64,000 bases of DNA from an uncultured Pseudomonadota bacterium (GCA_902826775.1 CADEHE010000006.1:37238-101237); one strand, 5' to 3'. Positions 1 to 64,000 are shown, numbered from the stretch's first letter. Notes: generated by a model from the letters alone, not told the origin. Program-made: numbers and translations.

Positions 1-138
1 AGGCATTGAACATGCTCTGCTGAACGATTTGTTCTCCCGACGCCGCTTGCAGCCGTGCCGCATTGGCTGCGATTGCGCCGGCGCTGCACAAGCAGGCGGC
101 CAATGCGGCGCCTACTCGGCGTGAACGATTCGAGCGGC

Positions 139-519
139 TCATTGCCGCGCTCCATCTGTTTGCAGCGGCTTCATCAAGCGGTCGATCTCGGCGAACTGAA
201 CATCCGCTCGCGCGGCGAGCCCCTTAACTGCGTCCTCAAGCGCAGCTTGATCGCGCAGACCGTTAAGCTCGTACAGATGAGCGCCCGCGCCGAGCGAACG
301 CGCATAGCCGACGCGCACACCGCAAGTCTTCTCCAGGTCCAAGAGCGTTGCCGCCGTATTTACCGGTGCGCTCGGATTTTTGAATTTGATGATGACGCGG
401 CCGATCAGGTCGCCTGGGGCTGCGGCGGTGGTGGTCTGCGCCACGCAGCCGCTCAAGGGACCGGCGATGGCAGTGAATGCGGCGGCAAAGCTGAGCAAAC
501 GCCTGCGCGGAGCGTGCAT
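139..519 (-). CDS. Small lipoprotein, protease-prodomain (inhibitor I9)-like by eye; last gene of the T2SS operon
   Basis: 126-aa ORF. ATG at 517-519 lies 12 nt after the gspF stop and is preceded by GAGGG. The N-terminus MHAPRRRLLSFAAAFTAIAGPLSGC ends in a lipobox (LSGC). The body (RVIIKFK...HLYEL...VQFAEIDRLMKP) resembles subtilase propeptides. Confidence 0.55.
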   Translation of the reverse strand: MHAPRRRLLSFAAAFTAIAGPLSGCVAQTTTAAAPGDLIGRVIIKFKNPSAPVNTAATLLDLEKTCGVRVGYARSLGAGAHLYELNGLRDQAALEDAVKGLAARADVQFAEIDRLMKPLQTDGARQ

Positions 520-531
520 TGTGAGCCCTCG

Positions 532-1752
532 TTAGCGTACCAACTGGTTTATCTCAAAAATCGGCTGCAGAATCGCAAGCACGATCAACAATACTACACC
601 GCCCATGAACAGAATCATTAGGGGTCCAACAAGCGAGGTCAAGACCGAGACGCGGTTCTCCACTTCCATGGTCTGCGTGCTCGCCACGCGATCCAGCATT
701 TCGTCCAGCTTGCCGCTGGATTCGCCGCTGGCGATCAGATGCACCATCACCGGCGGGAAGGTCTTGGTGCTGCCGATGGAGCGGCTCAAGCTCGCGCCCT
801 CACGCACGCGGCGCTCCGTTTCCTCCAATGCGCGCTTCATCGGCAGGTTGTTCACTACGCCGACGCCCGCTTGCAACGCGGTGAGCAGCGGCACGCGGCT
901 GCCGACCAAGATGGCGAGCGTGCTGGCTAAGCGCGCGGTGTTCAGGCCGCGCGTCAAGCGGCCGATGAGCGGCAAGCGCAGCACGAAGCTGTGCCAGCGC
1001 ATGCGCAATGCCGGTTGCTTGATGGCGCGCGAGAACAACCAAAGCCCGGCGACGATGCCGATCAGCCAGTAAATGCCTGTGGCACGCAGAAAGTCGCTCG
1101 CGGCGATCATTGCGCGCGTCAGCAGCGGCAATGTCTGGCGCGTGTTTTCGAATACTTCTATGACTTTTGGCACGACGTAGGTCAGCAAAAACGCGGTCGC
1201 GCCGACCGCGACGCACAACACAATTGCCGGATAGACCAGCGCGAGAATGACCTTCATGCGCAGCGCATGGCGCGCTTCAGTGTAGTCGGCTAAGCGCGTC
1301 ATCACCTGCGCCAGTTGCCCGGATTGCTCGCCGGCATTGACCAGCGTGCGATAAAGATCAGGAAACACATTTGGAAACTGCGCCATGGCGCGCGACAAAG
1401 TTTGTCCGGCGAGCACCTCGCCGCGCACGCCTGCCAACACGTCGCGGCTAAACTGCGATTCGGTTTGCTCGATGAGCGCGTTCATGGTTTGCTCGACCGT
1501 CAAGCCGGCGCCGAGCAGTGTGGCGAACTGGCGCGTCAACAAACTGAGTTCGGCGGCGGCCATGCGCCGGCGCGAGCGGCGCTTGACTGGCTCGCTGGCG
1601 TTGCTGGCGCTCGCGGTGAGGCTTTCGACCTCAATCGCCGTCAGACCTTGATCGCGCAGTGACGCACGCACTTGGCGCGGACTGTCGGTTTCGACTACGC
1701 CCTTGTGCAGTTTGCCTTGGGCGTCTACCGCGTGATAGCGAAATCCGGCCAC
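532..1752 (-). CDS. gspF: Type II secretion system inner-membrane platform protein GspF
   Basis: The ORF track gives 532..1836, but that start overlaps gspE. A GTG at 1750-1752 is preceded by AGGAG and gives VAGFRYHAVDAQGKLHKG..., a typical GspF N-terminus. Two GspF repeats and three TM segments are visible. Confidence 0.9.
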   Translation of the reverse strand: MAGFRYHAVDAQGKLHKGVVETDSPRQVRASLRDQGLTAIEVESLTASASNASEPVKRRSRRRMAAAELSLLTRQFATLLGAGLTVEQTMNALIEQTESQFSRDVLAGVRGEVLAGQTLSRAMAQFPNVFPDLYRTLVNAGEQSGQLAQVMTRLADYTEARHALRMKVILALVYPAIVLCVAVGATAFLLTYVVPKVIEVFENTRQTLPLLTRAMIAASDFLRATGIYWLIGIVAGLWLFSRAIKQPALRMRWHSFVLRLPLIGRLTRGLNTARLASTLAILVGSRVPLLTALQAGVGVVNNLPMKRALEETERRVREGASLSRSIGSTKTFPPVMVHLIASGESSGKLDEMLDRVASTQTMEVENRVSVLTSLVGPLMILFMGGVVLLIVLAILQPIFEINQLVR

Positions 1753-1768
1753 GGCAGGGTCTCCTCGA

Positions 1769-3274
1769 CTAGCCTCGAGTGACGCGCAACACTTCTTCGA
1801 ACGTGGTGACGCCTTCGGCCACCCAGCGCAAGCCATCGCCGCGCAGCGTCGACATGCCGCGTCTGGTGGCGTACTGGCGTAGCTGCGCCTCGGAGACCGT
1901 GTCGTGGATCATGCGGCGTACTTCGTCGTCGACCGTGAGCAATTCGTAAATTCCAGTGCGCCCCTGATATCCGGTCCAATTGCAGGCGGCGCAGCCGACC
2001 GCGGCGTAGATCACCTCGGGCACCGGCCCGCCGTTGAATGCTGCGCGTTCGGCCGCATCGGGCGCGTGCTCCTTGCGGCATGCCGTGCAAACCCGCCGCA
2101 CCAAACGCTGCGCCTGAACGCCCAGCAAGCTGGATGCGAGCAAGAACGGTTCCACGCCCATGTCGACCAGGCGCGTGATCGCGCCGGCCGAATCGTTGGT
2201 ATGCAGCGTCGCGAGCACGAGGTGGCCGGTCAAGCTCGCTTGCACTGCGATTTGCGCCGTCTCTAAATCGCGGATTTCGCCGATCATGATGACATCCGGG
2301 TCCTGCCGCAGAATGGCGCGCAGCGCGCGCGCGAAAGTCATTTCGATGCGCGCGTTGACTTGTGTCTGGCCGATGCCGTCGAGGTCGTACTCGATCGGAT
2401 CTTCCACTGTCATCATGTTGAGTTGCGTCGCATCCAAGCGCGACAGCGCGGCGTACAGCGTGGTGGTCTTGCCGGACCCCGTTGGCCCGGTGACCAGCAC
2501 GATGCCGTGCGGCTGCTGTATCAGAAGATCGAGTTGACGCAGCGCTTCGGGGTTCATGCCGAGGCTGTCGAGTTGCAGGCGCCCGGCTTGTTTGTCGAGC
2601 AAGCGCAGCACCACGCGCTCGCCGTGGCCGGTGGGTAAAGTCGACACGCGTACGTCGACGGGCCGCCCGGCCAAGCGCAACGTGATGCGTCCGTCTTGCG
2701 GCAAGCGCTTCTCTGCGATGTCGAGCTGCGCCATGATCTTGATGCGCGATACCAACGCCGCATGCAGCGCACGCGGCGGTTCCAGCACATCGCGCAGCGC
2801 GCCGTCGACGCGCAGGCGCACCACCGAGCGCGTCTCAAACGCTTCGAGATGAATGTCAGAAGCGTTCGCGCGCAAGGCTTGCGTCAGCAGCGCGTTAATT
2901 AGGCGAATGATGGGCGCGTCGTCCTCGGATTCGAGCAGATCGGTGATCTGAGGCAGCTCTTGCGCGAGCTGATTGAGGTCGATGTCTTGGCCGATATCGC
3001 CGATAAGTTGCTGCGCGGCGTTGTCGCTGCGCGAGTACACCTGGCCTAACAGTTGAGCGAAGCGCTCTTCCTGCACCACGATAGGATGCAGCGGACGGCG
3101 CAACAACCTGCGCACTTCTGCGAGCGAATTCGGATCCAAATCCGGTTTTACCCAGATCTCGATACCGGCGTTGGTATCGCGCGCGGCGATGATGCCCTTG
3201 GCTTTTGCGAAGTGATAAGGGATCTGCCGCGAGATGTGCGGGTCGGGTGCGCTCAACAGGTCAGCGCTGGCCAT
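1769..3274 (-). CDS. gspE: Type II secretion ATPase GspE
   Basis: 501 aa. Walker A GPTGSGKTTT, Asp/His boxes, C-terminal tetracysteine (CTACR...CAAC) and an N1E-like N-terminus. Confidence 0.95.
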   Translation of the reverse strand: MASADLLSAPDPHISRQIPYHFAKAKGIIAARDTNAGIEIWVKPDLDPNSLAEVRRLLRRPLHPIVVQEERFAQLLGQVYSRSDNAAQQLIGDIGQDIDLNQLAQELPQITDLLESEDDAPIIRLINALLTQALRANASDIHLEAFETRSVVRLRVDGALRDVLEPPRALHAALVSRIKIMAQLDIAEKRLPQDGRITLRLAGRPVDVRVSTLPTGHGERVVLRLLDKQAGRLQLDSLGMNPEALRQLDLLIQQPHGIVLVTGPTGSGKTTTLYAALSRLDATQLNMMTVEDPIEYDLDGIGQTQVNARIEMTFARALRAILRQDPDVIMIGEIRDLETAQIAVQASLTGHLVLATLHTNDSAGAITRLVDMGVEPFLLASSLLGVQAQRLVRRVCTACRKEHAPDAAERAAFNGGPVPEVIYAAVGCAACNWTGYQGRTGIYELLTVDDEVRRMIHDTVSEAQLRQYATRRGMSTLRGDGLRWVAEGVTTFEEVLRVTRG

Positions 3275-5636
3275 GGCGTCTCGACCTTTGCCGCTCTGGT
3301 TTCTTCGCTGCCGGCTTGGCGGACTTGGCCTTCGCCGCCGCGGGGGCTGTTTCGCTAGCGGACGTAGTCGCGGGCGCTTTGGGCGCCGACAGCATCAAGT
3401 TATCAGAGAAGCCGCCGCCGCTCGGCGTAGCCGCGCCCGGCAGCAATTCGCGCGGCTGCGTTGGATCGGTGGCGGGTTGTGTCGAAGCGGCGGGGGCTTG
3501 CTCACTCTCATCGCCGAGGCGGCGCGACATTGCCAAAGACGCGGGATCCCGCGGTGCTGGCCCGGCCTGCGGCTTAACGGCGTCGGGTTTGATTTGCGCA
3601 GCCAACCTTGGCCCGAACAGCGGGTCGAGCTGCGGCAATTGCGGCGTCTCCATATTCGGCAACAACCAATGATCGGGCACGCGCCCCTTGGCTTGTTCGT
3701 TGCGGATGTAGTCGTAGCGCTCGTTGGTGATCGGGCCAGGGGAGAGATTGTCGCGCAAGACAATCGGACGCAGGAAAACCATGAGATTGGTTTTCTTGCG
3801 CTGGCGCGTTTCATATTTGAACAGATTACCCAGAATCGGGATGCTGCCGAGCCCGGGGACCTGATCGCGCCGGTTCTGCACGTCGTCTTGAATCAAACCG
3901 CCGAGCACGACAGTCTGCTGGTCATCCACCAGAACGGTTGATTCGATCGAGCGCTTGTTGGTCACGACGTCGGCGGTCGAAACGCCGGCGGCCCCAGTCA
4001 AGCTGGAAACTTCCTGGAAGATTTTCAGTTTAACAGTGCCGCCCTCAGCCACTTGCGGGGTCACCCGCAACGTCAAGCCGACGTCGCGCCGCTCTATGGT
4101 TTGGAATGGGTTGACCCCGGCACCGGTGGTTTGCGTTTGTGAGAAGCTACCGGTCACGAACGGCACGTTTTGACCGACCACGATCTTGGCTTCCTCGTTA
4201 TCGACGGTGAGCAAGTTTGGCGTCGACAAAATGTTGGTGTTCGCGCGTGACTCGAGCGCGCGCGCGAGCATGCCCAGATTGAGCACTTCGCCGACGCCCG
4301 GGATGCTGATTCGTCCTTTAACCACGCCGATGTTCAGTCCGGCGCCGACGTTGGCCAAATTGCCCGAGGTCGAGATGATGTTGTTGCCGCGGCCCGCGGT
4401 GCTGAAATTGGTGCCGCCGATCGCGGTCAAGTTATTGTCGGCCGCTCCAGATAAATCTTGCCACTGCACACCGAACTCCGCCGCTTGGTCGGTGGATACT
4501 TCCGCGATTAACGCTTCAATGAATACTTGCGCGCGCCGTGCATCGAGCTTTTCGATGACGGCGCGAATGCTGTTGTAAACGTAGTCCGGCGCCGTAATGA
4601 CCAGCGAGTTGGTGGAGGGATGCGCTTGTATGCTGCCACCGCCGGACGAGGCGGGGATGCTGATCGATGGCACCGGCCCCGCCGTGGCGGGCTGACCCGG
4701 CTGGCCCGGTACCGGCTGCGGCGTGGATACGACGGGACTCGCTGCACCGCCGCCGCCGCTACTGGCGCCAAGTATTCCGCGCAGGGTCTCGGCCACCTTG
4801 GCTGCTTCGGCATTGCGCAAATAGATGACGCGGATGTTGCCGCCTTCGGCTGAGGGCACGTCCATGCCCGCAACCAGTTGCTTGACTTTGGCGATCGTTG
4901 CCGGCGTATCGGCGCGCACAATGAGGCCGTTGGTGCGCGAGTCGACGGCGAACACGAGTTTCGGCAGGCCGCCGGGAACCGCAGTGGGCGCCGAAGCTTC
5001 GGGCATCAAGCGCGACAACAGCTGGGAGATGTCTTGCGCCGAGGCGTGCTCAAGCTTGATGAGTTGTATCTCCGCGGAGGAAGCCACGTCAATGGAGCTA
5101 ATGATCTTATCGATGCGGCGCAAGTTTTCCGCATAGTCGGTGATGACCAGCGTGTTGCTGTTCGGATAGGCGTTGATAACGTTGTTTGGGGCGATAAGCG
5201 GGCGCAGCACCGGCACCAGTTGTACCGCCGATTCGTGCTTCAAGGTGTAAACCTGAGTAACGATGCGGTCGCCACCTGCGGGGCTCTTGCCGCCGGTCGG
5301 GCTGTAGGTGAGTTTGGCGTCAGCCTCCGGCAGAACCTTGACTACGCCGTTACTGCTCTCGATCGCGGTAAAACCCTGCATGCGCAATGCTGACAGCAAC
5401 ACCGGGTAGACCAAATCGCGCTGCACCGGATTCGCCGAGATGATGTTGATGGTGCCGGTGACGCGCGGATCGAGAATGAAATTCTTGCCGGTTATCATGC
5501 CGATGGTCTTGATCACCGAACGAATATCCGCGCCGTCGAAATTCAGAATCACGGTGTCCGGTTCCTGGGCAGGGCGCGCGGCGAAACAGGTAGCCGCGAG
5601 AAGTAAGGCAAGGGCAATGCGCTTGGCAAACAGCAT
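3261..5636 (-). CDS. gspD: Type II secretion secretin GspD with a long low-complexity C-terminal tail
   Basis: 791 aa. Signal peptide, N0-N3 domains (ILNFDGADIRSVIKTIG...) and secretin core (VLGGLI...PGLGSIPILGNLF). Overlaps the gspE start by 14 nt. Confidence 0.93.
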   Translation of the reverse strand: MLFAKRIALALLLAATCFAARPAQEPDTVILNFDGADIRSVIKTIGMITGKNFILDPRVTGTINIISANPVQRDLVYPVLLSALRMQGFTAIESSNGVVKVLPEADAKLTYSPTGGKSPAGGDRIVTQVYTLKHESAVQLVPVLRPLIAPNNVINAYPNSNTLVITDYAENLRRIDKIISSIDVASSAEIQLIKLEHASAQDISQLLSRLMPEASAPTAVPGGLPKLVFAVDSRTNGLIVRADTPATIAKVKQLVAGMDVPSAEGGNIRVIYLRNAEAAKVAETLRGILGASSGGGGAASPVVSTPQPVPGQPGQPATAGPVPSISIPASSGGGSIQAHPSTNSLVITAPDYVYNSIRAVIEKLDARRAQVFIEALIAEVSTDQAAEFGVQWQDLSGAADNNLTAIGGTNFSTAGRGNNIISTSGNLANVGAGLNIGVVKGRISIPGVGEVLNLGMLARALESRANTNILSTPNLLTVDNEEAKIVVGQNVPFVTGSFSQTQTTGAGVNPFQTIERRDVGLTLRVTPQVAEGGTVKLKIFQEVSSLTGAAGVSTADVVTNKRSIESTVLVDDQQTVVLGGLIQDDVQNRRDQVPGLGSIPILGNLFKYETRQRKKTNLMVFLRPIVLRDNLSPGPITNERYDYIRNEQAKGRVPDHWLLPNMETPQLPQLDPLFGPRLAAQIKPDAVKPQAGPAPRDPASLAMSRRLGDESEQAPAASTQPATDPTQPRELLPGAATPSGGGFSDNLMLSAPKAPATTSASETAPAAAKAKSAKPAAKKPERQRSRRHGQR

Positions 5637-5647
5637 GGGTTGGACCC

Positions 5648-6556
5648 TTATTGTTGGACGTTGTAAGTTAACTGCAATGGTCGTCCCGCGCGCGTGCCGG
5701 AAATGTTGACGCGTTCGGTATCGTCAAATTCTTGATAGAGCCGCATCAGATCGGCGGGCGAATTGACCGCTTGGCCGTTGACTTGCCTGACCACGTCGCC
5801 CAGCTGCAGCCCAAGCCGTTCGGCCAAACTGCCGGGCGGCACTTCTTCGATGGACACGCCGCCGCCGGGTGCGGTGCCGACGCGGCCTAGGTTCGACAGC
5901 TGCGCTGTGTCTTGCAGGGCGTTTTGCAGTTGATTGCGCGAAAAGCTCAAGACATTGGGGGCAACCGGCTGCACATTTAAGCGGAACTGCGGCGATGCGG
6001 CCTGCGGCATGTTCTGCGGCTGCCCCAGCGCAGCGGGTTGCGGTCCGCTGCCCCCGGCTGGGTACTGCGGGAAGGAAACTTTCTCCTGCGCACCGCCTCG
6101 ATTGATGATGACGTGGTCGCCGAATACACCTTGCAGCATGACGCCGGGCATCAGCTGGTCGCCGACGCGAAAGCCGAGTTCCTTGCCGTCGACGATCAGG
6201 ATGGCATGAGCCAAGGCGGCGCCCTGCTCGGCGAAAACGCCTTTGAGTTGAACGTTAAGCGTGGTCGGCACGACGACTTGCTGCTGCACCGGCGCGGGCG
6301 CATTGGCGTCGCCGAATAGGCCGGTTACGTTTCCGGGATCGAAGCTCACCGCCGCGCTTACAGGCGCGGCGACCGGCGGTGGCACGGCTTTGGGTTGCAG
6401 GAAATACCAAATCCACTGCGCCAGCAGCCAGCAGAAATACACCAGCAGCGCGAGTGTGAGCAATGTCGGCCAGCGCCGCGCGAACCAACCGCGCCCGCCC
6501 TGCAGCGCAGAGCCGGCAAGCGCGGCGCGGCGCTGTGAAAGATCTAGTGCGGCCAT
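5648..6556 (-). CDS. gspC: Type II secretion protein GspC (TM anchor, HR domain, C-terminal PDZ)
   Basis: Start chosen at MAALDLSQRR. One TM segment (WPTLLTLALLVYFCWLLAQWIWYF). HR-like region (LQLKGVFAEQG...HVIINRGG). PDZ (GVSIEEVPPGSLAERLGLQLGDVVRQVNGQAV). Lies 11 nt upstream of gspD. Confidence 0.75.
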   Translation of the reverse strand: MAALDLSQRRAALAGSALQGGRGWFARRWPTLLTLALLVYFCWLLAQWIWYFLQPKAVPPPVAAPVSAAVSFDPGNVTGLFGDANAPAPVQQQVVVPTTLNVQLKGVFAEQGAALAHAILIVDGKELGFRVGDQLMPGVMLQGVFGDHVIINRGGAQEKVSFPQYPAGGSGPQPAALGQPQNMPQAASPQFRLNVQPVAPNVLSFSRNQLQNALQDTAQLSNLGRVGTAPGGGVSIEEVPPGSLAERLGLQLGDVVRQVNGQAVNSPADLMRLYQEFDDTERVNISGTRAGRPLQLTYNVQQ

Positions 6557-6681
6557 AACCGGGAAAAGCTCTCGCGGTGCGTTGCATGCATCCAGTAGAG
6601 ACCGTGCTTCGTATAAGAGGTTGCAGTGCGCTGGCGTTCGGCGCCGGCCATGTTCCCGCAATCAACTTCTGGAGAGTGTCT

Positions 6682-8205
6682 ATGCATACGACGAAGCAAC
6701 TGAAGTATCCGTTGACCTGGTGCGCAGCCGCACTGCTGCTGGGCGCCGGAATACAAGCACCGCCTGGCCAAGCAGCAAGCCACCGGGAGGCGCCGTTCAT
6801 CACTACCATCCCGAAAGTGGATGGCACCGATTTCTACATGTTTCGCAGTTACGAACCTGGCCGCCAAGACTTCGTTACCTTCATCGCTAACTATCAGCCT
6901 TTCCAGACGGCCTACGGCGGGCCGAATTTCTTCACGCTCGACCCCAACGCGCTTTATGAAATCCACGTGGATAACAACGGCGACGCGAAAGAGGATCTAA
7001 CGTTCCAATTCCGCTTCAAAGTGGAACAGCGCGATATCGCTTTGGATATCGGCGGCAAGCGCGTCGCCGTGCCGTTGGTCAATGTCGGGCAGATCACGCA
7101 GCCCGATCCTAGCGCATCTATTTTGAATGTTCGTGAAACTTACAGCGTCAACGTAGTGCGTGACGGCCGGCGCAATGTTGGCAAGCGCCAAGCGCTCACG
7201 CATGCCACTTCCGGCGCCAGCGAATTTCTCAAGCCGGTCGACAACATCGGGGCCAAATCGATTCCAAACTACGCTCAGTATGCCTCGCAACATGTCTACC
7301 CTATTAACATACCAGGCTGTGCCCAACAAGGTAAAGTGTTCGTGGGGCAGCGCAAGGAATCATTTTACGTAAATCTAGGCGAGGCATTCGACCTAATCAA
7401 CCTGAACCCCTTGGGCGGGCGCAATGCCGAGCCCAACATCTTGGGTGATGACAATATCACGAGCCTAGCCCTTGAGGTTCCAATTGCTTGCCTGACTAAG
7501 GGGAACGATCCGGTTATCGGCGCTTGGACCACGGCCTCGCTGCGCCAAGCGCGACTGCTCGACCCGAGCCCTCGCGCCACCAGCGACGGCGCTTCACGCG
7601 AGGGCGGCGCGTGGACTCAGGTTTCGCGCTTGGGCATGCCACTGGTGAACGAGTTGGTGATTGGCCTAAAGGACAAGAATCGCTTTAACCACAGCAAGCC
7701 AGCCAGTGACGGGCAGTTCTTGGACTACGTTACCAACCCGACGCTGCCGGCGCTAATCCAGGTGTTGTTCAATGTTCCGCCACCGGCTACGCCGCGTAAC
7801 GACCTCGTGACAGCCTTTCTCACCGGCGTGCCTAACGTCAACAAACCTGCGCAAGTGGTCCCGGCAGAGATGTTGCGCCTGAACACGGCGATACCGGCCA
7901 CTGCAGCCGCGCAGCAGAACGATTTGGGTGCGTTGCAGTGCTTCCTCAATGGCGCGCTAACGCTTAGCAATCCGGGTTGTGATGCGGCAGGATTTCCCAA
8001 CGGCCGCCGTCCGATCGACGACGTGACCGACATCACCTTGCGCGTCGCCGAGGGGATCTTGCTGCCTGGACACCTGGTTGCCATCGAAAACCTTACCGAT
8101 GGCGCACAACTGCCCGGTGCAGCGGGCGGGGCCGGCGCAAGCCAGGATTTCGGCACCGGTTTCCCGTATCTGAACGCGCCGATCGCCGCTTCGCCGGCCA
8201 ATTGA
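6682..8205 (+). CDS. Secreted DUF4331 family protein
   Basis: ATG at 6682 after GGAGAG. A signal peptide is followed by the mature N-terminus SHREAPFIT, which I recognise as the DUF4331 hallmark. About 507 aa. Confidence 0.85.
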   Translation: MHTTKQLKYPLTWCAAALLLGAGIQAPPGQAASHREAPFITTIPKVDGTDFYMFRSYEPGRQDFVTFIANYQPFQTAYGGPNFFTLDPNALYEIHVDNNGDAKEDLTFQFRFKVEQRDIALDIGGKRVAVPLVNVGQITQPDPSASILNVRETYSVNVVRDGRRNVGKRQALTHATSGASEFLKPVDNIGAKSIPNYAQYASQHVYPINIPGCAQQGKVFVGQRKESFYVNLGEAFDLINLNPLGGRNAEPNILGDDNITSLALEVPIACLTKGNDPVIGAWTTASLRQARLLDPSPRATSDGASREGGAWTQVSRLGMPLVNELVIGLKDKNRFNHSKPASDGQFLDYVTNPTLPALIQVLFNVPPPATPRNDLVTAFLTGVPNVNKPAQVVPAEMLRLNTAIPATAAAQQNDLGALQCFLNGALTLSNPGCDAAGFPNGRRPIDDVTDITLRVAEGILLPGHLVAIENLTDGAQLPGAAGGAGASQDFGTGFPYLNAPIAASPAN

Positions 8206-8219
8206 AAGGAGCGATCCCA

Positions 8220-8456
8220 ATGACAACGCGCATCGAATCGGCAACAGCTTTGCGTCTGTGCTGGATTGCTTTACTCGCGATCGGTCTGGCCGGGTGCGGA
8301 GGCGGAGGCGGGGGCGGCGGCCAAGCGGCGGCGCCCAACTTCGTCAGCGACGTGCAACGGGTGGTGAGCAGCAGCGCGGATGACACGGAGCCGGTGGAAC
8401 TCGCTGCCGATACCAGCGCTGATAGCGGGGCGGACGCCGAGCCGCTGTCACTCTAA
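8220..8456 (+). CDS. Small acidic lipoprotein with a Gly8 linker
   Basis: AAGGAG sits 8 nt before the ATG at 8220. Lipobox LAGC is followed directly by GGGGGGGG. 78 aa. The gene begins 15 nt after the DUF4331 stop. Confidence 0.55.
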   Translation: MTTRIESATALRLCWIALLAIGLAGCGGGGGGGGQAAAPNFVSDVQRVVSSSADDTEPVELAADTSADSGADAEPLSL

Positions 8457-8477
8457 GCGCCACCGGGTGTTGTGTTG

Positions 8478-8522
8478 CAAGGAAGGTTGAACGTAAAGTT
8501 CAACCTTCCTTGTGTTGTGTTG
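8478..8522 (+). terminator. Strong hairpin plus U-rich tract between the lipoprotein and TPR genes (terminator or attenuator)
   Basis: Perfect 15-bp stem CAAGGAAGGTTGAAC / GTTCAACCTTCCTTG with loop GTAAA, followed by TGTTGTGTTG. Flanked by the direct repeat TGTTGTGTTGC. Confidence 0.6.
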
Positions 8523-8556
8523 CGCTATTTGCCGCCACTGCTGGCTAGAGTCGACC

Positions 8557-9750
8557 ATGCGCCTACTGATTTTATTGCTGCTGCTCGGTGCGACCGTAAC
8601 GGTGGCCGCGCCGTACGTCCCCAAGTCGGACGCTGAAGTTCTGGAGCACTTGCCGCTGCGTGCCGGTGATCGCCAAAGCAAGGAATTGCGCGAGCTGCGC
8701 GCGCAGGTCGCCGCACGGCCTGGCGATGTGCAATTGGCGACAAGACTCGCTCAGCGCTACATAGAGCTTGGCCGCGCCGATGCCGACCCGCGCTACTTCG
8801 GCTATGCGCAAGCGGTGCTCGGGCCGTGGTGGCACAAACCCGATCCGCCCTTGTCGGTGCGCTTGCTGCGAGCCACACTGCGCCAGAGTACACATCAGTT
8901 TGACTTAGCCCTGGCGGATCTCAACGGTATCCTGCGGGTTGTACCTGAACATCCGCAAGCCCTATTGACGCGTGCCACGGTCCAGCAAGTGCGCGGTGAT
9001 TTCGCCGCGGCAAAACGCGATTGCCAAGCGCTGGGCGAACTCGTCGAGGCGATCGTGAGCATGGCTTGTATGGCCAACGTTAGCGGTGCGACTGGCGCGC
9101 TACAGCCTAGCTATGAAGCGCTGAAAGCGGCGTTCGGCACGGGTGGCGGCGCTAACCCCAAGCTTGACGCGTGGCTCTTGACGCAACTCGCCGAGATGGC
9201 CGTGCGCGCGGGCAATGCCAGCGCGGCAGAGCAACATTTCCGCGCGGCGTTGCAAGTCGAAACAGCCAACACCGTTGCGCAAACCCCGCAAGCGCGCGAG
9301 ACAGATGCTTACTTGCTGGCCGCTTACGCCGATTTTCTGCTTGACCAGAACCGTCCGCAAGACGTTATCAAGCTACTGCAGGAGAGCACGCGCGCCGACG
9401 GCCTCATGCTGCGCTATGCCTTGGCGCAGCAGCAGCTAAAGCTGCCGCAGCTCAGCGCCAGCATTGCGGCGTTGAACGCGCGTTTCGAGGCCGCACGCCG
9501 GCGCGGCGAGCGTGTGCATCTGCGCGAAGAGGCGCGCTTTCACTTGGAGTTGCTACGGGCGCCACAACCAGCACTCCAACTCGCGCAAGACAATTGGGCC
9601 GTGCAAAAGGAACCTGCCGACGCCAGGATTCTGCTCGAAGCGGCGTTGGCGGCAGACTCCAAAGCCGCAGCGCGGCCGGTGCTCGATTGGCTGGCGGCCC
9701 ACAAGCTGGAAGATGTCGCGCTGGAAAAATTGCGCGGGCAGCTTAATTAA
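8557..9750 (+). CDS. Secreted tetratricopeptide-repeat protein
   Basis: Start at MRLLILLLLLGATVTVAAP (signal peptide). Helical Ala/Leu-rich TPR-like repeats run throughout. Confidence 0.75.
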   Translation: MRLLILLLLLGATVTVAAPYVPKSDAEVLEHLPLRAGDRQSKELRELRAQVAARPGDVQLATRLAQRYIELGRADADPRYFGYAQAVLGPWWHKPDPPLSVRLLRATLRQSTHQFDLALADLNGILRVVPEHPQALLTRATVQQVRGDFAAAKRDCQALGELVEAIVSMACMANVSGATGALQPSYEALKAAFGTGGGANPKLDAWLLTQLAEMAVRAGNASAAEQHFRAALQVETANTVAQTPQARETDAYLLAAYADFLLDQNRPQDVIKLLQESTRADGLMLRYALAQQQLKLPQLSASIAALNARFEAARRRGERVHLREEARFHLELLRAPQPALQLAQDNWAVQKEPADARILLEAALAADSKAAARPVLDWLAAHKLEDVALEKLRGQLN

Positions 9751-9801
9751 CCGCGAATCAAGCGCCGGCCAAATCGGCCCTGCAGCGCCAAATTCGCGGT
9801 T
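9749..9801. terminator. Long inverted repeat between convergent genes (possible bidirectional terminator)
   Basis: AACCGCGAAT ... ATTCGCGGTT, a 10-bp stem enclosing a GGCCaaatcGGCC sub-hairpin. No clear U-tract. Confidence 0.35.
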
Positions 9802-9812
9802 CCTGCATTGCT

Positions 9813-10238
9813 CTAATGCAGCACGGCCGGGATTTCTTCCTCGAACGTTCGCTTGGGCGAGGCAGAAGAGTGGTGTACCACCATGCGCCAGCCTTGATGG
9901 GTTTGCATGAACACGTTGGTACTCACCACCAAAGCCTCTTGCGGCTGACCGCTCACGACTTTGATATTTTCATGTACCACAAAAATAGCGAGCATCAGAT
10001 GATGGTAGCGTTGTTGCTCGCTGATCGCGACCTTGAGTTGCAAGCCGCCGGTGAAGATGCGCTTCCAGCTTTCGCGCACCGCATCAAAACCTTGCAGGCG
10101 CGGGCCTTGCGGGTGCACGCAGATGATCTCCTCGTCCTCGGCCCACACACCCATCATGTCTTCCAGGTTGGCGCGCTCGATCGCTTCATAGAACGCATTC
10201 TGCGCATCTTCAGGAGTTAAAAACGGTTGGAACGGCAT
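9813..10238 (-). CDS. SnoaL-like / NTF2-fold (DUF4440-like) protein
   Basis: 141 aa. N-terminal AFYEAIERANLEDMMGVWAEDEEIICVHPQGP and C-terminal GWRMVVHHSS are typical of this fold family. Confidence 0.75.
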   Translation of the reverse strand: MPFQPFLTPEDAQNAFYEAIERANLEDMMGVWAEDEEIICVHPQGPRLQGFDAVRESWKRIFTGGLQLKVAISEQQRYHHLMLAIFVVHENIKVVSGQPQEALVVSTNVFMQTHQGWRMVVHHSSASPKRTFEEEIPAVLH

Positions 10239-10627
10239 AGGTAGATAGAGACAACTTGTTGGTCATATAGCGCATTTGGCACAGCGCCGGTGCGCGCTTA
10301 AGGCCTACTGCAATATGGGCCCGAGCGGCGCGACTAAGTGCCTTATAGTAAACGAGTAAACGCGCTTTCGCCTTTTTGCCAAAACACTATCGGGCGAGGA
10401 AACAGTGATATCATAACTTGGCATGTAGTGTGCCTCGGGGCAAAAGTCGCGTGGCACGCTACGTCTCGCATCTACTCCTGCCGCAACGATCTGGAGGAGT
10501 TCAACGCTTCTTGGGCAAGTCACGCAACTCGGTGAGGCGCCTTGGGTCACAGCTTATTTTTATGTAGTCGCAATGAAGCAATTGAGGTTGTGGGGTTCTA
10601 AGAGGTAAACCAAAAGGAGAAACTAGG

Positions 10628-11083
10628 ATGGATATGACAGTAAATGGTAAGAGCGTTAGCGTAGACGCAGCGCCCGATACGCCTTTGCTGTGGGTATTGC
10701 GAGATACCCTCGGCATGACTGGTACCAAGTTCGGCTGCGGCAAGGCACTTTGCGGCGCCTGTACCGTGCACCTAAACGGTGAGCCGGTGCGCTCTTGCTC
10801 GACCCCGGTTTCGGCCGCGGCCGGAGCAAAAGTCACCACGATCGAAGGTTTGTCCGCCGGCGGCAGCTTGCATGCCGTGCAGAAAGCCTGGATCCAAGAG
10901 CAAGTGCCGCAATGCGGCTACTGCCAATCGGGTCAGATCATGTCTGCCGTGGCCCTTTTGTCCAAGGCCAAAGACCCGACCGATGCGCAAATTGACGACG
11001 CCATGTCGGGCAACATCTGCCGCTGCGGCACCTATCAGCAAATTCGCGCTGCGATTCATCGCGCCGCGAAGATGATGGCCTAA
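10628..11083 (+). CDS. (2Fe-2S)-binding small subunit of a xanthine-oxidase-family molybdoenzyme (IorA-like)
   Basis: 151 aa. [12 protein letters not shown] and [11 protein letters not shown]...NICRCGTY cluster motifs. AAGGAG RBS. Confidence 0.92.
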
Positions 11084-11096
11084 GGAGACACAACAG

Positions 11097-13226
11097 ATGA
11101 ATACCACCATGAAAAATCCTAGCCGTCGTCGCTTCCTACAAACTTCCGCCGCGGTCGGCGGTGGCTTGACGCTCGCAATGTATCTGCCGGGCGGTGTCAA
11201 AGTTGCTCACGCGGACGGCGAGAGCTATTCGCCCAACGCTTGGGTGCGCATTGCTCCCGACAACACCGTCACTATCCTGGTGGCGCGTTCGGAAATGGGC
11301 CAAGGCGTTTACACCGCCATGCCGCAGTTGGTAGCGGAAGAACTGGACGTGGATTTCAGCAAGATCCGCATTGAAGCCGCCCCCCCGGCCGAGGTCTACA
11401 TCAACGCGTTGCTCGGCGGTCAATTGACCGGCGGTTCGACTTCTGTGCGCGATGCATGGGAAAAACTGCGTATCGCCGGCGCCAGCGCGCGCATGATGTT
11501 GGAAGGGGCCGCTGCCCAGAAATGGGGTGTAGCGGCCGACCAATGCAAAGGCTCGAACGGCATGGTGAGCGGCCCGGACGGCAAGAGCGCCAGCTATGGC
11601 GAACTGGCCGAAGCTGCCTCCAAGATGGCCGTGCCGAAAGATGTCCCGCTGAAGAAGCCGGAACAATGGAAGATCGTCGGCAAATCGGTCCCGCGTCTGG
11701 ACTTGCCCGCTAAAGTGAACGGCTCGGCCGAATTCGGCATCGACGTCACGTTGCCCGGTATGGCCTATGCGTCCGTGGCGATGAGCCCGGTAATCGACGG
11801 CAAAGTGGCGAGCTTCAACGCCGACAAAGCCAAGGCAATGCCTGGCGTGCAAGCCATCGTTCAGTACAGCCGCGGTGTTGCTGTGGTCGCCGATTCGTTC
11901 TGGCAAGCTAAGCAAGCGCGCGATGCGCTCGACATCACTTGGGACGAAGGCGCCAAGGCCGGCCTGAACATGGACGGCATTTGGGGTGGCCTGCGCGCCT
12001 CAGCGAAAGAGCCGGGCGTGACCTACCGCAAGGAAGGTGATGCCGAGGCGGCAATCAAGGGTGCAGCGAAGGTTCTCGATCTCGAGTATGAAACCTGCTT
12101 CCAGTCACACTCGCCGATGGAGGCAATGAACGCCGTTGCTGACGTGCGCGCCGATAGCGCCACTATCATCGCGCCGAACCAGTTCCAGCAATTAATCCCG
12201 GTGGTCGTTGCCGGGGTGACCGGTCTGAAGCCCGAGCAAGTCGAAGTGAAAACCACTTACCTCGGCGGTGGATTCGGCCGTCGTGTGGAAGTGGACTACA
12301 CCGTCGACGCTGCTGAGATCTCCAAAGCGGTCGGCAAGCCGGTCAAGATGGTGTGGACCCGCGAAGACGATATGACGCATGACTCGTATCGCCCCGCTAC
12401 CCACAACCGCGTGCAAGCTGCTTTGGACGCGGACGGCAAGTTGCTGGCGTGGAAATTTGCCATCACCGGCCCGTCGATTTCGTCGCGCCTGTTCCCCTCC
12501 ATCGTCAAGGACGGTCTCGATCCGTTCGCGGTGGAAGCGGCGGAAAACTATCCGTACGACGTGCCGAACATCCTGTTGACCTACCGCATCCATGATACCG
12601 GTGTAACCCCCGGTTACTGGCGTTCGGTCAGCCACTCGCTCAACTGCTTCGTAGCGGAATCGGCGATGGATGAAATCGCACGCGCTGTCAACAAAGATCC
12701 GCTCGAGTACCGCATGAGCTTGCTCGGCAAGCATCCGCGTTACCAGCGCATTCTGGCGATGGCAGCGGACAAAGCCGGCTGGGGCAAGAGCGGCGGTGAA
12801 GGCAAAGCGATGGGTGTGGCGGTCATGGAAGGTTATGGCACCTACCTCGCGCAAATCTCCGAAGTGTCGGTGGAGAACGGCAAGCCGCGCGTGCACCGCG
12901 TCATCAACGTGATCGACTGCGGCATGATGGTTAATCCCGCGATCGTTCGCGCTCAGGTCGAAAGCTCAGTGATGTATGGCTTGACCGCTGCGATCAAAGG
13001 CGAGATCACTGTCGATAAGGGCCGCATTCAGCAAAACAACTTCGACAGCTATCCGATGCTGCGCATGAACGAGATGCCGAAGTGCGAAACCTATCTCGTG
13101 CAAAGCAGCGAAAAACCGGGTGGCGTGGGCGAGCCGGTGGTTGGCTTGATTCCGCCGTCTGTGGCGAATGCGTTGCACACCCTGACGGGCAAGCGCATCC
13201 GCAAGCTGCCGATTCTGTCGGTGTAA
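11097..13226 (+). CDS. Molybdopterin-binding large subunit (IorB-like) with Tat signal
   Basis: 709 aa. Twin-arginine signal SRRRFLQTSAAVGGG. Aldehyde-oxidase/xanthine-dehydrogenase-type domains (GGGFGRR). Confidence 0.92.
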   Translation: MNTTMKNPSRRRFLQTSAAVGGGLTLAMYLPGGVKVAHADGESYSPNAWVRIAPDNTVTILVARSEMGQGVYTAMPQLVAEELDVDFSKIRIEAAPPAEVYINALLGGQLTGGSTSVRDAWEKLRIAGASARMMLEGAAAQKWGVAADQCKGSNGMVSGPDGKSASYGELAEAASKMAVPKDVPLKKPEQWKIVGKSVPRLDLPAKVNGSAEFGIDVTLPGMAYASVAMSPVIDGKVASFNADKAKAMPGVQAIVQYSRGVAVVADSFWQAKQARDALDITWDEGAKAGLNMDGIWGGLRASAKEPGVTYRKEGDAEAAIKGAAKVLDLEYETCFQSHSPMEAMNAVADVRADSATIIAPNQFQQLIPVVVAGVTGLKPEQVEVKTTYLGGGFGRRVEVDYTVDAAEISKAVGKPVKMVWTREDDMTHDSYRPATHNRVQAALDADGKLLAWKFAITGPSISSRLFPSIVKDGLDPFAVEAAENYPYDVPNILLTYRIHDTGVTPGYWRSVSHSLNCFVAESAMDEIARAVNKDPLEYRMSLLGKHPRYQRILAMAADKAGWGKSGGEGKAMGVAVMEGYGTYLAQISEVSVENGKPRVHRVINVIDCGMMVNPAIVRAQVESSVMYGLTAAIKGEITVDKGRIQQNNFDSYPMLRMNEMPKCETYLVQSSEKPGGVGEPVVGLIPPSVANALHTLTGKRIRKLPILSV

Positions 13227-13257
13227 TCCGGTAACAGCGTTAAAGGTAGAGACGATC

Positions 13258-14253
13258 ATGCACAGTGTTGACCTGGAAGTTTTGCGCGCAGCGATGGGAT
13301 GGCTCGAACAGGGCGTCCGGGTCACACTGGCAACGGTGGTCGAAACCTGGGGTTCTTCGCCGCGGCAGGTGGGTGCGATGCTCGCACTCACCGCCGACGG
13401 GCGATTGGTCGGATCGGTCTCAGGCGGTTGCATCGAAGACGATTTGTTATTGAAGGTGAAGACTGGGCAGGGGCCACAAGCTCGACCTGAAGTCGTGACC
13501 TACGGCGTGAGCGCCGAAGAGGCGCGCCGCTTTGGTCTTCCTTGTGGCGGTACCTTGCGCTTAGTGCTCGAACCATTGGCGAGCGCGGCAAGTTGGAAGC
13601 AAGTGTTGGAAGCGATCGAGCGGCGCGAAGTAGTGGCGCGCAAGCTGGATATTAAGACCGGCGAAGCGCATGTCGCCGCCGCTGGCAAGGACGAAGAGAC
13701 TGCCTTTGATGAGGCTACACTTACCACAGTACACGGTCCGCGCTGGCGTCTGGCAATAATCGGGGCGGGACAGATGACGGTGTATCTTGCGCAAATGGCG
13801 CAGGCACTGGATTATCACGTGCTCGTGTGCGACCCGCGCGAAGAGTACCGTGCCTCATGGGATATGCCCGGTGTCGAGCTTTCCAAGATGATGCCGGACG
13901 ATTATTTGGCTTCGCTCAAACTGGATCGTCACACCGCCGTGGTGGCCCTGACGCATGATCCCAAGCAAGACGATTTGGCGCTTATCGAGGCGCTGAAATC
14001 CGAAGCGTTTTATGTCGGCGCGATTGGCTCGCGCAAACACCAAGATTCGCGGCGCGAGCGCTTGCTGGAATTCGGTATCACACAGCAAGAACTTGCGCGG
14101 CTGCACGGCCCAATCGGTTTGCCCCTCGGCGGCAAGACGCCGCCGGAAATGGCGATCGCCATCCTTGCGGACATGACCGCTTCGCGCTACGGCGTTGAAC
14201 TGCAGCTCGCGTCCAAACCTAAGCCTACGCCAAAGCTGTCCGCGGTCGGTTGA
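13258..14253 (+). CDS. XdhC/CoxI family molybdoenzyme maturation protein
   Basis: 331 aa. N-terminal XdhC_CoxI block (LATVVETWGSSPRQVGAML...GSVSGGCIE) and a C-terminal Rossmann block (LAIIGAGQM). Confidence 0.88.
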   Translation: MHSVDLEVLRAAMGWLEQGVRVTLATVVETWGSSPRQVGAMLALTADGRLVGSVSGGCIEDDLLLKVKTGQGPQARPEVVTYGVSAEEARRFGLPCGGTLRLVLEPLASAASWKQVLEAIERREVVARKLDIKTGEAHVAAAGKDEETAFDEATLTTVHGPRWRLAIIGAGQMTVYLAQMAQALDYHVLVCDPREEYRASWDMPGVELSKMMPDDYLASLKLDRHTAVVALTHDPKQDDLALIEALKSEAFYVGAIGSRKHQDSRRERLLEFGITQQELARLHGPIGLPLGGKTPPEMAIAILADMTASRYGVELQLASKPKPTPKLSAVG

Positions 14254-14331
14254 GTTGTCCCCGTACCGGCGCGCGAAGTTGTTTGTATGCGCGCCTCGCA
14301 GATGCGGCGGCTGCCACACACTTAGTCTGAC

Positions 14332-14916
14332 ATGAAAATCACCGGGCTCTTACTCGCGGCCGGCGCCGGCACGCGCTTCGGCGGCGCCAAGCTGCTGGCG
14401 GAGGTGCAACCCGGCGTGCCCATGTGTGTGGCATCGTGCCGCAACCTTGCGCAAGCGGTCGATGAAGTCGTCGCGGTAGTGCGCGCGGGTGACACTGAAG
14501 TGCGCGCAGCGTTGGCAGCAACAGCAGGCGTAGCGGTCATCGAGTGCGCGCGCGCGCACGAAGGCATGAGCGCTTCGCTGGTGTGCGGCATTCTCGCATC
14601 CGGCAACACGGATGCATGGGTGGTCGCGCTGGCCGATATGCCGTTGATCAGACCTTCCACTATCGCAGCGATCACCAACGCGATGCGTGGCGGTGCGCGC
14701 ATTGCAGCGCCCATTTTTTACGGCAAGCGTGGTCACCCGGTGGGTTTCGCGGCAAGCTTGCGTGCGCAGTTGCTCGCTTGCAGTGGCGACGCCGGCGCGC
14801 GAGCCGTGTTACTGGCACAAGCCAGCGACATCAGCACGGTCGAGACGGATGATCCTGGCGTGCTCGCCGATATCGATACGCGCGCGGAACTCGCCCGCGT
14901 CTGCGGCGAGGTTTAG
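14332..14916 (+). CDS. MobA/MocA-like nucleotidyltransferase (molybdenum cofactor cytidylyl/guanylyltransferase family)
   Basis: 194 aa. N-terminal GLLLAAGAGTRFGGAKLL signature. Follows xdhC. Confidence 0.8.
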   Translation: MKITGLLLAAGAGTRFGGAKLLAEVQPGVPMCVASCRNLAQAVDEVVAVVRAGDTEVRAALAATAGVAVIECARAHEGMSASLVCGILASGNTDAWVVALADMPLIRPSTIAAITNAMRGGARIAAPIFYGKRGHPVGFAASLRAQLLACSGDAGARAVLLAQASDISTVETDDPGVLADIDTRAELARVCGEV

Positions 14917-14993
14917 TACCACCCATGCATCCAACGCCGCGAGAGGTGCGTACAAGATGTGTGCGCCCGACTCGTGCCAGCTCCCCCTAACCC

Positions 14994-15548
14994 ATGCCCA
15001 GCGTTGATCCTGCTCCGGAACAACTGGTGAGCTTGCTCGCTGCCAGCGCTCGCGGCGAGCAAGCGGCGTTCGCTCAGCTATATGCGTTGACTTCTGCGCG
15101 CTTGTTCGGTGTGGCGTTGCGCATGATGCGCCGGCGCGACTGGGCGGAGGAAGTGCTGCAGGAAGCTTTTGTCAGCGTTTGGCAGCACGCGGCCGAGTAC
15201 AACAGCGCCAAAGCCGCGCCGCTGACCTGGATGACCACCATTGTGCGCAATCGCTGTCTCGATTGGTTGCGGCGTCCGCAACACGAAACCGCCGCCGACG
15301 ATGAGGCTATGACGCAAATCGTCGACGATGCTTCGGGGCCGCTGGAGCGCCTGATGCAAAGTGCTGCGATGAAGAGCATCTTTTCCTGCTTGAAGGCGCT
15401 CAGCGCGGTGGAGCGGCAGACCATCACGCTTGCCTTCTTTCACGGGTTAACGCACGCTGAATTGGCCAAGCACCTGCGCCAGCCATTGGGCACGATCAAA
15501 TCGAGCGTGCGCCGCGGTTTGCTGCGGCTGAAGGAGTGCCTGGGGTGA
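14994..15548 (+). CDS. ECF (sigma-70 family) RNA polymerase sigma factor
   Basis: 184 aa. Region 2 (EEVLQEAFVSVWQHAAEY) and region 4 HTH (LTHAELAKHLRQPLGTIKSSVRRGL). Confidence 0.9.
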   Translation: MPSVDPAPEQLVSLLAASARGEQAAFAQLYALTSARLFGVALRMMRRRDWAEEVLQEAFVSVWQHAAEYNSAKAAPLTWMTTIVRNRCLDWLRRPQHETAADDEAMTQIVDDASGPLERLMQSAAMKSIFSCLKALSAVERQTITLAFFHGLTHAELAKHLRQPLGTIKSSVRRGLLRLKECLG

Positions 15549-15555
15549 GGCGGCG

Positions 15556-16278
15556 ATGAACTACGATAGCCCCAAGTTGCGCGACATGCTGGCTGCCGAG
15601 TACGCGCTCGGCACGCTGCATGGCCGCGCGCGGCGGCGCTTCGAGCGGCTGCTGGCGCGCGATGAAACGCTGCGTCAGCTGGTCGAGCAGTGGCAGCAGC
15701 GCCTGGCGCCTTTGGACTACGTTGTACCCGCACAACAGCCGCCGGAGCGCGTGTGGCTCGCTATCGCGCGGCGCATCGCAGCACCGCGCCCGACTGCCGC
15801 CGGCGAGCGCCCGCGCACGCGAGCAGCAGGCGGTTTTTGGAACAACCTTGGATTCTGGCGCGCACTCGGAGTCGGCGCCAGCGCCGTCGCTGCGGCGTTG
15901 CTCATCTACTTGAGTGTGGTGCCGGTTGCTCCGCCCGAGCCGAGCTACGTGGCTGTGTTGCTGGACCAGCAGGCGCACCCGGCAGTGGCGATTAACTATC
16001 GCGCGGACAGCCGCCAGATCGCTGTAAGCGTGGTCGCGGTACAAACGTTGGGCGCCGAGCAGTCGTTCGAATTATGGGCACTGCCGAAGGGCGCCGCGCC
16101 GCGATCGCTCGGGCTGATTCCGGCATCAGGCAAAGTCGTGCTCAATCTTGCCGGCGACGCGCGTGTCGCGTTGGAGGAAGTGCCGGCGTTCGCGGTGAGC
16201 TTGGAGCCCAAAGGCGGTTCGCCGACCGGCGCGCCCACCGGGCCGGTGTTATACAGTGGGGCGCGAGTGCGGCTGTAA
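15556..16278 (+). CDS. Anti-sigma factor (RskA-type, single TM)
   Basis: 240 aa. Begins 8 nt after the sigma gene. N-terminal anti-sigma helix (AAEYALGTL), a TM segment (GASAVAAALLIYLSVV) and a C-terminal RskA-like domain (FELWALP...FAVSLEPKGGSPTGAPTGPV). Confidence 0.8.
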   Translation: MNYDSPKLRDMLAAEYALGTLHGRARRRFERLLARDETLRQLVEQWQQRLAPLDYVVPAQQPPERVWLAIARRIAAPRPTAAGERPRTRAAGGFWNNLGFWRALGVGASAVAAALLIYLSVVPVAPPEPSYVAVLLDQQAHPAVAINYRADSRQIAVSVVAVQTLGAEQSFELWALPKGAAPRSLGLIPASGKVVLNLAGDARVALEEVPAFAVSLEPKGGSPTGAPTGPVLYSGARVRL

Positions 16279-16337
16279 AGCCGTATGCCGGTGCGTAGCG
16301 GGCGACAGCTCGATTCGCCGTCAATGCATCAGCGCGG

Positions 16338-16838
16338 TTACATTGCGAACGGATCGATCGCGCTGTCGGCCCCTTCAGTGGCGCGGCGCAACCGTATGCT
16401 AAGCGTGCGCGCGATCTGCATGAGCACAGCCAATGCTAAGCGTGGCTGTTCCGCGCGCAGGCGCTCGAAGTCCGCGCGGGTCAAAACGGCGAATACGCAT
16501 TCGTGCAAAGCAATACAAGCTGCCGAGCGTGGCGCGCCATCGATCAATGCCATCTCGCCGAGGCTGTCGCCACGCGCGAGCAACGCGACGGCATTCGGCC
16601 CGACCAAGTCTTGTTTGGTGACTTTGACCATGCCTTCGATGGTAAATAGCATGTAGTCGCCGGTATCACCCTCCTTAAACAACGGCGTGTCTTCGTGCGC
16701 GGAGTAGGCGCGCAAGTATTGCCACAGGCCAATTGCTTCCTCTGGCGGGATTTGCGGGAACACTGTTTGCAAAACGGAGTCTACTTCTTGCGCCGCCAAG
16801 GCGACGGGCTGCAAGTGATGGAAATTCGTTTCCGGCAT
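16338..16838 (-). CDS. Stand-alone cyclic-nucleotide-binding (CAP effector) domain protein
   Basis: The ATG at 16838 is preferred over the TTG at 16868. Motif FKEGDTGDYMLFTIEG...GDSLGEMALIDGAPRSA. Confidence 0.75.
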   Translation of the reverse strand: MPETNFHHLQPVALAAQEVDSVLQTVFPQIPPEEAIGLWQYLRAYSAHEDTPLFKEGDTGDYMLFTIEGMVKVTKQDLVGPNAVALLARGDSLGEMALIDGAPRSAACIALHECVFAVLTRADFERLRAEQPRLALAVLMQIARTLSIRLRRATEGADSAIDPFAM

Positions 16839-16940
16839 GTTTAGGCCTGTTCTTTGCGAATGTTGCAAATGCGCTCGCTAGAATAAGGCGAGTCAACTAG
16901 TGCGCACAAGATGTGATGGCGCAAATTGGAAGAGGATGTC

Positions 16941-17441
16941 ATGCGAATACTGGCAAACACACTGGCCGCAGCGGCGATGCTGTCGATTGCTATGTCCAGC
17001 CCGGCGCTGGAGTTTTCCCTAGCGGAGGCGCAAGCCGCGTGGCAGCGCGGTGACGCTGAGACGGCGCGCCAGCACTGGCAGGCGCTGGCTGATCAAGGCG
17101 ACGCCGCCGCCAGTAACAATCTGGGGCATCTTTATGAGAACGGCATAGGCGTGGAGCGTGATGTCGGCAAATCCTTCGCGCTTTATCAGCGCGCCGCTGA
17201 AGCCGGCATAGCGACGGGACAGTTCAATCTGGGTGAGGCTTACGCGCGCGGACTTGGGACGCAGCAGGACACCGTCGAAGCGCTCAAGTGGTACATGCTG
17301 GCAGCCGCGGGCGGGGATAGTGATGCGACTGCCGCTGTGGAGCGCTTGCAGCAGCGCCTTAACCTGGATGAGATCGGCGAAGCAACCTTGCGCGCGCTGG
17401 ATTGGCGGCGTGATCAGCACAAGCGCAAATCGCAGCCGTAG
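16941..17441 (+). CDS. Secreted Sel1-repeat (SLR/TPR-like) protein
   Basis: ATG at 16941 after GGAAGAGGA. Signal peptide. Sel1 repeats (NNLGHLYENGIGVERDVGKSFALYQRAAEAG; FNLGEAYARGLG...ALKWY). Confidence 0.8.
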   Translation: MRILANTLAAAAMLSIAMSSPALEFSLAEAQAAWQRGDAETARQHWQALADQGDAAASNNLGHLYENGIGVERDVGKSFALYQRAAEAGIATGQFNLGEAYARGLGTQQDTVEALKWYMLAAAGGDSDATAAVERLQQRLNLDEIGEATLRALDWRRDQHKRKSQP

Positions 17442-17534
17442 CCGCAACCGCTACCGTGGGTAAACAAGTAGGGAGTATCATCGTTAGAATCAATGGGGCA
17501 GACGCTATGGAAGGGCTGCTGGTGGTAGTGTATC

Positions 17535-18362
17535 CTACCCTTGCAGGCGTCGGTACGTGTTCAAGTGCTTGAGTGCTTCGCGAGCAAGACCCTCGCGCTG
17601 ATAGAGCAGCGCCAAATTGTAGTGTGCGTCCGCCATATCGGGCGCGAGCTTAAGCGCTTGGCGATATGCTAGCGCCGCATCCTTGGCGCGGTTCTGGTCA
17701 TCCAATAGCACGCCGAGATTGAACAAGAGCAGCGCGTTTGGCTCGCAGTACTGCAGTGCGGACCGATAGGTGCGCTCGGCAGCGGCAAATTGTCTTTGCG
17801 CATGCTGCAGGCGGCCAAGATTGACATAGGCATTGGTGTGCGCACGATCGAGTTCGATCGCGTTTCGATAGGCGGTAGCCGCGCCTTGGACATCGCTTTC
17901 TTCCAGTTCGCAGCCGTAATCAAACAAACTTTGCGCGCTTTGCAGTGGCGCCAGCTCGTTGCGCGCTGAGACAATAAAGCTCACCGAGCCGGCGCTCGGC
18001 GTGACTTCAAAATCAAGCAAGAACTGCCCCGAATCCGGCTGCCATTGCGCGCCGCCTTGGCGCACCACTAAACGCTCGCGGCTGCGGCTGCCCGCCGCGC
18101 TGATGCGCAATCCGCCGAGCGGCAATTGAGCCGGCAATTGTTGGCGCAAGGTTTTGAGCGATGCCGCGATACGCTCGCTGCTCATATTGCTGAAGGCCAA
18201 CTCGCGCGCAGCTTTAAGCGTGACCAAATCTTGAAACGAGAAACGCAATTCGCGGCGCTTACCGCGCGTGGGCATGACAAAGCCGGCCTTGACCATGCCG
18301 GCGACCACGCTGCGCGAAACGCCGAGCATGCGCTGCACGTCTTCGACGCTGTAGCCGCTCAT
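17535..18362 (-). CDS. MerR/excisionase-type HTH protein with C-terminal TPR domain
   Basis: 275 aa. N-terminal YSVEDVQRMLGVSRSVVAGMVKAGF (HTH). C-terminal TPRs (AYRNAIELD...YVNLGRL...). Starts 21 nt after the ku stop on the same strand. Confidence 0.75.
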   Translation of the reverse strand: MSGYSVEDVQRMLGVSRSVVAGMVKAGFVMPTRGKRRELRFSFQDLVTLKAARELAFSNMSSERIAASLKTLRQQLPAQLPLGGLRISAAGSRSRERLVVRQGGAQWQPDSGQFLLDFEVTPSAGSVSFIVSARNELAPLQSAQSLFDYGCELEESDVQGAATAYRNAIELDRAHTNAYVNLGRLQHAQRQFAAAERTYRSALQYCEPNALLLFNLGVLLDDQNRAKDAALAYRQALKLAPDMADAHYNLALLYQREGLAREALKHLNTYRRLQG

Positions 18363-18383
18363 GAGCTTGCGGCGAGCATGGGG

Positions 18384-19286
18384 TTACTTCTTGCCGGCTT
18401 TAGCGCGTTCCTTTGCGGGAGCCTTTGCTGAATCGGCTTGCGGCACGCGCTTCGGCGGTTTGCGTTGAGATGCACTCGCGCCGGATTGCGGCTCGGCCGG
18501 CACGCGCGCCCCCGATTTCGCCAAGCTGGCGCGCAGCGCCTGCATCAAGTCGATCACTTGCGCTCCGCCGCTTTCGGGTTCCGCACTGGTGGCCACTTCC
18601 TGGCCTGCGATCTTGCGCTGCACTGCTGCCTCGATGCGCTGCTTTACCGCGTCTTCGTAGGCGTTGGGATCAAACGATTCGGCCGCGTGCTGTTCGATGA
18701 GCTGCACCGCCAAATTCAGTTCGGCGCTCTTAACGTCCGCCTTTTCGACCTCGATTTCCGCCAGTTTGCGCACTTCGTCCGCGTACAAAAGCTGCTGCAG
18801 TACCAAACCACCTTCGACCGGTCGCAGCTGCACGACGTACTGCTTGCCGCGTGACGCCCAGCGCCCCAGCGCACAGCGTCCTGTCGCGCGCATGCCTTCG
18901 GTGAGCAGCGCATAAGGCCGCGCGCCGCCTTTGTCCGGTGCGAGGTAATACGCTTTGTCGTAATAGATTGGATCGATCGACGCCGCCGGCACAAACGCAG
19001 TGATCTCTACCGTGTGCGAGCCCTTTTCTTCCAACTCTTTCAACTCCTCCGGGGCGAAGATCACGTATTGGTCTTTGGCGAACTCATAGCCTTTGACCAT
19101 ATCGGCGCGCTCGACGACGACGCCCTCTTTCGCGCACAGGTATTGCTGTTTGAGGCGAGAGCCGCAGCCCTTGTGCAATAAGTTGAATGAGACGCCGGCG
19201 GAGGCTTGCGTGGCGGAATAGAGCTTGACCGGAATCGATACCAAACCGAACGAAACGGTGACGGAAGCAATGGAGCGCGCAGCCAT
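18384..19286 (-). CDS. ku: Non-homologous end-joining protein Ku
   Basis: 300 aa. SFGLVSIPVKLYSAT... core and a Lys/Ala-rich basic C-terminal tail. Confidence 0.95.
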   Translation of the reverse strand: MAARSIASVTVSFGLVSIPVKLYSATQASAGVSFNLLHKGCGSRLKQQYLCAKEGVVVERADMVKGYEFAKDQYVIFAPEELKELEEKGSHTVEITAFVPAASIDPIYYDKAYYLAPDKGGARPYALLTEGMRATGRCALGRWASRGKQYVVQLRPVEGGLVLQQLLYADEVRKLAEIEVEKADVKSAELNLAVQLIEQHAAESFDPNAYEDAVKQRIEAAVQRKIAGQEVATSAEPESGGAQVIDLMQALRASLAKSGARVPAEPQSGASASQRKPPKRVPQADSAKAPAKERAKAGKK

Positions 19287-19852
19287 AGGCTAGAAACTCG
19301 CTGTCTAGGGCCCTATAGCATATATGGGGGCGGCAGTATGCTCAAGTCTGCGGTAGCCAACTCGTATTCGCCTCCTGGCGGGCGATGCAAATAGGGCACG
19401 CTCACCAGAAGTCTTTGCCCTGGCGCGTTCTGCTGAAACGCGTCGTCCAAAGTCGACCCAAAGTGTTCCTTGCGCGTGAAAGTCTGAACTCGCGGAACGC
19501 CGCGTTAGTTGACGTTAGAATTCTGCGACAAAGTCGGCACGCGATTTGTGGTGCCGACGTTCGCGCGAGCGAGCAAGGATCGCCTAAACCCGACTTCCGA
19601 GCTTAACCCAGCGTCACTTTTCTGCAGTTCGCCAGCGAACCTGGGAAAGAGCAAAGATACGAAGCGTGCGCTTCAAGACAGACGCACCGACTGCATGGTG
19701 TGCGGCGCATGGCCGTCGCTCAAATTATGAAAGCCAGGACGCTAACGGGCGTAATGTCTCCCGCAACCGAGCCCCGCCACACAGGTTGGCGGAGGTTTGA
19801 CTATGCTCCTGTCCACGCGCTAAATTGAGCCGCCGCGACATCGGAGAAAGTT

Positions 19853-20245
19853 GTGTCTTCGCTTAAGTTCATCGACAAGATACCTGGCCATGCTGAAGCG
19901 CCAGCGTGGATTCTTCAGGTGATGGAATCCACATTGACCGCGCGCGAGATTCTGCGTCGGCGCGTCTATGAAGAGGTGTTGCGCTTTAATGCGCAGCCGA
20001 ACACGGTCTTCCAAGGCTTGATGCAGCCAACCGACACCGAGCGTGTGTTAAATGGCTACAAAATGCGCGAACGACGCCCGCTAGTTTGGCAAGAGCAACT
20101 CGCTCAAGCGGTGCAAGCGTTTGAGCGGCGGGGGTTCCTACTAATTGTTGGCGACCGTCAGGTAGAAAACCTGGACGAAGAACTCACTGTTGCCGCCGAA
20201 ACAGAGGTGACGTTTCTCAAGCTCGTGCCGCTCGTCGGCGGGTAG
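19853..20245 (+). CDS. Hypothetical 130-aa protein ending in ...PLVGG-stop (possible ThiS/MoaD/ubiquitin-like beta-grasp)
   Basis: GTG start 5 nt after GGAGAAA. The C-terminus GFLLIVGDRQVENLDEELTVAAETEVTFLKLVPLVGG is followed by TAG, which directly abuts the ATG of the next gene. GC-rich third positions are consistent with coding. Confidence 0.65.
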   Translation: MSSLKFIDKIPGHAEAPAWILQVMESTLTAREILRRRVYEEVLRFNAQPNTVFQGLMQPTDTERVLNGYKMRERRPLVWQEQLAQAVQAFERRGFLLIVGDRQVENLDEELTVAAETEVTFLKLVPLVGG

Positions 20246-22747
20246 ATGGGCTGGCTCGAGAAGTTGCGCGGCGCGCTGGGCGGCAAAGCCGCTCAGGTTA
20301 CCGAAGATCTTGAAATCAAGGAGCTCGTTCACTCTTATCTGGTCGATCCGGTCGGCGGGGATCAATGGAAGATCGACGTCCGCGCCGTGCGCGCTGGAGC
20401 AGTAATACTGGACTTGCCAGTGGAGCGCGCGAGTGCCGTCATACGCAGTGTGCTGCTCGGCGAGATCTATAACCCCGCCGGCCAACAAGACTGGCTCAGA
20501 CGCAACCGCAGCGAGAAATTGATTTCTGACCTCAGCCGGCGTGCCCTGCAGCTCACGCTGGAGGAAGCGCAGGTGCTGTTGGCCCTGCATGCCGAGGTCC
20601 AGAAACAAACGGACTGGCCGCGTTTCCCCGCATTGCCCAAGGCGATTGCGCGTAGCGCCCAAGACGGTGGCTGGACGGATGCGATCCGTCCGAGCTTTTC
20701 TCAGGTGCGGGAAGCCTTGCTTACCTCCAGATGGGCACAGTACGCGCAAGTGCGCAAGGCCGTCAAAGAGATCGAACTGCTGATCACTGGCGCCGCAAAG
20801 ATTTGCAGTATCGAGTCTGACGCGTGGGGCGACAAGGCGCGTGCCACCCTCGATGTAATGGATGCCGCCACGCGCGAGCGTTGGCAAGCAGTACTCAACT
20901 ACTGCGTCAGCGCTAAGGGCTCGGCCCCCAGTGGCAAGTGGCTCAAAGCAGGTGATGCCGTCGTCGAACAGTTCGGCAAATCCGCTTTCGCCGAACACGC
21001 CTACGCCTGGCTCGACTTGCTGCAAGAGCCGGCGCCAAAACGCGATGATCCTCAAGCGCGCCGGTGGCTGCTGAGCGAATCCAACGGCGATTTGCTCAAG
21101 GGCTTGGTCTGGCTGCTTGTACAAGTACCGGAGGTTGGCAGTGCTGCGGCATTGAGAAACGCGGCCATCGCCGCCTTTCGCAAGATTCCAAACTATGGCG
21201 CGCGCAGCGTCAAAGCCGGCAATGCCTGCCTGCAGGCATTGAAGCTTTTCCCGGGCTTGATCGGCGCCCGCGAGCTCGCGGTGCTGCAAGCCACGTTGAA
21301 GTTGCCCAGTCAAGCTGCGGCGGTAGCCAAAGCATTGACCGAATGCGCCAAGCGCCTGAACTTGAGCCTGGCGGAGATCGACGAACTCGCCACCTCCGAC
21401 CACGGCTTTGCTGACGGGAGGCGCATCCTGCAGTTCGGCGAGTTCAGTGCAGAGCTACGCATCGAGAGCGATGCAGTGCTCGTGGACTGGCGCGATACGG
21501 ACGGCAAGGCGCGCAAGGCCGAGCCAAAACAAGTGAAGAGCGAGTTCGCCGAACCGCGCAAAGCAATGAAACGCTTGATCGCAGACGTCGAGAAGACGCT
21601 GGCCGCCGTGCGCCATCGGCTGGAGCGCTTGCCCCTCGAAACGCGTGAATGGCCGGTCGACACTTGGCAGGAGCGCTACTGCAACCACGCGATCGTCGGC
21701 CCGCTCACCCGTCGGCTCATTTGGCGCTTTCGTGGTGAGAGCGAAAAGGCAGCGCTTTGGCTCGACGGTTGCTGGCGCGATGAATTGGGTGAGCCGGTAG
21801 ACATTGCGGGTACCGCCGTACTGCCATGGCATCCGGTGTTTGCTAGCGCGCAGAGCGTACGCAACTGGCGCGCTGTGCTGTCCAAACACGAAGTCGTGCA
21901 GCCGTTCAAACAGGCACACCGAGAAATCTACTTACTTACCGACGCCGAGCGAAATACCCGAACTTACTCGAATCGGTTTGCTGCCCACGTGTTGCGACAG
22001 CATCAGTTCGCCAGTTTGTGTCTAGCGCGCGGTTGGCGGTATCGGCTGCAGGGCGTTTTCGACTCCCATAACACACCTGTACTTAGATTGCCCCATTGGA
22101 ATCTGGAAGCGGAATTCTGGGTTGACGCCGCGGGCGGTAATCCGGATGCCGGTGCTAGCGCTTCAGGCATCTGGCTTCACGTGATGACCGATCAGGTGCG
22201 GTTTCGGCCGATGCCACGCGAAGGTGCCTCAGCCCTGGAAGCCACTGAAGCGCTTGCGCTCGAGGACGTGCCGCCGATCGTACTGTCCGAAGTCATGCGC
22301 GATGTTGATCTGTTCGTTGGGGTAACCAGCGTGGGCAACGATCCGACCTGGAATGACGGTGGGCCTGACGGTCGCTTCCGACAATACTGGCATGACTACT
22401 CTTTCGGCGCGTTGTCGATCGCGGCAGAAAACCGTGTGCAAATCATTGAGGAGCTGCTGCCGCGCTTGACACTGCGCGATTGTGCTCGCATCGACGGCAA
22501 ATTCCTCGTGGTGCGAGGCCGTCTTCGCACCTACAAGATCCACATCGGCAGCGGCAACATCTTGATGGAGCCGAATGATCAGTACCTCTGCATCGTGGCG
22601 GACCGTTCGCCGCGGCAACCTGATGCGAAGTTGCCATTTGAGGGGGATGGCACGCTTGCGCTGATCCTTTCCAAGGCGTTTCTACTGGCGCGCGACGATC
22701 AAATCCAAGATGCAAGTATTACTCGGCAGATCGGCGTCGGACTGTAA
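20246..22747 (+). CDS. DUF4132 domain protein (MolR/YehI-like) with helical N-terminal half
   Basis: 833 aa. Recognised DUF4132 block (VDWRDTDGKARKAEPKQVK...RLERLPLETREWPVDTWQERYCNHAIVGPLTRRLIWRF...QPFKQAHREIY) and a conserved C-terminal block (RTYKIHIGSGNILMEPNDQYLCIV...LILSKAFLLARDDQI). Confidence 0.88.
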   Translation: MGWLEKLRGALGGKAAQVTEDLEIKELVHSYLVDPVGGDQWKIDVRAVRAGAVILDLPVERASAVIRSVLLGEIYNPAGQQDWLRRNRSEKLISDLSRRALQLTLEEAQVLLALHAEVQKQTDWPRFPALPKAIARSAQDGGWTDAIRPSFSQVREALLTSRWAQYAQVRKAVKEIELLITGAAKICSIESDAWGDKARATLDVMDAATRERWQAVLNYCVSAKGSAPSGKWLKAGDAVVEQFGKSAFAEHAYAWLDLLQEPAPKRDDPQARRWLLSESNGDLLKGLVWLLVQVPEVGSAAALRNAAIAAFRKIPNYGARSVKAGNACLQALKLFPGLIGARELAVLQATLKLPSQAAAVAKALTECAKRLNLSLAEIDELATSDHGFADGRRILQFGEFSAELRIESDAVLVDWRDTDGKARKAEPKQVKSEFAEPRKAMKRLIADVEKTLAAVRHRLERLPLETREWPVDTWQERYCNHAIVGPLTRRLIWRFRGESEKAALWLDGCWRDELGEPVDIAGTAVLPWHPVFASAQSVRNWRAVLSKHEVVQPFKQAHREIYLLTDAERNTRTYSNRFAAHVLRQHQFASLCLARGWRYRLQGVFDSHNTPVLRLPHWNLEAEFWVDAAGGNPDAGASASGIWLHVMTDQVRFRPMPREGASALEATEALALEDVPPIVLSEVMRDVDLFVGVTSVGNDPTWNDGGPDGRFRQYWHDYSFGALSIAAENRVQIIEELLPRLTLRDCARIDGKFLVVRGRLRTYKIHIGSGNILMEPNDQYLCIVADRSPRQPDAKLPFEGDGTLALILSKAFLLARDDQIQDASITRQIGVGL

Positions 22748-22893
22748 TGCGCTAGAGGCAAGACTGGTTTGGCGGCGACGAAAATCGCTAGACCGCTGAC
22801 TCGAAAACGAGATCGACATTCGCACGATCCAACCACCGCCGTTGGCTTTAGGGTGGTCAACCCATGCACTCATTGTGCTTTGGGAACAACTGC

Positions 22894-22940
22894 GCAAACG
22901 GCCGGTGTCTTGTGCAAACGGCCTGCAAACGGCCGGTGTC
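22894..22940. repeat. Direct repeats GCAAACGGCCGGTGTC / GCAAACGGCC / GCAAACGGCCGGTGTC
   Basis: Read directly from the sequence at 22894-22909, 22914-23 and 22925-40, in the spacer between convergent genes. Confidence 0.6.
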
Positions 22941-23198
22941 AGGTCTTGCACTGCAACATATTGCCAGAAATGGGGCCTGCTAGTCAGCAATACACCTGAG
23001 GCAAACGTCAGCTTTGGGCGCGGGATTAATGTCAGCTTTTTTCTTCTCTGGCAGCGACTCGCTGGTATTTTCCGGAAGGTACACAATCAGCGGATTTTGT
23101 AGGCGGCCGGCCACGGACGGAACGGCAGCAATTGGCCGAAAACGAACGTCTGCAACTGCGGAGAGGCTGAAGCACCGTAGGCAGTCGCCGTGAGCGGT

Positions 23199-24593
23199 CT
23201 ATATAACAGGGGGTAGTCGGATCGGCTCGACGCTCTCAACCGCTCGCGCCGCTCGCAACACTTTAGCGTCCTGAAACCTTGCGCCGACAAGCTGCATCGC
23301 GACTGGCAAGCCGTCGCCCGCAAAACCGCACGGCACTGTGGCGGCCGGCTGCTGCGTGAGATTGAATGGATAGGTAAACGGCGACCATTGCCACCAGCGT
23401 GTGAGGGCACTATCTGGCGGCACTTCGTGAGTGACTGCGAACGCGGTCGTCGCCAGTTGCGGCGTAACGAGCAAATCGTAAGTCTGATGTAGCAAATTCA
23501 TGCGCCGCGCCAGCGTTTCGCGCTGGCGTTCGAGTGCCCGGTACTGCAAGGCCGAAATAGCGAATCCGGGTTGCGCCAGTTCTAGCATCGCTGGTTCGGC
23601 GAGAGCGCGCTGCTGCGCCGTCATTGGCTCTACCGCCATCGCCAGTGCGACCGCCCAGAGCGGCTGCATGATGGCAATAGGATCTTCCAGCACTAAATCG
23701 ATTTCTTCGACGTGCGCGCCGAGTTGCTCCAGCTTCGCAACGCCATGATCGACCAATGCGGCAACCTTCGCGTCGACCTTGGCGTAGCCCAGCGTGCGGC
23801 TATAAGCGATGCGCATGCCGCGGATGCCATCTTCCAAGCCATCGCGAAAGTCGATGCCGAGCGGCGGTGCAGCGTAGAAGTCGCGCACATCGGGCTGCGA
23901 GATTACGGTGAGCATGAGCGCGGCGTCATGCACGGTGCGCGAGATCGGGCCTTGGTGCCATAAGGTCCACGGCGGCGGATGCGGGTGCACGGGAACCAGC
24001 CCGAAAGTCGGTTTGAAACCGAACATTCCACAAAAGCCTGCGGGAATGCGGATCGAGCCACCGCCGTCGGTGGCGATGTGCATCACGCCCATGCCCAGCG
24101 CTGCCGCTACTGCTGCGCCGCCGCTGCTGCCTCCCGGGGTCATCTCTGGATTCCACGGGTTGCGTGTGATGCCGGTGAGCCGGCTATCGGTGACGCCTTT
24201 CCAGCCGAACTCCGGCGTGCACGTTTTGCCGAGAATGACCGCGCCGTGCTCGCGCATGCGCGCCACCGAAGCGCTGTCTTCATCCCAGGCTTGGTCAGGA
24301 TTGACGGTGAGCGATCCGCGCCGCGTGGGCCAGCCTTTGCACAACAAAAGGTCTTTCACCGTGGTCGGCAACCCATCGACCAATCCTTTTGGTTCGCCGC
24401 GCATCCAGCGCTGTTCGGATTCGGCCGCTGCTTGCAGCGCTTCCTTGGCACCGACGACAACGAATGCGTTATAGATCGGTTGCAGTTTTTCTATGCGCGC
24501 GAGGGCGGCACGCGTGACTTCGACCGGTGACAGAGTTTTGGCGCGGTAATGCTCAATGAGCTGTTGCGCGGAAAAGCCGAGAATGTCCGACAT
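23199..24593 (-). CDS. Amidase (amidase-signature family)
   Basis: 464 aa. GGSSGGAAVAAALGMG signature, a conserved Lys in TVKDLL, and the Ser-cisSer-Lys family pattern. Confidence 0.92.
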   Translation of the reverse strand: MSDILGFSAQQLIEHYRAKTLSPVEVTRAALARIEKLQPIYNAFVVVGAKEALQAAAESEQRWMRGEPKGLVDGLPTTVKDLLLCKGWPTRRGSLTVNPDQAWDEDSASVARMREHGAVILGKTCTPEFGWKGVTDSRLTGITRNPWNPEMTPGGSSGGAAVAAALGMGVMHIATDGGGSIRIPAGFCGMFGFKPTFGLVPVHPHPPPWTLWHQGPISRTVHDAALMLTVISQPDVRDFYAAPPLGIDFRDGLEDGIRGMRIAYSRTLGYAKVDAKVAALVDHGVAKLEQLGAHVEEIDLVLEDPIAIMQPLWAVALAMAVEPMTAQQRALAEPAMLELAQPGFAISALQYRALERQRETLARRMNLLHQTYDLLVTPQLATTAFAVTHEVPPDSALTRWWQWSPFTYPFNLTQQPAATVPCGFAGDGLPVAMQLVGARFQDAKVLRAARAVESVEPIRLPPVI

Positions 24594-24723
24594 GTCGTTT
24601 AGCGTGTAAACGTAGGCAAAAAGGTACTTCGAATCTTACTGAGGTGCGCAAGTGCGCCGCTCCATGGAGCAGGCTGCGCACAAACTCAAAATAACAACGA
24701 AAGTCTAGAAAACGTTGGAAGCT

Positions 24724-24749
24724 CGGGCAGCCGCTGGCGCGACTGCCCG
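24724..24749 (-). terminator. Hairpin downstream of the large molybdoenzyme subunit
   Basis: CGGGCAG-N12-CTGCCCG 17 nt beyond the stop at 24766. T-rich runs on both sides are weak. Confidence 0.4.
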
Positions 24750-24765
24750 ATTACTCTTTTGAGGA

Positions 24766-27228
24766 TTACGCCGTCTTCTTATTCATTGCGCCCAATACGG
24801 CTTCGGCAGTGATCGGCATATGCCGTACCCGCGCGCCGACGGCGCGAAAGATTGCATTGGCCACCGCCGGTGCGACCACCGTCGAAGCGGGCTCACCGAC
24901 GCCCACCGGATGCCGCCCCGATTCGATCAAGTGGATATCGAACTGAGGTACATCCACTTGCCGGATCGGTTGGTACTCGTGGAAGTTGGTCTGCTCGATG
25001 GCACCATTCTTATAGGTGAGACGTTCCGACATCACCTGGCTCGCACCCCACAACGCCGAGCCCATGATCTGAGCTTTGATGTTGTTCGGGTTGATCGCGA
25101 GGCCCATGTCCATTGCGATAGTGAGTTTATTGACGCGGTACTTGCCGCTCGACGGATCGACCGTGACTTCGGCAATCCCTGCCACCCAGGTCGGGCTTTG
25201 CCGCTCTTCGGCGGAGGAGAGCGCCACACCCATCGCCGTATTTGGCGGCAGCTTCTTGCCCCAGCCAGCTTTTTCAGCCGCAACTTTCAAGCAGTTCGCC
25301 AAACGCAATGCGCCGCCCACCGTGCCGGATTCATACTTTGGCCAAGTGTCGGGATTGGGCCACGGCAACGAAATCCAAAGCTGGTCCATGTAGTAATCCG
25401 ACGGCGTGCCGGCCGGATAGCCGGTGTTGGGGATGCCGCGATTGCCGCCTTTGCCGTTCAGCATCGCCAAACGGAACTCGACCGGGTCTTTGCCCGCCGC
25501 GTGTGCCACCTCGTCCATAAACGACTCGACCACGAACATGTTGTACGAGTTTGACACCGTGCGCAGCGCGCTGGCTTGCACCGACCACGTGGTCTTGTCG
25601 CTGTTCCATGCACGCACCCGGTGATTCGGCACGTGATACCAGTGATCGCTGCCACCGATCGACCATTGATCGATGTCGGCTTTCTTGCCGTCGACCGAAT
25701 CCAGCTGCAGCCAATCAGTGCCGTTGTTGAATTGCTTGCCGACGGCGAAGCGCGGCCCCATCCAGCCGCATACGATGTCGTGATTCATCGCCGTCAGCTG
25801 GCCGTTCTTCACGCCAGCTTTGAGTTTGTGCAGCGTCGGCGTGCGTGGGAATGAGGTGGCGAACTGCGACTCGCGCGTTTGGATGAATTTCACCGGTCGA
25901 CCCAGTTCTTTCACGCAGTACGCGGCAGCCAAAGCGTCGTCGTAGTCTTGCTTGCCGCCGAAGCCGCCGCCGACCAAGTACTGATGCACGTAGACTTTCA
26001 GCTCTTCCGGTTTTTTGTTGAGCACCTTGGCCAAGTAGCCGGTCAGTGTCATACGCAGGAACGAAGTGCTTTGCGTGCCGATGTGCACATGCCAGCTATC
26101 GTCGGAGGCGTGCTGCACCACGCAGTTGATCGGCTCCATGGTCGCGTGGCACACCATGTCGCTGGTGTACTGCGCTTCGAGCTGTTTCTCTGATGCCGGC
26201 ATCGCCGCATCGACATCGCCTTCCAGTACCCATGCCGCACTTTCTTCTGGGCGTTTCAAGCGTTCGGAAAAATCTTCCATGATGCCGTCGAGGCTGAGGC
26301 TGCCATGCGGGCCCGGATCGGAGGTGATCTTCAACGCTCTTGCGGCTTTGACGGCGGCGGGATAGGTCTCGGCAAGTGCTACTACCCAGCCGGTGCACTT
26401 GCCGATCGAGTCGTCGATCGTCACCGATTTCAAGTAGCCCGGAATCGACTTCGCGGCGCTGTCGTCGACGCTCTGCACTTTGGCACCGTAACGCGAGCGC
26501 GGTATCGCCAGCGCGCCGTAGGCCATGCCCGGCAGGAACACATCCATGCCGTACTTCGCTTGGCCGTTGGTTTTTGCGGGGATGTCGAGTGCCGGCACGG
26601 ACTTGCCGATGATTTTGTACTTGCTGCGGTCTTTCAGTTTTACTTGTTTGAAGTCGTTCGGGTAGGAGAACTTACGGTCGAGTTTTACTTTTTGCAGAAT
26701 CTCGCCGTAGCTGACCGACTTGCCCGAAGCCTTGTCGATGACGCGGCCTTCCGCAGCATGGCAGTTGGCCATTTGTGCGCCGAGCAACTTGCAACCGGCT
26801 TCGGTCAATGCGATGCGTCCGAGCGCGCCAGCACGCGCGATGCGGTCAAATTCGGTGGTTACGCTGCCGCTATTGACGGTGTAAGCCAGACCGTAAACAG
26901 CGAAGTCCTCGACGCTCTCGAGCGGCATGTCCAGGCGCACTTTGCTCCATGGTACTTCCAATTCTTCGGCAATGATTTGCGCGAAAGCGGTGCCGATGTG
27001 CTGGCCCATTTCCGCTTTGACGATGTGCATCGTCGTGGTGCCGTCCGGCGTCATGGTGAACCAGATCGACGGCGTGAAGGCGGCGGTGGCAGGCTCGGCG
27101 GCGGCAGCGGCCGCACCGCTCATCAAAGCCGGCGGCACACCGATGCTTAAGAATGCGCCGCCCGAAAGCGCGGCGGAGCGCACCAAAAACTCGCGTCGTG
27201 AGACGTTGGGCAAGTTGTCTTTAGCCAT
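24766..27228 (-). CDS. Molybdopterin-binding large subunit, second IorB-like paralogue, with Tat signal
   Basis: 820 aa. SRREFLVRSAALSGGAF twin-arginine signal. GGGFGGK motif. Overlaps the small-subunit gene by 8 nt. Confidence 0.92.
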   Translation of the reverse strand: MAKDNLPNVSRREFLVRSAALSGGAFLSIGVPPALMSGAAAAAAEPATAAFTPSIWFTMTPDGTTTMHIVKAEMGQHIGTAFAQIIAEELEVPWSKVRLDMPLESVEDFAVYGLAYTVNSGSVTTEFDRIARAGALGRIALTEAGCKLLGAQMANCHAAEGRVIDKASGKSVSYGEILQKVKLDRKFSYPNDFKQVKLKDRSKYKIIGKSVPALDIPAKTNGQAKYGMDVFLPGMAYGALAIPRSRYGAKVQSVDDSAAKSIPGYLKSVTIDDSIGKCTGWVVALAETYPAAVKAARALKITSDPGPHGSLSLDGIMEDFSERLKRPEESAAWVLEGDVDAAMPASEKQLEAQYTSDMVCHATMEPINCVVQHASDDSWHVHIGTQSTSFLRMTLTGYLAKVLNKKPEELKVYVHQYLVGGGFGGKQDYDDALAAAYCVKELGRPVKFIQTRESQFATSFPRTPTLHKLKAGVKNGQLTAMNHDIVCGWMGPRFAVGKQFNNGTDWLQLDSVDGKKADIDQWSIGGSDHWYHVPNHRVRAWNSDKTTWSVQASALRTVSNSYNMFVVESFMDEVAHAAGKDPVEFRLAMLNGKGGNRGIPNTGYPAGTPSDYYMDQLWISLPWPNPDTWPKYESGTVGGALRLANCLKVAAEKAGWGKKLPPNTAMGVALSSAEERQSPTWVAGIAEVTVDPSSGKYRVNKLTIAMDMGLAINPNNIKAQIMGSALWGASQVMSERLTYKNGAIEQTNFHEYQPIRQVDVPQFDIHLIESGRHPVGVGEPASTVVAPAVANAIFRAVGARVRHMPITAEAVLGAMNKKTA

Positions 27229-27691
27229 GGTTCGTCTCCTTCATCATCTGCACGGCGCGCTTGACGGCGCCGACGATGCGCGGATAGGTGGCACAGCGGC
27301 ATAAGTTGCCGTTCATGCCTTCGATGATGTCTTTGTCGGTCGGGTTGGGGTTCTGCGCCAGCAGCGCAGCGGCTTGCATGATTTGGCCGGACTGACAGTA
27401 GCCGCACTGCGGCACTTGGATCTCGACCCAAGCCTTTTGCACTGGGTGCGCACCTGCCTGGTGCAATCCTTCGATGGTCGTGATGGCGGCCGCACCGACA
27501 TCGCCCACATTGATTTGGCAGGATCGCACTGCTTGTCCATTCAGGTGCACGGTGCAAGAGCCGCACAGACCGAGGCCGCAGCCGTAGCGTGTGCCGGTCA
27601 AGCGCAGTTCTTCGCGTAGTACCCAGAGCAGCGGTGTATCGGGCGGGGCGTCAGAGAGGAGGCTCTGACCATTGACTTTCAGGTTGATCAT
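27221..27691 (-). CDS. (2Fe-2S)-binding small subunit, second IorA-like paralogue
   Basis: 156 aa. GCGLGLCGSCTV and [11 protein letters not shown]...NLCRCATY. Confidence 0.92.
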   Translation of the reverse strand: MINLKVNGQSLLSDAPPDTPLLWVLREELRLTGTRYGCGLGLCGSCTVHLNGQAVRSCQINVGDVGAAAITTIEGLHQAGAHPVQKAWVEIQVPQCGYCQSGQIMQAAALLAQNPNPTDKDIIEGMNGNLCRCATYPRIVGAVKRAVQMMKETNHG

Positions 27692-27892
27692 GCCGAGTTC
27701 TCCTTAAAGTGGCGGGGAAGTGCCACTCGCAGTATGCGCTCGAATCGCGACGTTCGGCAACGGCGAAAGTAAGATTTTCGCGCGCGAGTAGAATCACACT
27801 TTTTCCACCGTGCTCGAACCTTAGCCGCAGACTGCTTGCGGCGCGGCCACTTGAGTGCTGTGCATACAAGAACTAACCAGGACGGAGTCAGC

Positions 27893-29470
27893 ATGCGTTG
27901 GGATTTTCCTTATGCTTCACAAAGAATGCCGGTCATGGCGCGCAACGTTGTGGCCACCTCGCAGCCGCTCGCGGCGCAAGCAGGTTTGCAGATGCTCGCC
28001 AAAGGCGGCAACGCGGTTGATGCCGCTGTCGCTACCGCGATTACTTTGACGGTGGTCGAGCCGCCGATGAATGGCATCGGCTCGGATGCGTTCGCCATAT
28101 TGTGGGACGGCAAACAACTCGTCGGGCTCAACGCTTCCGGCCGCGCGCCAGCGGGCTGGACCGAGCAACGCTTCGCCGGGCGCGACGCCATGCCGATGTT
28201 CGGCTGGGATTCGGTCACGGTGCCGGGCTGCGTGTCGGCGTGGGTGGCGCTGCACGAGCGCTACGGCAAGCTCAAGTTCACGGATTTGTTCGAGCCGGCA
28301 ATGCGCTACGCCGAGGGCGGCTACACCGTCTCGCCGATTACCGCCTCGGCATGGGAAGGGCAGATGCCGAAGTACACGGATTACCCCGACTTCGCGGCGG
28401 CGTTCCTGCGCCACGGCAAACCACCGCGGCCGGGCGAGTCGGTGCGTTTTCCGGAACAAGCGAGAACGCTAGGGCTGATCGCCGAGAGCAAAGGCAAAGC
28501 GTTTTACCAAGGCCAGCTCGCCGAGCAGATCGTCGCGCATTCGCGCGCCGGCGGCGGCGCGATGAGCATGGAAGATCTGGCTGCGCACAAAGCGGATTGG
28601 GTCGAACCGCTCGGCCAAGACTACCGCGGCTACCGCTTGCACGAAATTCCGCCGAACGGGCAAGGCATTGCCGCGCTCATCATGCTCGGTATTCTCAAAA
28701 ACATCGACATGAGCCGCTATGCGGTCGATTCCGCCGACAGCGTGCACGCGCAGATCGAAGCGATGAAGCTCGCGTTCGCGGACGTGTACCGCAACGTCTC
28801 CGATCCGGCCACGATGCAAGTCACGCCCGCGCAAATGCTCGATCCCGACTATCTCGCGCAGCGCGCGAAGCAAATCGATATGAAAAAGGCGAAGTATCCG
28901 CTCGCCGAATTGCCGCGCGGCGGCGAAACGGTGTACCTCACCGCGGCGGATGCTTCCGGCATGATGGTGTCGATGATTCAGTCGAACTTCATGGGTTTCG
29001 GCTCCGGCATCGTCGTCCCAGGCACCGGCATCGCGTTGCAGAACCGCGGTTACGGATTTAACTTGAAGCCCGGGCATCCGAACCGGGTCGGTCCGCGCAA
29101 GCGGCCATTTCAAACCATCATTCCGGGTTTTCTCACGCGCGGCGGACAACCGGTGATGAGCTTCGGTGTCATGGGCGCGGTGATGCAAGCGCAAGGGCAC
29201 GCGCAAATGGTCGTGCGTGTGGTGGATTACGAGCAAAACCCGCAAGCTGCCTCGGACGCGCCGCGCTGGTTTGTGGATTTGGAGATGAACGTCTCGTTCG
29301 AGAAGGAATTCGATCCGGATGTAGTGAAAGAACTGCGCGCGCGCGGGCATCGCGTCGGCAGCGATGCGCTCGGTTTTAACTTCGGCGGCGCGCAGTTGAT
29401 TCATCGGCTGGAAGATGGCTACTGCGGCGCTTCGGACCACCGCAAGGACGGTTGCGCGATCGGGTTTTAA
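27893..29470 (+). CDS. Gamma-glutamyltransferase family protein without an obvious signal peptide
   Basis: ATG at 27893 after GGACGGAG. MRWDFPYASQRMPVMARNVVATSQPLAAQAGLQML... The putative autoprocessing Thr lies in GGETVYLTAADASGMMVSMIQSN. Confidence 0.9.
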   Translation: MRWDFPYASQRMPVMARNVVATSQPLAAQAGLQMLAKGGNAVDAAVATAITLTVVEPPMNGIGSDAFAILWDGKQLVGLNASGRAPAGWTEQRFAGRDAMPMFGWDSVTVPGCVSAWVALHERYGKLKFTDLFEPAMRYAEGGYTVSPITASAWEGQMPKYTDYPDFAAAFLRHGKPPRPGESVRFPEQARTLGLIAESKGKAFYQGQLAEQIVAHSRAGGGAMSMEDLAAHKADWVEPLGQDYRGYRLHEIPPNGQGIAALIMLGILKNIDMSRYAVDSADSVHAQIEAMKLAFADVYRNVSDPATMQVTPAQMLDPDYLAQRAKQIDMKKAKYPLAELPRGGETVYLTAADASGMMVSMIQSNFMGFGSGIVVPGTGIALQNRGYGFNLKPGHPNRVGPRKRPFQTIIPGFLTRGGQPVMSFGVMGAVMQAQGHAQMVVRVVDYEQNPQAASDAPRWFVDLEMNVSFEKEFDPDVVKELRARGHRVGSDALGFNFGGAQLIHRLEDGYCGASDHRKDGCAIGF

Positions 29471-29602
29471 TGATTTTGTCTAAGGCTTGCCGGCGGCTAC
29501 GCAACTAACAGTCGTTCGAACGGCGTTCTGTTACACTTGCGCGCCGTTCGCCGGCCGCGCATCTGCGGGGCACAACGAGCAGCATCCTAGGGGTTACTCA
29601 AC

Positions 29603-30211
29603 ATGAACGCTTTGCTGTCGATCTCGCGCGCCATCGACGCGCTCAACGAGCGCATCGGGCGCACGGTGCTCTGGCTGGTGCTGATTGTGGCGTTGGTAAG
29701 CGCCGGCAACGCCGTCTACCGCTACGCTTTTCACATGAGTTCCAACGCATGGTTGGAGCTGCAATGGTATTTGTTCGGCGGCATATTCCTGCTTTGTGCC
29801 GGCTACACCCTGCGCCACGACGAACACATCCGCATCGACGTGCTGGCCTCGCGCTGGTCGCGGCGCACGCAGGTCAAGATTGACATTTTCGGTTCGATCT
29901 TTTTCTTGCTGCCGATGGCGATCCTGATCATGTGGCTGTCTTGGCCGGTGTTCATGAACGCCTGGAATAGCGGTGAGGTTTCGAGCAATGCCGGCGGCTT
30001 GATCCGATGGCCGGCACGCCTGCTCATTCCGGTGGGCTTTTTCTTGCTGACGCTGCAGGGGTTTTCCGAGCTAATCAAGCGCATCGCTTTCCTCAAAGGA
30101 TTGATCCCCGATCCCGGCGAGAAGCACAAGGATCCCGCATTGGAGTTGATGGAGCAGCAGCAGTCTGAGCTACAAGCCGCAGAGGCGGCCGCCAAAGGAG
30201 TGAATAAATGA
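29603..30211 (+). CDS. TRAP transporter small permease (DctQ-type, FcbT2-like)
   Basis: 202 aa with four TM segments. Overlaps the large permease gene by 4 nt (ATGA). Confidence 0.88.
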   Translation: MNALLSISRAIDALNERIGRTVLWLVLIVALVSAGNAVYRYAFHMSSNAWLELQWYLFGGIFLLCAGYTLRHDEHIRIDVLASRWSRRTQVKIDIFGSIFFLLPMAILIMWLSWPVFMNAWNSGEVSSNAGGLIRWPARLLIPVGFFLLTLQGFSELIKRIAFLKGLIPDPGEKHKDPALELMEQQQSELQAAEAAAKGVNK

Positions 30212-31821
30212 CGGCCTTCATTATCGAGAACATCGCCCCGCTGATGTTCATCACGCTGGTGGTGTTTCTGCTGCTTGGCTATCCCGTCGCGTTCGCGTTG
30301 GCGGCAGTCGGATTGTCGTTCGGCTTTATCGGCATTGAGCTCGGTTTGCTCGAGCCGGCACTGCTGCAAGCGCTTCCCGAGCGTTTATTCGGCATCATGG
30401 CGAACGATACGCTTCTGGCGATCCCGTTTTTTACCTTTATGGGATTGGTGTTGGAGCGTAGCGGTATGGCCGAGGATCTGCTCGATACCATCGGCCAGTT
30501 GTTTGGCCCGCTGCGCGGCGGGCTCGCTTACGCGGTGGTTTTTGTCGGCGCGCTGCTCGCTGCAACCACCGGAGTCGTGGCGGCTTCGGTGATATCGATG
30601 GGGCTGATCTCGCTGCCCATCATGCTGCGCTATGGTTACAACCGGCAGCTTGCGTCCGGCGTGATCGCCGCGTCAGGCACGCTGGCGCAGATCATTCCGC
30701 CGTCGCTGGTGCTCATTGTGTTGGCCGATCAGCTTGGCCGCTCGGTGGGCGACATGTATGCGGGCGCGATTATCCCAGGCCTGTTCCTGACCGGTTTGTA
30801 CGTCATTTACGTGCTGATCCGTTCGTTTGTGCAACCCGATTCCGCGCCGGCTTTGCCGCCGGAGGCACGCACGCTGCGCGGCTGGGCCTTGTTCAAGCGC
30901 GCGCTGGTTGCACTGGTGCCTCCGTTAGCTCTAATTTTTTTGGTGTTGGGTACGATCTTTCTGGGCATGGCTACGCCGACCGAAGGTGGAGCCATGGGCG
31001 CCACCGGCGCCATCTTGCTTGCGCTGGCGAAGCGGCGGCTCGATTGGTCGTTGCTCAAGCAAGCAATGAACTCCACCGCCAAGCTAACTTCGTTCGTACT
31101 ATTCATCTTGGTCGGTGCGACGGTGTTCAGTCTCACTTTTCGCGCAGTGAACGGCGATTTGTGGGTAGAACACTTGCTGACCAACTTGCCGGGCGGGCAA
31201 GTCGGCTTCTTGATCGTGGTCAACATAATGGTGTTCCTCCTCGCCTTCTTCTTGGATTTTTTCGAGTTGGCATTCATCATTGTGCCGCTGCTCGGACCGG
31301 TCGCGGAGAAGCTCGGTATCGATTTGATCTGGTTCGGCGTGTTGCTCGGCGTCAACATGCAGACGTCGTTCATGCATCCTCCGTTCGGCTTCGCGCTGTT
31401 CTATCTGCGCAGTGTTGCACCGGCGCGGCAGTACCTCGACAAGCTGACAGGTAAATTAATGGCGCCCGTCACTACAGGCCAGATTTATTGGGGCGCAGTG
31501 CCGTTTGTGGTGATCCAGGTCATCATGGTCGGCATCTTGATCGCCTTCCCAGGCATGGTGACGCACTCGCTTCACAAGAGCACAGTGGACCCGTCCAAAG
31601 TCCAGATTGAGATTCCCAGCATGGATGACGTCCCCGGCACGCCAGCTGCGCCCGGCAGTGAGGCGGCGCCATCCGATTCCAGGGCGGGCGAGCAGGGTGA
31701 GCCAGAAATTCCAGATTTTGGTCAGCCCAAAGAAACCGATGGTGCGGCTGGGCAGCCCTCGACCGCGCAAGATCCAAGTGCAAAGGAGGGCGGTGAATTG
31801 GAGGATCTCTTTAAGCAATAG
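30208..31821 (+). CDS. TRAP transporter large permease (DctM-type, FcbT3-like) with an 85-aa acidic tail
   Basis: 537 aa, polytopic, with DctM-like blocks (LLAIPFFTFMG, GAIIPGL). Confidence 0.92.
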   Translation: MTAFIIENIAPLMFITLVVFLLLGYPVAFALAAVGLSFGFIGIELGLLEPALLQALPERLFGIMANDTLLAIPFFTFMGLVLERSGMAEDLLDTIGQLFGPLRGGLAYAVVFVGALLAATTGVVAASVISMGLISLPIMLRYGYNRQLASGVIAASGTLAQIIPPSLVLIVLADQLGRSVGDMYAGAIIPGLFLTGLYVIYVLIRSFVQPDSAPALPPEARTLRGWALFKRALVALVPPLALIFLVLGTIFLGMATPTEGGAMGATGAILLALAKRRLDWSLLKQAMNSTAKLTSFVLFILVGATVFSLTFRAVNGDLWVEHLLTNLPGGQVGFLIVVNIMVFLLAFFLDFFELAFIIVPLLGPVAEKLGIDLIWFGVLLGVNMQTSFMHPPFGFALFYLRSVAPARQYLDKLTGKLMAPVTTGQIYWGAVPFVVIQVIMVGILIAFPGMVTHSLHKSTVDPSKVQIEIPSMDDVPGTPAAPGSEAAPSDSRAGEQGEPEIPDFGQPKETDGAAGQPSTAQDPSAKEGGELEDLFKQ

Positions 31822-31928
31822 GCGACGTGTTCGTTTTGGCGGCCGCTCCAGCGTACGCGCCCCGCCGTTTGTGTCAGTTGGGTCGCACGTAGCGAACTAC
31901 GTGCTGCGCCTCTTAGACCTTGCTTACC

Positions 31929-32706
31929 CTAATGAAATTCGCGTCCTGCGTCGACCGCTAGCGTTTGGCCCGTGATGCTGTCGGTCTCGCATAGCGAAAC
32001 CACTTGGCGCGCAACATCGTCCTTGTCCGCCGCGCGTTTAAGCAGCGAATTTTCGCGTGCCCGTTGCTGGGAGGCGGGGTCGAGATTGGCGGTTGCGCGT
32101 GTGCCCTCAGGGTAGCCTGCGCAACGCAGCTGACCAGGATGTCTGGGGCGAGTGCCACCGCCATGCACGTGTCAGGTGGATGAGCCCGGCCTCCGATACC
32201 GCGTAGGTGATCGATGGGCCGGACGGCGCCAGACCGGCGATGGAAGTTGTACTAACGATGCGCCCGCCAGCTTGCTTGCGCATCGCGTCAGCCGCGGCGC
32301 GGATGCACAGCATCGGCCCCGTTAGATTTACGCCTAAGATCTTCTGCCAAACCTCGTGGGTAAGCGCGTCGAGATCCTGAAACGTGATCCATTTGTTGTA
32401 CGCGGCGTCGTTCACCAAAATGTCTAGCAGGCCGAACTTGGCCAGCCCGTCGCTGACCATGCTTGGCACTTGTTGCTCGCTCGTGACGTCGCAGCCGATG
32501 GCCTCCGCGCACACACCCAGGCTGCGCAAATCCGTAGCGACCTGCTCGGCGCCATCGCGGCTGTTGGCGTAAAGCACGGCGACGTCGCAGCCGCTCTTGG
32601 CCAGAGCGAGACAAACGCGTTGACCCAGGCCGCCGATACCGCCGGTGACCACGGCGATTCTTCCCGTTAGCTGCTGGCGTCTCCTTGCTCTATCGTGGTG
32701 CCACAA
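31929..32706 (-). pseudogene. Short-chain dehydrogenase/reductase (SDR) pseudogene
   Basis: SDR sequence is spread over three frames. GRIAVVTGGIGGLG...YAVSEAGLIHLTR is in frame 1, MAVALAPDILVSCVA in frame 2, and GYPEGTRATANL...ITGQTLAVDAGREFH in frame 3. This implies two 1-nt indels near 32165 and 32125. The YxxxK lysine reads Glu. Confidence 0.8.
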
Positions 32707-32778
32707 TGTCTGAAAGATTCGCCAACATCCGCGGTTCGCTGCAAGAACGCATTCTCGCAGCCGGGAACGATACCCCCT

Positions 32779-34170
32779 TCAATCGTGCCTGAGACCCGCA
32801 AGTGGCGAGAAAGCCTGGCGTGCGGGCTGGCTCGCGGCATCTGTTGGCAGCGCGGCGGCATGTGGTGCTGCTGGGGGTGTGCGCTCTCTCGCGCGCGGTT
32901 GCGGATGCCACCCGAGCACGGCGAGTAGAACAAAAAAGCCGACGACATACGCAACCGCGATATACCAGCCGTGCCGCAACCACAACCCGACCGATTTCGC
33001 TTCCGGATACATGTTGGAAAGCGCGACGCCGGCGGACGAACCGAACCAAATCATCGAGCCGCCGAAACCAACTGCAAAGGCGAGCATGCCCCAATCGTAG
33101 CCGCCTTGCTTGAGCGCCAAGGCGGTGAGCGGAATGTTGTCGAACACACTGGACACGAAGCCCAAGCCGAACACCGTTTGCCAAGACGCAGCGGGCAGCT
33201 CCTCGACCGGCATGAGCGAGGCGCACAGCACCAGTGCGAGCAGAAACACCGAGCCCTTGAAGCTTTCCGGCAGAATTTCCCAGTCCGGCCGCCGCAGCCC
33301 AGCGGTAAGCAATACCGCGAGCGCTACCGCGATACCAATGAACGGGAAGTGGCTAGCTAGGGCATTGAACTTCAAATTGACGATTACGTTGGTGAGGATG
33401 GCGGCAAGCAAGATGAATAGGACGATGCCCACGCGCGTCCAGTCCACGTGTGTATGTTGATGCGCGCCTTTGAGAATGGGCGAATAGCGTTGCTGCGCGA
33501 TCGCGGCGGGGATGCCGAAGACGAATAACGCCGCTAGTGCCGCGATGAAAGCATCGAACACCTGCACGGGATTGACGCCGTCTATCCACATCATCGTAGT
33601 CGTAGTATCGCCGACTACCGAACCCGCGCCGCCGGCATTGGATGCCGCGACAATCGCGGCGAGATAGCCAATGTGCACTTTGGCGCGAAACAGTTGATGC
33701 GCCATCGCGCCACCAATCAGCGCCGCGGCGATGTTGTCGAGAAACGACGACAGCACAAAGACCAGAATGAGCATGATAAACGCACCCTTCCAGTCGTCTG
33801 GTAGATACTTGGGCAGGATCACCGGCACTCGGCTCTTTTCGAACTGGCGCGATAGCAAGCCGAAACCAAGCAACAGGCACAGCAGATTCGTCAAGATCAC
33901 CCACTCATGCTGCAAGTGCGCAAGCAAGCCGCTCAGCCCGGGACCCGTCTCGAAGCCGGTAAAGGCGAGCTTGTAGAGCGCGATGACGGCCAAGCCGGTG
34001 AGGGCGACTTGCAGCGTGCGCGAGTGGAATAGAGCAACGCCGAGCAGGGTGAGGGCGAACAAGATGAAATCGACTGGAATACCGGCGATGGCGGGCCCAT
34101 CCGCCGCCATGGCGAGCCCCGTGTGCAGCGACAACGAACATGCAAGCGAGCGCGCGTAAGGTTTTCTCAT
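32779..34170 (-). CDS. NhaD/ArsB-superfamily ion transporter (NhaD-type Na+/H+ antiporter-like)
   Basis: 463 aa, polytopic. Blocks SSFLDNIAAALIGGAM, AASNAGGAGSVVGDTTTTMMWI and SSVFDNIPLTALAL are typical of NhaD-like permeases. Confidence 0.8.
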   Translation of the reverse strand: MRKPYARSLACSLSLHTGLAMAADGPAIAGIPVDFILFALTLLGVALFHSRTLQVALTGLAVIALYKLAFTGFETGPGLSGLLAHLQHEWVILTNLLCLLLGFGLLSRQFEKSRVPVILPKYLPDDWKGAFIMLILVFVLSSFLDNIAAALIGGAMAHQLFRAKVHIGYLAAIVAASNAGGAGSVVGDTTTTMMWIDGVNPVQVFDAFIAALAALFVFGIPAAIAQQRYSPILKGAHQHTHVDWTRVGIVLFILLAAILTNVIVNLKFNALASHFPFIGIAVALAVLLTAGLRRPDWEILPESFKGSVFLLALVLCASLMPVEELPAASWQTVFGLGFVSSVFDNIPLTALALKQGGYDWGMLAFAVGFGGSMIWFGSSAGVALSNMYPEAKSVGLWLRHGWYIAVAYVVGFFVLLAVLGWHPQPRARERTPPAAPHAAALPTDAASQPARQAFSPLAGLRHD

Positions 34171-34190
34171 AGCCCTCTACACGTTGTTAG

Positions 34191-34219
34191 AAAAAAGCCC
34201 TCCGCCAGTCGGGAGGGCT
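34191..34219 (-). terminator. Rho-independent terminator after the TRAP substrate-binding gene
   Basis: The minus strand reads AGCCCTCC-CGACTGGC-GGAGGGCT followed by TTTTTT. Confidence 0.65.
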
Positions 34220-34231
34220 CCTAGGGAGTTG

Positions 34232-34315
34232 TAGGGTGACAGAGCGCAACGTGCCCACGCGGTCGTCTATCGCGAAGGAGAAGCTCTGTGGCCACGCTGC
34301 GCTTCGCGCACCCTA
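34232..34315. repeat. Imperfect ~28-bp inverted repeat (REP-like palindromic element) in a 3' UTR
   Basis: TAGGGTGACAGAGCGCAACGTGCCCAC versus the reverse complement of GTGGCCACGCTGCGCTTCGCGCACCCTA. Shared blocks TAGGGTG, GCGCA, CGTG, CCAC. Confidence 0.4.
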
Positions 34316-34322
34316 AAAACTG

Positions 34323-35423
34323 CTACTTCGCTTTGCCGACCTTGGAATTGAACAAGTAGTTCTCGTAAGTCAACTCGGCCACGCGCGCCCATAAGAACTG
34401 ATCATCGCGGAACTTCTTCCACGCTGGGTAAACGCGCTTCCAGTGCGCACTCTTGGACAATAGTTCCTCGTATAGTTCGTATGCTGCTTTTTCGCACGCC
34501 TCCATGATCGCGCGCGGATACGGGCGCAGCTTTGCGCCGCCCGCCACGAGCCGGCGCAGCGCCGGCGGGTTGACCGCGTCGTAGCGTGCCGGCGTGGTGA
34601 CGCAGACCTCGTTACATGCAAGTTTGATGGCAGCTTGATAATGCTTTGGCAGCTCGTTGAATTTTTTTTCGTTGATCAACGCGTGCGTCATCGGTCCGCC
34701 TTCCCACCAGCCCGGATAATAGTAAAAGCTGGCGACCTTATTGAAGCCGAGCTTTTCGTCGTCGTAAGGGCCAACCCACTCTGCGCCATCGATCGTTCCT
34801 TTTTCGAGTGCGGGATAGATATCCGGGCCGCCGATTTGCTGCGGCACCGCACCGAGCTTGGCGAGAATCAAGCCGGCCATGCCGCCGATGCGGAACTTTA
34901 GTCCTTTCAGGTCCTCGACCGTCTTCAATTCTTTACGAAACCAGCCGCCCATTTGGCAGCCAGTGCTAGCTGCGGCGAATGCGACACACCCGTAGTCTTT
35001 GAATAGCGGTGCCATCGCTTCCGCGCCGCCGCCGGAGAACCACCATGCATAGTTCTGGCGAGTATTGCCGCCGAAACCGACCGAGGTGCCGAATGCAAAG
35101 GTGGGGTCTTTGCCGTAGTAGTAGTAGCTGGAGGTATGGCCCATCTCTACGGTACCGGCTTGCACCGCGTCCAGCACTTGTAGCGGAGGCACGATTTCAC
35201 CTGCCGGAAACGGGCGGATATTGAACTTGCCGTCGGTGACTTCCGCCACCCGCTTGGTGATCGTCTCAGCCGCACCGTAGAGTGTATCCAGGCTCTTGGG
35301 CCAGCTTGCCGCCAACCGCCAGTTGATAGTCGGATAGGACTGTGCGATGGCTGGCGCTGCAATGACCGCTGCGCTGCCGGCCGCACCGGCGGTCGCCTTC
35401 TTTAAGAATGATCTGCGCTGCAT
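34323..35423 (-). CDS. TRAP transporter substrate-binding protein (FcbT1-like), paralogue 1, Tat-type signal
   Basis: ATG at 35423 after AGGAG. MQRRSFLKKATAGAAGSAAVIAAPAIAQ, then SYPTINWRLAASWPKSLDTLYG. Confidence 0.92.
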   Translation of the reverse strand: MQRRSFLKKATAGAAGSAAVIAAPAIAQSYPTINWRLAASWPKSLDTLYGAAETITKRVAEVTDGKFNIRPFPAGEIVPPLQVLDAVQAGTVEMGHTSSYYYYGKDPTFAFGTSVGFGGNTRQNYAWWFSGGGAEAMAPLFKDYGCVAFAAASTGCQMGGWFRKELKTVEDLKGLKFRIGGMAGLILAKLGAVPQQIGGPDIYPALEKGTIDGAEWVGPYDDEKLGFNKVASFYYYPGWWEGGPMTHALINEKKFNELPKHYQAAIKLACNEVCVTTPARYDAVNPPALRRLVAGGAKLRPYPRAIMEACEKAAYELYEELLSKSAHWKRVYPAWKKFRDDQFLWARVAELTYENYLFNSKVGKAK

Positions 35424-35538
35424 GTTTTCTCCTGAAATTGAAGTTGCGCGTGCGTGACGCCGCCACGGCGTCGCGTGAGGCGAAAACACGTTGCCACGAC
35501 GCACTCGCACGCGCGAATCGTCCACGACGGCACACGCG

Positions 35539-36639
35539 CTACTTGCTGCCGCCGAGCTTGGAGTTGAACAAATAATTCTCGTACGTCAACTCCGCCACGC
35601 GCGCCCACAAGAACTGCTCGTCACGGAATTTCTTCCAAGCCGGATATACGCGCTTCCAGTGGGCGCTCTTGGTTTGAAGTTCCTCAAAGAGTTCGTATGC
35701 GGCTTTCTCGCACGCCTCCATGACGGGACGCGGGAACGGGCGCAGTTTGGTGCCGCTCGCAACTAAACGGCGCAGGGCTTGCGGATTCAGCGTGTCGTAC
35801 TTGGCCGTGCTAGTCACGCATGCTTCGCTGCAGGCAGTCTTGATCGCTACTTGGTAGTGCTTGGGCAGTGTTTCCCATTTCTTTTCGTTAATTAGCGCCA
35901 TGCTGATCGGGCCGCCTTCCCACCAGCCGGGGTAGTAGTAGAAACTGGCGACCTTGTTGAAACCGAGTTTCTCGTCATCGTACGGGCCGACCCATTCAGC
36001 GCCGTCGATGGTGCCTTTCTCCAAAGCCGGATAGATGTCAGGTCCGCCGATTTGCTGCGGCACCGCGCCAAGCTTTGCGAGGATCAAACCCGCCATGCCG
36101 CCGATGCGAAATTTCAGACCTTTTAAGTCCTCCACGGTCTTGATCTCTTTTCGGAACCAGCCGCCCATCTGGCAGCCGGTGCTCGCCCCGGCAAACGCGA
36201 CGCAGCCGTATTCCTTGAACAGCGGCGCCATCGCTTCTGCACCGCCGCCAGAGAACCACCAAGCGAAGTTCTGACGCGTATTGGGGCCGAAGCCGATCGA
36301 AGTGCCGAGCGCGAATGTGGGATCTTTGCCGAAGTAGTAGTACGTCGCGGTGTGCCCCATTTCAACTGTGCCGGCCTGCACTGCGTCGAGCACTTGCAGC
36401 GGCGGCACAATCTCGCCGGCAGGGAAGGGCCGAATATTGAATTTGCCGTCGGTCAATTCCGACACGCGCTTGGTGATCTGCTCGGCCGCGCCATACAGCG
36501 TATCCAAGCTCTTCGGCCAGCTCGCGGCGAGTCGCCAATTGATCGTCGGGTACGACTGAGCAATGGCCGGTGCGGCTACTACGACGGTACCAGTGGCGAC
36601 ACCCGCGGTGGCTTTCATAAGGAACGATCTGCGCTGCAT
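35539..36639 (-). CDS. TRAP transporter substrate-binding protein (FcbT1-like), paralogue 2
   Basis: 366 aa. Collinear with paralogue 1 and identical at most positions by eye. Confidence 0.92.
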   Translation of the reverse strand: MQRRSFLMKATAGVATGTVVVAAPAIAQSYPTINWRLAASWPKSLDTLYGAAEQITKRVSELTDGKFNIRPFPAGEIVPPLQVLDAVQAGTVEMGHTATYYYFGKDPTFALGTSIGFGPNTRQNFAWWFSGGGAEAMAPLFKEYGCVAFAGASTGCQMGGWFRKEIKTVEDLKGLKFRIGGMAGLILAKLGAVPQQIGGPDIYPALEKGTIDGAEWVGPYDDEKLGFNKVASFYYYPGWWEGGPISMALINEKKWETLPKHYQVAIKTACSEACVTSTAKYDTLNPQALRRLVASGTKLRPFPRPVMEACEKAAYELFEELQTKSAHWKRVYPAWKKFRDEQFLWARVAELTYENYLFNSKLGGSK

Positions 36640-36792
36640 GATTTCTCCTCTGTGGACGATTTTATTTGGGCCTCGCTATAGCCGCCCAGCGCATTCTGCC
36701 ACATTATGCACAGGCGACCGCAGCAAAAGCGCCGTGTCCGCTGCACACGAATTTCAGTGCCGCGATCTGCGTAGAGCTGGTCTAAAGTCTCG

Positions 36793-39618
36793 CTAGCGTG
36801 ATCCCAGCGCGGCCTCCAAGCTTTGCTTTTGCATCAAGACATCGCGCCAAACGTCAGGCCGTTCAGTCAAGCGATCGAACACGGTGTCGATAGTGAAATC
36901 GGTTGGATAAGCATGCTCCAATTCCTCCCAGGTGAGCGGCATCGATACCGGGGCGCCAAGCAGGCCGCGCGGCGAGTAAGCGCAATTTAGCGTGCGCGTG
37001 CGCGCGTTCATGTTGTAGTCGATGAAAATCTTTCCGGTGCGCTTGTCGATGCTCCAATCGATGGTGACATCTTTGGGGTAGCGTTGCTGCAGATGGCGGC
37101 TGATCGTTTCGCTGATGCGGCGCACCGCATCGAAATCGAGCGTGCGCACGATCGGCACGAAAATGTGCAAACCGGTCTTGCCCGAGGTTTTGACGAAAGA
37201 GCGCAGTTTCATAGCGGTCAGCACTTCGTTTAGGTGCAGCGCGACCGCCCGGCCCTTGTCGAAGGCGGGGCGGTTGAATTCGGGCTCTTCGCCCTTTGCT
37301 TCTTTCCCAGAGTAAACGTATGGATCGATATCGAACACCAAGTAGTCGGGAAAATTCAGGATCGACGCATCCAGTGTGGCCATCGATCCGATGAACTTGG
37401 TGCTCGCTCCCGAGCGATCGGGCAGGGGATTGATGCGCGAGTGCCAGACATGAAACTCGAGCGCGCCGCTTTGACCGAGCCAAAGCAGCGTCGGCAAATT
37501 GTTGCAGACAAGATAGCGGTGATCGACATCTTTGGTTTCTGAGTACACCGCGACGCTTTCGACGAAGTCGGGCAGCTTCACGCTGTCCCAATGTTTTTGG
37601 AAGAAGCGCTCACCCGTGATGCCGTCGGGCATGCGGATAACGGTCAGTGCGCGGTCCGCCAGGTGCGGCAGCATGTAAGGCGCGATGCGCGCGAGATAGC
37701 ACAGCAGATCGCGCTTGGTGAGCGCGGCGTGCTTGGGCTTCTTCTGCGCTGGCCAGAGCGCCTTGTTGAGATTGGTAACGCGGATTTGATGCGAACCTAT
37801 GCTGAGCGTGCATTCCGTACGCTCATGCGCCAGTTGTTGCAGCACGCTGGCGAGGCGTTGCTGAAGCTGTGCGCTTTCGTTGTGCGCGCCATGCGGGCGC
37901 GGTGTGGGCGCGCCGATCCCGCCCGGATCGACGTCGTCGCGCAAGCGCAGGAATACTGGGGCACGCAATTGTTGCGCCGGCGTGAGTTCGCTGAATTTCA
38001 CTTCGGCGACCAGTTTCGGGCGTACCCAAGTCGCGGGCATGTCTTGCGGCGGAGCTTGCGTAAACGGGCAGCGCTGAGTGATCAAAGGCATCAGCCGTTG
38101 CTTGAGCGTGCGCAGGGTGGCGTCATCGAATCCGGTGCCGACATTGCCGACAAATACCAGTTTGCGCTGCGTATTCCAGTAGCCGAGCAAGAGCGCGCCG
38201 AGTGAGGATTGGCGATGGCCGCTACCCGCTGAATAGCCGCCGATGACAAACTCGGCACTGTGTTGCGTTTTGACTTTACGCCAGTTCGGCGAACGCCGTC
38301 CGCTCTCATACTTGCTCGACTTGTGCTTGGCAACGATGCCTTCCAGGCCGCTGTGCAGCGCTGCCTGATACATGGCGCTGCCATCGGTATCGGCATGAAT
38401 GGATTTGATGTGCCCATTCTCAAGGAGGCACTGCAAAAGGTAGCGCCTGCGCAGCGTGTAAGGCAGGCCGCGCAGATTGCGGCCGGCGAAGTGCAATAGG
38501 TCGAAGCAGTACAGCACGCACGGCGTTGTCCGCTGCGCGGCGTCGATCTCTTGCTTGAGCTTGAGCTGCGCGCGGTTTTGCAGCGCATGGAACGATGGCG
38601 CGCCGTCTTCGAAAGCTACCAACTCGCCATCGAGCAGCATCGTATCCGCAACTTGTTGTTGCAGCGCTAGGGCGATTTCCGGAAATGCCGCGGTGTAGTC
38701 TCGCCCGGTGCGCGAGCGCAATCGCACCCGGCCTTGCTCGATAAAAGCGAGCACGCGGTAGCCGTCGAGCTTGGGTTCGAACAACCAATCCGCATGAGTA
38801 AAGGGCTGCGGCGCGCTGGCCGCGAGCATGGGCGCAAGCTTGGCGGGGAGTTCCTCTCTCTCGCCGTGCACCACCAACTCTTCCAGCGCAACGCGCACCG
38901 GCGCGGGCTGAGTGCGCAGCATTTGCGGCGTGAGCCCGCTCAGTACCGAGCGCGCGTGTTGCTCCGGTGCGGTACCGTGCCAGCGCGTGTCTTTGTGCTT
39001 GATCAGGAGCCAGTTCTTGCCGTCACCTTTGACCGATTGGTCGCCTGTGCGACCGGTGAGAGTTTGGTCGCCTACGCGACCGGTGCGCACCAATGCGAAA
39101 GAGCCTTTCAGTTTTTCGCCCAACAGAAAAAAACTGAGTTTGCCGGCTTCGAGTTCACGCCGCACTCGCGTTTGCGCGGCGTCGCGGTCGTGAAATGCAT
39201 AGACGCCGCCTTCGTCCGGCGAATATACGCCGCAGTCCCACACGATCACCTCGCCCGCGCCGTATTGCTTCGGCGGGATCACGCCTTCGAACGTCGCGTA
39301 CGCCAGCGGATGATCTTCGGTCGGTACCGCTAAACGCTTGTCGGCGTGATCCATGCTCGGTCCCTTCGGCACCGCCCACGATTTCAGCACGCCGTCCAAC
39401 TCTAAGCGCAGATCGAAATGCAGCGCGCGCGCGGCGTGCTGCTGGACGACGAACAGCAGAGGCCCGTCGCGCGGTGCCGGTGGCTGCGGCGGCGGCTCCG
39501 GTGTGCCGCCAAACGAGCGCTTGGCGGCATAGTCGCTGAGCGCGGCGGTGCCGTCGCGCGGTCGCTCGCTGCCGCGCTTGCTAGCCGCAGCGGCGGAAGT
39601 CTGTTTGCGTCCGGCCAT
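36793..39618 (-). CDS. ligD: DNA ligase D (phosphoesterase - ATP-dependent ligase - polymerase/primase)
   Basis: 941 aa. PE domain ([18 protein letters not shown]...WAVPKGPS). Ligase motif I (EPKLDGYR). C-terminal Pol domain (YLVFDIDP...[11 protein letters not shown]). Confidence 0.95.
39037..39090 (-). repeat. In-frame ~27-nt tandem duplication inside ligD (linker TGRVGDQTL / TGRTGDQSV)
   Basis: TTGGTCGCCTGTGCGACCGGTGAGAG followed by TTTGGTCGCCTACGCGACCGGTGCGCAC on the plus strand. Confidence 0.6.
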
Positions 39619-39643
39619 GGCGCGAGTTTCGTCCCCGCGCGCA

Positions 39644-40522
39644 CTACCGCGCTAGGTAGGACTGCAGAACCGCCGCGTCATCCTCGGCGGCATAGCCGCG
39701 CTCGATGGTGCGCAGAAAAGCTGCATAGGCTGCATGCGCCATGGGCGTTTCGAAACCGGCTGTGCTCGCTTGCTGCAGAAACAGCGACAAGTCCTTGGTA
39801 AGCAGCGTAGTCGCCGCTCGTGGGGCAAGGTCGCCCGCCAGCGCGCGCGGGATACGATCGGGCACGATCCAGCTCGCGCCCGAGCTGGCGCCAATGACGG
39901 CAAGCATGGTGCTGGCGTCGAGACCCAACTTCAAGCCGAGCGCGATCGCTTCGCAGCCGGCAACGAGATTCGACGCTGCGATCATGTTGTTGACGAGTTT
40001 CATGCGCGCGCCGTCGCCGATGCGCTCGCTGATGCGGAACAATTTGTTCGATAGCGCATGCAACAGCGCGGCGCACTGCTCGAACGCCGCCGGCGCCGCC
40101 GCGACCATCATGCTCATCTCGCCCTTTTCCGCGCGCAGCGGGCCGCCGGAAACGGGCGCATCGATAGTTTGAACATTGCGCGCGGCTAAACGCTGCGCGG
40201 CAAGCGTGACATACTCCGGCGCCAGCGTGCTGGAAAGCACCACCGTGCTGCCGCCGCGCAGACCGTGGAACGCGCCGTCCGGCCCGAACAAGATCGCGTC
40301 GGTCTGCTTGTCGTCTACCACTAAAGTGATGACAATGTCGCTCGCGGCGGCGAGGACCGCTGGACTTGGGCTAATCGTTGCGCCCATGGCGGCGGCTTCC
40401 GCCTCGGGCTCTGGGCGGATGTCGCGCACCTGCGGCGCATATCCCGCGTGCAGTAAGCGCTTGGTCACGGCTAATCCCATGGCGCCGATTCCGATCACAC
40501 CGACGGCCGGACGATCACCCAT
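39644..40522 (-). CDS. NAD(P)-dependent oxidoreductase, 3-hydroxyisobutyrate dehydrogenase family
   Basis: 292 aa. N-terminal [13 protein letters not shown] Rossmann motif. Ends 25 nt upstream of the ligD start on the same strand. Confidence 0.88.
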
Positions 40523-40615
40523 AATGCTTTATACATCGAAGAGTATACATGCAATATTGTTGCCCCTGGCGATTGATCGAGCGATACATAAATAGGTATA
40601 TTTCACGCTTAAGTC

Positions 40616-42055
40616 ATGAGCGATAGTCTACCTGTGCCGTCCAAAGCCCAAGCAACCAAGCGTACTGCGCGCGCGAACTTTTTGACGACTTTCGCCGCGC
40701 CGCGGCCAAGGCGGTGGCTGATTGCAGCGCTAGTGCCGGTGAATCGAGTGCTCTGTCTGGGCGGTATTCCCGGTTTGCGGCGCCTGCCCCTGCTCGGGCG
40801 CGTGCCCGGCATCCGCGGCTTGGCCGATGTCGTGCGCATGGATCTGCCGCCAGACGCCAAGGCACGCTTGAAATCCGGGGTCAACGGCCAGACGGCTGCG
40901 TTCGTCGTGCCGAACCACCCGGAGTTCTTTACCGATTGGATGCTCGATAAGGAACTTTGCACGCGCGTTGCACCGATGACGTCGAATTGGGCAACGCACG
41001 CAGTGGTGAACGGCATGGGCCGCACGATGCAGCGCTTCTGGCTGGCGAACAATTTGATCGCGCAAATTCCCGGTAGCAACGGGCAAGCCGGCAAAGATTA
41101 TTCGGTGTGTTGGGCCGCGCAAGGGCACGCGGTGCTGTTGCACCCGGAAGGGCAAGTCGGTTGGCACAACGACTACGTTGGGCCGTTGTTTCCCGGCGTA
41201 GTGGAAATGGCGCTCGCAACGGTCCAGCAACTGGCGGAGGAAAACGTGCGGCGCGAGGTATTCATCGCGCCGGTGGTTTGGAAGCTCAAATTTGTGCGCG
41301 ATGAAGCCGCGCGCTTGATCCGCGAAATGAGCTACGTCGAAGCCGCGCTTGGCTTGCGCGTCGACCAGCGCTTCGGCCTGGGCGAACGCCTGCACGAGGC
41401 GTATGCCACATTGCTCCAGCGCGATGCGACCAAATGGCACGCCAGCATTAGTTTAAGCGAGCCCTATTGGCGCGCTCAGGCGCGTTTGCTCGAGAAGTTG
41501 GCGGCGCATCTGAATCAATTGGTCGTCGGCCTCGGCGGCGCCTTGCCCGAGCCGCCAGCGCAGATGCCGGGCAAGCAAGAAACGCAATGGGAGCAAGCAT
41601 CGCAGGCGTACCGTGTTCAACTCGCGCACGCCGATCGGCTGCTGCGCAGTTTGGACGATGCCGAGACCGACGCGGCGCGCTTGTTGCGCGAGCTGATCGG
41701 CGACATGCGTCGGATCCTGCGTGTGCGTCCCGAGATGTACCCGCGGGCGACACTCACGCAGGAACAAATCGCGGAGAACATCAAGCGTTTGCGCAACGAC
41801 TATTGTTTTGGTTCTCTGCGCGACAACGTCAACCGGTTTATCCCACGCCCGGCCGGTTCGCGCATCGCCTACGTGCGCGTGCCGCAGCCACTGAACATCA
41901 CTCAAGCGGCGCAAACGGCGCAGCAATCTCCCGCCATTGTGGAAGAGCTGCTCGCGCAATTACGCGAGCGCATGCAACAAGCTTTGGACGGCATCAATGA
42001 CGAACTGCACGCGCGCGGTGCGTTTATAGAATACCCCAATCCGTTCGTCTCGTAG
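40616..42055 (+). CDS. Acyltransferase-like protein (PlsC/GPAT superfamily, tentative)
   Basis: 479 aa. VVPNHPEFFTDWML and LLHPEGQVGW resemble acyltransferase blocks I and III, but block I reads H-x5-D rather than H-x4-D. Confidence 0.55.
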   Translation: MSDSLPVPSKAQATKRTARANFLTTFAAPRPRRWLIAALVPVNRVLCLGGIPGLRRLPLLGRVPGIRGLADVVRMDLPPDAKARLKSGVNGQTAAFVVPNHPEFFTDWMLDKELCTRVAPMTSNWATHAVVNGMGRTMQRFWLANNLIAQIPGSNGQAGKDYSVCWAAQGHAVLLHPEGQVGWHNDYVGPLFPGVVEMALATVQQLAEENVRREVFIAPVVWKLKFVRDEAARLIREMSYVEAALGLRVDQRFGLGERLHEAYATLLQRDATKWHASISLSEPYWRAQARLLEKLAAHLNQLVVGLGGALPEPPAQMPGKQETQWEQASQAYRVQLAHADRLLRSLDDAETDAARLLRELIGDMRRILRVRPEMYPRATLTQEQIAENIKRLRNDYCFGSLRDNVNRFIPRPAGSRIAYVRVPQPLNITQAAQTAQQSPAIVEELLAQLRERMQQALDGINDELHARGAFIEYPNPFVS

Positions 42056-42160
42056 GAGCATTACATGGATTTGGTAAGCGCGTGCTGGAATGCAAGTCCT
42101 GACACCATTCCCTCAATTCGCGCCGAACCGAAGGTTCAGGCACGAACCTGGTATCTTTCA

Positions 42161-42442
42161 TCATTTCTGCCACGGCATTGAAGCATTCTCGAGTAACTCA
42201 GCAACCCTTTCTCTCAAGCCGTTTTCATCAAACTCATAAGATTCTCGCTCAGCGTTGCCGTTAAATAGATCTGCCAAGCAGAAAACGCTCGAAAGCACTT
42301 CACTTTTTACGGGATCATCCGCCAGCAAAGCATTGCTATCGCGCTCTTTTTTCCAAGCTGTGATGTAGTCGTCAGCAAAGGTTTGAGGATCGGAGCGATC
42401 ACGAAGAAATTGCACGACGCTTGCTAATAGGGCCTCACTCAT
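42161..42442 (-). CDS. Colicin-type immunity-domain protein (PF09204-like), orphan
   Basis: The ATG at 42442 is preferred over the TTG at 42448. 93 aa. ITAWKKERDSNALLADDPVKSEVLSSVFCLADLFNGNAERESYEFDENGLRERV matches my recollection of this immunity family. The gene is visibly AT-richer than its neighbours. Confidence 0.6.
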   Translation of the reverse strand: MSEALLASVVQFLRDRSDPQTFADDYITAWKKERDSNALLADDPVKSEVLSSVFCLADLFNGNAERESYEFDENGLRERVAELLENASMPWQK

Positions 42443-42529
42443 TCGCAAATTGATGAACTAAAGAGAACTCAAGCTATTCCCAGAATTTGCAGACGGTTAT
42501 GTTAAGCACCATACCATTGTCGCTCCATC

Positions 42530-42554
42530 TGCAAAATCAGTGTCAGATTTTGCA
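42530..42554. promoter_or_regulatory. Perfect palindrome TGCAAAATC-N7-GATTTTGCA upstream of the immunity gene
   Basis: Read directly. Lies about 90 nt upstream of the ATG at 42442, in AT-rich DNA. Confidence 0.4.
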
Positions 42555-42648
42555 ATCTAGCGACTCGCCTAAATCTTGCATCTGACAAACGCATATAAAA
42601 AGCGAAACCACCGCAATGTCGGCATTGAACTCGCGCTTTTTCCGTAGC

Positions 42649-42694
42649 GGAAGAAAGCAAGGGCGCGCGCACCGAATGATGCGCGCGGCCTTGC
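42649..42694 (-). terminator. Rho-independent terminator of the 822-aa secreted-protein gene
   Basis: The minus strand reads GCAAGGCCGCGCGCA-loop-TGCGCGCGCCCTTGC followed by TTTCTTCC. Lies about 90 nt after the stop at 42781. Confidence 0.6.
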
Positions 42695-42780
42695 TCGCTA
42701 TCTCAAGTTGGAAGGATAGAGGCGAGTCATCCGAGCGCGCGTTTTTGTTGCTGGGTGCGTAACTCGTGCGGATGTCGCGT

Positions 42781-45249
42781 TCATTGTAATTGCAGTGGCG
42801 TGGATGCGATCGGCGTCCAGCTCGCGCTGGCGTGCAGACGGATTTCGTAGTTGCCGGCCGTCAGGCTGCCCGGAATCGGAAAGGCACAACTGCCACTGGC
42901 AGCCGCGGCGCCGGCGGTCTTGGTGCAATTGACGTACATCCAAACGCCGCTGTGTTCCCACGAAGGCGCGCCGGGTTTGAGCAGCCCGATCCAATTGCTG
43001 CCAGTCGGTGCGGCGATGGCGCTCCAGTTGACCGTTACCGTTCCACCGCGCGCGATGCTGCCGGGTACGACGTTGACGCTCGTGCCGCCGGTGCCACCGC
43101 CCGTGATGGTGATCGGCGTGCTTGCTAGGGGAGTCCAGCTCGAGCTGGCGTGCAGGCGTATTTCGTAAGCGCCGCTGGCGGTCCCGCTTGGAATGGGGAA
43201 GCTGCAACTGCCGCTGGGAAACGCAGCGCCGGCGGTTTTGCTGCAACTAACGTACATCCACACGCCGGCGTGCTCCCACGATGGCGCCCCCGGCTTGAGC
43301 AGGCCGATCCAATTGCTGCCGGTTGGGGAGGCGATGCCGCTCCAACTCACCGTGACCGCGCTGCCGGCGGTTGCGCTTGACGGTGTGACGCCGACCGTAG
43401 TGCCGCCTGTGCCGCCGCTTCCAGTAAGCGTGAGCGGCGTGCTGGCGATGGCGCTCCAACTTGAACTTGCGTGCAGGCGCAGTTCGTAATTGCCGCTGGC
43501 CAGCCCGCTCGGAATCGGGAAGACGCAACTGCCGCTTGGGAACGCTGCGCCCGCGGTCTTGGTGCAGTTGACGTACATCCAAATGCCGCCATGATTCTGC
43601 GACGCCGCGCCGGGCGTATATAAGCCGATCCAGTTGGTCCCGGTTGGCGCAATGATGTTGGCCCAACTGACCGTTACGCTGCCGCCGGTGTTCACGCTAG
43701 CGGGGTTGACGCTCAACGTGGTCGCCGTGGTACTGGCGGAAAAGGCGGCGCCGACGCTCTTGGCTGCATCCATGGTCACGGCGCACGCGGCCGCGCCGGT
43801 GCAGGCGCCGCTCCATCCGGCAAAAGTCGAACCGGCGGCGGGCTGCGCGCTTAGCGTCACCACGCTGCCGCTCGCGTAGGCTTCGGTGCAATCGGTGCCG
43901 CAATTGATTCCGGCGGGCGTGCTGGTGACGACGCCGGCTCCGGTGCCGCTCTTGGTGACGTTGAGATTGAAGGTGGTTGTGGCCGCACCTGAAACTGCAT
44001 AGATCCTCCCGCTGAAGGAGAGCACGTAGAGCGCGCCGTCGGGCCCGACTTCGAGGTCGCTGATGCCGCCAAAACCGCTGCCGAACACCACTGCGTCGCG
44101 CTCGGTGGCGTCGTCGGCGACGAGGTCGGCGAGTGCGCCGGTTAGCACGAAGCCCTCGCGCGTGGCATTGGGCTCGAAGCGATACAAGTTGCCATTGTTG
44201 ATGTCGCCGACAAATACGTCATTTTGATACTGCGCGCCTAGCTGCGTGGAGTTCAAAAATGTAATTGCGGTCACGCCCACTGGGTTGAGCCACGAGAACT
44301 CGGGATCGCTGTATTGCGAGCCGGGTACTTGATAGAGATTGCCTATGCTCTGAGGATCGCGCGCGTCGAGACCCATGATCTGCCGCCAGCCGCTGTTGAA
44401 CCCGGGGCGCACCAAATTGATTTCGTCGTCGCGGTCAGGCCCGTTCTCGGTGTCCCACAAGCGGCCGGTGACCGGATCGAACGCCATGCCGAACGAATTG
44501 CGCACGCCATATGCATAGTACTTTGCGAGCGCGCCGCCTTGCGCGGCGAATGGGTTGTCGGGCGGAATCGAGCCGTCGGCGTTCAAACGCAAGATGACGC
44601 TGGAGTCGTCCGCCGCCGCGCCAGTCGCGATGTTTTGCAGCTGTCCGTTGCGATTGAGATCGCCGATGATGATGTAGAGCTTGCCGTCAGGCCCAAAGGT
44701 GATTACGCCGCCATCATGATTCGGTCCCGGTGTAACAGGCAAGGTGGTGATAAGCGCTTGATTGACAAGCGCGCTGCCGTTCCAGGTGTAACGATGGACG
44801 CGATGCGCGGCGGGTGTGACCGAACCGTTGGTGTCGCTGCCATTGCCGCTTTCGGTGAAATACAGATAGACCGACGGCGTGGAGGGAAACGACGGGTGCA
44901 AAGCGATTCCCAGTAGACCGCGCTCCGAAGCGCTATCGACGGCCAAATCCAACACTGCGCCGGCCTGCAGCACGCCGTTTAGCACGCGGCGCACGCGCCC
45001 GTCGCCCTTCTGCAGGACGAGGATGTCATTCGCGCCGATGAAAGCCATGCCGGTGGGGCCGCTCAACCCGCCGACAACTTCGCGCACTTGCAAGCTGGTG
45101 TCGCGCACCGTTTGCGCCACGCAGGGCAAGACTGCGCAGAGCAGCCAAAGGCACGCGGCTTGTAGAGCGGAGCGAAGGCCAGGGAGGTGATCTCTGCCAG
45201 GTAAGCAGGCGGGCGCGTGCCCCGCGCGGTAAAACTCCAAACTGTTCAT
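42781..45249 (-). CDS. Secreted PQQ-dependent sugar dehydrogenase-like beta-propeller protein with an InlB-B-repeat-like domain and three C-terminal repeat modules
   Basis: ATG at 45249 after GAGAGGA. Signal peptide ending VAQ. GSDH-family blocks (ERGLLGIALHPSF, YAYGVRNSFGMAFDP..GRLWDTENGPDRDDEINLV). FNLNVTKSGTGAGVVTSTPAGINCGTDCTEAY...FAGWSGACTG. Then 3 x ~100-aa repeats. Confidence 0.85.
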   Translation of the reverse strand: MNSLEFYRAGHAPACLPGRDHLPGLRSALQAACLWLLCAVLPCVAQTVRDTSLQVREVVGGLSGPTGMAFIGANDILVLQKGDGRVRRVLNGVLQAGAVLDLAVDSASERGLLGIALHPSFPSTPSVYLYFTESGNGSDTNGSVTPAAHRVHRYTWNGSALVNQALITTLPVTPGPNHDGGVITFGPDGKLYIIIGDLNRNGQLQNIATGAAADDSSVILRLNADGSIPPDNPFAAQGGALAKYYAYGVRNSFGMAFDPVTGRLWDTENGPDRDDEINLVRPGFNSGWRQIMGLDARDPQSIGNLYQVPGSQYSDPEFSWLNPVGVTAITFLNSTQLGAQYQNDVFVGDINNGNLYRFEPNATREGFVLTGALADLVADDATERDAVVFGSGFGGISDLEVGPDGALYVLSFSGRIYAVSGAATTTFNLNVTKSGTGAGVVTSTPAGINCGTDCTEAYASGSVVTLSAQPAAGSTFAGWSGACTGAAACAVTMDAAKSVGAAFSASTTATTLSVNPASVNTGGSVTVSWANIIAPTGTNWIGLYTPGAASQNHGGIWMYVNCTKTAGAAFPSGSCVFPIPSGLASGNYELRLHASSSWSAIASTPLTLTGSGGTGGTTVGVTPSSATAGSAVTVSWSGIASPTGSNWIGLLKPGAPSWEHAGVWMYVSCSKTAGAAFPSGSCSFPIPSGTASGAYEIRLHASSSWTPLASTPITITGGGTGGTSVNVVPGSIARGGTVTVNWSAIAAPTGSNWIGLLKPGAPSWEHSGVWMYVNCTKTAGAAAASGSCAFPIPGSLTAGNYEIRLHASASWTPIASTPLQLQ
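42784..43722 (-). repeat. Three tandem copies of a ~100-aa two-Cys module (coding repeat)
   Basis: Each copy reads ..VTVSW..I..PTG.NWIGL..PGA.S..H.G.WMYV.C.KTAGAA..SGSC.FPIP......G.YE.RLHASSSW... Similarity is also visible at nucleotide level, as mirrored antisense ORFs. Confidence 0.85.
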
Positions 45250-45504
45250 GAATGATCCTCTCAAGTTGCAGACGAATACAGCTGGCGGCTAAGCGCCAGC
45301 TACCGGTGACCAGTTTTGAGAGGAGTTCTGTGCGCACACCATAGACGGATGCGCGGGTGCGATCACGCGCGAGCGCGTCTCGCAGATTCACTGTGTGATT
45401 GATTATTGTCCACGCGCACGTTGCGCGTCAACTCAGTTGACCGGTGCCGTTGACTGATGTATTAGGCTGACTTGGTAACGTCGGCCTGACGCGGCGTTTG
45501 TCGG

Positions 45505-45609
45505 ACGAGGCAGCGTCAGTGAGACCTGACGCAGACCGAACGAAGCAGCGTCAGTGAGACCTGACGCCAACCCAACGAGGCAGCGTCAGTGGGACCCGAC
45601 GCTGCGGGG
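45505..45609. repeat. 3 x 35-bp tandem repeat, each unit a hairpin (GCGTCAG-TGAGAC-CTGACGC)
   Basis: Units at 45505, 45540 and 45575. Core CAGCGTCAGTGAGACCTGACGC occurs twice, then CAGCGTCAGTGGGACCCGACGCTG. A partial fourth copy lies near 45480. Confidence 0.85.
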
Positions 45610-45831
45610 CCCAACTAGCGTGTATTTGGTGCTGCAGTAGGGGCAGAGCGCTTCGCCGGTTTGATGGATCGGCAGAAACACGCGCGGATGCGCATTCCAA
45701 GTTTTCATCGAAGGCAGCGGGCAGTGCAACGGTAAATCGGCCGCGGTGACTTCGATACTGCGCTGGTTCAATTCAGTCGGTCTTTGTGCCACAAATGCCT
45801 CGCTCGCAAGCGTTATACGAACGCCAGCCAA
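45586..45831 (-). CDS. Zinc-finger (zf-CHCC, NDUFS6-like) small protein
   Basis: IEVTAADLPLHCPLPSMKTWNAHPRVFLPI...GEALCPYCSTKYTL. The start is uncertain: the TTG at 45831 overlaps ilvE by 19 nt, and a GTG at 45792 is an alternative. The stop lies inside repeat unit 3. Confidence 0.75.
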   Translation of the reverse strand: MAGVRITLASEAFVAQRPTELNQRSIEVTAADLPLHCPLPSMKTWNAHPRVFLPIHQTGEALCPYCSTKYTLVGPRSVGSH

Positions 45832-46733
45832 TCCATATGTATCTCAGCGCGCCCGCGCACGACATCGAAGAACTTTTCTTGCAGCTTTGCCGTCACCGGG
45901 CCACGGCGGCCTTCGCCGATGACGCGGCCGTCCAGTTCGCGAATGGGCGTGATTTCCGCGGCGGTGCCCGAGAAAAACGCTTCGTCGGCGATGTAAAGAT
46001 CGTCGCGTGTTAGGCGTTTGGACTGAAACTCATAACCCAACTCGCGCGCCAAGTTGATGACCGTATCGCGGGTGATGCCGGATAGGGCCGAGGTAAGTTC
46101 CGGTTCGTAGATCTTGCCGTTCTTGACGATGAACAGGTTCTCTCCGGCGCCCTCGGCGACAAAACCGTCGACATCGAGCAGCAGTGCCTCGTCGTACCCG
46201 TGCTCGACCGCTTCTTGATTGGCCAGAATAGAGTTGGCATAGGTGCCTGAGAATTTGGCTCGGCACATGGTGACGTTGATATGGTGGCGCGCGTAAGATG
46301 AAGTCTTGACGCGAATGCCTTTTTCCAGACCCTCCGGCCCAAGGTAGGCGCCCCAGGGCCATGCGGCGATGGATACGTGCACCTTCGCACCTTTGGGCGA
46401 CACGCCCATCTTCTCCGAACCATAAAATGCTATCGGGCGGATGTAGCACTCTTCCAGTTGGTTTGCGCGCACGACTTGCTTGTGCGCTTCCATAATCGTG
46501 GCTTTGTCGTACGGAATCTTCATCATGAAGATGTGCGCCGAGTTAAACAAACGATCGGTGTGCTCTTTCAAGCGAAAGATCGCTGTGCCTTTGTTGGTCT
46601 TGTACGCGCGCAAGCCTTCGAACGGTGCCAAGCCGTAGTGCAGCGAGTGCGTCAATACGTGCGTAGTCGCCTCGCGCCAAGGAACGAGCTTGCCGTCGTA
46701 CCAAATCTGGCCGTCGCGGTCTGCCATCGACAT
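45813..46733 (-). CDS. ilvE: Branched-chain amino acid aminotransferase
   Basis: ATG at 46733 after AGGAG. MSMADRDGQIWYDGKLVPWREATTHVLTHSLHYG... typical class IV aminotransferase. Confidence 0.93.
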   Translation of the reverse strand: MSMADRDGQIWYDGKLVPWREATTHVLTHSLHYGLAPFEGLRAYKTNKGTAIFRLKEHTDRLFNSAHIFMMKIPYDKATIMEAHKQVVRANQLEECYIRPIAFYGSEKMGVSPKGAKVHVSIAAWPWGAYLGPEGLEKGIRVKTSSYARHHINVTMCRAKFSGTYANSILANQEAVEHGYDEALLLDVDGFVAEGAGENLFIVKNGKIYEPELTSALSGITRDTVINLARELGYEFQSKRLTRDDLYIADEAFFSGTAAEITPIRELDGRVIGEGRRGPVTAKLQEKFFDVVRGRAEIHMDWLAFV

Positions 46734-46902
46734 AGTGCTAACTCCTGATTGCAAACCCTTATTCTAGCGAAAAAGGGGCGCAAACTCGATCCGCGCCGGA
46801 AATTGCGGTAGTGTTAGATACTGCGTGACACCGCTCCGGCGCCGCCGCATCGCGGCGCTTGCCGCGCGCTGTAGGGCGCAGAACCCAGCACAAGGAGAAG
46901 CC

Positions 46903-47577
46903 ATGCCAAATTCCGCGAAGGTGCAGGCCTTGTTGTTCGATGTATACGGCACGCTGTTCGATGTGCATTCCGTAGTGCAGCAGTGTGAACAGCAGTTTCC
47001 CGGCAAAGGGGTGGCGCTCTCGCAGTTGTGGCGCACGAAACAGCTTGAGTACACTTGGCAACGCAGCTTGATGCATCGTTACGAGCCCTTCCATGTCGTA
47101 ACGCGGGCGGCGTTGCGCGTGGCTTGCCGCGCACTCGCGCTGGAAGCCTCAGCGGCTGTGCTGGACCAGTTGATCGGCGCTTACCTGCATTTGAAGCCGT
47201 ATCCCGACACGGTGCCGGCGCTGCAGCAGCTCAAGAAAATGCCGCTGGCAGTGTTCTCCAATGGCTCGTTGCAAATGTTGGGACCTTTGCTGGCCAACGC
47301 CGGAATCGAAAAGTATATGAGCCACGTCATCAGCGTGGACGAGATTCACGTTTTCAAACCGGATCCGCGCGTCTACGCGTTGGGCTGTCAACGCCTCGGC
47401 GTCGAGGCGAAGCAGGTTGCTTTGGTGTCGTCGAATTTCTGGGACATCTGCGGCGCGCGGGCGTACGGCATGCAAGCGTTCTGGATCAACCGCACCGGCG
47501 CCGGCATGGATGAACTCGGTTTCGAGCCGACGGCGGTGTTTGCCAGTTTGACGCAAATGGCGGATCAGCTCGCGTAG
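46903..47577 (+). CDS. Haloacid dehalogenase, type II (HAD superfamily)
   Basis: ATG at 46903 after AAGGAGAAG. LLFDVYGTLFDV nucleophile motif, SNG, and a C-terminal SSNFWD block. Confidence 0.88.
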   Translation: MPNSAKVQALLFDVYGTLFDVHSVVQQCEQQFPGKGVALSQLWRTKQLEYTWQRSLMHRYEPFHVVTRAALRVACRALALEASAAVLDQLIGAYLHLKPYPDTVPALQQLKKMPLAVFSNGSLQMLGPLLANAGIEKYMSHVISVDEIHVFKPDPRVYALGCQRLGVEAKQVALVSSNFWDICGARAYGMQAFWINRTGAGMDELGFEPTAVFASLTQMADQLA

Positions 47578-47639
47578 CACGCGCCAAGCGGACGATTGTG
47601 CCTAGAAGTCGCTGCCCGTGCGCGGCGCGCGCTATGCGC

Positions 47640-50600
47640 TCACTGGATATTCAGTGCGCCGCTGCGAGTTAACATCGTCCAGCTGCTGCTATGGTGCAAA
47701 CGCAGTTCGTACTGGCCTGGCGCCAGCGTGCTTGGAATTGGAAATGTGCAACTGCCGCTCGGCCGCGCCGCGCCTGCCGTCTTACTGCAGCTCACATACA
47801 TCCAGTTGCCGAGGTGATCCTGTGAGATGGCGCCGGGCCGGTACAGTCCGATCCAGTTGGTTGCGCTCGGCTGCGCAATACCGCTCCAGTTCACCGTCAA
47901 CGAGCTTCCCCTTGCGACCGTCGTCGGCACCGCCGTCAGACTGAGAGTTGGTGCCGTGCCGCCGGTGATGGTGATGGGGCTGCTGGTCAGCAACACGCTC
48001 CAACTGGCAGGTTGATGCAAGCGCAGCTCATAGGTACCGGCGGCGAGACTACCCGGTATTGGCAGAGCGCAACTGCCGCTACTCGGTGCGGCGCCAGCGG
48101 TCTTGCTGCAGCTTAAGTACAGCCAGTTGCCCAAATGCTCTTGCGACGGTGCGCCGGGACGATACAGGCCGATCCAATTCGTGCCGCTCGGGTTAGTAAG
48201 GCCGCTCCACGCGGCGGACAGCGTGGCGCCTGCGGCGACGGTGCTTGGCGTGCCGCTCAGCGTCGGGCCGCCCGGGCTGCTGCCGCTCACGCTGAAAGTT
48301 CGCTCCAGCGCACTGACGTTGCCGGCAACATCGCGTACGCTGACATTCAGCTTGCCGGCGGTCAGATTCGTGATGGCTGGATTGAGCGCGAGCGTCCAGA
48401 TGAAGTTACCGGTATCGCGGAAATCGCCCGCCAGTTCAGTGCCGGCCGCTTTGCCGTTAACAGCGAAGTTCGCTTTTACCGAAAGCGACTGCCGGTGGAG
48501 TCCGCTGTAATTGTCGTACATGCCGAAGCGAATCTGGCCGAGCGCGCTTGGGTTCGCGCCACTGCGCGGCGCGGCAATGGTCAGCACCGGCTTCATGTCG
48601 TCGGCGAACACGCCCATAGGTTTGAGCAGCGGGTCCGGCGAATCGATCTGACAGCCGAGATCGATCCAGCGCGCGAACAGCAATTTTTCGTCCTCAGTCA
48701 GCGGCGGCACACCAGAGCCGGGTGGAGGCATCATGCTGCCGGTGTAATCCAGATCCGCGTCGTTCGCGCTGGCGCCCGAGGGCAGCGTGCCGGCGTTGCC
48801 GGGCACCGACTCGGTGGGATGGTCTGCATTGCTCCAGCCATCCAAACGCCGGCCCATGATCTTCCACATGAGCAAACTGCGCCGCGATTGAAACATGCGG
48901 ATGTAACGCGAAGCGTTGGTTTGCCGCCAGGTCGCGTTCGAAATCACCGGCTTGATGCCAAACAACGCGTTGGGGTCGCGCGCGAGGCGATTGTAGGTAT
49001 TGTCGAAGCCGTCGACGACGCTGGAATCGTCCAGCACCAAGCCTGCTTCTTGACGCCCGCTCTTCGAGTGGCAAGACACGCACGAGCGCTGCAAGATCGG
49101 CCTGATGTCGCGGTAATACTCGACATCGACGACGTGGCGCCCAGCTTGCGTTTGCACCGTTTGCCCGGAGGCGTCTTTTGCCAGCAGCGGCGTATTGCCG
49201 GTCAAATCCACTGGCGTGTAGCCAGCGCGGCCGGCCGCGGTGTCGGCGAAATTGGTCGGCACGCGGCTGTGCGCGTGACAGCCGCCGCAGTTGGTTCGCG
49301 CTTCGCCGGGGCGCACCATGTGCCAAGTCTGCGCCATGTTGAGCACCATGCCGTCTTTGTCGATAGTCTGGAAAGTGAACGGCGTATCGGCCGGGATCTT
49401 CGCCAGGAAACTGGTATCGGGATTGCCGTCCGGATCGGTCACGCCCGGCTTGCGCAGCGGGATCTCGCCGAGGATGCGCAATCGTTCCGTCGCCGCATGG
49501 CTGCGAAATCCGGGCGAGCCGCCGCTAGCGGCGGGCCCATAGCTGCGATGCGCCACGCTTTCCATGCCGAGAATGCGCACCGCGAAGATATCCGCGCTTG
49601 AATAGCGTCCCGCATCCGCACCCTGAATGAACCAGTTCGGATTCTTGTCGTTCTCGGAAGTGTTGAAAGCATCGAGCCCGTGATAAATACCGCTCGTGTC
49701 GGCGCTGCCAGGCGCGCTGTCGCGTTTGTAGAAACTCGATGTTCCGACCAGACCGAAGGGTGTGCCTGCCGGCAGCGCCGCGTGCACGGTGCCGTCGTTG
49801 GGCAGGTACGGTAACGCTGCCGGTGCGGCGACGCTATAGATCGCTGCGTACGGCACCAGCGCCTTTGGTTGCATTTCGCTGTAGTTGGGGCTGTTCTTGA
49901 TCAGTACTAACTGGCGGTGATCGGTTACCGTCGCGCCGTTTTTCAGCACGTAGAGGCCGCCGTCGGGCGAGGGGAAACGTGTCGGGCGGTCGAGATGATT
50001 CACCGGGCCAGCGCTCCACACCAACAACACATCATTGTTTGGTGCGCCCGAAGGGTGCGTGACTTTGCCGGTCCAACTGCCGTCCAATTCCCAGCCGGAC
50101 GCTTCGTCCTCGCCGTGCGTGAAGGCCGAAAGCGCGGTCAAGCCGGGCGGGGAAAAGCGGTACTGCGTGAAACGCGGCTGCAAATGCTGTGGGTGGCTGG
50201 GATCGAAGAACCACAAGCCGCGGCGCACCTGCGGGTTGGATGCGTGCGTGTCGATCGGGCTGCCGAACGGCGCGGCACCGGGCGGTTTGCGCGCGTTGAA
50301 CGCCAACAATGTACCGAAGCTGCTGTTGTTCAGGTTGTAGTACTCCACCACGGCGATACGCTCGTCGGAGAGCTGCGTCTGGAAATGGAACGCCGCGCCG
50401 ATTTTGAACGGGCTCATCAGTGGTTCCCATTTTTGCCCATCCGGCCAAATCGCCCACAGCGACCAAACACGTTCATCGCGCAGACCTTGGCCTTCGTAGC
50501 TGGAAAACATGACGCGCCCGTCCTTCAACACCGTGGGGTGCAGCGCGCTGCCGATATTGATATGGCCGATCGGCTCCACGTTCGCGCCATCCTCGTCCAT

Positions 50601-51245
50601 AATGTACAGGCGCAGGTTGGGGAAGGTGAAGCCCTTGTTTGGCAGATAGCCGTCGCGGCTGGAAGTGAACATCACCTTGCCGTTCGGCAGGGGACAGGGG
50701 CCCAAGTTGAAGATGCCGTAGCCTAGGTAATAGCTGGCCGGACTGCTCGCGCTGAGGTGGTTTGACGACCAGTTTGCCGCGCCGCTCGGTGGTTCCCACT
50801 TCTGCTGCGTCAGGCGCACTACTTGCCGGGTGGCGACGTTGATCTTGTAGATGTCGGCGCCCTGCAGCGGGGCGAAGCCACGCTGGTAGTTGAGCTGCGG
50901 CGCGCGCATATCCGGGAAGTACGAGAAATACACCCATTTGGCGTCGAACGATGGCACCGGATCCACCACTGCGCCGTTACCCGCGGCGAACAACACTTCC
51001 TCGGTACCGTTCGGACGCAGCAGCATCAAGTCTGAGCCTGGTTCCATGTGTGTCGGATGGAACACCTCGGCCCATTTGGCGAAAACATTGTCCCCATAGC
51101 GGGGTGCACGCACGTAAACGATGTCGTAGTTGACCGCGCTTTGTGCCCATACGTCGGTAAGCGCAACGAAAAGTAACATCAACAGGCTCGCATGCCGCAG
51201 CGCACGCGAACAACAACCGGCAAGATTGCTAGAAAGATGCGGCAT
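47640..51245 (-). CDS. Large secreted HzsA-related (hydrazine synthase alpha-like) propeller protein with two CXXCH motifs and two C-terminal repeat modules
   Basis: ATG at 51245. Signal peptide (LLMLLFVALTDVWAQS). NCGGCHAHS at 49275-49289 and SCVSCHSKSGRQEAGLVLDD at 49068-49082, the latter PSCyt1-like. An Ig-like region is followed by 2 x ~104-aa modules. Confidence 0.8.
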   Translation of the reverse strand: MPHLSSNLAGCCSRALRHASLLMLLFVALTDVWAQSAVNYDIVYVRAPRYGDNVFAKWAEVFHPTHMEPGSDLMLLRPNGTEEVLFAAGNGAVVDPVPSFDAKWVYFSYFPDMRAPQLNYQRGFAPLQGADIYKINVATRQVVRLTQQKWEPPSGAANWSSNHLSASSPASYYLGYGIFNLGPCPLPNGKVMFTSSRDGYLPNKGFTFPNLRLYIMDEDGANVEPIGHINIGSALHPTVLKDGRVMFSSYEGQGLRDERVWSLWAIWPDGQKWEPLMSPFKIGAAFHFQTQLSDERIAVVEYYNLNNSSFGTLLAFNARKPPGAAPFGSPIDTHASNPQVRRGLWFFDPSHPQHLQPRFTQYRFSPPGLTALSAFTHGEDEASGWELDGSWTGKVTHPSGAPNNDVLLVWSAGPVNHLDRPTRFPSPDGGLYVLKNGATVTDHRQLVLIKNSPNYSEMQPKALVPYAAIYSVAAPAALPYLPNDGTVHAALPAGTPFGLVGTSSFYKRDSAPGSADTSGIYHGLDAFNTSENDKNPNWFIQGADAGRYSSADIFAVRILGMESVAHRSYGPAASGGSPGFRSHAATERLRILGEIPLRKPGVTDPDGNPDTSFLAKIPADTPFTFQTIDKDGMVLNMAQTWHMVRPGEARTNCGGCHAHSRVPTNFADTAAGRAGYTPVDLTGNTPLLAKDASGQTVQTQAGRHVVDVEYYRDIRPILQRSCVSCHSKSGRQEAGLVLDDSSVVDGFDNTYNRLARDPNALFGIKPVISNATWRQTNASRYIRMFQSRRSLLMWKIMGRRLDGWSNADHPTESVPGNAGTLPSGASANDADLDYTGSMMPPPGSGVPPLTEDEKLLFARWIDLGCQIDSPDPLLKPMGVFADDMKPVLTIAAPRSGANPSALGQIRFGMYDNYSGLHRQSLSVKANFAVNGKAAGTELAGDFRDTGNFIWTLALNPAITNLTAGKLNVSVRDVAGNVSALERTFSVSGSSPGGPTLSGTPSTVAAGATLSAAWSGLTNPSGTNWIGLYRPGAPSQEHLGNWLYLSCSKTAGAAPSSGSCALPIPGSLAAGTYELRLHQPASWSVLLTSSPITITGGTAPTLSLTAVPTTVARGSSLTVNWSGIAQPSATNWIGLYRPGAISQDHLGNWMYVSCSKTAGAARPSGSCTFPIPSTLAPGQYELRLHHSSSWTMLTRSGALNIQ
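47643..48266 (-). repeat. Two tandem copies of the same ~100-aa two-Cys module found in 42784-43722
   Basis: ...AAWSGLTNPSGTNWIGLYRPGAPSQEHLGNWLYLSCSKTAGAAPSSGSCALPIP...YELRLH and ...VNWSGIAQPSATNWIGLYRPGAISQDHLGNWMYVSCSKTAGAARPSGSCTFPIP...YELRLH. Confidence 0.85.
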
Positions 51246-51465
51246 GCGTTCCCCTTTTTGTGGCCGACGGACGGCAGCGGCCAAGACCTCGATGTCGGCC
51301 GAGATTTGAAACAGTGGTGGGATGGCAAGCGGGGGAAGTGTTTTTCTGCGCGCCTGTCTACAGCGCGGCTAGGGTGCCGAAAGCCCTGGCGACTGTCAAG
51401 TTACATTTTTGCGACGGCTATAGTGGCGCGTTGCGAGGGGGCGACTACATCAGTAGCGGCCGCGC

Positions 51466-54150
51466 TTACTCGCCGAACACCGCGCGCCACAGTGCCTTAA
51501 CCGCTTGCGCGTGCGGCCGTGCAACCTCATGCGCCACACGAGCTTGTGCCATTTCGTTCAACCACGTCTGGTGCTGCAAGCGCCGCAGCGCGCGGTAGGC
51601 GTCGGCGGCGCCGACGGCCAGCGCGCCCGGCAACAGACCGAAATCCGCGGCGGCCTGCAGCAAGGCAATATTGCCGCTGTTGCGCGTGAGAGCCTCGTGC
51701 CTATGCGCATGACCAAGCACCAAATACTGTACCGCAAACTCGACGTCGATGAGCCCGCCTGCATCGGCTTTGACGTCAAAAGCGTCTTTCGGCGGCCGGT
51801 GTTCGGCACGCATTTTTTCGCGCATCGCCAGCACTTCGGTGCGCAGTGTGGCTAGATTACGCCGCTGCCGCAGGACTTGCACTCGCAGTGCTTCGAATGC
51901 TGCTCCGATGCCAGCATCGCCGGCGCAAAAGCGCGCCCGCGTCAGCGCTTGGTGTTCCCATACCCAAGCCTGCTTCTGTTGATATTCAGCGAAGGCCGAT
52001 AGCGGGCTTACCAGCAAACCGCTGGCGCCGTCGGGGCGCAAGCGCAAGTCGGTCTGATACAACACGCCGGCGCCGGTATAGGCGTTCAGCCAGGCATTCA
52101 GGCGCTGCGCCAGGCGCGCGTAGTTCTCCGGCGCCTCGCCCGCGGCGTCATCGTAGAGAAACACGATGTCGAGATCCGATCCGTAACCGAGTTCCTTGCC
52201 GCCCAGTTTGCCAAAGCCGACCACGGCAAAGCGCGGGGAGGGGCAGTGCCGCTTCGGCAGCGTGCTCCAAACCAGATTGAGCGTGCGCCCAAGCATCAGA
52301 TCGGCCAGCTCACTCAAGTGATCGCTGAGGCGTTCGACCGTCAGCGTGCCAGCAAAATCTTGCGCGATCAAATGAAACAGTTGCGCTTGCTTGAAGTGGC
52401 GCAGCAGGTCCATTTGCTGTTCGGCGTCGCCCTCGACTTGCGCCAGATTGGCGTCGAGGCTGCGCGCGAGTTCCCGCCAGTGTGGTTCGCGGCCAAATTG
52501 CCGCGGATCGAGCAATTCGTCCAGCAGTATCGGATGTTGCTGCAGATATTTGAGCGCCCACGGGCTCCACCCCGCGAGGGCGGCCACGCGCTCCAGCGTT
52601 TGCGGGTATTCGATCAGCAACGCCAGGTAGGCTTCGCGCCGGCTTATGGCTTCGAAGAGATCCAGCATGCGGCTGAGCGCCACCAGTGGATGGCTTTGCT
52701 TGGCGGCGGCGCGCACCATCTCGGGCAGCAGCTTCTCCGCTTTGGCGCGGCTCGAATCCGGCAGCTGGCGGTAGCGTGCGCTGTCGCAGATGGCGTCGAT
52801 TCGGCGTATCACTTCGGGTGCGTCGTCGTAGCCTAGGGCTTCGATGTGAGCTGCGGATTCGTTTCCCTGCAGCAGGTTGGCGGTGGCCGCGCCGTTATTC
52901 TTCTGTTCTGCGAACACACCGTCAAAGTGCAGCGTGACTCGCGCGCGATGCCCATTCAACACCGCGCTGAACTGTTCCGGCTCGCTGAATCCCATACTAA
53001 GCGCGATTAGGCTGAGTTCGTTTGCATCGCTCGGCAGGCGTTGTGTTTGTGCATCGTCGCGGTATTGCAGTCGATGTTCGAGCGCGCGCAGAAAGCGGTA
53101 GGCGTCGAGCAGTTCCGCCACCGTGCCGGCGGGTAGCAGCGATTTCTCGGCGAGCAGCTGCAGCGTGGCGATGGTGGCGCGTGTCTGCAGGCTGGTATCG
53201 CGTCCGCCGCGTATCAGCTGAAATACTTGCGCGATGAACTCGATTTCGCGTATGCCGCCCGGGCCGAGCTTGATGTCGTTTTCCCGGTCGCGCCGCTTCA
53301 CCTCCTCGCGCACTTGGCGGTGCATGTCGCGCAAATTCTCCAGCGCGACAAAATCCAAGTAGCGCCGGAACACGAACGGCCGCACCAGGCTGGCCAGGGC
53401 AGCCAGATCATGGCCAGCGCCCGTCACCGTGCGCGCCTTGGCCCAAGCGTAGCGCTCCCACGCGCGTGCCTGGGTAAAGAAGTAATCTTCAAGCATGGCG
53501 AGCGAGGCGACCAGCGGCCCGCTGTCGCCATACGGGCGCAGGCGCATGTCGACACGGAACACGAAACCGTCCGCGTTGCTGGCGCCCAGAGTGGCGATGA
53601 TCCGCTTGCCGAGCAGGGTAAAGAATTCGTGGTTGCTGAGCGACCCGCCGGCGCTTTGCACGCCGGGCTCGCCGCGTGTTTGACCTTCCTCGCCGTAGAC
53701 GAAGATTAAGTCGATATCCGAGGAGACGTTGAGTTCGCCGCCGCCGAGCTTGCCCATCGCGACCACGATCAGTGCTTGCGCGCGCTTGCTCTCCTCGCCA
53801 AATGGCTCGCCGTGGCGCTGCGCGAGCCAGCCGTGGTGATAGGAGTGTGCTGTTGTGATTGAGACATCCGCGAGAGCGGTCATGGCGGCGAAAACTTCTT
53901 GCAGGTCGGCACGACCACCGAGATCGCGTGCGGCCAACCACAACATTACGCGCTGGCGCAGAGCGCGCAATGCGCGGTCGAGCGAAGCCTCATCACAAAT
54001 GCCTTGCGCCTCAACAAACGCGCGCATGGACTCGGTGCCCCAGCGCGCTTGGTGCGCATGTTGCAACTCTTCGCTCAGGTCGGGTCGCGCGTGCAACAAG
54101 CGCTGCACATAGCGGCTGAATTGTGACGCAACCTCGACGCGATCTAACAT
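51466..54150 (-). CDS. glnE: Bifunctional glutamine synthetase adenylyltransferase / adenylyl-removing enzyme
   Basis: 894 aa with two nucleotidyltransferase halves (GKLGGGELNVSSDIDLIF and GKLGGKELGYGSDLDIVF). Confidence 0.95.
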   Translation of the reverse strand: MLDRVEVASQFSRYVQRLLHARPDLSEELQHAHQARWGTESMRAFVEAQGICDEASLDRALRALRQRVMLWLAARDLGGRADLQEVFAAMTALADVSITTAHSYHHGWLAQRHGEPFGEESKRAQALIVVAMGKLGGGELNVSSDIDLIFVYGEEGQTRGEPGVQSAGGSLSNHEFFTLLGKRIIATLGASNADGFVFRVDMRLRPYGDSGPLVASLAMLEDYFFTQARAWERYAWAKARTVTGAGHDLAALASLVRPFVFRRYLDFVALENLRDMHRQVREEVKRRDRENDIKLGPGGIREIEFIAQVFQLIRGGRDTSLQTRATIATLQLLAEKSLLPAGTVAELLDAYRFLRALEHRLQYRDDAQTQRLPSDANELSLIALSMGFSEPEQFSAVLNGHRARVTLHFDGVFAEQKNNGAATANLLQGNESAAHIEALGYDDAPEVIRRIDAICDSARYRQLPDSSRAKAEKLLPEMVRAAAKQSHPLVALSRMLDLFEAISRREAYLALLIEYPQTLERVAALAGWSPWALKYLQQHPILLDELLDPRQFGREPHWRELARSLDANLAQVEGDAEQQMDLLRHFKQAQLFHLIAQDFAGTLTVERLSDHLSELADLMLGRTLNLVWSTLPKRHCPSPRFAVVGFGKLGGKELGYGSDLDIVFLYDDAAGEAPENYARLAQRLNAWLNAYTGAGVLYQTDLRLRPDGASGLLVSPLSAFAEYQQKQAWVWEHQALTRARFCAGDAGIGAAFEALRVQVLRQRRNLATLRTEVLAMREKMRAEHRPPKDAFDVKADAGGLIDVEFAVQYLVLGHAHRHEALTRNSGNIALLQAAADFGLLPGALAVGAADAYRALRRLQHQTWLNEMAQARVAHEVARPHAQAVKALWRAVFGE

Positions 54151-54422
54151 GGGTACTGCATAAGGTATCAGTCTGAGAGTTAAATTAGACGAGACAAATC
54201 AATATAATCTCTAGCCAGTAAAACGGCAGAATGGCAGCGTCGCTCGGCCCGCAGCCACGCTCTCGCATGCGATACGCGATGCAAGGGCAAAACCGCGCTG
54301 CGCCCACAACCGAGCGTGCGGGCAGTAAACGGCGGCAGACGATACAGCGTTAGTTTCTGTGAATCTTCCCGGCGGCGCTTTGCCAAACTCGATATTATCT
54401 GGTCTCCGCTCGCTGCGTTCCG

Positions 54423-57400
54423 ATGATCAAGAAAACCTGGCTTACATTGTGGCGCGCCAGCCTGGTGCTGGCGGCGATTGCCGCGATCCTGATCGCCGCT
54501 GCCGGGTTGGCGCTGCGTTTCTGGATCATGCCCGGGGTGGAGCAATACAAGCCGCGCATCGTGCAAGCGATAAGTGACGCCACCGGCCTTAGCGCTCGCC
54601 TGACGCAGGTCAGTGCGCGCTGGGACGGCTTGCGCCCCGTGCTTACGCTGCAAGGCATCGAGTTCTACGATGCCGAAGGGCGCAGCGTACTGCGCTTCAA
54701 TCGTGTCGAGGGGGTGTTGTCATGGTGGAGCGTGCCCGCGCTAAAACCGCAGTTCGTCGCGCTTGAGATCGCGCAGCCGAACCTGGTGGTTAGGCGCGAT
54801 CCGCAAGGGCGCGTCTTTATTGCCGGCGTGCTGCTCAGCGATCAGCAGTCAGGGCAGTCCGGTTTTGGCGAATGGCTGCTGCACCAACCCAGTATCTCGG
54901 TGCGCGGGGCCGAACTCGAGTGGATCGACGAACTGCGCGGCAAAGCACCGCTGAAACTGAGCGACACCGATCTGACGCTCGAAAATCATGGCAGCGAGCG
55001 CAAGTTGAGTCTGCGCGCGCGGCCGCCGGCGCACCTGGCTGCAGAAGTGCAACTGGTGGCCGAACTGCGTGGTACCGATCCAAGAAAGTTGGAACAGTGG
55101 TCCGGCAAGGTATACGCCGCGGCCACCAGCGCCAACTTGGTAACGATCAACGACTATTTGGCAGTCGATAGCAAGCTCAAGTCCGGCCTCGGCAGCGTTA
55201 AGGCTTGGGTCGACTTGGACAACGGCAGCATCGGTGCAGTAACCGCGGAAGTCGATTTGCGCGATGTAAACGCACGCCTGCGTGAGGATCTCGCCACGCT
55301 CAACTTAACCAACCTCGCCGGCCGTTTCGCCTACACCCAGAATTCGCAGCAGCGCCAGCTTGTAACGCAAGGCTTGCAGGGGCAGTTTGCCAGCCCTCGC
55401 GTAGGCTTAGCGTCGACTAATCTGGAGCTGACCTTGCAAGCGTCGTCTGGCAATGGCACCGAACAGGGATCGCTCAAAGCCAACCAAATTGATCTCGGGG
55501 CGGTGGTGGCGCTCGCGGCTGCACTGCCGTTGCCTGAGGCGGACCGCGAACGTTTGCGGACTTGGATGCCGGCCGGCGTTCTGAGCGCGGTGGAGGCGCG
55601 CTGGGAAGGGTTGGAGCAACCCGGACGCCGCTTTTCTTTGCGCGGTCGTTTCGTCGACCTGAGCTGGCGTGCCGTCGACTACGTGCCTGGGGCGAATGGC
55701 CTGACCGGCAGCTTGGATGCCACAGAAACTGGCGGGACGATTTCAATCGATAGCGGCAAGAGCGCGTTGAGCTTGCCGAAAGTTTTCGCCGAAACGCTGC
55801 GTTTCGATAGTTTGAGTGCGCAAGCGAGCTGGCAGCGCGAGGGTGTGCAGACCGTGGTCAAGATCGAGAACGTCGGCTTCGCCAATGCGGACGTGGCCGG
55901 CAGTGTGTTTGGCAGTTACAAGACTGCGCCGCCAACTCCAGCCAATCAGCCGGCGCCAAAGCGCGCGCCGGGTTGGATTGATCTAAGCGGAAAGATTGTG
56001 CGTGCGCGCGGCGAGAATGTTGAGCGTTACGTGCCGCTGGTGCTCGGGCCGCGCGTGCGCGCCTGGCTTGATCGCGCTATCGAGACCGGGCGCGGCAAAG
56101 ACGCGACGCTCACACTGAAGGGAGATCTATACCACTTTCCTTTTGCCGACGATCAGCACGGTATTTTCGACATCGCCGCGCAAGTGGAGGACGTACGGCT
56201 ATGGTACGCGAACGGCTGGCCGAAAATCGAGCGCACCAATGGAAAACTGCATTTCCGCGGCGCGCGCATGGAGATTACCGGTGAGGGGAGCATGTTCGGC
56301 GCGCGCGCACAGAACGTGCGAGCCGTCATCCCGGTGCTCGGCAATCACAAGGAACAGTTGCAGATTACAGGTGACGCCAGCGCGCCGCTGCAGGATGCAT
56401 TGCAGTTCATCGCTCACAGCCCGATCAACGAACGTTTGCGCGGGCGCACGCTCGGCTTGCGCGGCAGCGGCGCAGGCAAACTGAGACTGCAGCTCGATGT
56501 GCCGCTGCGCGAACCGCAACTGACGAAAGTCGCCGGCGAATACGAATTTCAAGGCAATGCGCTCGATGATCAGCAGCGCGGCTTTCCGGCGCTGGCGCAG
56601 TTGAAGGGCAAACTGCAATTCACCAAAGACAGCGTGAGCGCGCAGGCTTTAAGTGCGATCTGCCTTGGCGCTCCGGTGAGCGTCGATCTGAATTCCGGCC
56701 AGCAGGGCATTGAAATCACTGCCAAGGGCGAAGCGGATTTGGCACGTCTGCACGCCGAGTACGGCCATGCCTTGCTGAAAGGCTTAACCGGTCGCGCGCG
56801 CTGGAACGGCAAAATGCAGCTCGACGCGCAGGCGTTGCGGCTGGATATTGCCGCGAGCGGAGATTTATTCGGGGCACCAGCAAAGTTCACTGTTGCGCGT
56901 GCGGCCGACGGTGTGCTGAAGATTGACGGGCGCGGGTCGGCGCGGCAAACCGAATTGGCAAAGGCGCTGCCGGAAGTCGACTGGACCTTGATCGATACCG
57001 TCGGTGATTGGCACGCTCAGATCAGCGTGACCGGCGCCAAGACGCAGATTCAACTCGACGCGGACGCCGTGGTGCTGGGTCAACCCGCGCGCATTGAAGT
57101 GCAGGGGCCAAGTGAAAATCTGCGGGTGGCCGCTCGCGGCAGCGTCGAGGCCAGACGATTGGCGCAGAACTATCCGGGCGTGTGGGCGAGCCGCGTGTCG
57201 GGCGAGACAGAATGGCGCGCCGAGTTGCAAGGTTTTGCGGCCGCTGCGGGCGGGCAAGGCAGCAACGGCGCGAAGCCGAAACCGAGTATGCGCATCACTT
57301 CAGACCTGCGCGGCATCACCTCCATGTTGCCGGCTCCATTCGCCAAAGGCGCGCTGGAAGCTTTGCCACTGAGCATCGATATCCTTCCCATGCAGGCCAA

Positions 57401-58763
57401 CGAAGACTTGTTGCGCATCGCGCTCGGCGATCGTGCTGGCGCGCAATTCGTGCGAGCGCGCGAAGCGAACGGGCGCGTCGCCGTGCCGCGCGCGGCGATT
57501 CAGTTTGGCGCCGCCGCGCCGGCGCCAGTGGCCGCGGGGCTCACCGTGGCCGGCAGCGTGCAGGATTTCGACCTCGGCGCCTGGCTAGATTTGCAGCGCG
57601 ACGCTGCTGCGCCGAGGGTGGTCGCTGTGCCCGCGAGCCGAAGCGCTCTTGCGTTGCCCGCGCTGCGAGCGATCGACATTCGCGCGAAGAATTTTGCCGC
57701 GATTGGCCGCGTGTTTAACGACGTGAGCATGAGCGTGCGCGCGCAAGGCGGCGGCTGGCAGGTCGCGCTGCAAGGCGAACAGTTGCAGGGAAGAATTAAT
57801 TGGCTCCCTCCAGGCGGGAACAGCGCGGCGAGCGGCAAGCTAACCGGCGTATTTGACCGCATTTACATGCCCGCTGCGCCGCCACAAGCGAAGGCCGCCG
57901 CTGTCAGCAAAGTGCCGCTGCGCCCTAATGAGTTTCCGGCGCTGGATTTCTCCGTGCAAGCGTTTCAAATCAAACAGCGCCGCTTGGGCGCGCTTACTCT
58001 GTTGGCTTCGCCTGAAGGCAGCACCTGGCGCATCAACAAGTTGCTATTGACCAGTCCCGCCGCCGAGCTTTCAGCCACAGGCCTGTGGAGCGGGGTCAAC
58101 GTGACGCCGGGTACCGGCATCGAGGGCAACTGGAAAATCTCCGATCTCGGCGCGTTCATGGATGCGATGGGGTACCCGGCGACCATCGCCGGCGGCCAAG
58201 CCGAGTTGCAGGGGCGTTTGGCTTGGGCGGGTGCGCCGTTTGATTTCGATCCTGCGACTCTAGGCGGTGAACTCAAGCTCAGCGCCAAAGAGGGGCGCTT
58301 TCTCAAGGCCGATCCCGGCGCCGGAAAGCTGCTGTCTCTCATTAGCCTGCAGGCGTTGCCACGGCGTATCACGCTCGATTTTCGTGACGTGTTCAGCGAG
58401 GGCTTCGCCTTCGACGCGATCAAGGCGCGCGTTGCCATCGCACTCGGCGTGCTGCGCACCGACGACTTCGAAATGAAGGGCACCGGCGCGCGTGTGCGCA
58501 TGGTCGGCGCAGCCGATGCACGCGCGGAAACACAGAACCTGCGCATCAAAGTGCTGCCGTCGTTGGGGGGCACGGTGGCCGTGGCAGGCACTATCGCGGG
58601 AGGGCCGGTGGCAGGGGTCGGGGCCTATGTGTTGCAGAAGCTGCTGAAAGAGCCTTTCGATGAGATCCTGGCCTATGAGTACGACATCAGCGGTTCGTGG
58701 GACGATCCGCAGGTCAAGAAAGTGCCGCGAGCGACACCGCCGGAGCGGCCGCGGCCGCGTTGA
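54423..58763 (+). CDS. yhdP: YhdP family (DUF3971 / AsmA2-like) envelope lipid-transport protein
   Basis: 1446 aa. N-terminal TM anchor, long beta-rich body, and a C-terminal GAGKLLSLISLQALPRRITLDFRDVFSEGFAFD block typical of the TIGR02099 family. Confidence 0.88.
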   Translation: MIKKTWLTLWRASLVLAAIAAILIAAAGLALRFWIMPGVEQYKPRIVQAISDATGLSARLTQVSARWDGLRPVLTLQGIEFYDAEGRSVLRFNRVEGVLSWWSVPALKPQFVALEIAQPNLVVRRDPQGRVFIAGVLLSDQQSGQSGFGEWLLHQPSISVRGAELEWIDELRGKAPLKLSDTDLTLENHGSERKLSLRARPPAHLAAEVQLVAELRGTDPRKLEQWSGKVYAAATSANLVTINDYLAVDSKLKSGLGSVKAWVDLDNGSIGAVTAEVDLRDVNARLREDLATLNLTNLAGRFAYTQNSQQRQLVTQGLQGQFASPRVGLASTNLELTLQASSGNGTEQGSLKANQIDLGAVVALAAALPLPEADRERLRTWMPAGVLSAVEARWEGLEQPGRRFSLRGRFVDLSWRAVDYVPGANGLTGSLDATETGGTISIDSGKSALSLPKVFAETLRFDSLSAQASWQREGVQTVVKIENVGFANADVAGSVFGSYKTAPPTPANQPAPKRAPGWIDLSGKIVRARGENVERYVPLVLGPRVRAWLDRAIETGRGKDATLTLKGDLYHFPFADDQHGIFDIAAQVEDVRLWYANGWPKIERTNGKLHFRGARMEITGEGSMFGARAQNVRAVIPVLGNHKEQLQITGDASAPLQDALQFIAHSPINERLRGRTLGLRGSGAGKLRLQLDVPLREPQLTKVAGEYEFQGNALDDQQRGFPALAQLKGKLQFTKDSVSAQALSAICLGAPVSVDLNSGQQGIEITAKGEADLARLHAEYGHALLKGLTGRARWNGKMQLDAQALRLDIAASGDLFGAPAKFTVARAADGVLKIDGRGSARQTELAKALPEVDWTLIDTVGDWHAQISVTGAKTQIQLDADAVVLGQPARIEVQGPSENLRVAARGSVEARRLAQNYPGVWASRVSGETEWRAELQGFAAAAGGQGSNGAKPKPSMRITSDLRGITSMLPAPFAKGALEALPLSIDILPMQANEDLLRIALGDRAGAQFVRAREANGRVAVPRAAIQFGAAAPAPVAAGLTVAGSVQDFDLGAWLDLQRDAAAPRVVAVPASRSALALPALRAIDIRAKNFAAIGRVFNDVSMSVRAQGGGWQVALQGEQLQGRINWLPPGGNSAASGKLTGVFDRIYMPAAPPQAKAAAVSKVPLRPNEFPALDFSVQAFQIKQRRLGALTLLASPEGSTWRINKLLLTSPAAELSATGLWSGVNVTPGTGIEGNWKISDLGAFMDAMGYPATIAGGQAELQGRLAWAGAPFDFDPATLGGELKLSAKEGRFLKADPGAGKLLSLISLQALPRRITLDFRDVFSEGFAFDAIKARVAIALGVLRTDDFEMKGTGARVRMVGAADARAETQNLRIKVLPSLGGTVAVAGTIAGGPVAGVGAYVLQKLLKEPFDEILAYEYDISGSWDDPQVKKVPRATPPERPRPR

Positions 58764-58829
58764 GCAAATTATGGCGGGCGGCAAGAGTCAGCGAGAGCAC
58801 TTTGGCACTGTGGATAAAACGAGGTCAGG

Positions 58830-59717
58830 ATGGGCATGACACCCGCATCGAGTTTTGGTAAAGCCAAACCGCTGCCAGGAATTTTCCGTGTGGCGGCTGT
58901 GCAGATGGCGTCGGGTCCGCAGGTGGCTGCGAATTTGGCCGAGGCGGGCCGCTTGATCTCCATGGCTGCCACACAGGGCGCGCGCTTGGTGGCGCTGCCG
59001 GAAAATTTCGCGCTGATGGGCCTTCGGGAGAATGACAAATTCGCCGTGAAGGAGGCGCCCGGGCAAGGACCCATACAGGATTTCTTGAGTCAGGAGGCGC
59101 GCCGGCACAAGATTTGGTTGGTGGGCGGTTCTATTCCGCTACAAGCCAGCAGCGCGAATAAAGTGCGCAACACCTGCTTGGTGTACGACGACCAAGGCAA
59201 GTTGACGGCGCGCTACGACAAGATCCATCTGTTCGGCTTCGATATGGGCACCGAGCACTATCGTGAAGCGAACTCGGTCGAAGCGGGCGAGCGCATCGTG
59301 GTTGTAGACGCGCCGTTCGGCCGCCTCGGAGTCTCGATTTGCTATGATCTGCGTTTCCCCGAGTTGTATCGCAGCATGTCCGATCTCTGCGCGATTGTCG
59401 CGCCTTCTGCTTTCACCGAGACGACCGGCCGCGCGCATTGGGAAGTGCTAGTGCGAGCGCGCGCGATCGAGAATTTGGCGTATGTGATTGCGCCGGCGCA
59501 GGGTGGCTATCATCTGTCCGGGCGTGAAACGCACGGCGACACCATGATTGTCGATCCATGGGGTGTAGTGCTTGACCGCTTGCCGCGGGGCTCCGGGGTT
59601 GTGCTGGGCAATATCAACCCCACCTACCAAGCAAGTTTGCGCAAGAACTTGCCCGCTTTGGCGCATCGCGCTTTGTCTATAGAAGGACGCACGCTCGCTG
59701 CAGCGAGCCCACGTTGA
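58830..59717 (+). CDS. Carbon-nitrogen hydrolase (nitrilase superfamily, Nit-like)
   Basis: 295 aa with E-K-C triad contexts (ALPENF, YDKIHLF, GVSICYDLRFPE). Confidence 0.9.
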   Translation: MGMTPASSFGKAKPLPGIFRVAAVQMASGPQVAANLAEAGRLISMAATQGARLVALPENFALMGLRENDKFAVKEAPGQGPIQDFLSQEARRHKIWLVGGSIPLQASSANKVRNTCLVYDDQGKLTARYDKIHLFGFDMGTEHYREANSVEAGERIVVVDAPFGRLGVSICYDLRFPELYRSMSDLCAIVAPSAFTETTGRAHWEVLVRARAIENLAYVIAPAQGGYHLSGRETHGDTMIVDPWGVVLDRLPRGSGVVLGNINPTYQASLRKNLPALAHRALSIEGRTLAAASPR

Positions 59718-59723
59718 GGTCTT

Positions 59724-61190
59724 ATGAATTCAGTCACTACGCTGCACACTGCCACTAATCTGCTGCTTGCTCCCTATAACTTGGATCAGCATGCGTTGCA
59801 GAAAGTATTTGGCTCGATCATGACGCACGCGGTGGACTACGCCGATCTGTATTTTCAGTACAGCCGTTCGGAAGCCTGGAGTCTGGAAGAGGGCATGGTC
59901 AAGTCCGGCAGCTTCGATATCGATCAAGGCGTCGGCGTGCGCGCCATCAGCGGCGAGAAAACAGCGTTCGCTTACTCCGATGACATCAATCTTGAAGCAT
60001 TGGAGAGCGCGGCCGGCGCCACGCGCGCTATAGGGCGCGCCGGCGCAGCCGGCGCTTTGGCAGTTTCCGGCGCAGCCGGCGCTTTGGCGGTTTCCGGCGC
60101 AGCGGCGCGCAGACTTTATTTGCCCAACGACCCCATCGCGAGTTTGACGGATGATGCCAAGATCGCTTTGCTGGAAAAACTCGAGCGCTATGCGCGCAAA
60201 CTCGATGCGCGTGTGAGCCAGGTTATGGCGAGTCTTGCGGGCGAGTTCGAGGTTGTGCTGGTTGCGCGCAACGACGGCTTCGTCGGCGCCGATGTGCGCC
60301 CCCTGGTGCGGCTATCGGTAAACGTGATCGCCGAGGAAAACGGCGTGCGCGAGCAGGGCAGCGCCGGCGGCGGCGGGCGCTTTGACTACGCTTACTTCAG
60401 CGATGAGATTTTGCAGCAGTACGCCGAACATGCCGTGCATCAGGCGATCACCAACTTGCGCGCCAAGCCCGCGCCCGCCGGCACGATGACTGTGGTGCTC
60501 GGCTCGGGCTGGCCCGGCATCCTCTTGCATGAGGCGATCGGTCACGGTTTAGAGGGCGACTTCAACCGCAAAGGCAGTTCCGCCTTCAGTGGGCGTATCG
60601 GCGAGCGCGTCGCCGCGCCCGGTGTAACTGTGCTTGATGATGGCACGCTTGAAAAGCGGCGCGGCTCGCTCAACATGGACGATGAAGGCAACCCAACGCA
60701 ATCCACGACGCTGATCGAGAACGGCGTGCTGGTCGGTTACATTCAAGACAGCCTCAACGCGCGCCTGATGAACATGCCGTTGACCGGCAACGGTCGGCGC
60801 GAATCCTTCGCGCACATACCGATGCCGCGCATGACCAACACTTACATGTTGAACGGTGACAAAGATCCGCAAGAGATTATCGCTTCCGTCAAGAACGGTT
60901 TGTACGCGGTGAACTTCGGCGGCGGGCAAGTCGATATCACCAGCGGCAAATTCGTGTTTTCCGCTGCGGAAGCCTACATTATCGAAAACGGCAAAATCGG
61001 TGCGCCGGTCAAAGGCGCGACGCTTATCGGCAACGGTCCTGACGTGCTTACGCGCGTGGCCATGATGGGTAACGACATGAAGCTGGACCCCGGCGTCGGC
61101 ACCTGCGGTAAGGATGGACAAAGCGTGCCGGTGGGTGTGGGGCAACCCACGCTGCGAATCGACGGTCTGACGGTGGGCGGCACGGGTTAG
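59724..61190 (+). CDS. tldD: Metalloprotease TldD
   Basis: 488 aa. HEAIGHGLEGD zinc motif. Conserved C-terminal GTCGKDGQSVPVG. Confidence 0.95.
   Translation: MNSVTTLHTATNLLLAPYNLDQHALQKVFGSIMTHAVDYADLYFQYSRSEAWSLEEGMVKSGSFDIDQGVGVRAISGEKTAFAYSDDINLEALESAAGATRAIGRAGAAGALAVSGAAGALAVSGAAARRLYLPNDPIASLTDDAKIALLEKLERYARKLDARVSQVMASLAGEFEVVLVARNDGFVGADVRPLVRLSVNVIAEENGVREQGSAGGGGRFDYAYFSDEILQQYAEHAVHQAITNLRAKPAPAGTMTVVLGSGWPGILLHEAIGHGLEGDFNRKGSSAFSGRIGERVAAPGVTVLDDGTLEKRRGSLNMDDEGNPTQSTTLIENGVLVGYIQDSLNARLMNMPLTGNGRRESFAHIPMPRMTNTYMLNGDKDPQEIIASVKNGLYAVNFGGGQVDITSGKFVFSAAEAYIIENGKIGAPVKGATLIGNGPDVLTRVAMMGNDMKLDPGVGTCGKDGQSVPVGVGQPTLRIDGLTVGGTG
60041..60106 (+). repeat. 27-bp in-frame tandem duplication (2.4 copies) inside tldD
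   Basis: GGCGCAGCCGGCGCTTTGGC(A/G)GTTTCC twice, then a partial copy. Encodes GAAGALAVS GAAGALAVS GAA. Confidence 0.85.
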
Positions 61191-61268
61191 ATACTAAGCG
61201 CCAGATAAGGAGCTGAATATCGAGCGTATCGAGCGACGCCATGAACGAGATGCAACTAGCCACTGTAA

Positions 61269-61511
61269 ATGCTAATGCTAAGCCCCCATTTTTCTGAGTC
61301 CGTGCCCGGATCCGGCCTGGTAGGCACGTTGAAGTTTGTCGCGCTGTTGGCGCTCGGCGGTTTCGCTACGCTCGGCGCCCTGTTCGTGCTCGAGCTGCTG
61401 CCGTTCGCGACGGTGGTTACGCTTGCAATCAAGGTCGTCGCGCTCGCGCTGATCGCGAGCGTGGCATTGGTACTAATGGCGGTGCTGCTGCACGCGGGCA
61501 AGCGCGGCTAA
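61269..61511 (+). CDS. Small hypothetical membrane protein (2 TM)
   Basis: 80 aa with two hydrophobic segments and GC-rich third positions. Ends 13 nt before the DAHP synthase start. No recognisable family. Confidence 0.45.
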   Translation: MLMLSPHFSESVPGSGLVGTLKFVALLALGGFATLGALFVLELLPFATVVTLAIKVVALALIASVALVLMAVLLHAGKRG

Positions 61512-61524
61512 GGGAGTTGGAAAC

Positions 61525-62649
61525 GTGATTCTGATTTTGAGTGAAAACACTGATGTAGTCAGCGAAGAGTATCGGCAGCTGCTGGAGACGTTATCGGCAT
61601 TGCCGGGTATCAAGCATCGCGTGCACCACGTCGCCGGCGCGGAGCGTGGCGTCACGGAAATCTATCTGATCGGCAACACCAAGGCGCTGGAAGTGGAAGA
61701 TATGCGCTCCTTGCCGTGCGTGGACAAGGTCGTGCGGGTGTCGCAGGAGTATCGCGTGTTGGGACGCCATAAGGGCGATGACCGGCCGAGCTACTTCGAC
61801 TACAAGGGCGTGCGTTTCGGGCAAGACACGCTGCACGTGTTTGCCGGGCTTTGCGCCGTCGACACGCCGGAGCACGTCGAAATGATGCTGCGCGCGCTGC
61901 GCGATGCTGGCCAGGTTTGCACGCGCATGGGCGCCTACAAGCCGCGCACCAGTCCTTACGCGTTCCAGGGGCACGGCAAGGATTGCTTGCCCTATGTGTT
62001 CGAGTTGGCGGGCAAATACGGCATCAAAGTGATCGCCATGGAAGTCACGCACGAGACGCATGTCGATGAGATCCGCGCGGCACTCGCACAAACCGGCGAC
62101 CCGACCGGCGTGATGCTGCAGATCGGCACGCGCAACACGCAGAACTTTGAGTTGTTGAAGGCGGTCGGGCGGCAGCGCGAATTCCCGGTGTTAATCAAGC
62201 GTGGCTTCGGCATCACGCTCGACGAGTCGCTCAACGCGGCCGAGTATCTCGCTTCAGAGGGCAATCAGCGTGTGGTGTTCGGACTGCGCGGCATGAAGAC
62301 CAACATGGGTGATCCGCATCGAAACTTGGTGGATTTCAGTCATGTGCCGGTGGTCAGACGGCTGACACGCATGCCCGTATGTGTCGATCCGTCACACTCA
62401 GTCGGCAGCCGCAGCGTGGGGCCGGACGGCATACTCGACGTCATGCATGTCACGGCTCAAGGCGTACTGGCGGGCGCCAACATGGTACTAGTGGATTTCC
62501 ACCCAGTGCCGAGCAAGGCGCTGGTCGATGGCCCGCAGGCTTTGCTGTTAAGCGAATTGGCCATGTTCCTCGACGACGTGCGTCTCGCGCGCGAGGCCTA
62601 TTTGAAGCGAGTGGCCTCGGTGCACCAGCACGCGCTGGCGCACACGTAG
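61525..62649 (+). CDS. 3-deoxy-7-phosphoheptulonate (DAHP) synthase, type I-beta with an N-terminal regulatory domain
   Basis: GTG start after AAGGGAG. An N-terminal ~70-aa ferredoxin-like domain is followed by GPCAV-type core blocks (FAGLCAVD, RMGAYKPRTSPYAFQG, DPSHS). Confidence 0.88.
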   Translation: MILILSENTDVVSEEYRQLLETLSALPGIKHRVHHVAGAERGVTEIYLIGNTKALEVEDMRSLPCVDKVVRVSQEYRVLGRHKGDDRPSYFDYKGVRFGQDTLHVFAGLCAVDTPEHVEMMLRALRDAGQVCTRMGAYKPRTSPYAFQGHGKDCLPYVFELAGKYGIKVIAMEVTHETHVDEIRAALAQTGDPTGVMLQIGTRNTQNFELLKAVGRQREFPVLIKRGFGITLDESLNAAEYLASEGNQRVVFGLRGMKTNMGDPHRNLVDFSHVPVVRRLTRMPVCVDPSHSVGSRSVGPDGILDVMHVTAQGVLAGANMVLVDFHPVPSKALVDGPQALLLSELAMFLDDVRLAREAYLKRVASVHQHALAHT

Positions 62650-62742
62650 AACACTCTTAGTTCGCTCCCGTTCTCTTAGGTGTTGGCGTTTGGCCGGCGC
62701 CGTGTGATTCGAAGGCTTGATCTGCCGGGACTTCAGTAGCCG

Positions 62743-63012
62743 CTAGCGCCGCCATGTCGGCCTGGCGCTCGGCGGCCTGCGCTCGGCGTTCTCATCCTTG
62801 TGGCGAAAATTGATGCGGCCCTTGCTTAGATCGTAAGGCGACATCTCTAGCGTTACGGTGTCGCCGGCCAGTATGCGAATGCGGTGTTTTCGCATGTTGC
62901 CTGATGCGTATGCGGTTATGCCTACGCCGTTCGTAAGGGTCACGCGGAATCGCGCATTGGGAAGCACCTCGCTCACCACGCCCTGCATTTCAACCAATTC
63001 TTCTTTCGCCAT
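62743..63012 (-). CDS. infA: Translation initiation factor IF-1 paralogue with a basic C-terminal extension
   Basis: [29 protein letters not shown]...[29 protein letters not shown] plus [17 protein letters not shown]. 89 aa against about 72 for canonical IF-1. Confidence 0.9.
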
Positions 63013-63122
63013 GCTCTTTCCTATTCCGTTGCTTCAGTAGTGCCTAGCGGCTTGCGGCCTGCGCTAGCAGCGAGTGAGGCAGCCCTCGTGCCCAGCTTAG
63101 GCGCGGCTAGGCATGATCTCGC

Positions 63123-63389
63123 TCACAGCTCCGGCGGCTGTAGCGGACTGCGTCGAATCGCCTCGACGCCATCGCCGTAAGTGCTGCCTGGCGTCAAACC
63201 GAGCCGTAAGCACGTGCTGCTTGGCAGGAGGTTTGCGCACCCAACGAGGTACGGCGCCATCGCCTCGATTGTTGCTTGATCGTGCGCGTCAACCGCGGCA
63301 AGAAATGTGTCGCGCACTTGCGGTGAAGCAAAACGCTTTGCGAGTAAGGGTTTGGCAATCAAAGTACGGAGCTCCACGGAGTCAGTCAC
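63123..63389 (-). CDS. Hypothetical protein (weak call)
   Basis: 88-aa ORF with a GTG start, no recognisable motif and no clear RBS. Its composition is less GC3-biased than neighbours. Confidence 0.3.
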   Translation of the reverse strand: MTDSVELRTLIAKPLLAKRFASPQVRDTFLAAVDAHDQATIEAMAPYLVGCANLLPSSTCLRLGLTPGSTYGDGVEAIRRSPLQPPEL

Positions 63390-63737
63390 AAGCGCTCGGT
63401 GGCCAGCCGTTAAAATCGCGCAACATTTGCGTCGGCAAGAAAACGCCGCGAGAAATGCCAGGCTCAGCGCTAAACACGCGACGCAAATTCAAGCGCCGTT
63501 GCATTCAGCTCAAACGAACAGTGCGCGCGGACTCGGCGGTGGCAATGATCGTGCCTACGGCGCACTATCGCACACTCTACACTATCGATGCGTGAATACC
63601 TAGATAAATAAGCAAATATGCGACAAAGCCTTGACTTTGCTTGCCGGGCACCCACCCGATAGCCCTGAACCAGATTTGTCTTGCTTTATCCTGGGGCCGG
63701 CATCAGACTGATTTGTTGTTCATGTGACGGGTGCGAA

Positions 63738-64000
63738 ATGCCCTGCGTGTTCGAGTACGAAGTTAAGTTCCAGAACATCGCAGTGACGGGCGGAGTGCCG
63801 TTGCGAATTCGCTCGCTGCTTGACCGCAACCAATTCCATGATCCTGATGGCGAGGCGGCGGCGTTGGGCATAGACGATGCTGCTTGGTCGATGTTCGGCC
63901 AAGTCTGGCCTTCAAGCCTGGTGTTGGCCGATGTGGTCCAAGCGCATGAACTGCGTGGTAAGCGCATTCTCGAAATCGGGTGCGGGCTGGCCATTCCAAG
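63738..64000 (+). CDS. Class I SAM-dependent methyltransferase, 5' part (runs off the window)
   Basis: My own translation from the ATG at 63738: MPCVFEYEVKFQNIAVTGGVPLRIRSLLDRNQFHDPDGEAAALGIDDAAWSMFGQVWPSSLVLADVVQAHELRGKRILEIGCGLAIP. ILEIGCGLAIP is SAM-binding motif I. It is absent from the ORF track because there is no stop in the window. Confidence 0.7.
   Translation, partial: MPCVFEYEVKFQNIAVTGGVPLRIRSLLDRNQFHDPDGEAAALGIDDAAWSMFGQVWPSSLVLADVVQAHELRGKRILEIGCGLAIP

Follow-up and report, generated by a model that had tools for sequence, protein, structure and literature searches.

At the locus considered here, lying within a 64,000-nucleotide stretch of DNA from an uncultured Pseudomonadota bacterium (the window), two genes of the plus strand follow each other directly (Table 1), namely a gene for a small protein ending in Gly-Gly, hereafter Ubl for its ubiquitin-like features, and a gene for a large protein with a DUF4132 domain, hereafter the partner. 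The first-pass annotation of this DNA had described an ORF at 19853-20245 abutting a DUF4132 gene, and direct re-reading returned the same coordinates and sequence, both ORFs being in the same frame. The Ubl product ends in ...TEVTFLKLVPLVGG, the last residues being VPLVGG, with the terminal glycines encoded by GGC (20237-20239) and GGG (20240-20242) ahead of the TAG stop (20243-20245), which abuts the ATG of the partner ORF (20246, end at 22747). Upstream of the pair, a sigma-70-like candidate is the sole promoter-like site in 19200-23300, a region for which shuffled sequence also yields one; the arrangement TTGAC(T/C)-N17/18-TAxxxT also precedes the pair in the closest relatives (L171 and L173). 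Terminator-like sites, including the weak one downstream of the pair, are not more numerous in the region than in shuffled sequence.

Table 1. Features of the Ubl-partner locus (window coordinates)
Feature	Coordinates	Strand	Basis
Sigma-70-like promoter candidate, TTGACT-18 nt-TAAATT	19797..19826	+	Motif scan of 19200-23300
Shine-Dalgarno, GGAGAAA	19843..19849	+	3 nt upstream of GTG; read from sequence
Ubl gene, 130-aa protein with predicted MoaD-like beta-grasp fold	19853..20245	+	GTG start at 19853
KLVPLVGG tail codons, near-invariant, free Gly-Gly end	20219..20242	+	Homologue alignment
TAG/ATG junction, stop abutting start	20243..20248	+	Read from sequence; translational coupling
Partner gene, 833 aa: solenoid, DUF4132, acidic linker, DUF7737	20246..22747	+	Pfam, AF2 model
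HEAT/ARM-like alpha-solenoid, about aa 20-385	20303..21400	+	All-helical AF2 model; armadillo/HEAT Foldseek best matches
DUF4132 domain, aa 420-597, basic	21503..22036	+	Pfam, alignment
Acidic middle region, aa 601-726	22046..22423	+	Alignment, pI
DUF7737 domain, aa 727-829: helix, five-strand meander, two helices	22424..22732	+	Pfam, AF2 model, alignment
Weak terminator-like hairpin and T-run, between the gene pair and a convergent amidase gene	23048..23075	+	Motif scan

A two-gene operon and its Gly-Gly-terminated product

The synteny of the small protein with DUF4132 is near-universal in both directions, the partner gene following the Ubl gene in 76 of 80 genome loci and, when searching from the partner, the Ubl gene preceding it in 64 of 65. 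Coupled translation, originally proposed from the abutting TAG and ATG, is likewise borne out elsewhere, with Ubl stop and partner start being -1 to +8 nt apart in 71 of 72 other loci, and with 47 of the junctions being TGATG overlaps. As judged from gene order and junction spacing, Ubl and its partner are inherited and translated as one unit and form a self-contained two-gene operon.

Ubl finds no match in Pfam, NCBIfam or PADLOC and, on these database comparisons, is a new, unannotated protein family. Homologues are numerous, i.e., 1,120 at E<=1e-3 in a database clustered at 90%, 2,219 clusters at 50% identity and relatives in at least 510 species-representative genomes of many bacterial phyla, and 19853-20245 is therefore a real gene rather than a chance ORF. 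Members are patchily distributed across taxa and strongly alike between phyla, with conservation extending over the whole length (about 50% identity across phyla), including an insert of 45 residues. The AF2 model (pLDDT 79) has a beta-grasp topology composed of strands 2-9 and 19-23, helix 30-47, the conserved insert 48-94, strands 96-99, 110-112 and 116-122, and a flexible tail. The best Foldseek matches in the PDB are all beta-grasp, namely the Mpe1 UBL, MOCS2A/MoaD, staphylococcal SSL/Eap domains and ubiquitin, with probabilities up to 1.0 and target-normalised TM up to 0.67 but weak E-values (at least 0.017). Model topology and structural matches thus agree with the ThiS/MoaD/ubiquitin-like fold suggested at first reading, and Ubl is predicted to fold as a MoaD-like beta-grasp interrupted by a 45-residue insert, nearest to MOCS2A/MoaD. 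The window Ubl is unmatched by Pfam ThiS (PF02597), for which the best E-value among 50 members is 0.11 (two members), and the Urm1 model reaches 0.14 at best, in one of 50.

The terminal Gly-Gly is the most constant feature of the family. It is the last dipeptide, directly before the stop and without any C-terminal extension, in 119/120, 144/150 and 63/64 homologues of three samples, as had been anticipated from the single sequence, and the homologues that lack it resemble truncations or frameshifts. Invariant residues in the alignment are F121, L124, P126, L127, G129 and G130, and the low pLDDT of residues 128-130 (below 50) is in keeping with a flexible tail. As many as 16 different codon pairs encode the Gly-Gly end, and selection therefore acts on the amino acids. 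That the dipeptide would be kept only at the DNA level, its GGNGG serving as Shine-Dalgarno of the downstream gene, is scarcely credible: the junction is enriched in GGTGG and GGAGG, high-GC genomes included, but the 16 codon pairs include poor Shine-Dalgarno matches, e.g., the GGCGGG of the window, the preceding residues FxKLxPL are equally invariant, the distance to the partner start codon ranges from -1 to +43 nt, and such a by-product is contradicted by the synonymous variation itself.

The partner protein

The partner matches Pfam DUF4132 over aa 420-597 (E 8.6e-43, full model length covered) and, in addition, DUF7737 over aa 727-829 (E 1.4e-37), a domain absent from the first-pass annotation; these two are also the only Pfam domains in seven longer orthologues. 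In the AF2 model (pLDDT 76), the N-terminal solenoid, which is poorly conserved and variable in length, is followed by a C-terminal half with dense invariant polar residues. The DUF4132 region is basic (median pI 9.4) with the invariant motif QPFKQAHRE.Y.LT.AE..T..YSNRFAAH..RQHQ, and the middle region is acidic (median pI 4.3) with an invariant block SE..RDVDLFVGV.S.G.DP.W.DGG, the model being of low confidence at 691-727. Within DUF7737, His766 (22541-22543) and Cys782 (22589-22591) are invariant, Cys782 being the only invariant cysteine of the partner. Sequence and profile searches of the PDB with the C-terminal half gave no match, and Foldseek with the full model returned solenoid matches only. 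Searches of the partner revealed no rhodanese, PLP, Fe-S cysteine cluster or PP-loop and no deconjugating peptidase, JAB/MPN or otherwise, and no WGR domain is found in it or in the seven longer orthologues.

Damage promoters, genomic neighbours and the Deinococcus member

A PafBC motif (tGTCRG-N10-TAN3T) lies directly upstream of the operon in 64 of 68 actinobacterial loci, which are mutually related and do not amount to 64 independent events; the motif stops 6-11 nt short of the start codon, has a background rate of 1.8e-4 per 80 nt and corresponds to the consensus tGTCgg-N10-tA-N3-T of the -26/-10 promoter (PMC8635444). In Deinococcota, the 17-bp RDRM palindrome is found in three loci (L035, L086 and L087, from Meiothermus, D. 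malanensis and D. pimensis), once per locus and 12-20 nt before the start. Because a PafBC promoter or a DdrO operator lies upstream, the operon is, on promoter motifs, part of the genotoxic-stress response in Actinobacteria and Deinococcota. The upstream region in the window has no LexA, PafBC or RDRM motif, and this proteobacterial copy has only the sigma-70-like promoter candidate and a non-conserved ku neighbour, with no recognisable damage operator.

The ku gene and the flanking molybdoenzyme, XdhC and MocA genes are present in the window as reported at first reading. A LigD gene also occurs in the window (36793-39618, minus strand). Among all scanned ORFs of at least 150 aa, no E1, E2 or JAB gene is found, as had been stated, nor any ThiF-like Pfam match. 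Across phyla, no third gene family recurs beside the pair, be it E1, E2, JAB, Moco, Ku or LigD, and even among the closest relatives the neighbouring genes are unrelated to one another; likewise, no link to a sulfur-acceptor enzyme (MoaE, ThiG, CysM or TtuA) appears, the DUF4132/DUF7737 gene being the only conserved neighbour. As such, the DNA-repair role initially conceived from ku does not stand on that adjacency, which is seen in this genome only, while a link to damage does hold through the promoter motifs of other phyla and published D. radiodurans data. A role related to the molybdenum cofactor, also put forward early on and suggested by the name MolR and by the surrounding molybdoenzyme, XdhC and MocA genes, is hardly tenable: the Ubl fold is MoaD-like and molybdoenzyme genes flank the module in the window, but no Moco gene, i.e., no MoCoBD, XdhC, MocA or aldehyde-oxidase homologue, lies near it in 164 other loci, neighbours vary even among its closest relatives, and the Moco genes of D. 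radiodurans are not co-regulated with the operon (PMC8533742), so that this reading is contradicted by the synteny survey.

In D. radiodurans, the C-terminus of DR_A0165 scores 38 bits against the family HMM (best of 1,000 shuffles, 8 bits) and the protein ends in ...LTALAGG; on this profile evidence DR_A0165 is a true Ubl family member. The last position of its gene is 164863 and the first of DR_A0166 is 164864, and the two-gene layout with the stop abutting the start of the DUF4132 gene is that of the window, whereas the insert of DR_A0165 is more divergent and the DR_A0166 partner, with 1,626 aa, is twice as long. This operon reportedly carries an RDRM at which DdrO gives a ChIP peak and is induced upon DdrO depletion, and the DRA0166 protein is induced by mitomycin C (PMC8533742). 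DR_A0165 (“SEP068184”) is itself increased at the protein level after gamma irradiation and H2O2; in contradiction with PMC8533742, no RDRM was reported upstream of it (PMC9650054). The same study found that DR_A0165 binds thioredoxin and affects H2O2 survival, the deletion mutant being more rather than less resistant to H2O2, with a modest effect for gamma/UV (PMC9650054); this outcome does not fit a simple repair function. There, DR_A0165 was treated as a Deinococcus-only small peptide modulating antioxidant capacity, and its independently predicted structure matched 5MPO and 3PO0, as does the window Ubl model (PMC9650054). The module had been proposed as perhaps undescribed, which stands insofar as the family, its Gly-Gly end and its partner were unrecognised before, and falls insofar as one member had already been studied (PMC9650054).

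Proposed function and known relatives

The best reading, to which roughly even odds (about 0.5) are given, is a damage-induced carrier-enzyme pair using the free Gly-Gly tail of Ubl. Ubl function would depend on this free C-terminus and, by analogy with MoaD-MoaE and ThiS-ThiG, Ubl and its partner may associate in a complex of about 1:1, where the flexible VPLVGG tail would reach into the conserved C-terminal module of the partner, close to His766 and Cys782. There, or earlier through a housekeeping E1 of the MoeB/ThiF/MoeZ type encoded elsewhere, the terminal glycine would be activated, activation as such being an assumption because no E1 is linked to the operon. Once activated, the glycine may enter covalent chemistry, donating sulfur from a thiocarboxylate or being handed on as an acyl group via Cys782, and the variable solenoid might pick the target.

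A rival and less likely reading sees Ubl as a pure sulfur carrier thiocarboxylated by a housekeeping MoeB/MoeZ/ThiF-type E1, with the partner as a new sulfur-inserting enzyme induced by genotoxic or oxidative stress. MoaD/MOCS2A as closest structures, a tail EVxFLKLVPLVGG like the MoaD/ThiS C-terminus, the weak ThiS or Urm1 Pfam matches of a few members, and a gene coupled closely to just one enzyme gene downstream, as for MoaD-MoaE and ThiS-ThiG, all point this way. CysO and TtuB, carriers served by an E1 encoded elsewhere, set the precedent for an unlinked activating enzyme. Thioredoxin binding by DR_A0165 and its effect on H2O2 survival are also in keeping with sulfur chemistry (PMC9650054). 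Against it, the partner has no sulfur-chemistry domain and a single invariant cysteine, and the full-length conservation of Ubl, with about 50% identity between phyla, far exceeds that of a typical ThiS or MoaD. Moreover, we know of no sulfur-containing product tied to DNA damage.

Alternatively, the terminal glycine could be ligated to proteins or another lesion target, with DUF7737 acting as an E2-like enzyme or ligase via Cys782 and His766. The invariant Gly-Gly end would suit conjugation, as would the 16-residue spacing of His766 and Cys782 and their position, in the model, where a helix-flanked beta-meander ends, an arrangement recalling the UBC core. Archaeal SAMPs and Thermus TtuB are MoaD-like proteins conjugated with an E1 only, and damage induction would parallel, by analogy, eukaryotic PCNA modification. 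This reading is nonetheless unlikely, if far from negligible: profile-profile comparison of DUF7737 with five approximate E2 query sequences gives a probability below 1%, PADLOC returns no match, a 1:1 coupling is more in line with a complex than with a tag produced in excess, and the operon has neither an E1 nor a JAB/DUB gene, when to our knowledge every described bacterial Ubl conjugation operon has an E1 or a deconjugating JAB/DUB gene. Distinctly doubtful is the fullest form of the idea, in which a damage-induced Ubl modification pathway present in many phyla would load the Gly-Gly protein on Cys782 of DUF7737 (E2-like or ligase) and pass it to proteins or nucleic-acid ends at lesions chosen by the solenoid, as a counterpart of damage-induced PCNA ubiquitination or sumoylation.

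Rather improbable too is a non-covalent regulatory subunit, the Ubl tail plugging a pocket of the partner and switching it on or off without glycine chemistry. The obligate, coupled pairing and the conservation of the whole Ubl surface, 45-residue insert included, would agree with such a subunit, and the gain of H2O2 resistance upon DR_A0165 deletion fits an inhibitory role (PMC9650054). Mere binding would, however, allow other small residues or an extension, and across over 300 sequences the Gly-Gly is strictly terminal and unextended, the hallmark of a C-terminus that undergoes activation. Anti-phage defence, suggested by analogy with bacterial Ubl defence systems, which do exist, and with the E. 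coli WGR-DUF4132 genes beside MoxR-VWA-SWIM, is very unlikely: the distribution is patchy with high cross-phylum protein similarity, and two members have a faint TCAD3 match (E 0.1), but both proteins match 0 PADLOC families, 2.9 million viral contigs are essentially free of the module, the composition of the gene pair is not island-like (GC 0.598 versus 0.608 for the window), no defence genes recur beside it, and the pair sits on the chromosome in single copy, with damage-response promoters upstream.

DUF4132 is a widespread, uncharacterised domain for which the label “molybdate metabolism regulator” is misleading. From it, a large uniform subfamily (solenoid, DUF4132 and DUF7737) can now be split off, with an obligate partner and a genotoxic-stress context, and the gene pair offers a testable function for this long-uncharacterised family. 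Ubl itself is an unannotated beta-grasp family bearing the strict Gly-Gly signature of C-terminally activated proteins, represented in the genetically tractable Streptomyces, Micromonospora and Deinococcus. A new member of the PafBC regulon is predicted, the published DdrO-regulon membership of DR_A0165-DR_A0166 (PMC8533742) is supported where a second paper (PMC9650054) disputes it, and a published Deinococcus “small peptide” is reinterpreted as one half of a conserved system. Should the covalent chemistry of the carrier-enzyme pair hold true, the operon would encode a sulfur-transfer enzyme of a new kind or else a damage-tied Ubl conjugation system that is both minimal and new.

Among known systems, E. 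coli MolR/YehF-YehH-YehI has the DUF4132 domain (PF13569) in common with the window partner, and MolR is reported to be DNA-damage (LexA) regulated, as cited in PMC8533742. Unlike the window, this locus lacks a Ubl gene and comprises a WGR protein and MoxR-VWA-SWIM neighbours (yehF-yehQ); YehI is 24% identical to the window partner over aa 361-575 only, with no similarity detected past aa 575 and so none over DUF7737. MolR/YehI, invoked at first as the best-known member, belongs to a different, WGR-associated branch of DUF4132. The Bil/Bub-type and CBASS Cap2/Cap3 E1-E2-JAB operons similarly combine a beta-grasp protein with terminal glycine and a compact operon, whereas the Ubl operon is without E1, recognisable E2, JAB or PADLOC match, is not phage-associated and stands under DNA-damage regulons. 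The SAMPs with UbaA and Thermus TtuB with TtuC are likewise MoaD-like Gly-Gly proteins sharing an E1 encoded elsewhere, with no dedicated E2/E3, and SAMP1 (3PO0) is a top structural match of the D. radiodurans member (PMC9650054); they have no obligate large partner gene, unlike Ubl, and serve as both sulfur carriers and protein modifiers, whereas for Ubl thiocarboxylation and conjugation are proposals. MoaD-MoaE and ThiS-ThiG share with the window pair a small beta-grasp protein with a flexible Gly-Gly tail whose gene is coupled to a single downstream partner. Compared with them, Ubl is unmatched by PF02597, has 130 aa with a conserved 45-residue insert, and is paired with a protein unrelated to MoaE, ThiG or CysM and with no linked E1, in an operon that is damage-regulated and stands outside a cofactor pathway.

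A co-inherited and co-translated gene pair

Re-reading of the sequence bore out exactly the gene layout proposed in the first-pass annotation, where a GTG start codon preceded by GGAGAAA opens a 130-codon ORF, encoding the MoaD/ubiquitin-like small protein (the Ubl), whose TAG (20243-20245) directly abuts the ATG of the 833-codon ORF of its partner. The Ubl ends in FLKLVPLVGG, the two Gly codons being GGC GGG, and has no match in Pfam, NCBIfam or PADLOC and no sequence match in the PDB. In the partner, the DUF4132 domain already recognised is recovered by Pfam (aa 420-597, E 8.6e-43), together with a second, C-terminal domain absent from that description, namely DUF7737 (aa 727-829, E 1.4e-37). 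The module formed by the two genes is not compositionally distinct within the window, whose T2SS, YhdP, GlnE and TRAP transporter genes point to a Gram-negative proteobacterium as its source. As for the Ku and LigD genes of the window, they lie 17 kb apart as a split NHEJ pair, the LigD being full-length, i.e., with 3'-phosphoesterase, ligase and primase-polymerase domains; the gene of a MerR-HTH + TPR protein lies 21 nt downstream of the Ku gene, with which it probably shares one operon.

Coordinates of the module, of other features of the window and of related features in other genomes
Feature	Source	Position	Strand	Sequence
Ubl gene	Window	19853-20245	+	
Partner gene	Window	20246-22747	+	
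Sigma-70-like promoter	Window	19797-19826		
Ku gene	Window	18384-19286	-	
MerR-HTH + TPR protein gene	Window	17535-18362		
LigD gene	Window	36793-39618	-	
1,213-aa protein, middle domain hydrazine-synthase-alpha-like	Window	47640-51284	-	
DUF4331 protein	Window	6577-8205	+	
Type II secretion cluster GspC, D, E, F	Window	532-6661	-	
DRA0165 (Ubl)	D. radiodurans	164459-164863		
DRA0166 (partner, DUF4132)	D. radiodurans	164864-169744		
RDRM-type palindrome	Meiothermus			TTATGCTAAGAACATAA
RDRM-type palindrome	D. malanensis			TTACGCTATAGACGTAA
RDRM-type palindrome	D. pimensis			TTACGCTGTGAGCGTAA
RNA-repair-type gene cluster	D. pimensis (L087)	1-5863		
Ubl copy, full	Verrucomicrobiia MAG (L015)	8480-8869		
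Ubl copy, full	Verrucomicrobiia MAG (L015)	10001-10390		
Ubl copy, partial	Verrucomicrobiia MAG (L015)	11162-11326		

The Ubl and partner genes are inherited and translated together. The synteny expected with DUF4132 holds in 76 of 80 genome loci, where a partner homologue on the same strand directly follows the Ubl gene; the remaining four comprise two loci cut off by the contig end shortly behind the Ubl gene (L023, L024) as well as L020 and L065, and two of the 76 (L018, L045) hold partner fragments only. In the reverse direction, metagenome loci found via the DUF4132/DUF7737 half carry the Ubl gene upstream in 64 of 65 evaluable cases. In 71/72 loci the distance between the Ubl stop and a partner start codon is -1 to +8 nt, with a TGATG overlap in 47. 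Neighbours were surveyed across diverse phyla on a greedy non-overlapping gene set (raw ORFs give overly noisy clusters when GC is high), and in loci representing 17 lineages the Ubl and partner were the only families common to different phyla; around the closest relatives of the window module (~70% identity), the neighbouring genes are entirely different. Two contexts had been considered suggestive earlier, i.e., the adjacency to ku, for a role in DNA repair or stress, and the surrounding molybdoenzyme clusters, for a role related to Moco. Neither recurs, since no Ku or LigD gene, and no molybdoenzyme, XdhC or MocA gene, lies near the module in 164 other loci; both contexts are therefore accidents of the window genome. 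Among IMG/VR viral contigs the module is all but missing, and a plasmid search for a Deinococcus copy returned four unrelated replicons only. In D. pimensis, a gene cluster of RNA-repair type (Hen1 methyltransferase, RNA ligase, HD + AAA_33 kinase-like and Thg1 domains) lies directly upstream of the module, on the opposite strand.

The Ubl and its partner

A search of 5.8 billion proteins gave 1,120 Ubl homologues, every one ~130 aa long; few bear a name, the records reading 'hypothetical' except for one from JGI, an evident MukB mis-annotation. When 1.84 billion cluster representatives were searched exhaustively with a profile, 2,219 clusters matched (E<=1e-3), and relatives occur in at least 510 species in a scan of one genome per species. 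Hosts include Streptomyces, Micromonospora and other Actinobacteria, Armatimonadota, Verrucomicrobiota, Chloroflexota (Ktedonobacter), Deinococcota, Gemmatimonadota, Cyanobacteria and Gammaproteobacteria, with ~50% identity across phyla. The Gly-Gly terminus is under strict selection: as anticipated, it forms the final two residues in 119/120 best matches, 144/150 diverse representatives and 63/64 metagenomic copies, and the homologues lacking it look like truncated or frameshifted calls. The last position of the profile is the last residue of the protein almost everywhere, and 16 different Gly-Gly codon pairs are in use, the selection therefore bearing on the amino acids. At the junction (148 loci; 20237-20248 in the window), the Gly codons are biased to GGTGG or GGAGG, and remain so in high-GC genomes despite the rarity of GGT and GGA there, which suggests that they probably double as a Shine-Dalgarno sequence aiding ribosome reinitiation on the partner gene. 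Among the same 148 loci, a single one (a Verrucomicrobiia MAG) holds multiple Ubl copies, lying before one DUF4132/DUF7737 gene. The metagenomic protein P0190 (969 aa) is an apparent DUF4132-...-Ubl fusion with an Arg/Pro/Gly-rich, frameshift-like middle, most likely a sequencing or gene-calling artefact joining a partner gene to the following Ubl gene.

In its AlphaFold2 model (50-sequence alignment, pLDDT 79, pTM 0.74), the Ubl consists of two strands, a long helix (30-47), a 45-residue insert, three strands and a disordered tail, the insert being conserved, with two short helices and the motif GLVQPxDxExxLNGY. The best Foldseek matches in the PDB all have the beta-grasp fold that the C-terminal pattern had led to expect, namely Mpe1 UBL, human MOCS2A, bacterial MoaD, staphylococcal SSL/Eap, ubiquitin and UBL domains, with E-values kept weak (at least 0.017) by the insert. 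For the D. radiodurans member, a published structure prediction independently gave 5MPO, 3PO0 (SAMP1) and other MoaD structures (PMC9650054), and a few members show sub-threshold Pfam ThiS or Urm1 matches. Taken together, these models and matches point to a protein that would work like a beta-grasp of the MoaD/ThiS/Ubl type, lying outside PF02597 by sequence.

The model of the partner (AlphaFold2, 16 sequences, pLDDT 76) displays an N-terminal alpha-solenoid (aa ~20-385) matching armadillo/HEAT repeat proteins; this region is poorly conserved and variable in length, orthologues spanning 830 to 1,626 aa. Few parts of either protein are as conserved as the C-terminal 450 residues, which comprise three blocks, namely (i) the basic DUF4132 domain (QPFKQAHRE.Y.LT.AE..T..YSNRFAAH..RQHQ), (ii) an acidic stretch of pI ~4.3 (SE..RDVDLFVGV.S.G.DP.W.DGG), and (iii) the basic DUF7737 domain (YKIH.GSGN....PND.YLCIV and LPFEGD....ILSKA.LLA). 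Cys782 is the sole invariant cysteine of the entire partner, and His766, also invariant, lies 16 residues ahead of it. This conserved module looks catalytic, so dense a set of invariant polar residues speaking for an active site and against a passive scaffold. When the C-terminal half was compared with PDB sequences (by phmmer and with a profile built from 30 sequences) and scanned with Pfam, both in sub-fragments and for each member of the alignment, only DUF4132 and DUF7737 came up; the full-length model returned solenoid-type matches only in the PDB and BFVD (Foldseek), the solenoid swamping the search. By motif and secondary-structure order, the layout of DUF7737 (helix, beta-meander, His...Cys, two helices) resembles the UBC/E2 core, but its hhalign probability against five approximate E2 sequences is <1%, which lends this reading no support; an E2-like domain is a speculation, to be taken as a lead only.

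Damage-response promoters

Promoter motifs and published D. radiodurans data indicate that in two phyla the operon is responsive to genotoxic stress. In Actinobacteria, 64/68 loci carry tGTCRG-N10-TAN3T with its end 6-11 nt ahead of the Ubl start codon, which implies a leaderless transcript, for a background of 6 occurrences in 2.6 Mb of flanking sequence (1.8e-4 per 80 nt); the other four loci mostly carry degenerate versions. This motif is the in vivo consensus published for PafBC (PMC8635444), which activates the LexA-independent response to DNA damage in mycobacteria/Actinobacteria and substitutes a -26 element for the -35 contact (PMC8635444; PMC6789036). [quoted passage not shown] Judging from these motifs, the operon has been recruited into two unrelated damage regulons, governed by an activator in one of the phyla and by a repressor in the other.

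In D. radiodurans, DRA0165 abuts DRA0166, and a DdrO ChIP-seq peak covers the TTATGTAAATAGCATAA of this pair, which is induced when DdrO is depleted, the DRA0166 protein increasing after mitomycin C in an IrrE-dependent manner (PMC8533742). DRA0165 belongs to the family, its 83 C-terminal residues (...VFVDDEQVETLDETVALQPDSTLLLLRLTALAGG, from PMC9650054) scoring 38 bits against the family HMM, compared with 8 bits for the best of 1,000 shuffles. Under the name SEP068184, the protein was found to increase after gamma irradiation and H2O2 and to bind thioredoxin, and was held to be Deinococcus-specific and devoid of an upstream RDRM (PMC9650054). The first of these last two views conflicts with the family survey; on the second, the two publications disagree over DR_A0165, and the putative RDRMs of three other Deinococcota loci favour PMC8533742. 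Deletion of SEP068184 increased H2O2 survival (PMC9650054), a gain in resistance which warns that the role of the module may lie in modulating a response and not in repairing damage.

Upstream of the window module, only a candidate sigma-70-like promoter, common to its closest relatives, was recognised, with no known operator, and damage regulation of this copy is therefore unproven. LexA boxes (gamma/beta-proteobacterial, Gram-positive, alpha-proteobacterial and cyanobacterial patterns) are absent there and non-recurrent elsewhere, isolated candidates occurring in L005, L039, L078 and L172. Two of these loci are from Armatimonadota: L005 has CGAACATATATTCG ~60-75 nt upstream of the Ubl start, beside a TATAAT box and resembling a LexA box of Gram-positive type, and L039 a perfect 16-bp palindrome, GAGTTCTCGAGAACTC, ~28-44 nt upstream; both could possibly be SOS operators in a third phylum.

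Mechanism and relation to known systems

The overall picture, i.e., a real module that is Gly-Gly-dependent and linked to damage, is given a probability of about 0.8. The Ubl and its partner might associate 1:1 in a complex of carrier and enzyme like MoaD-MoaE, in which the Ubl tail would be used covalently, a mechanism to which roughly even odds are assigned; any individual chemistry, taken singly, is rather improbable. CysO, TtuB and the archaeal SAMPs borrow a housekeeping E1 and, as with them, no E1 is encoded in the operon of the module, an absence that cannot separate a thiocarboxylate role, conjugation and simple binding from one another. Regarding the comparison with MolR made in the first-pass annotation, the DUF4132 domain is indeed common to both, but identity is 24%, confined to the DUF4132 core, and E. 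coli yehF-yehH-yehI (MolR) represents a separate DUF4132 branch, with a WGR protein, MoxR-VWA-SWIM neighbours and no Ubl gene; MolR is reported to be LexA-regulated in work cited in PMC8533742. Literature searches returned no description of a Ubl-DUF4132/DUF7737 module across the family, of the invariance of its Gly-Gly or of PafBC and DdrO promoters in front of it. What is already known is one family member characterised in isolation, and what is new is a Gly-Gly protein of MoaD/Ubl type whose partner and regulation are unprecedented, a finding that would move towards the categorically new if the partner were a new ligase or sulfur transferase.
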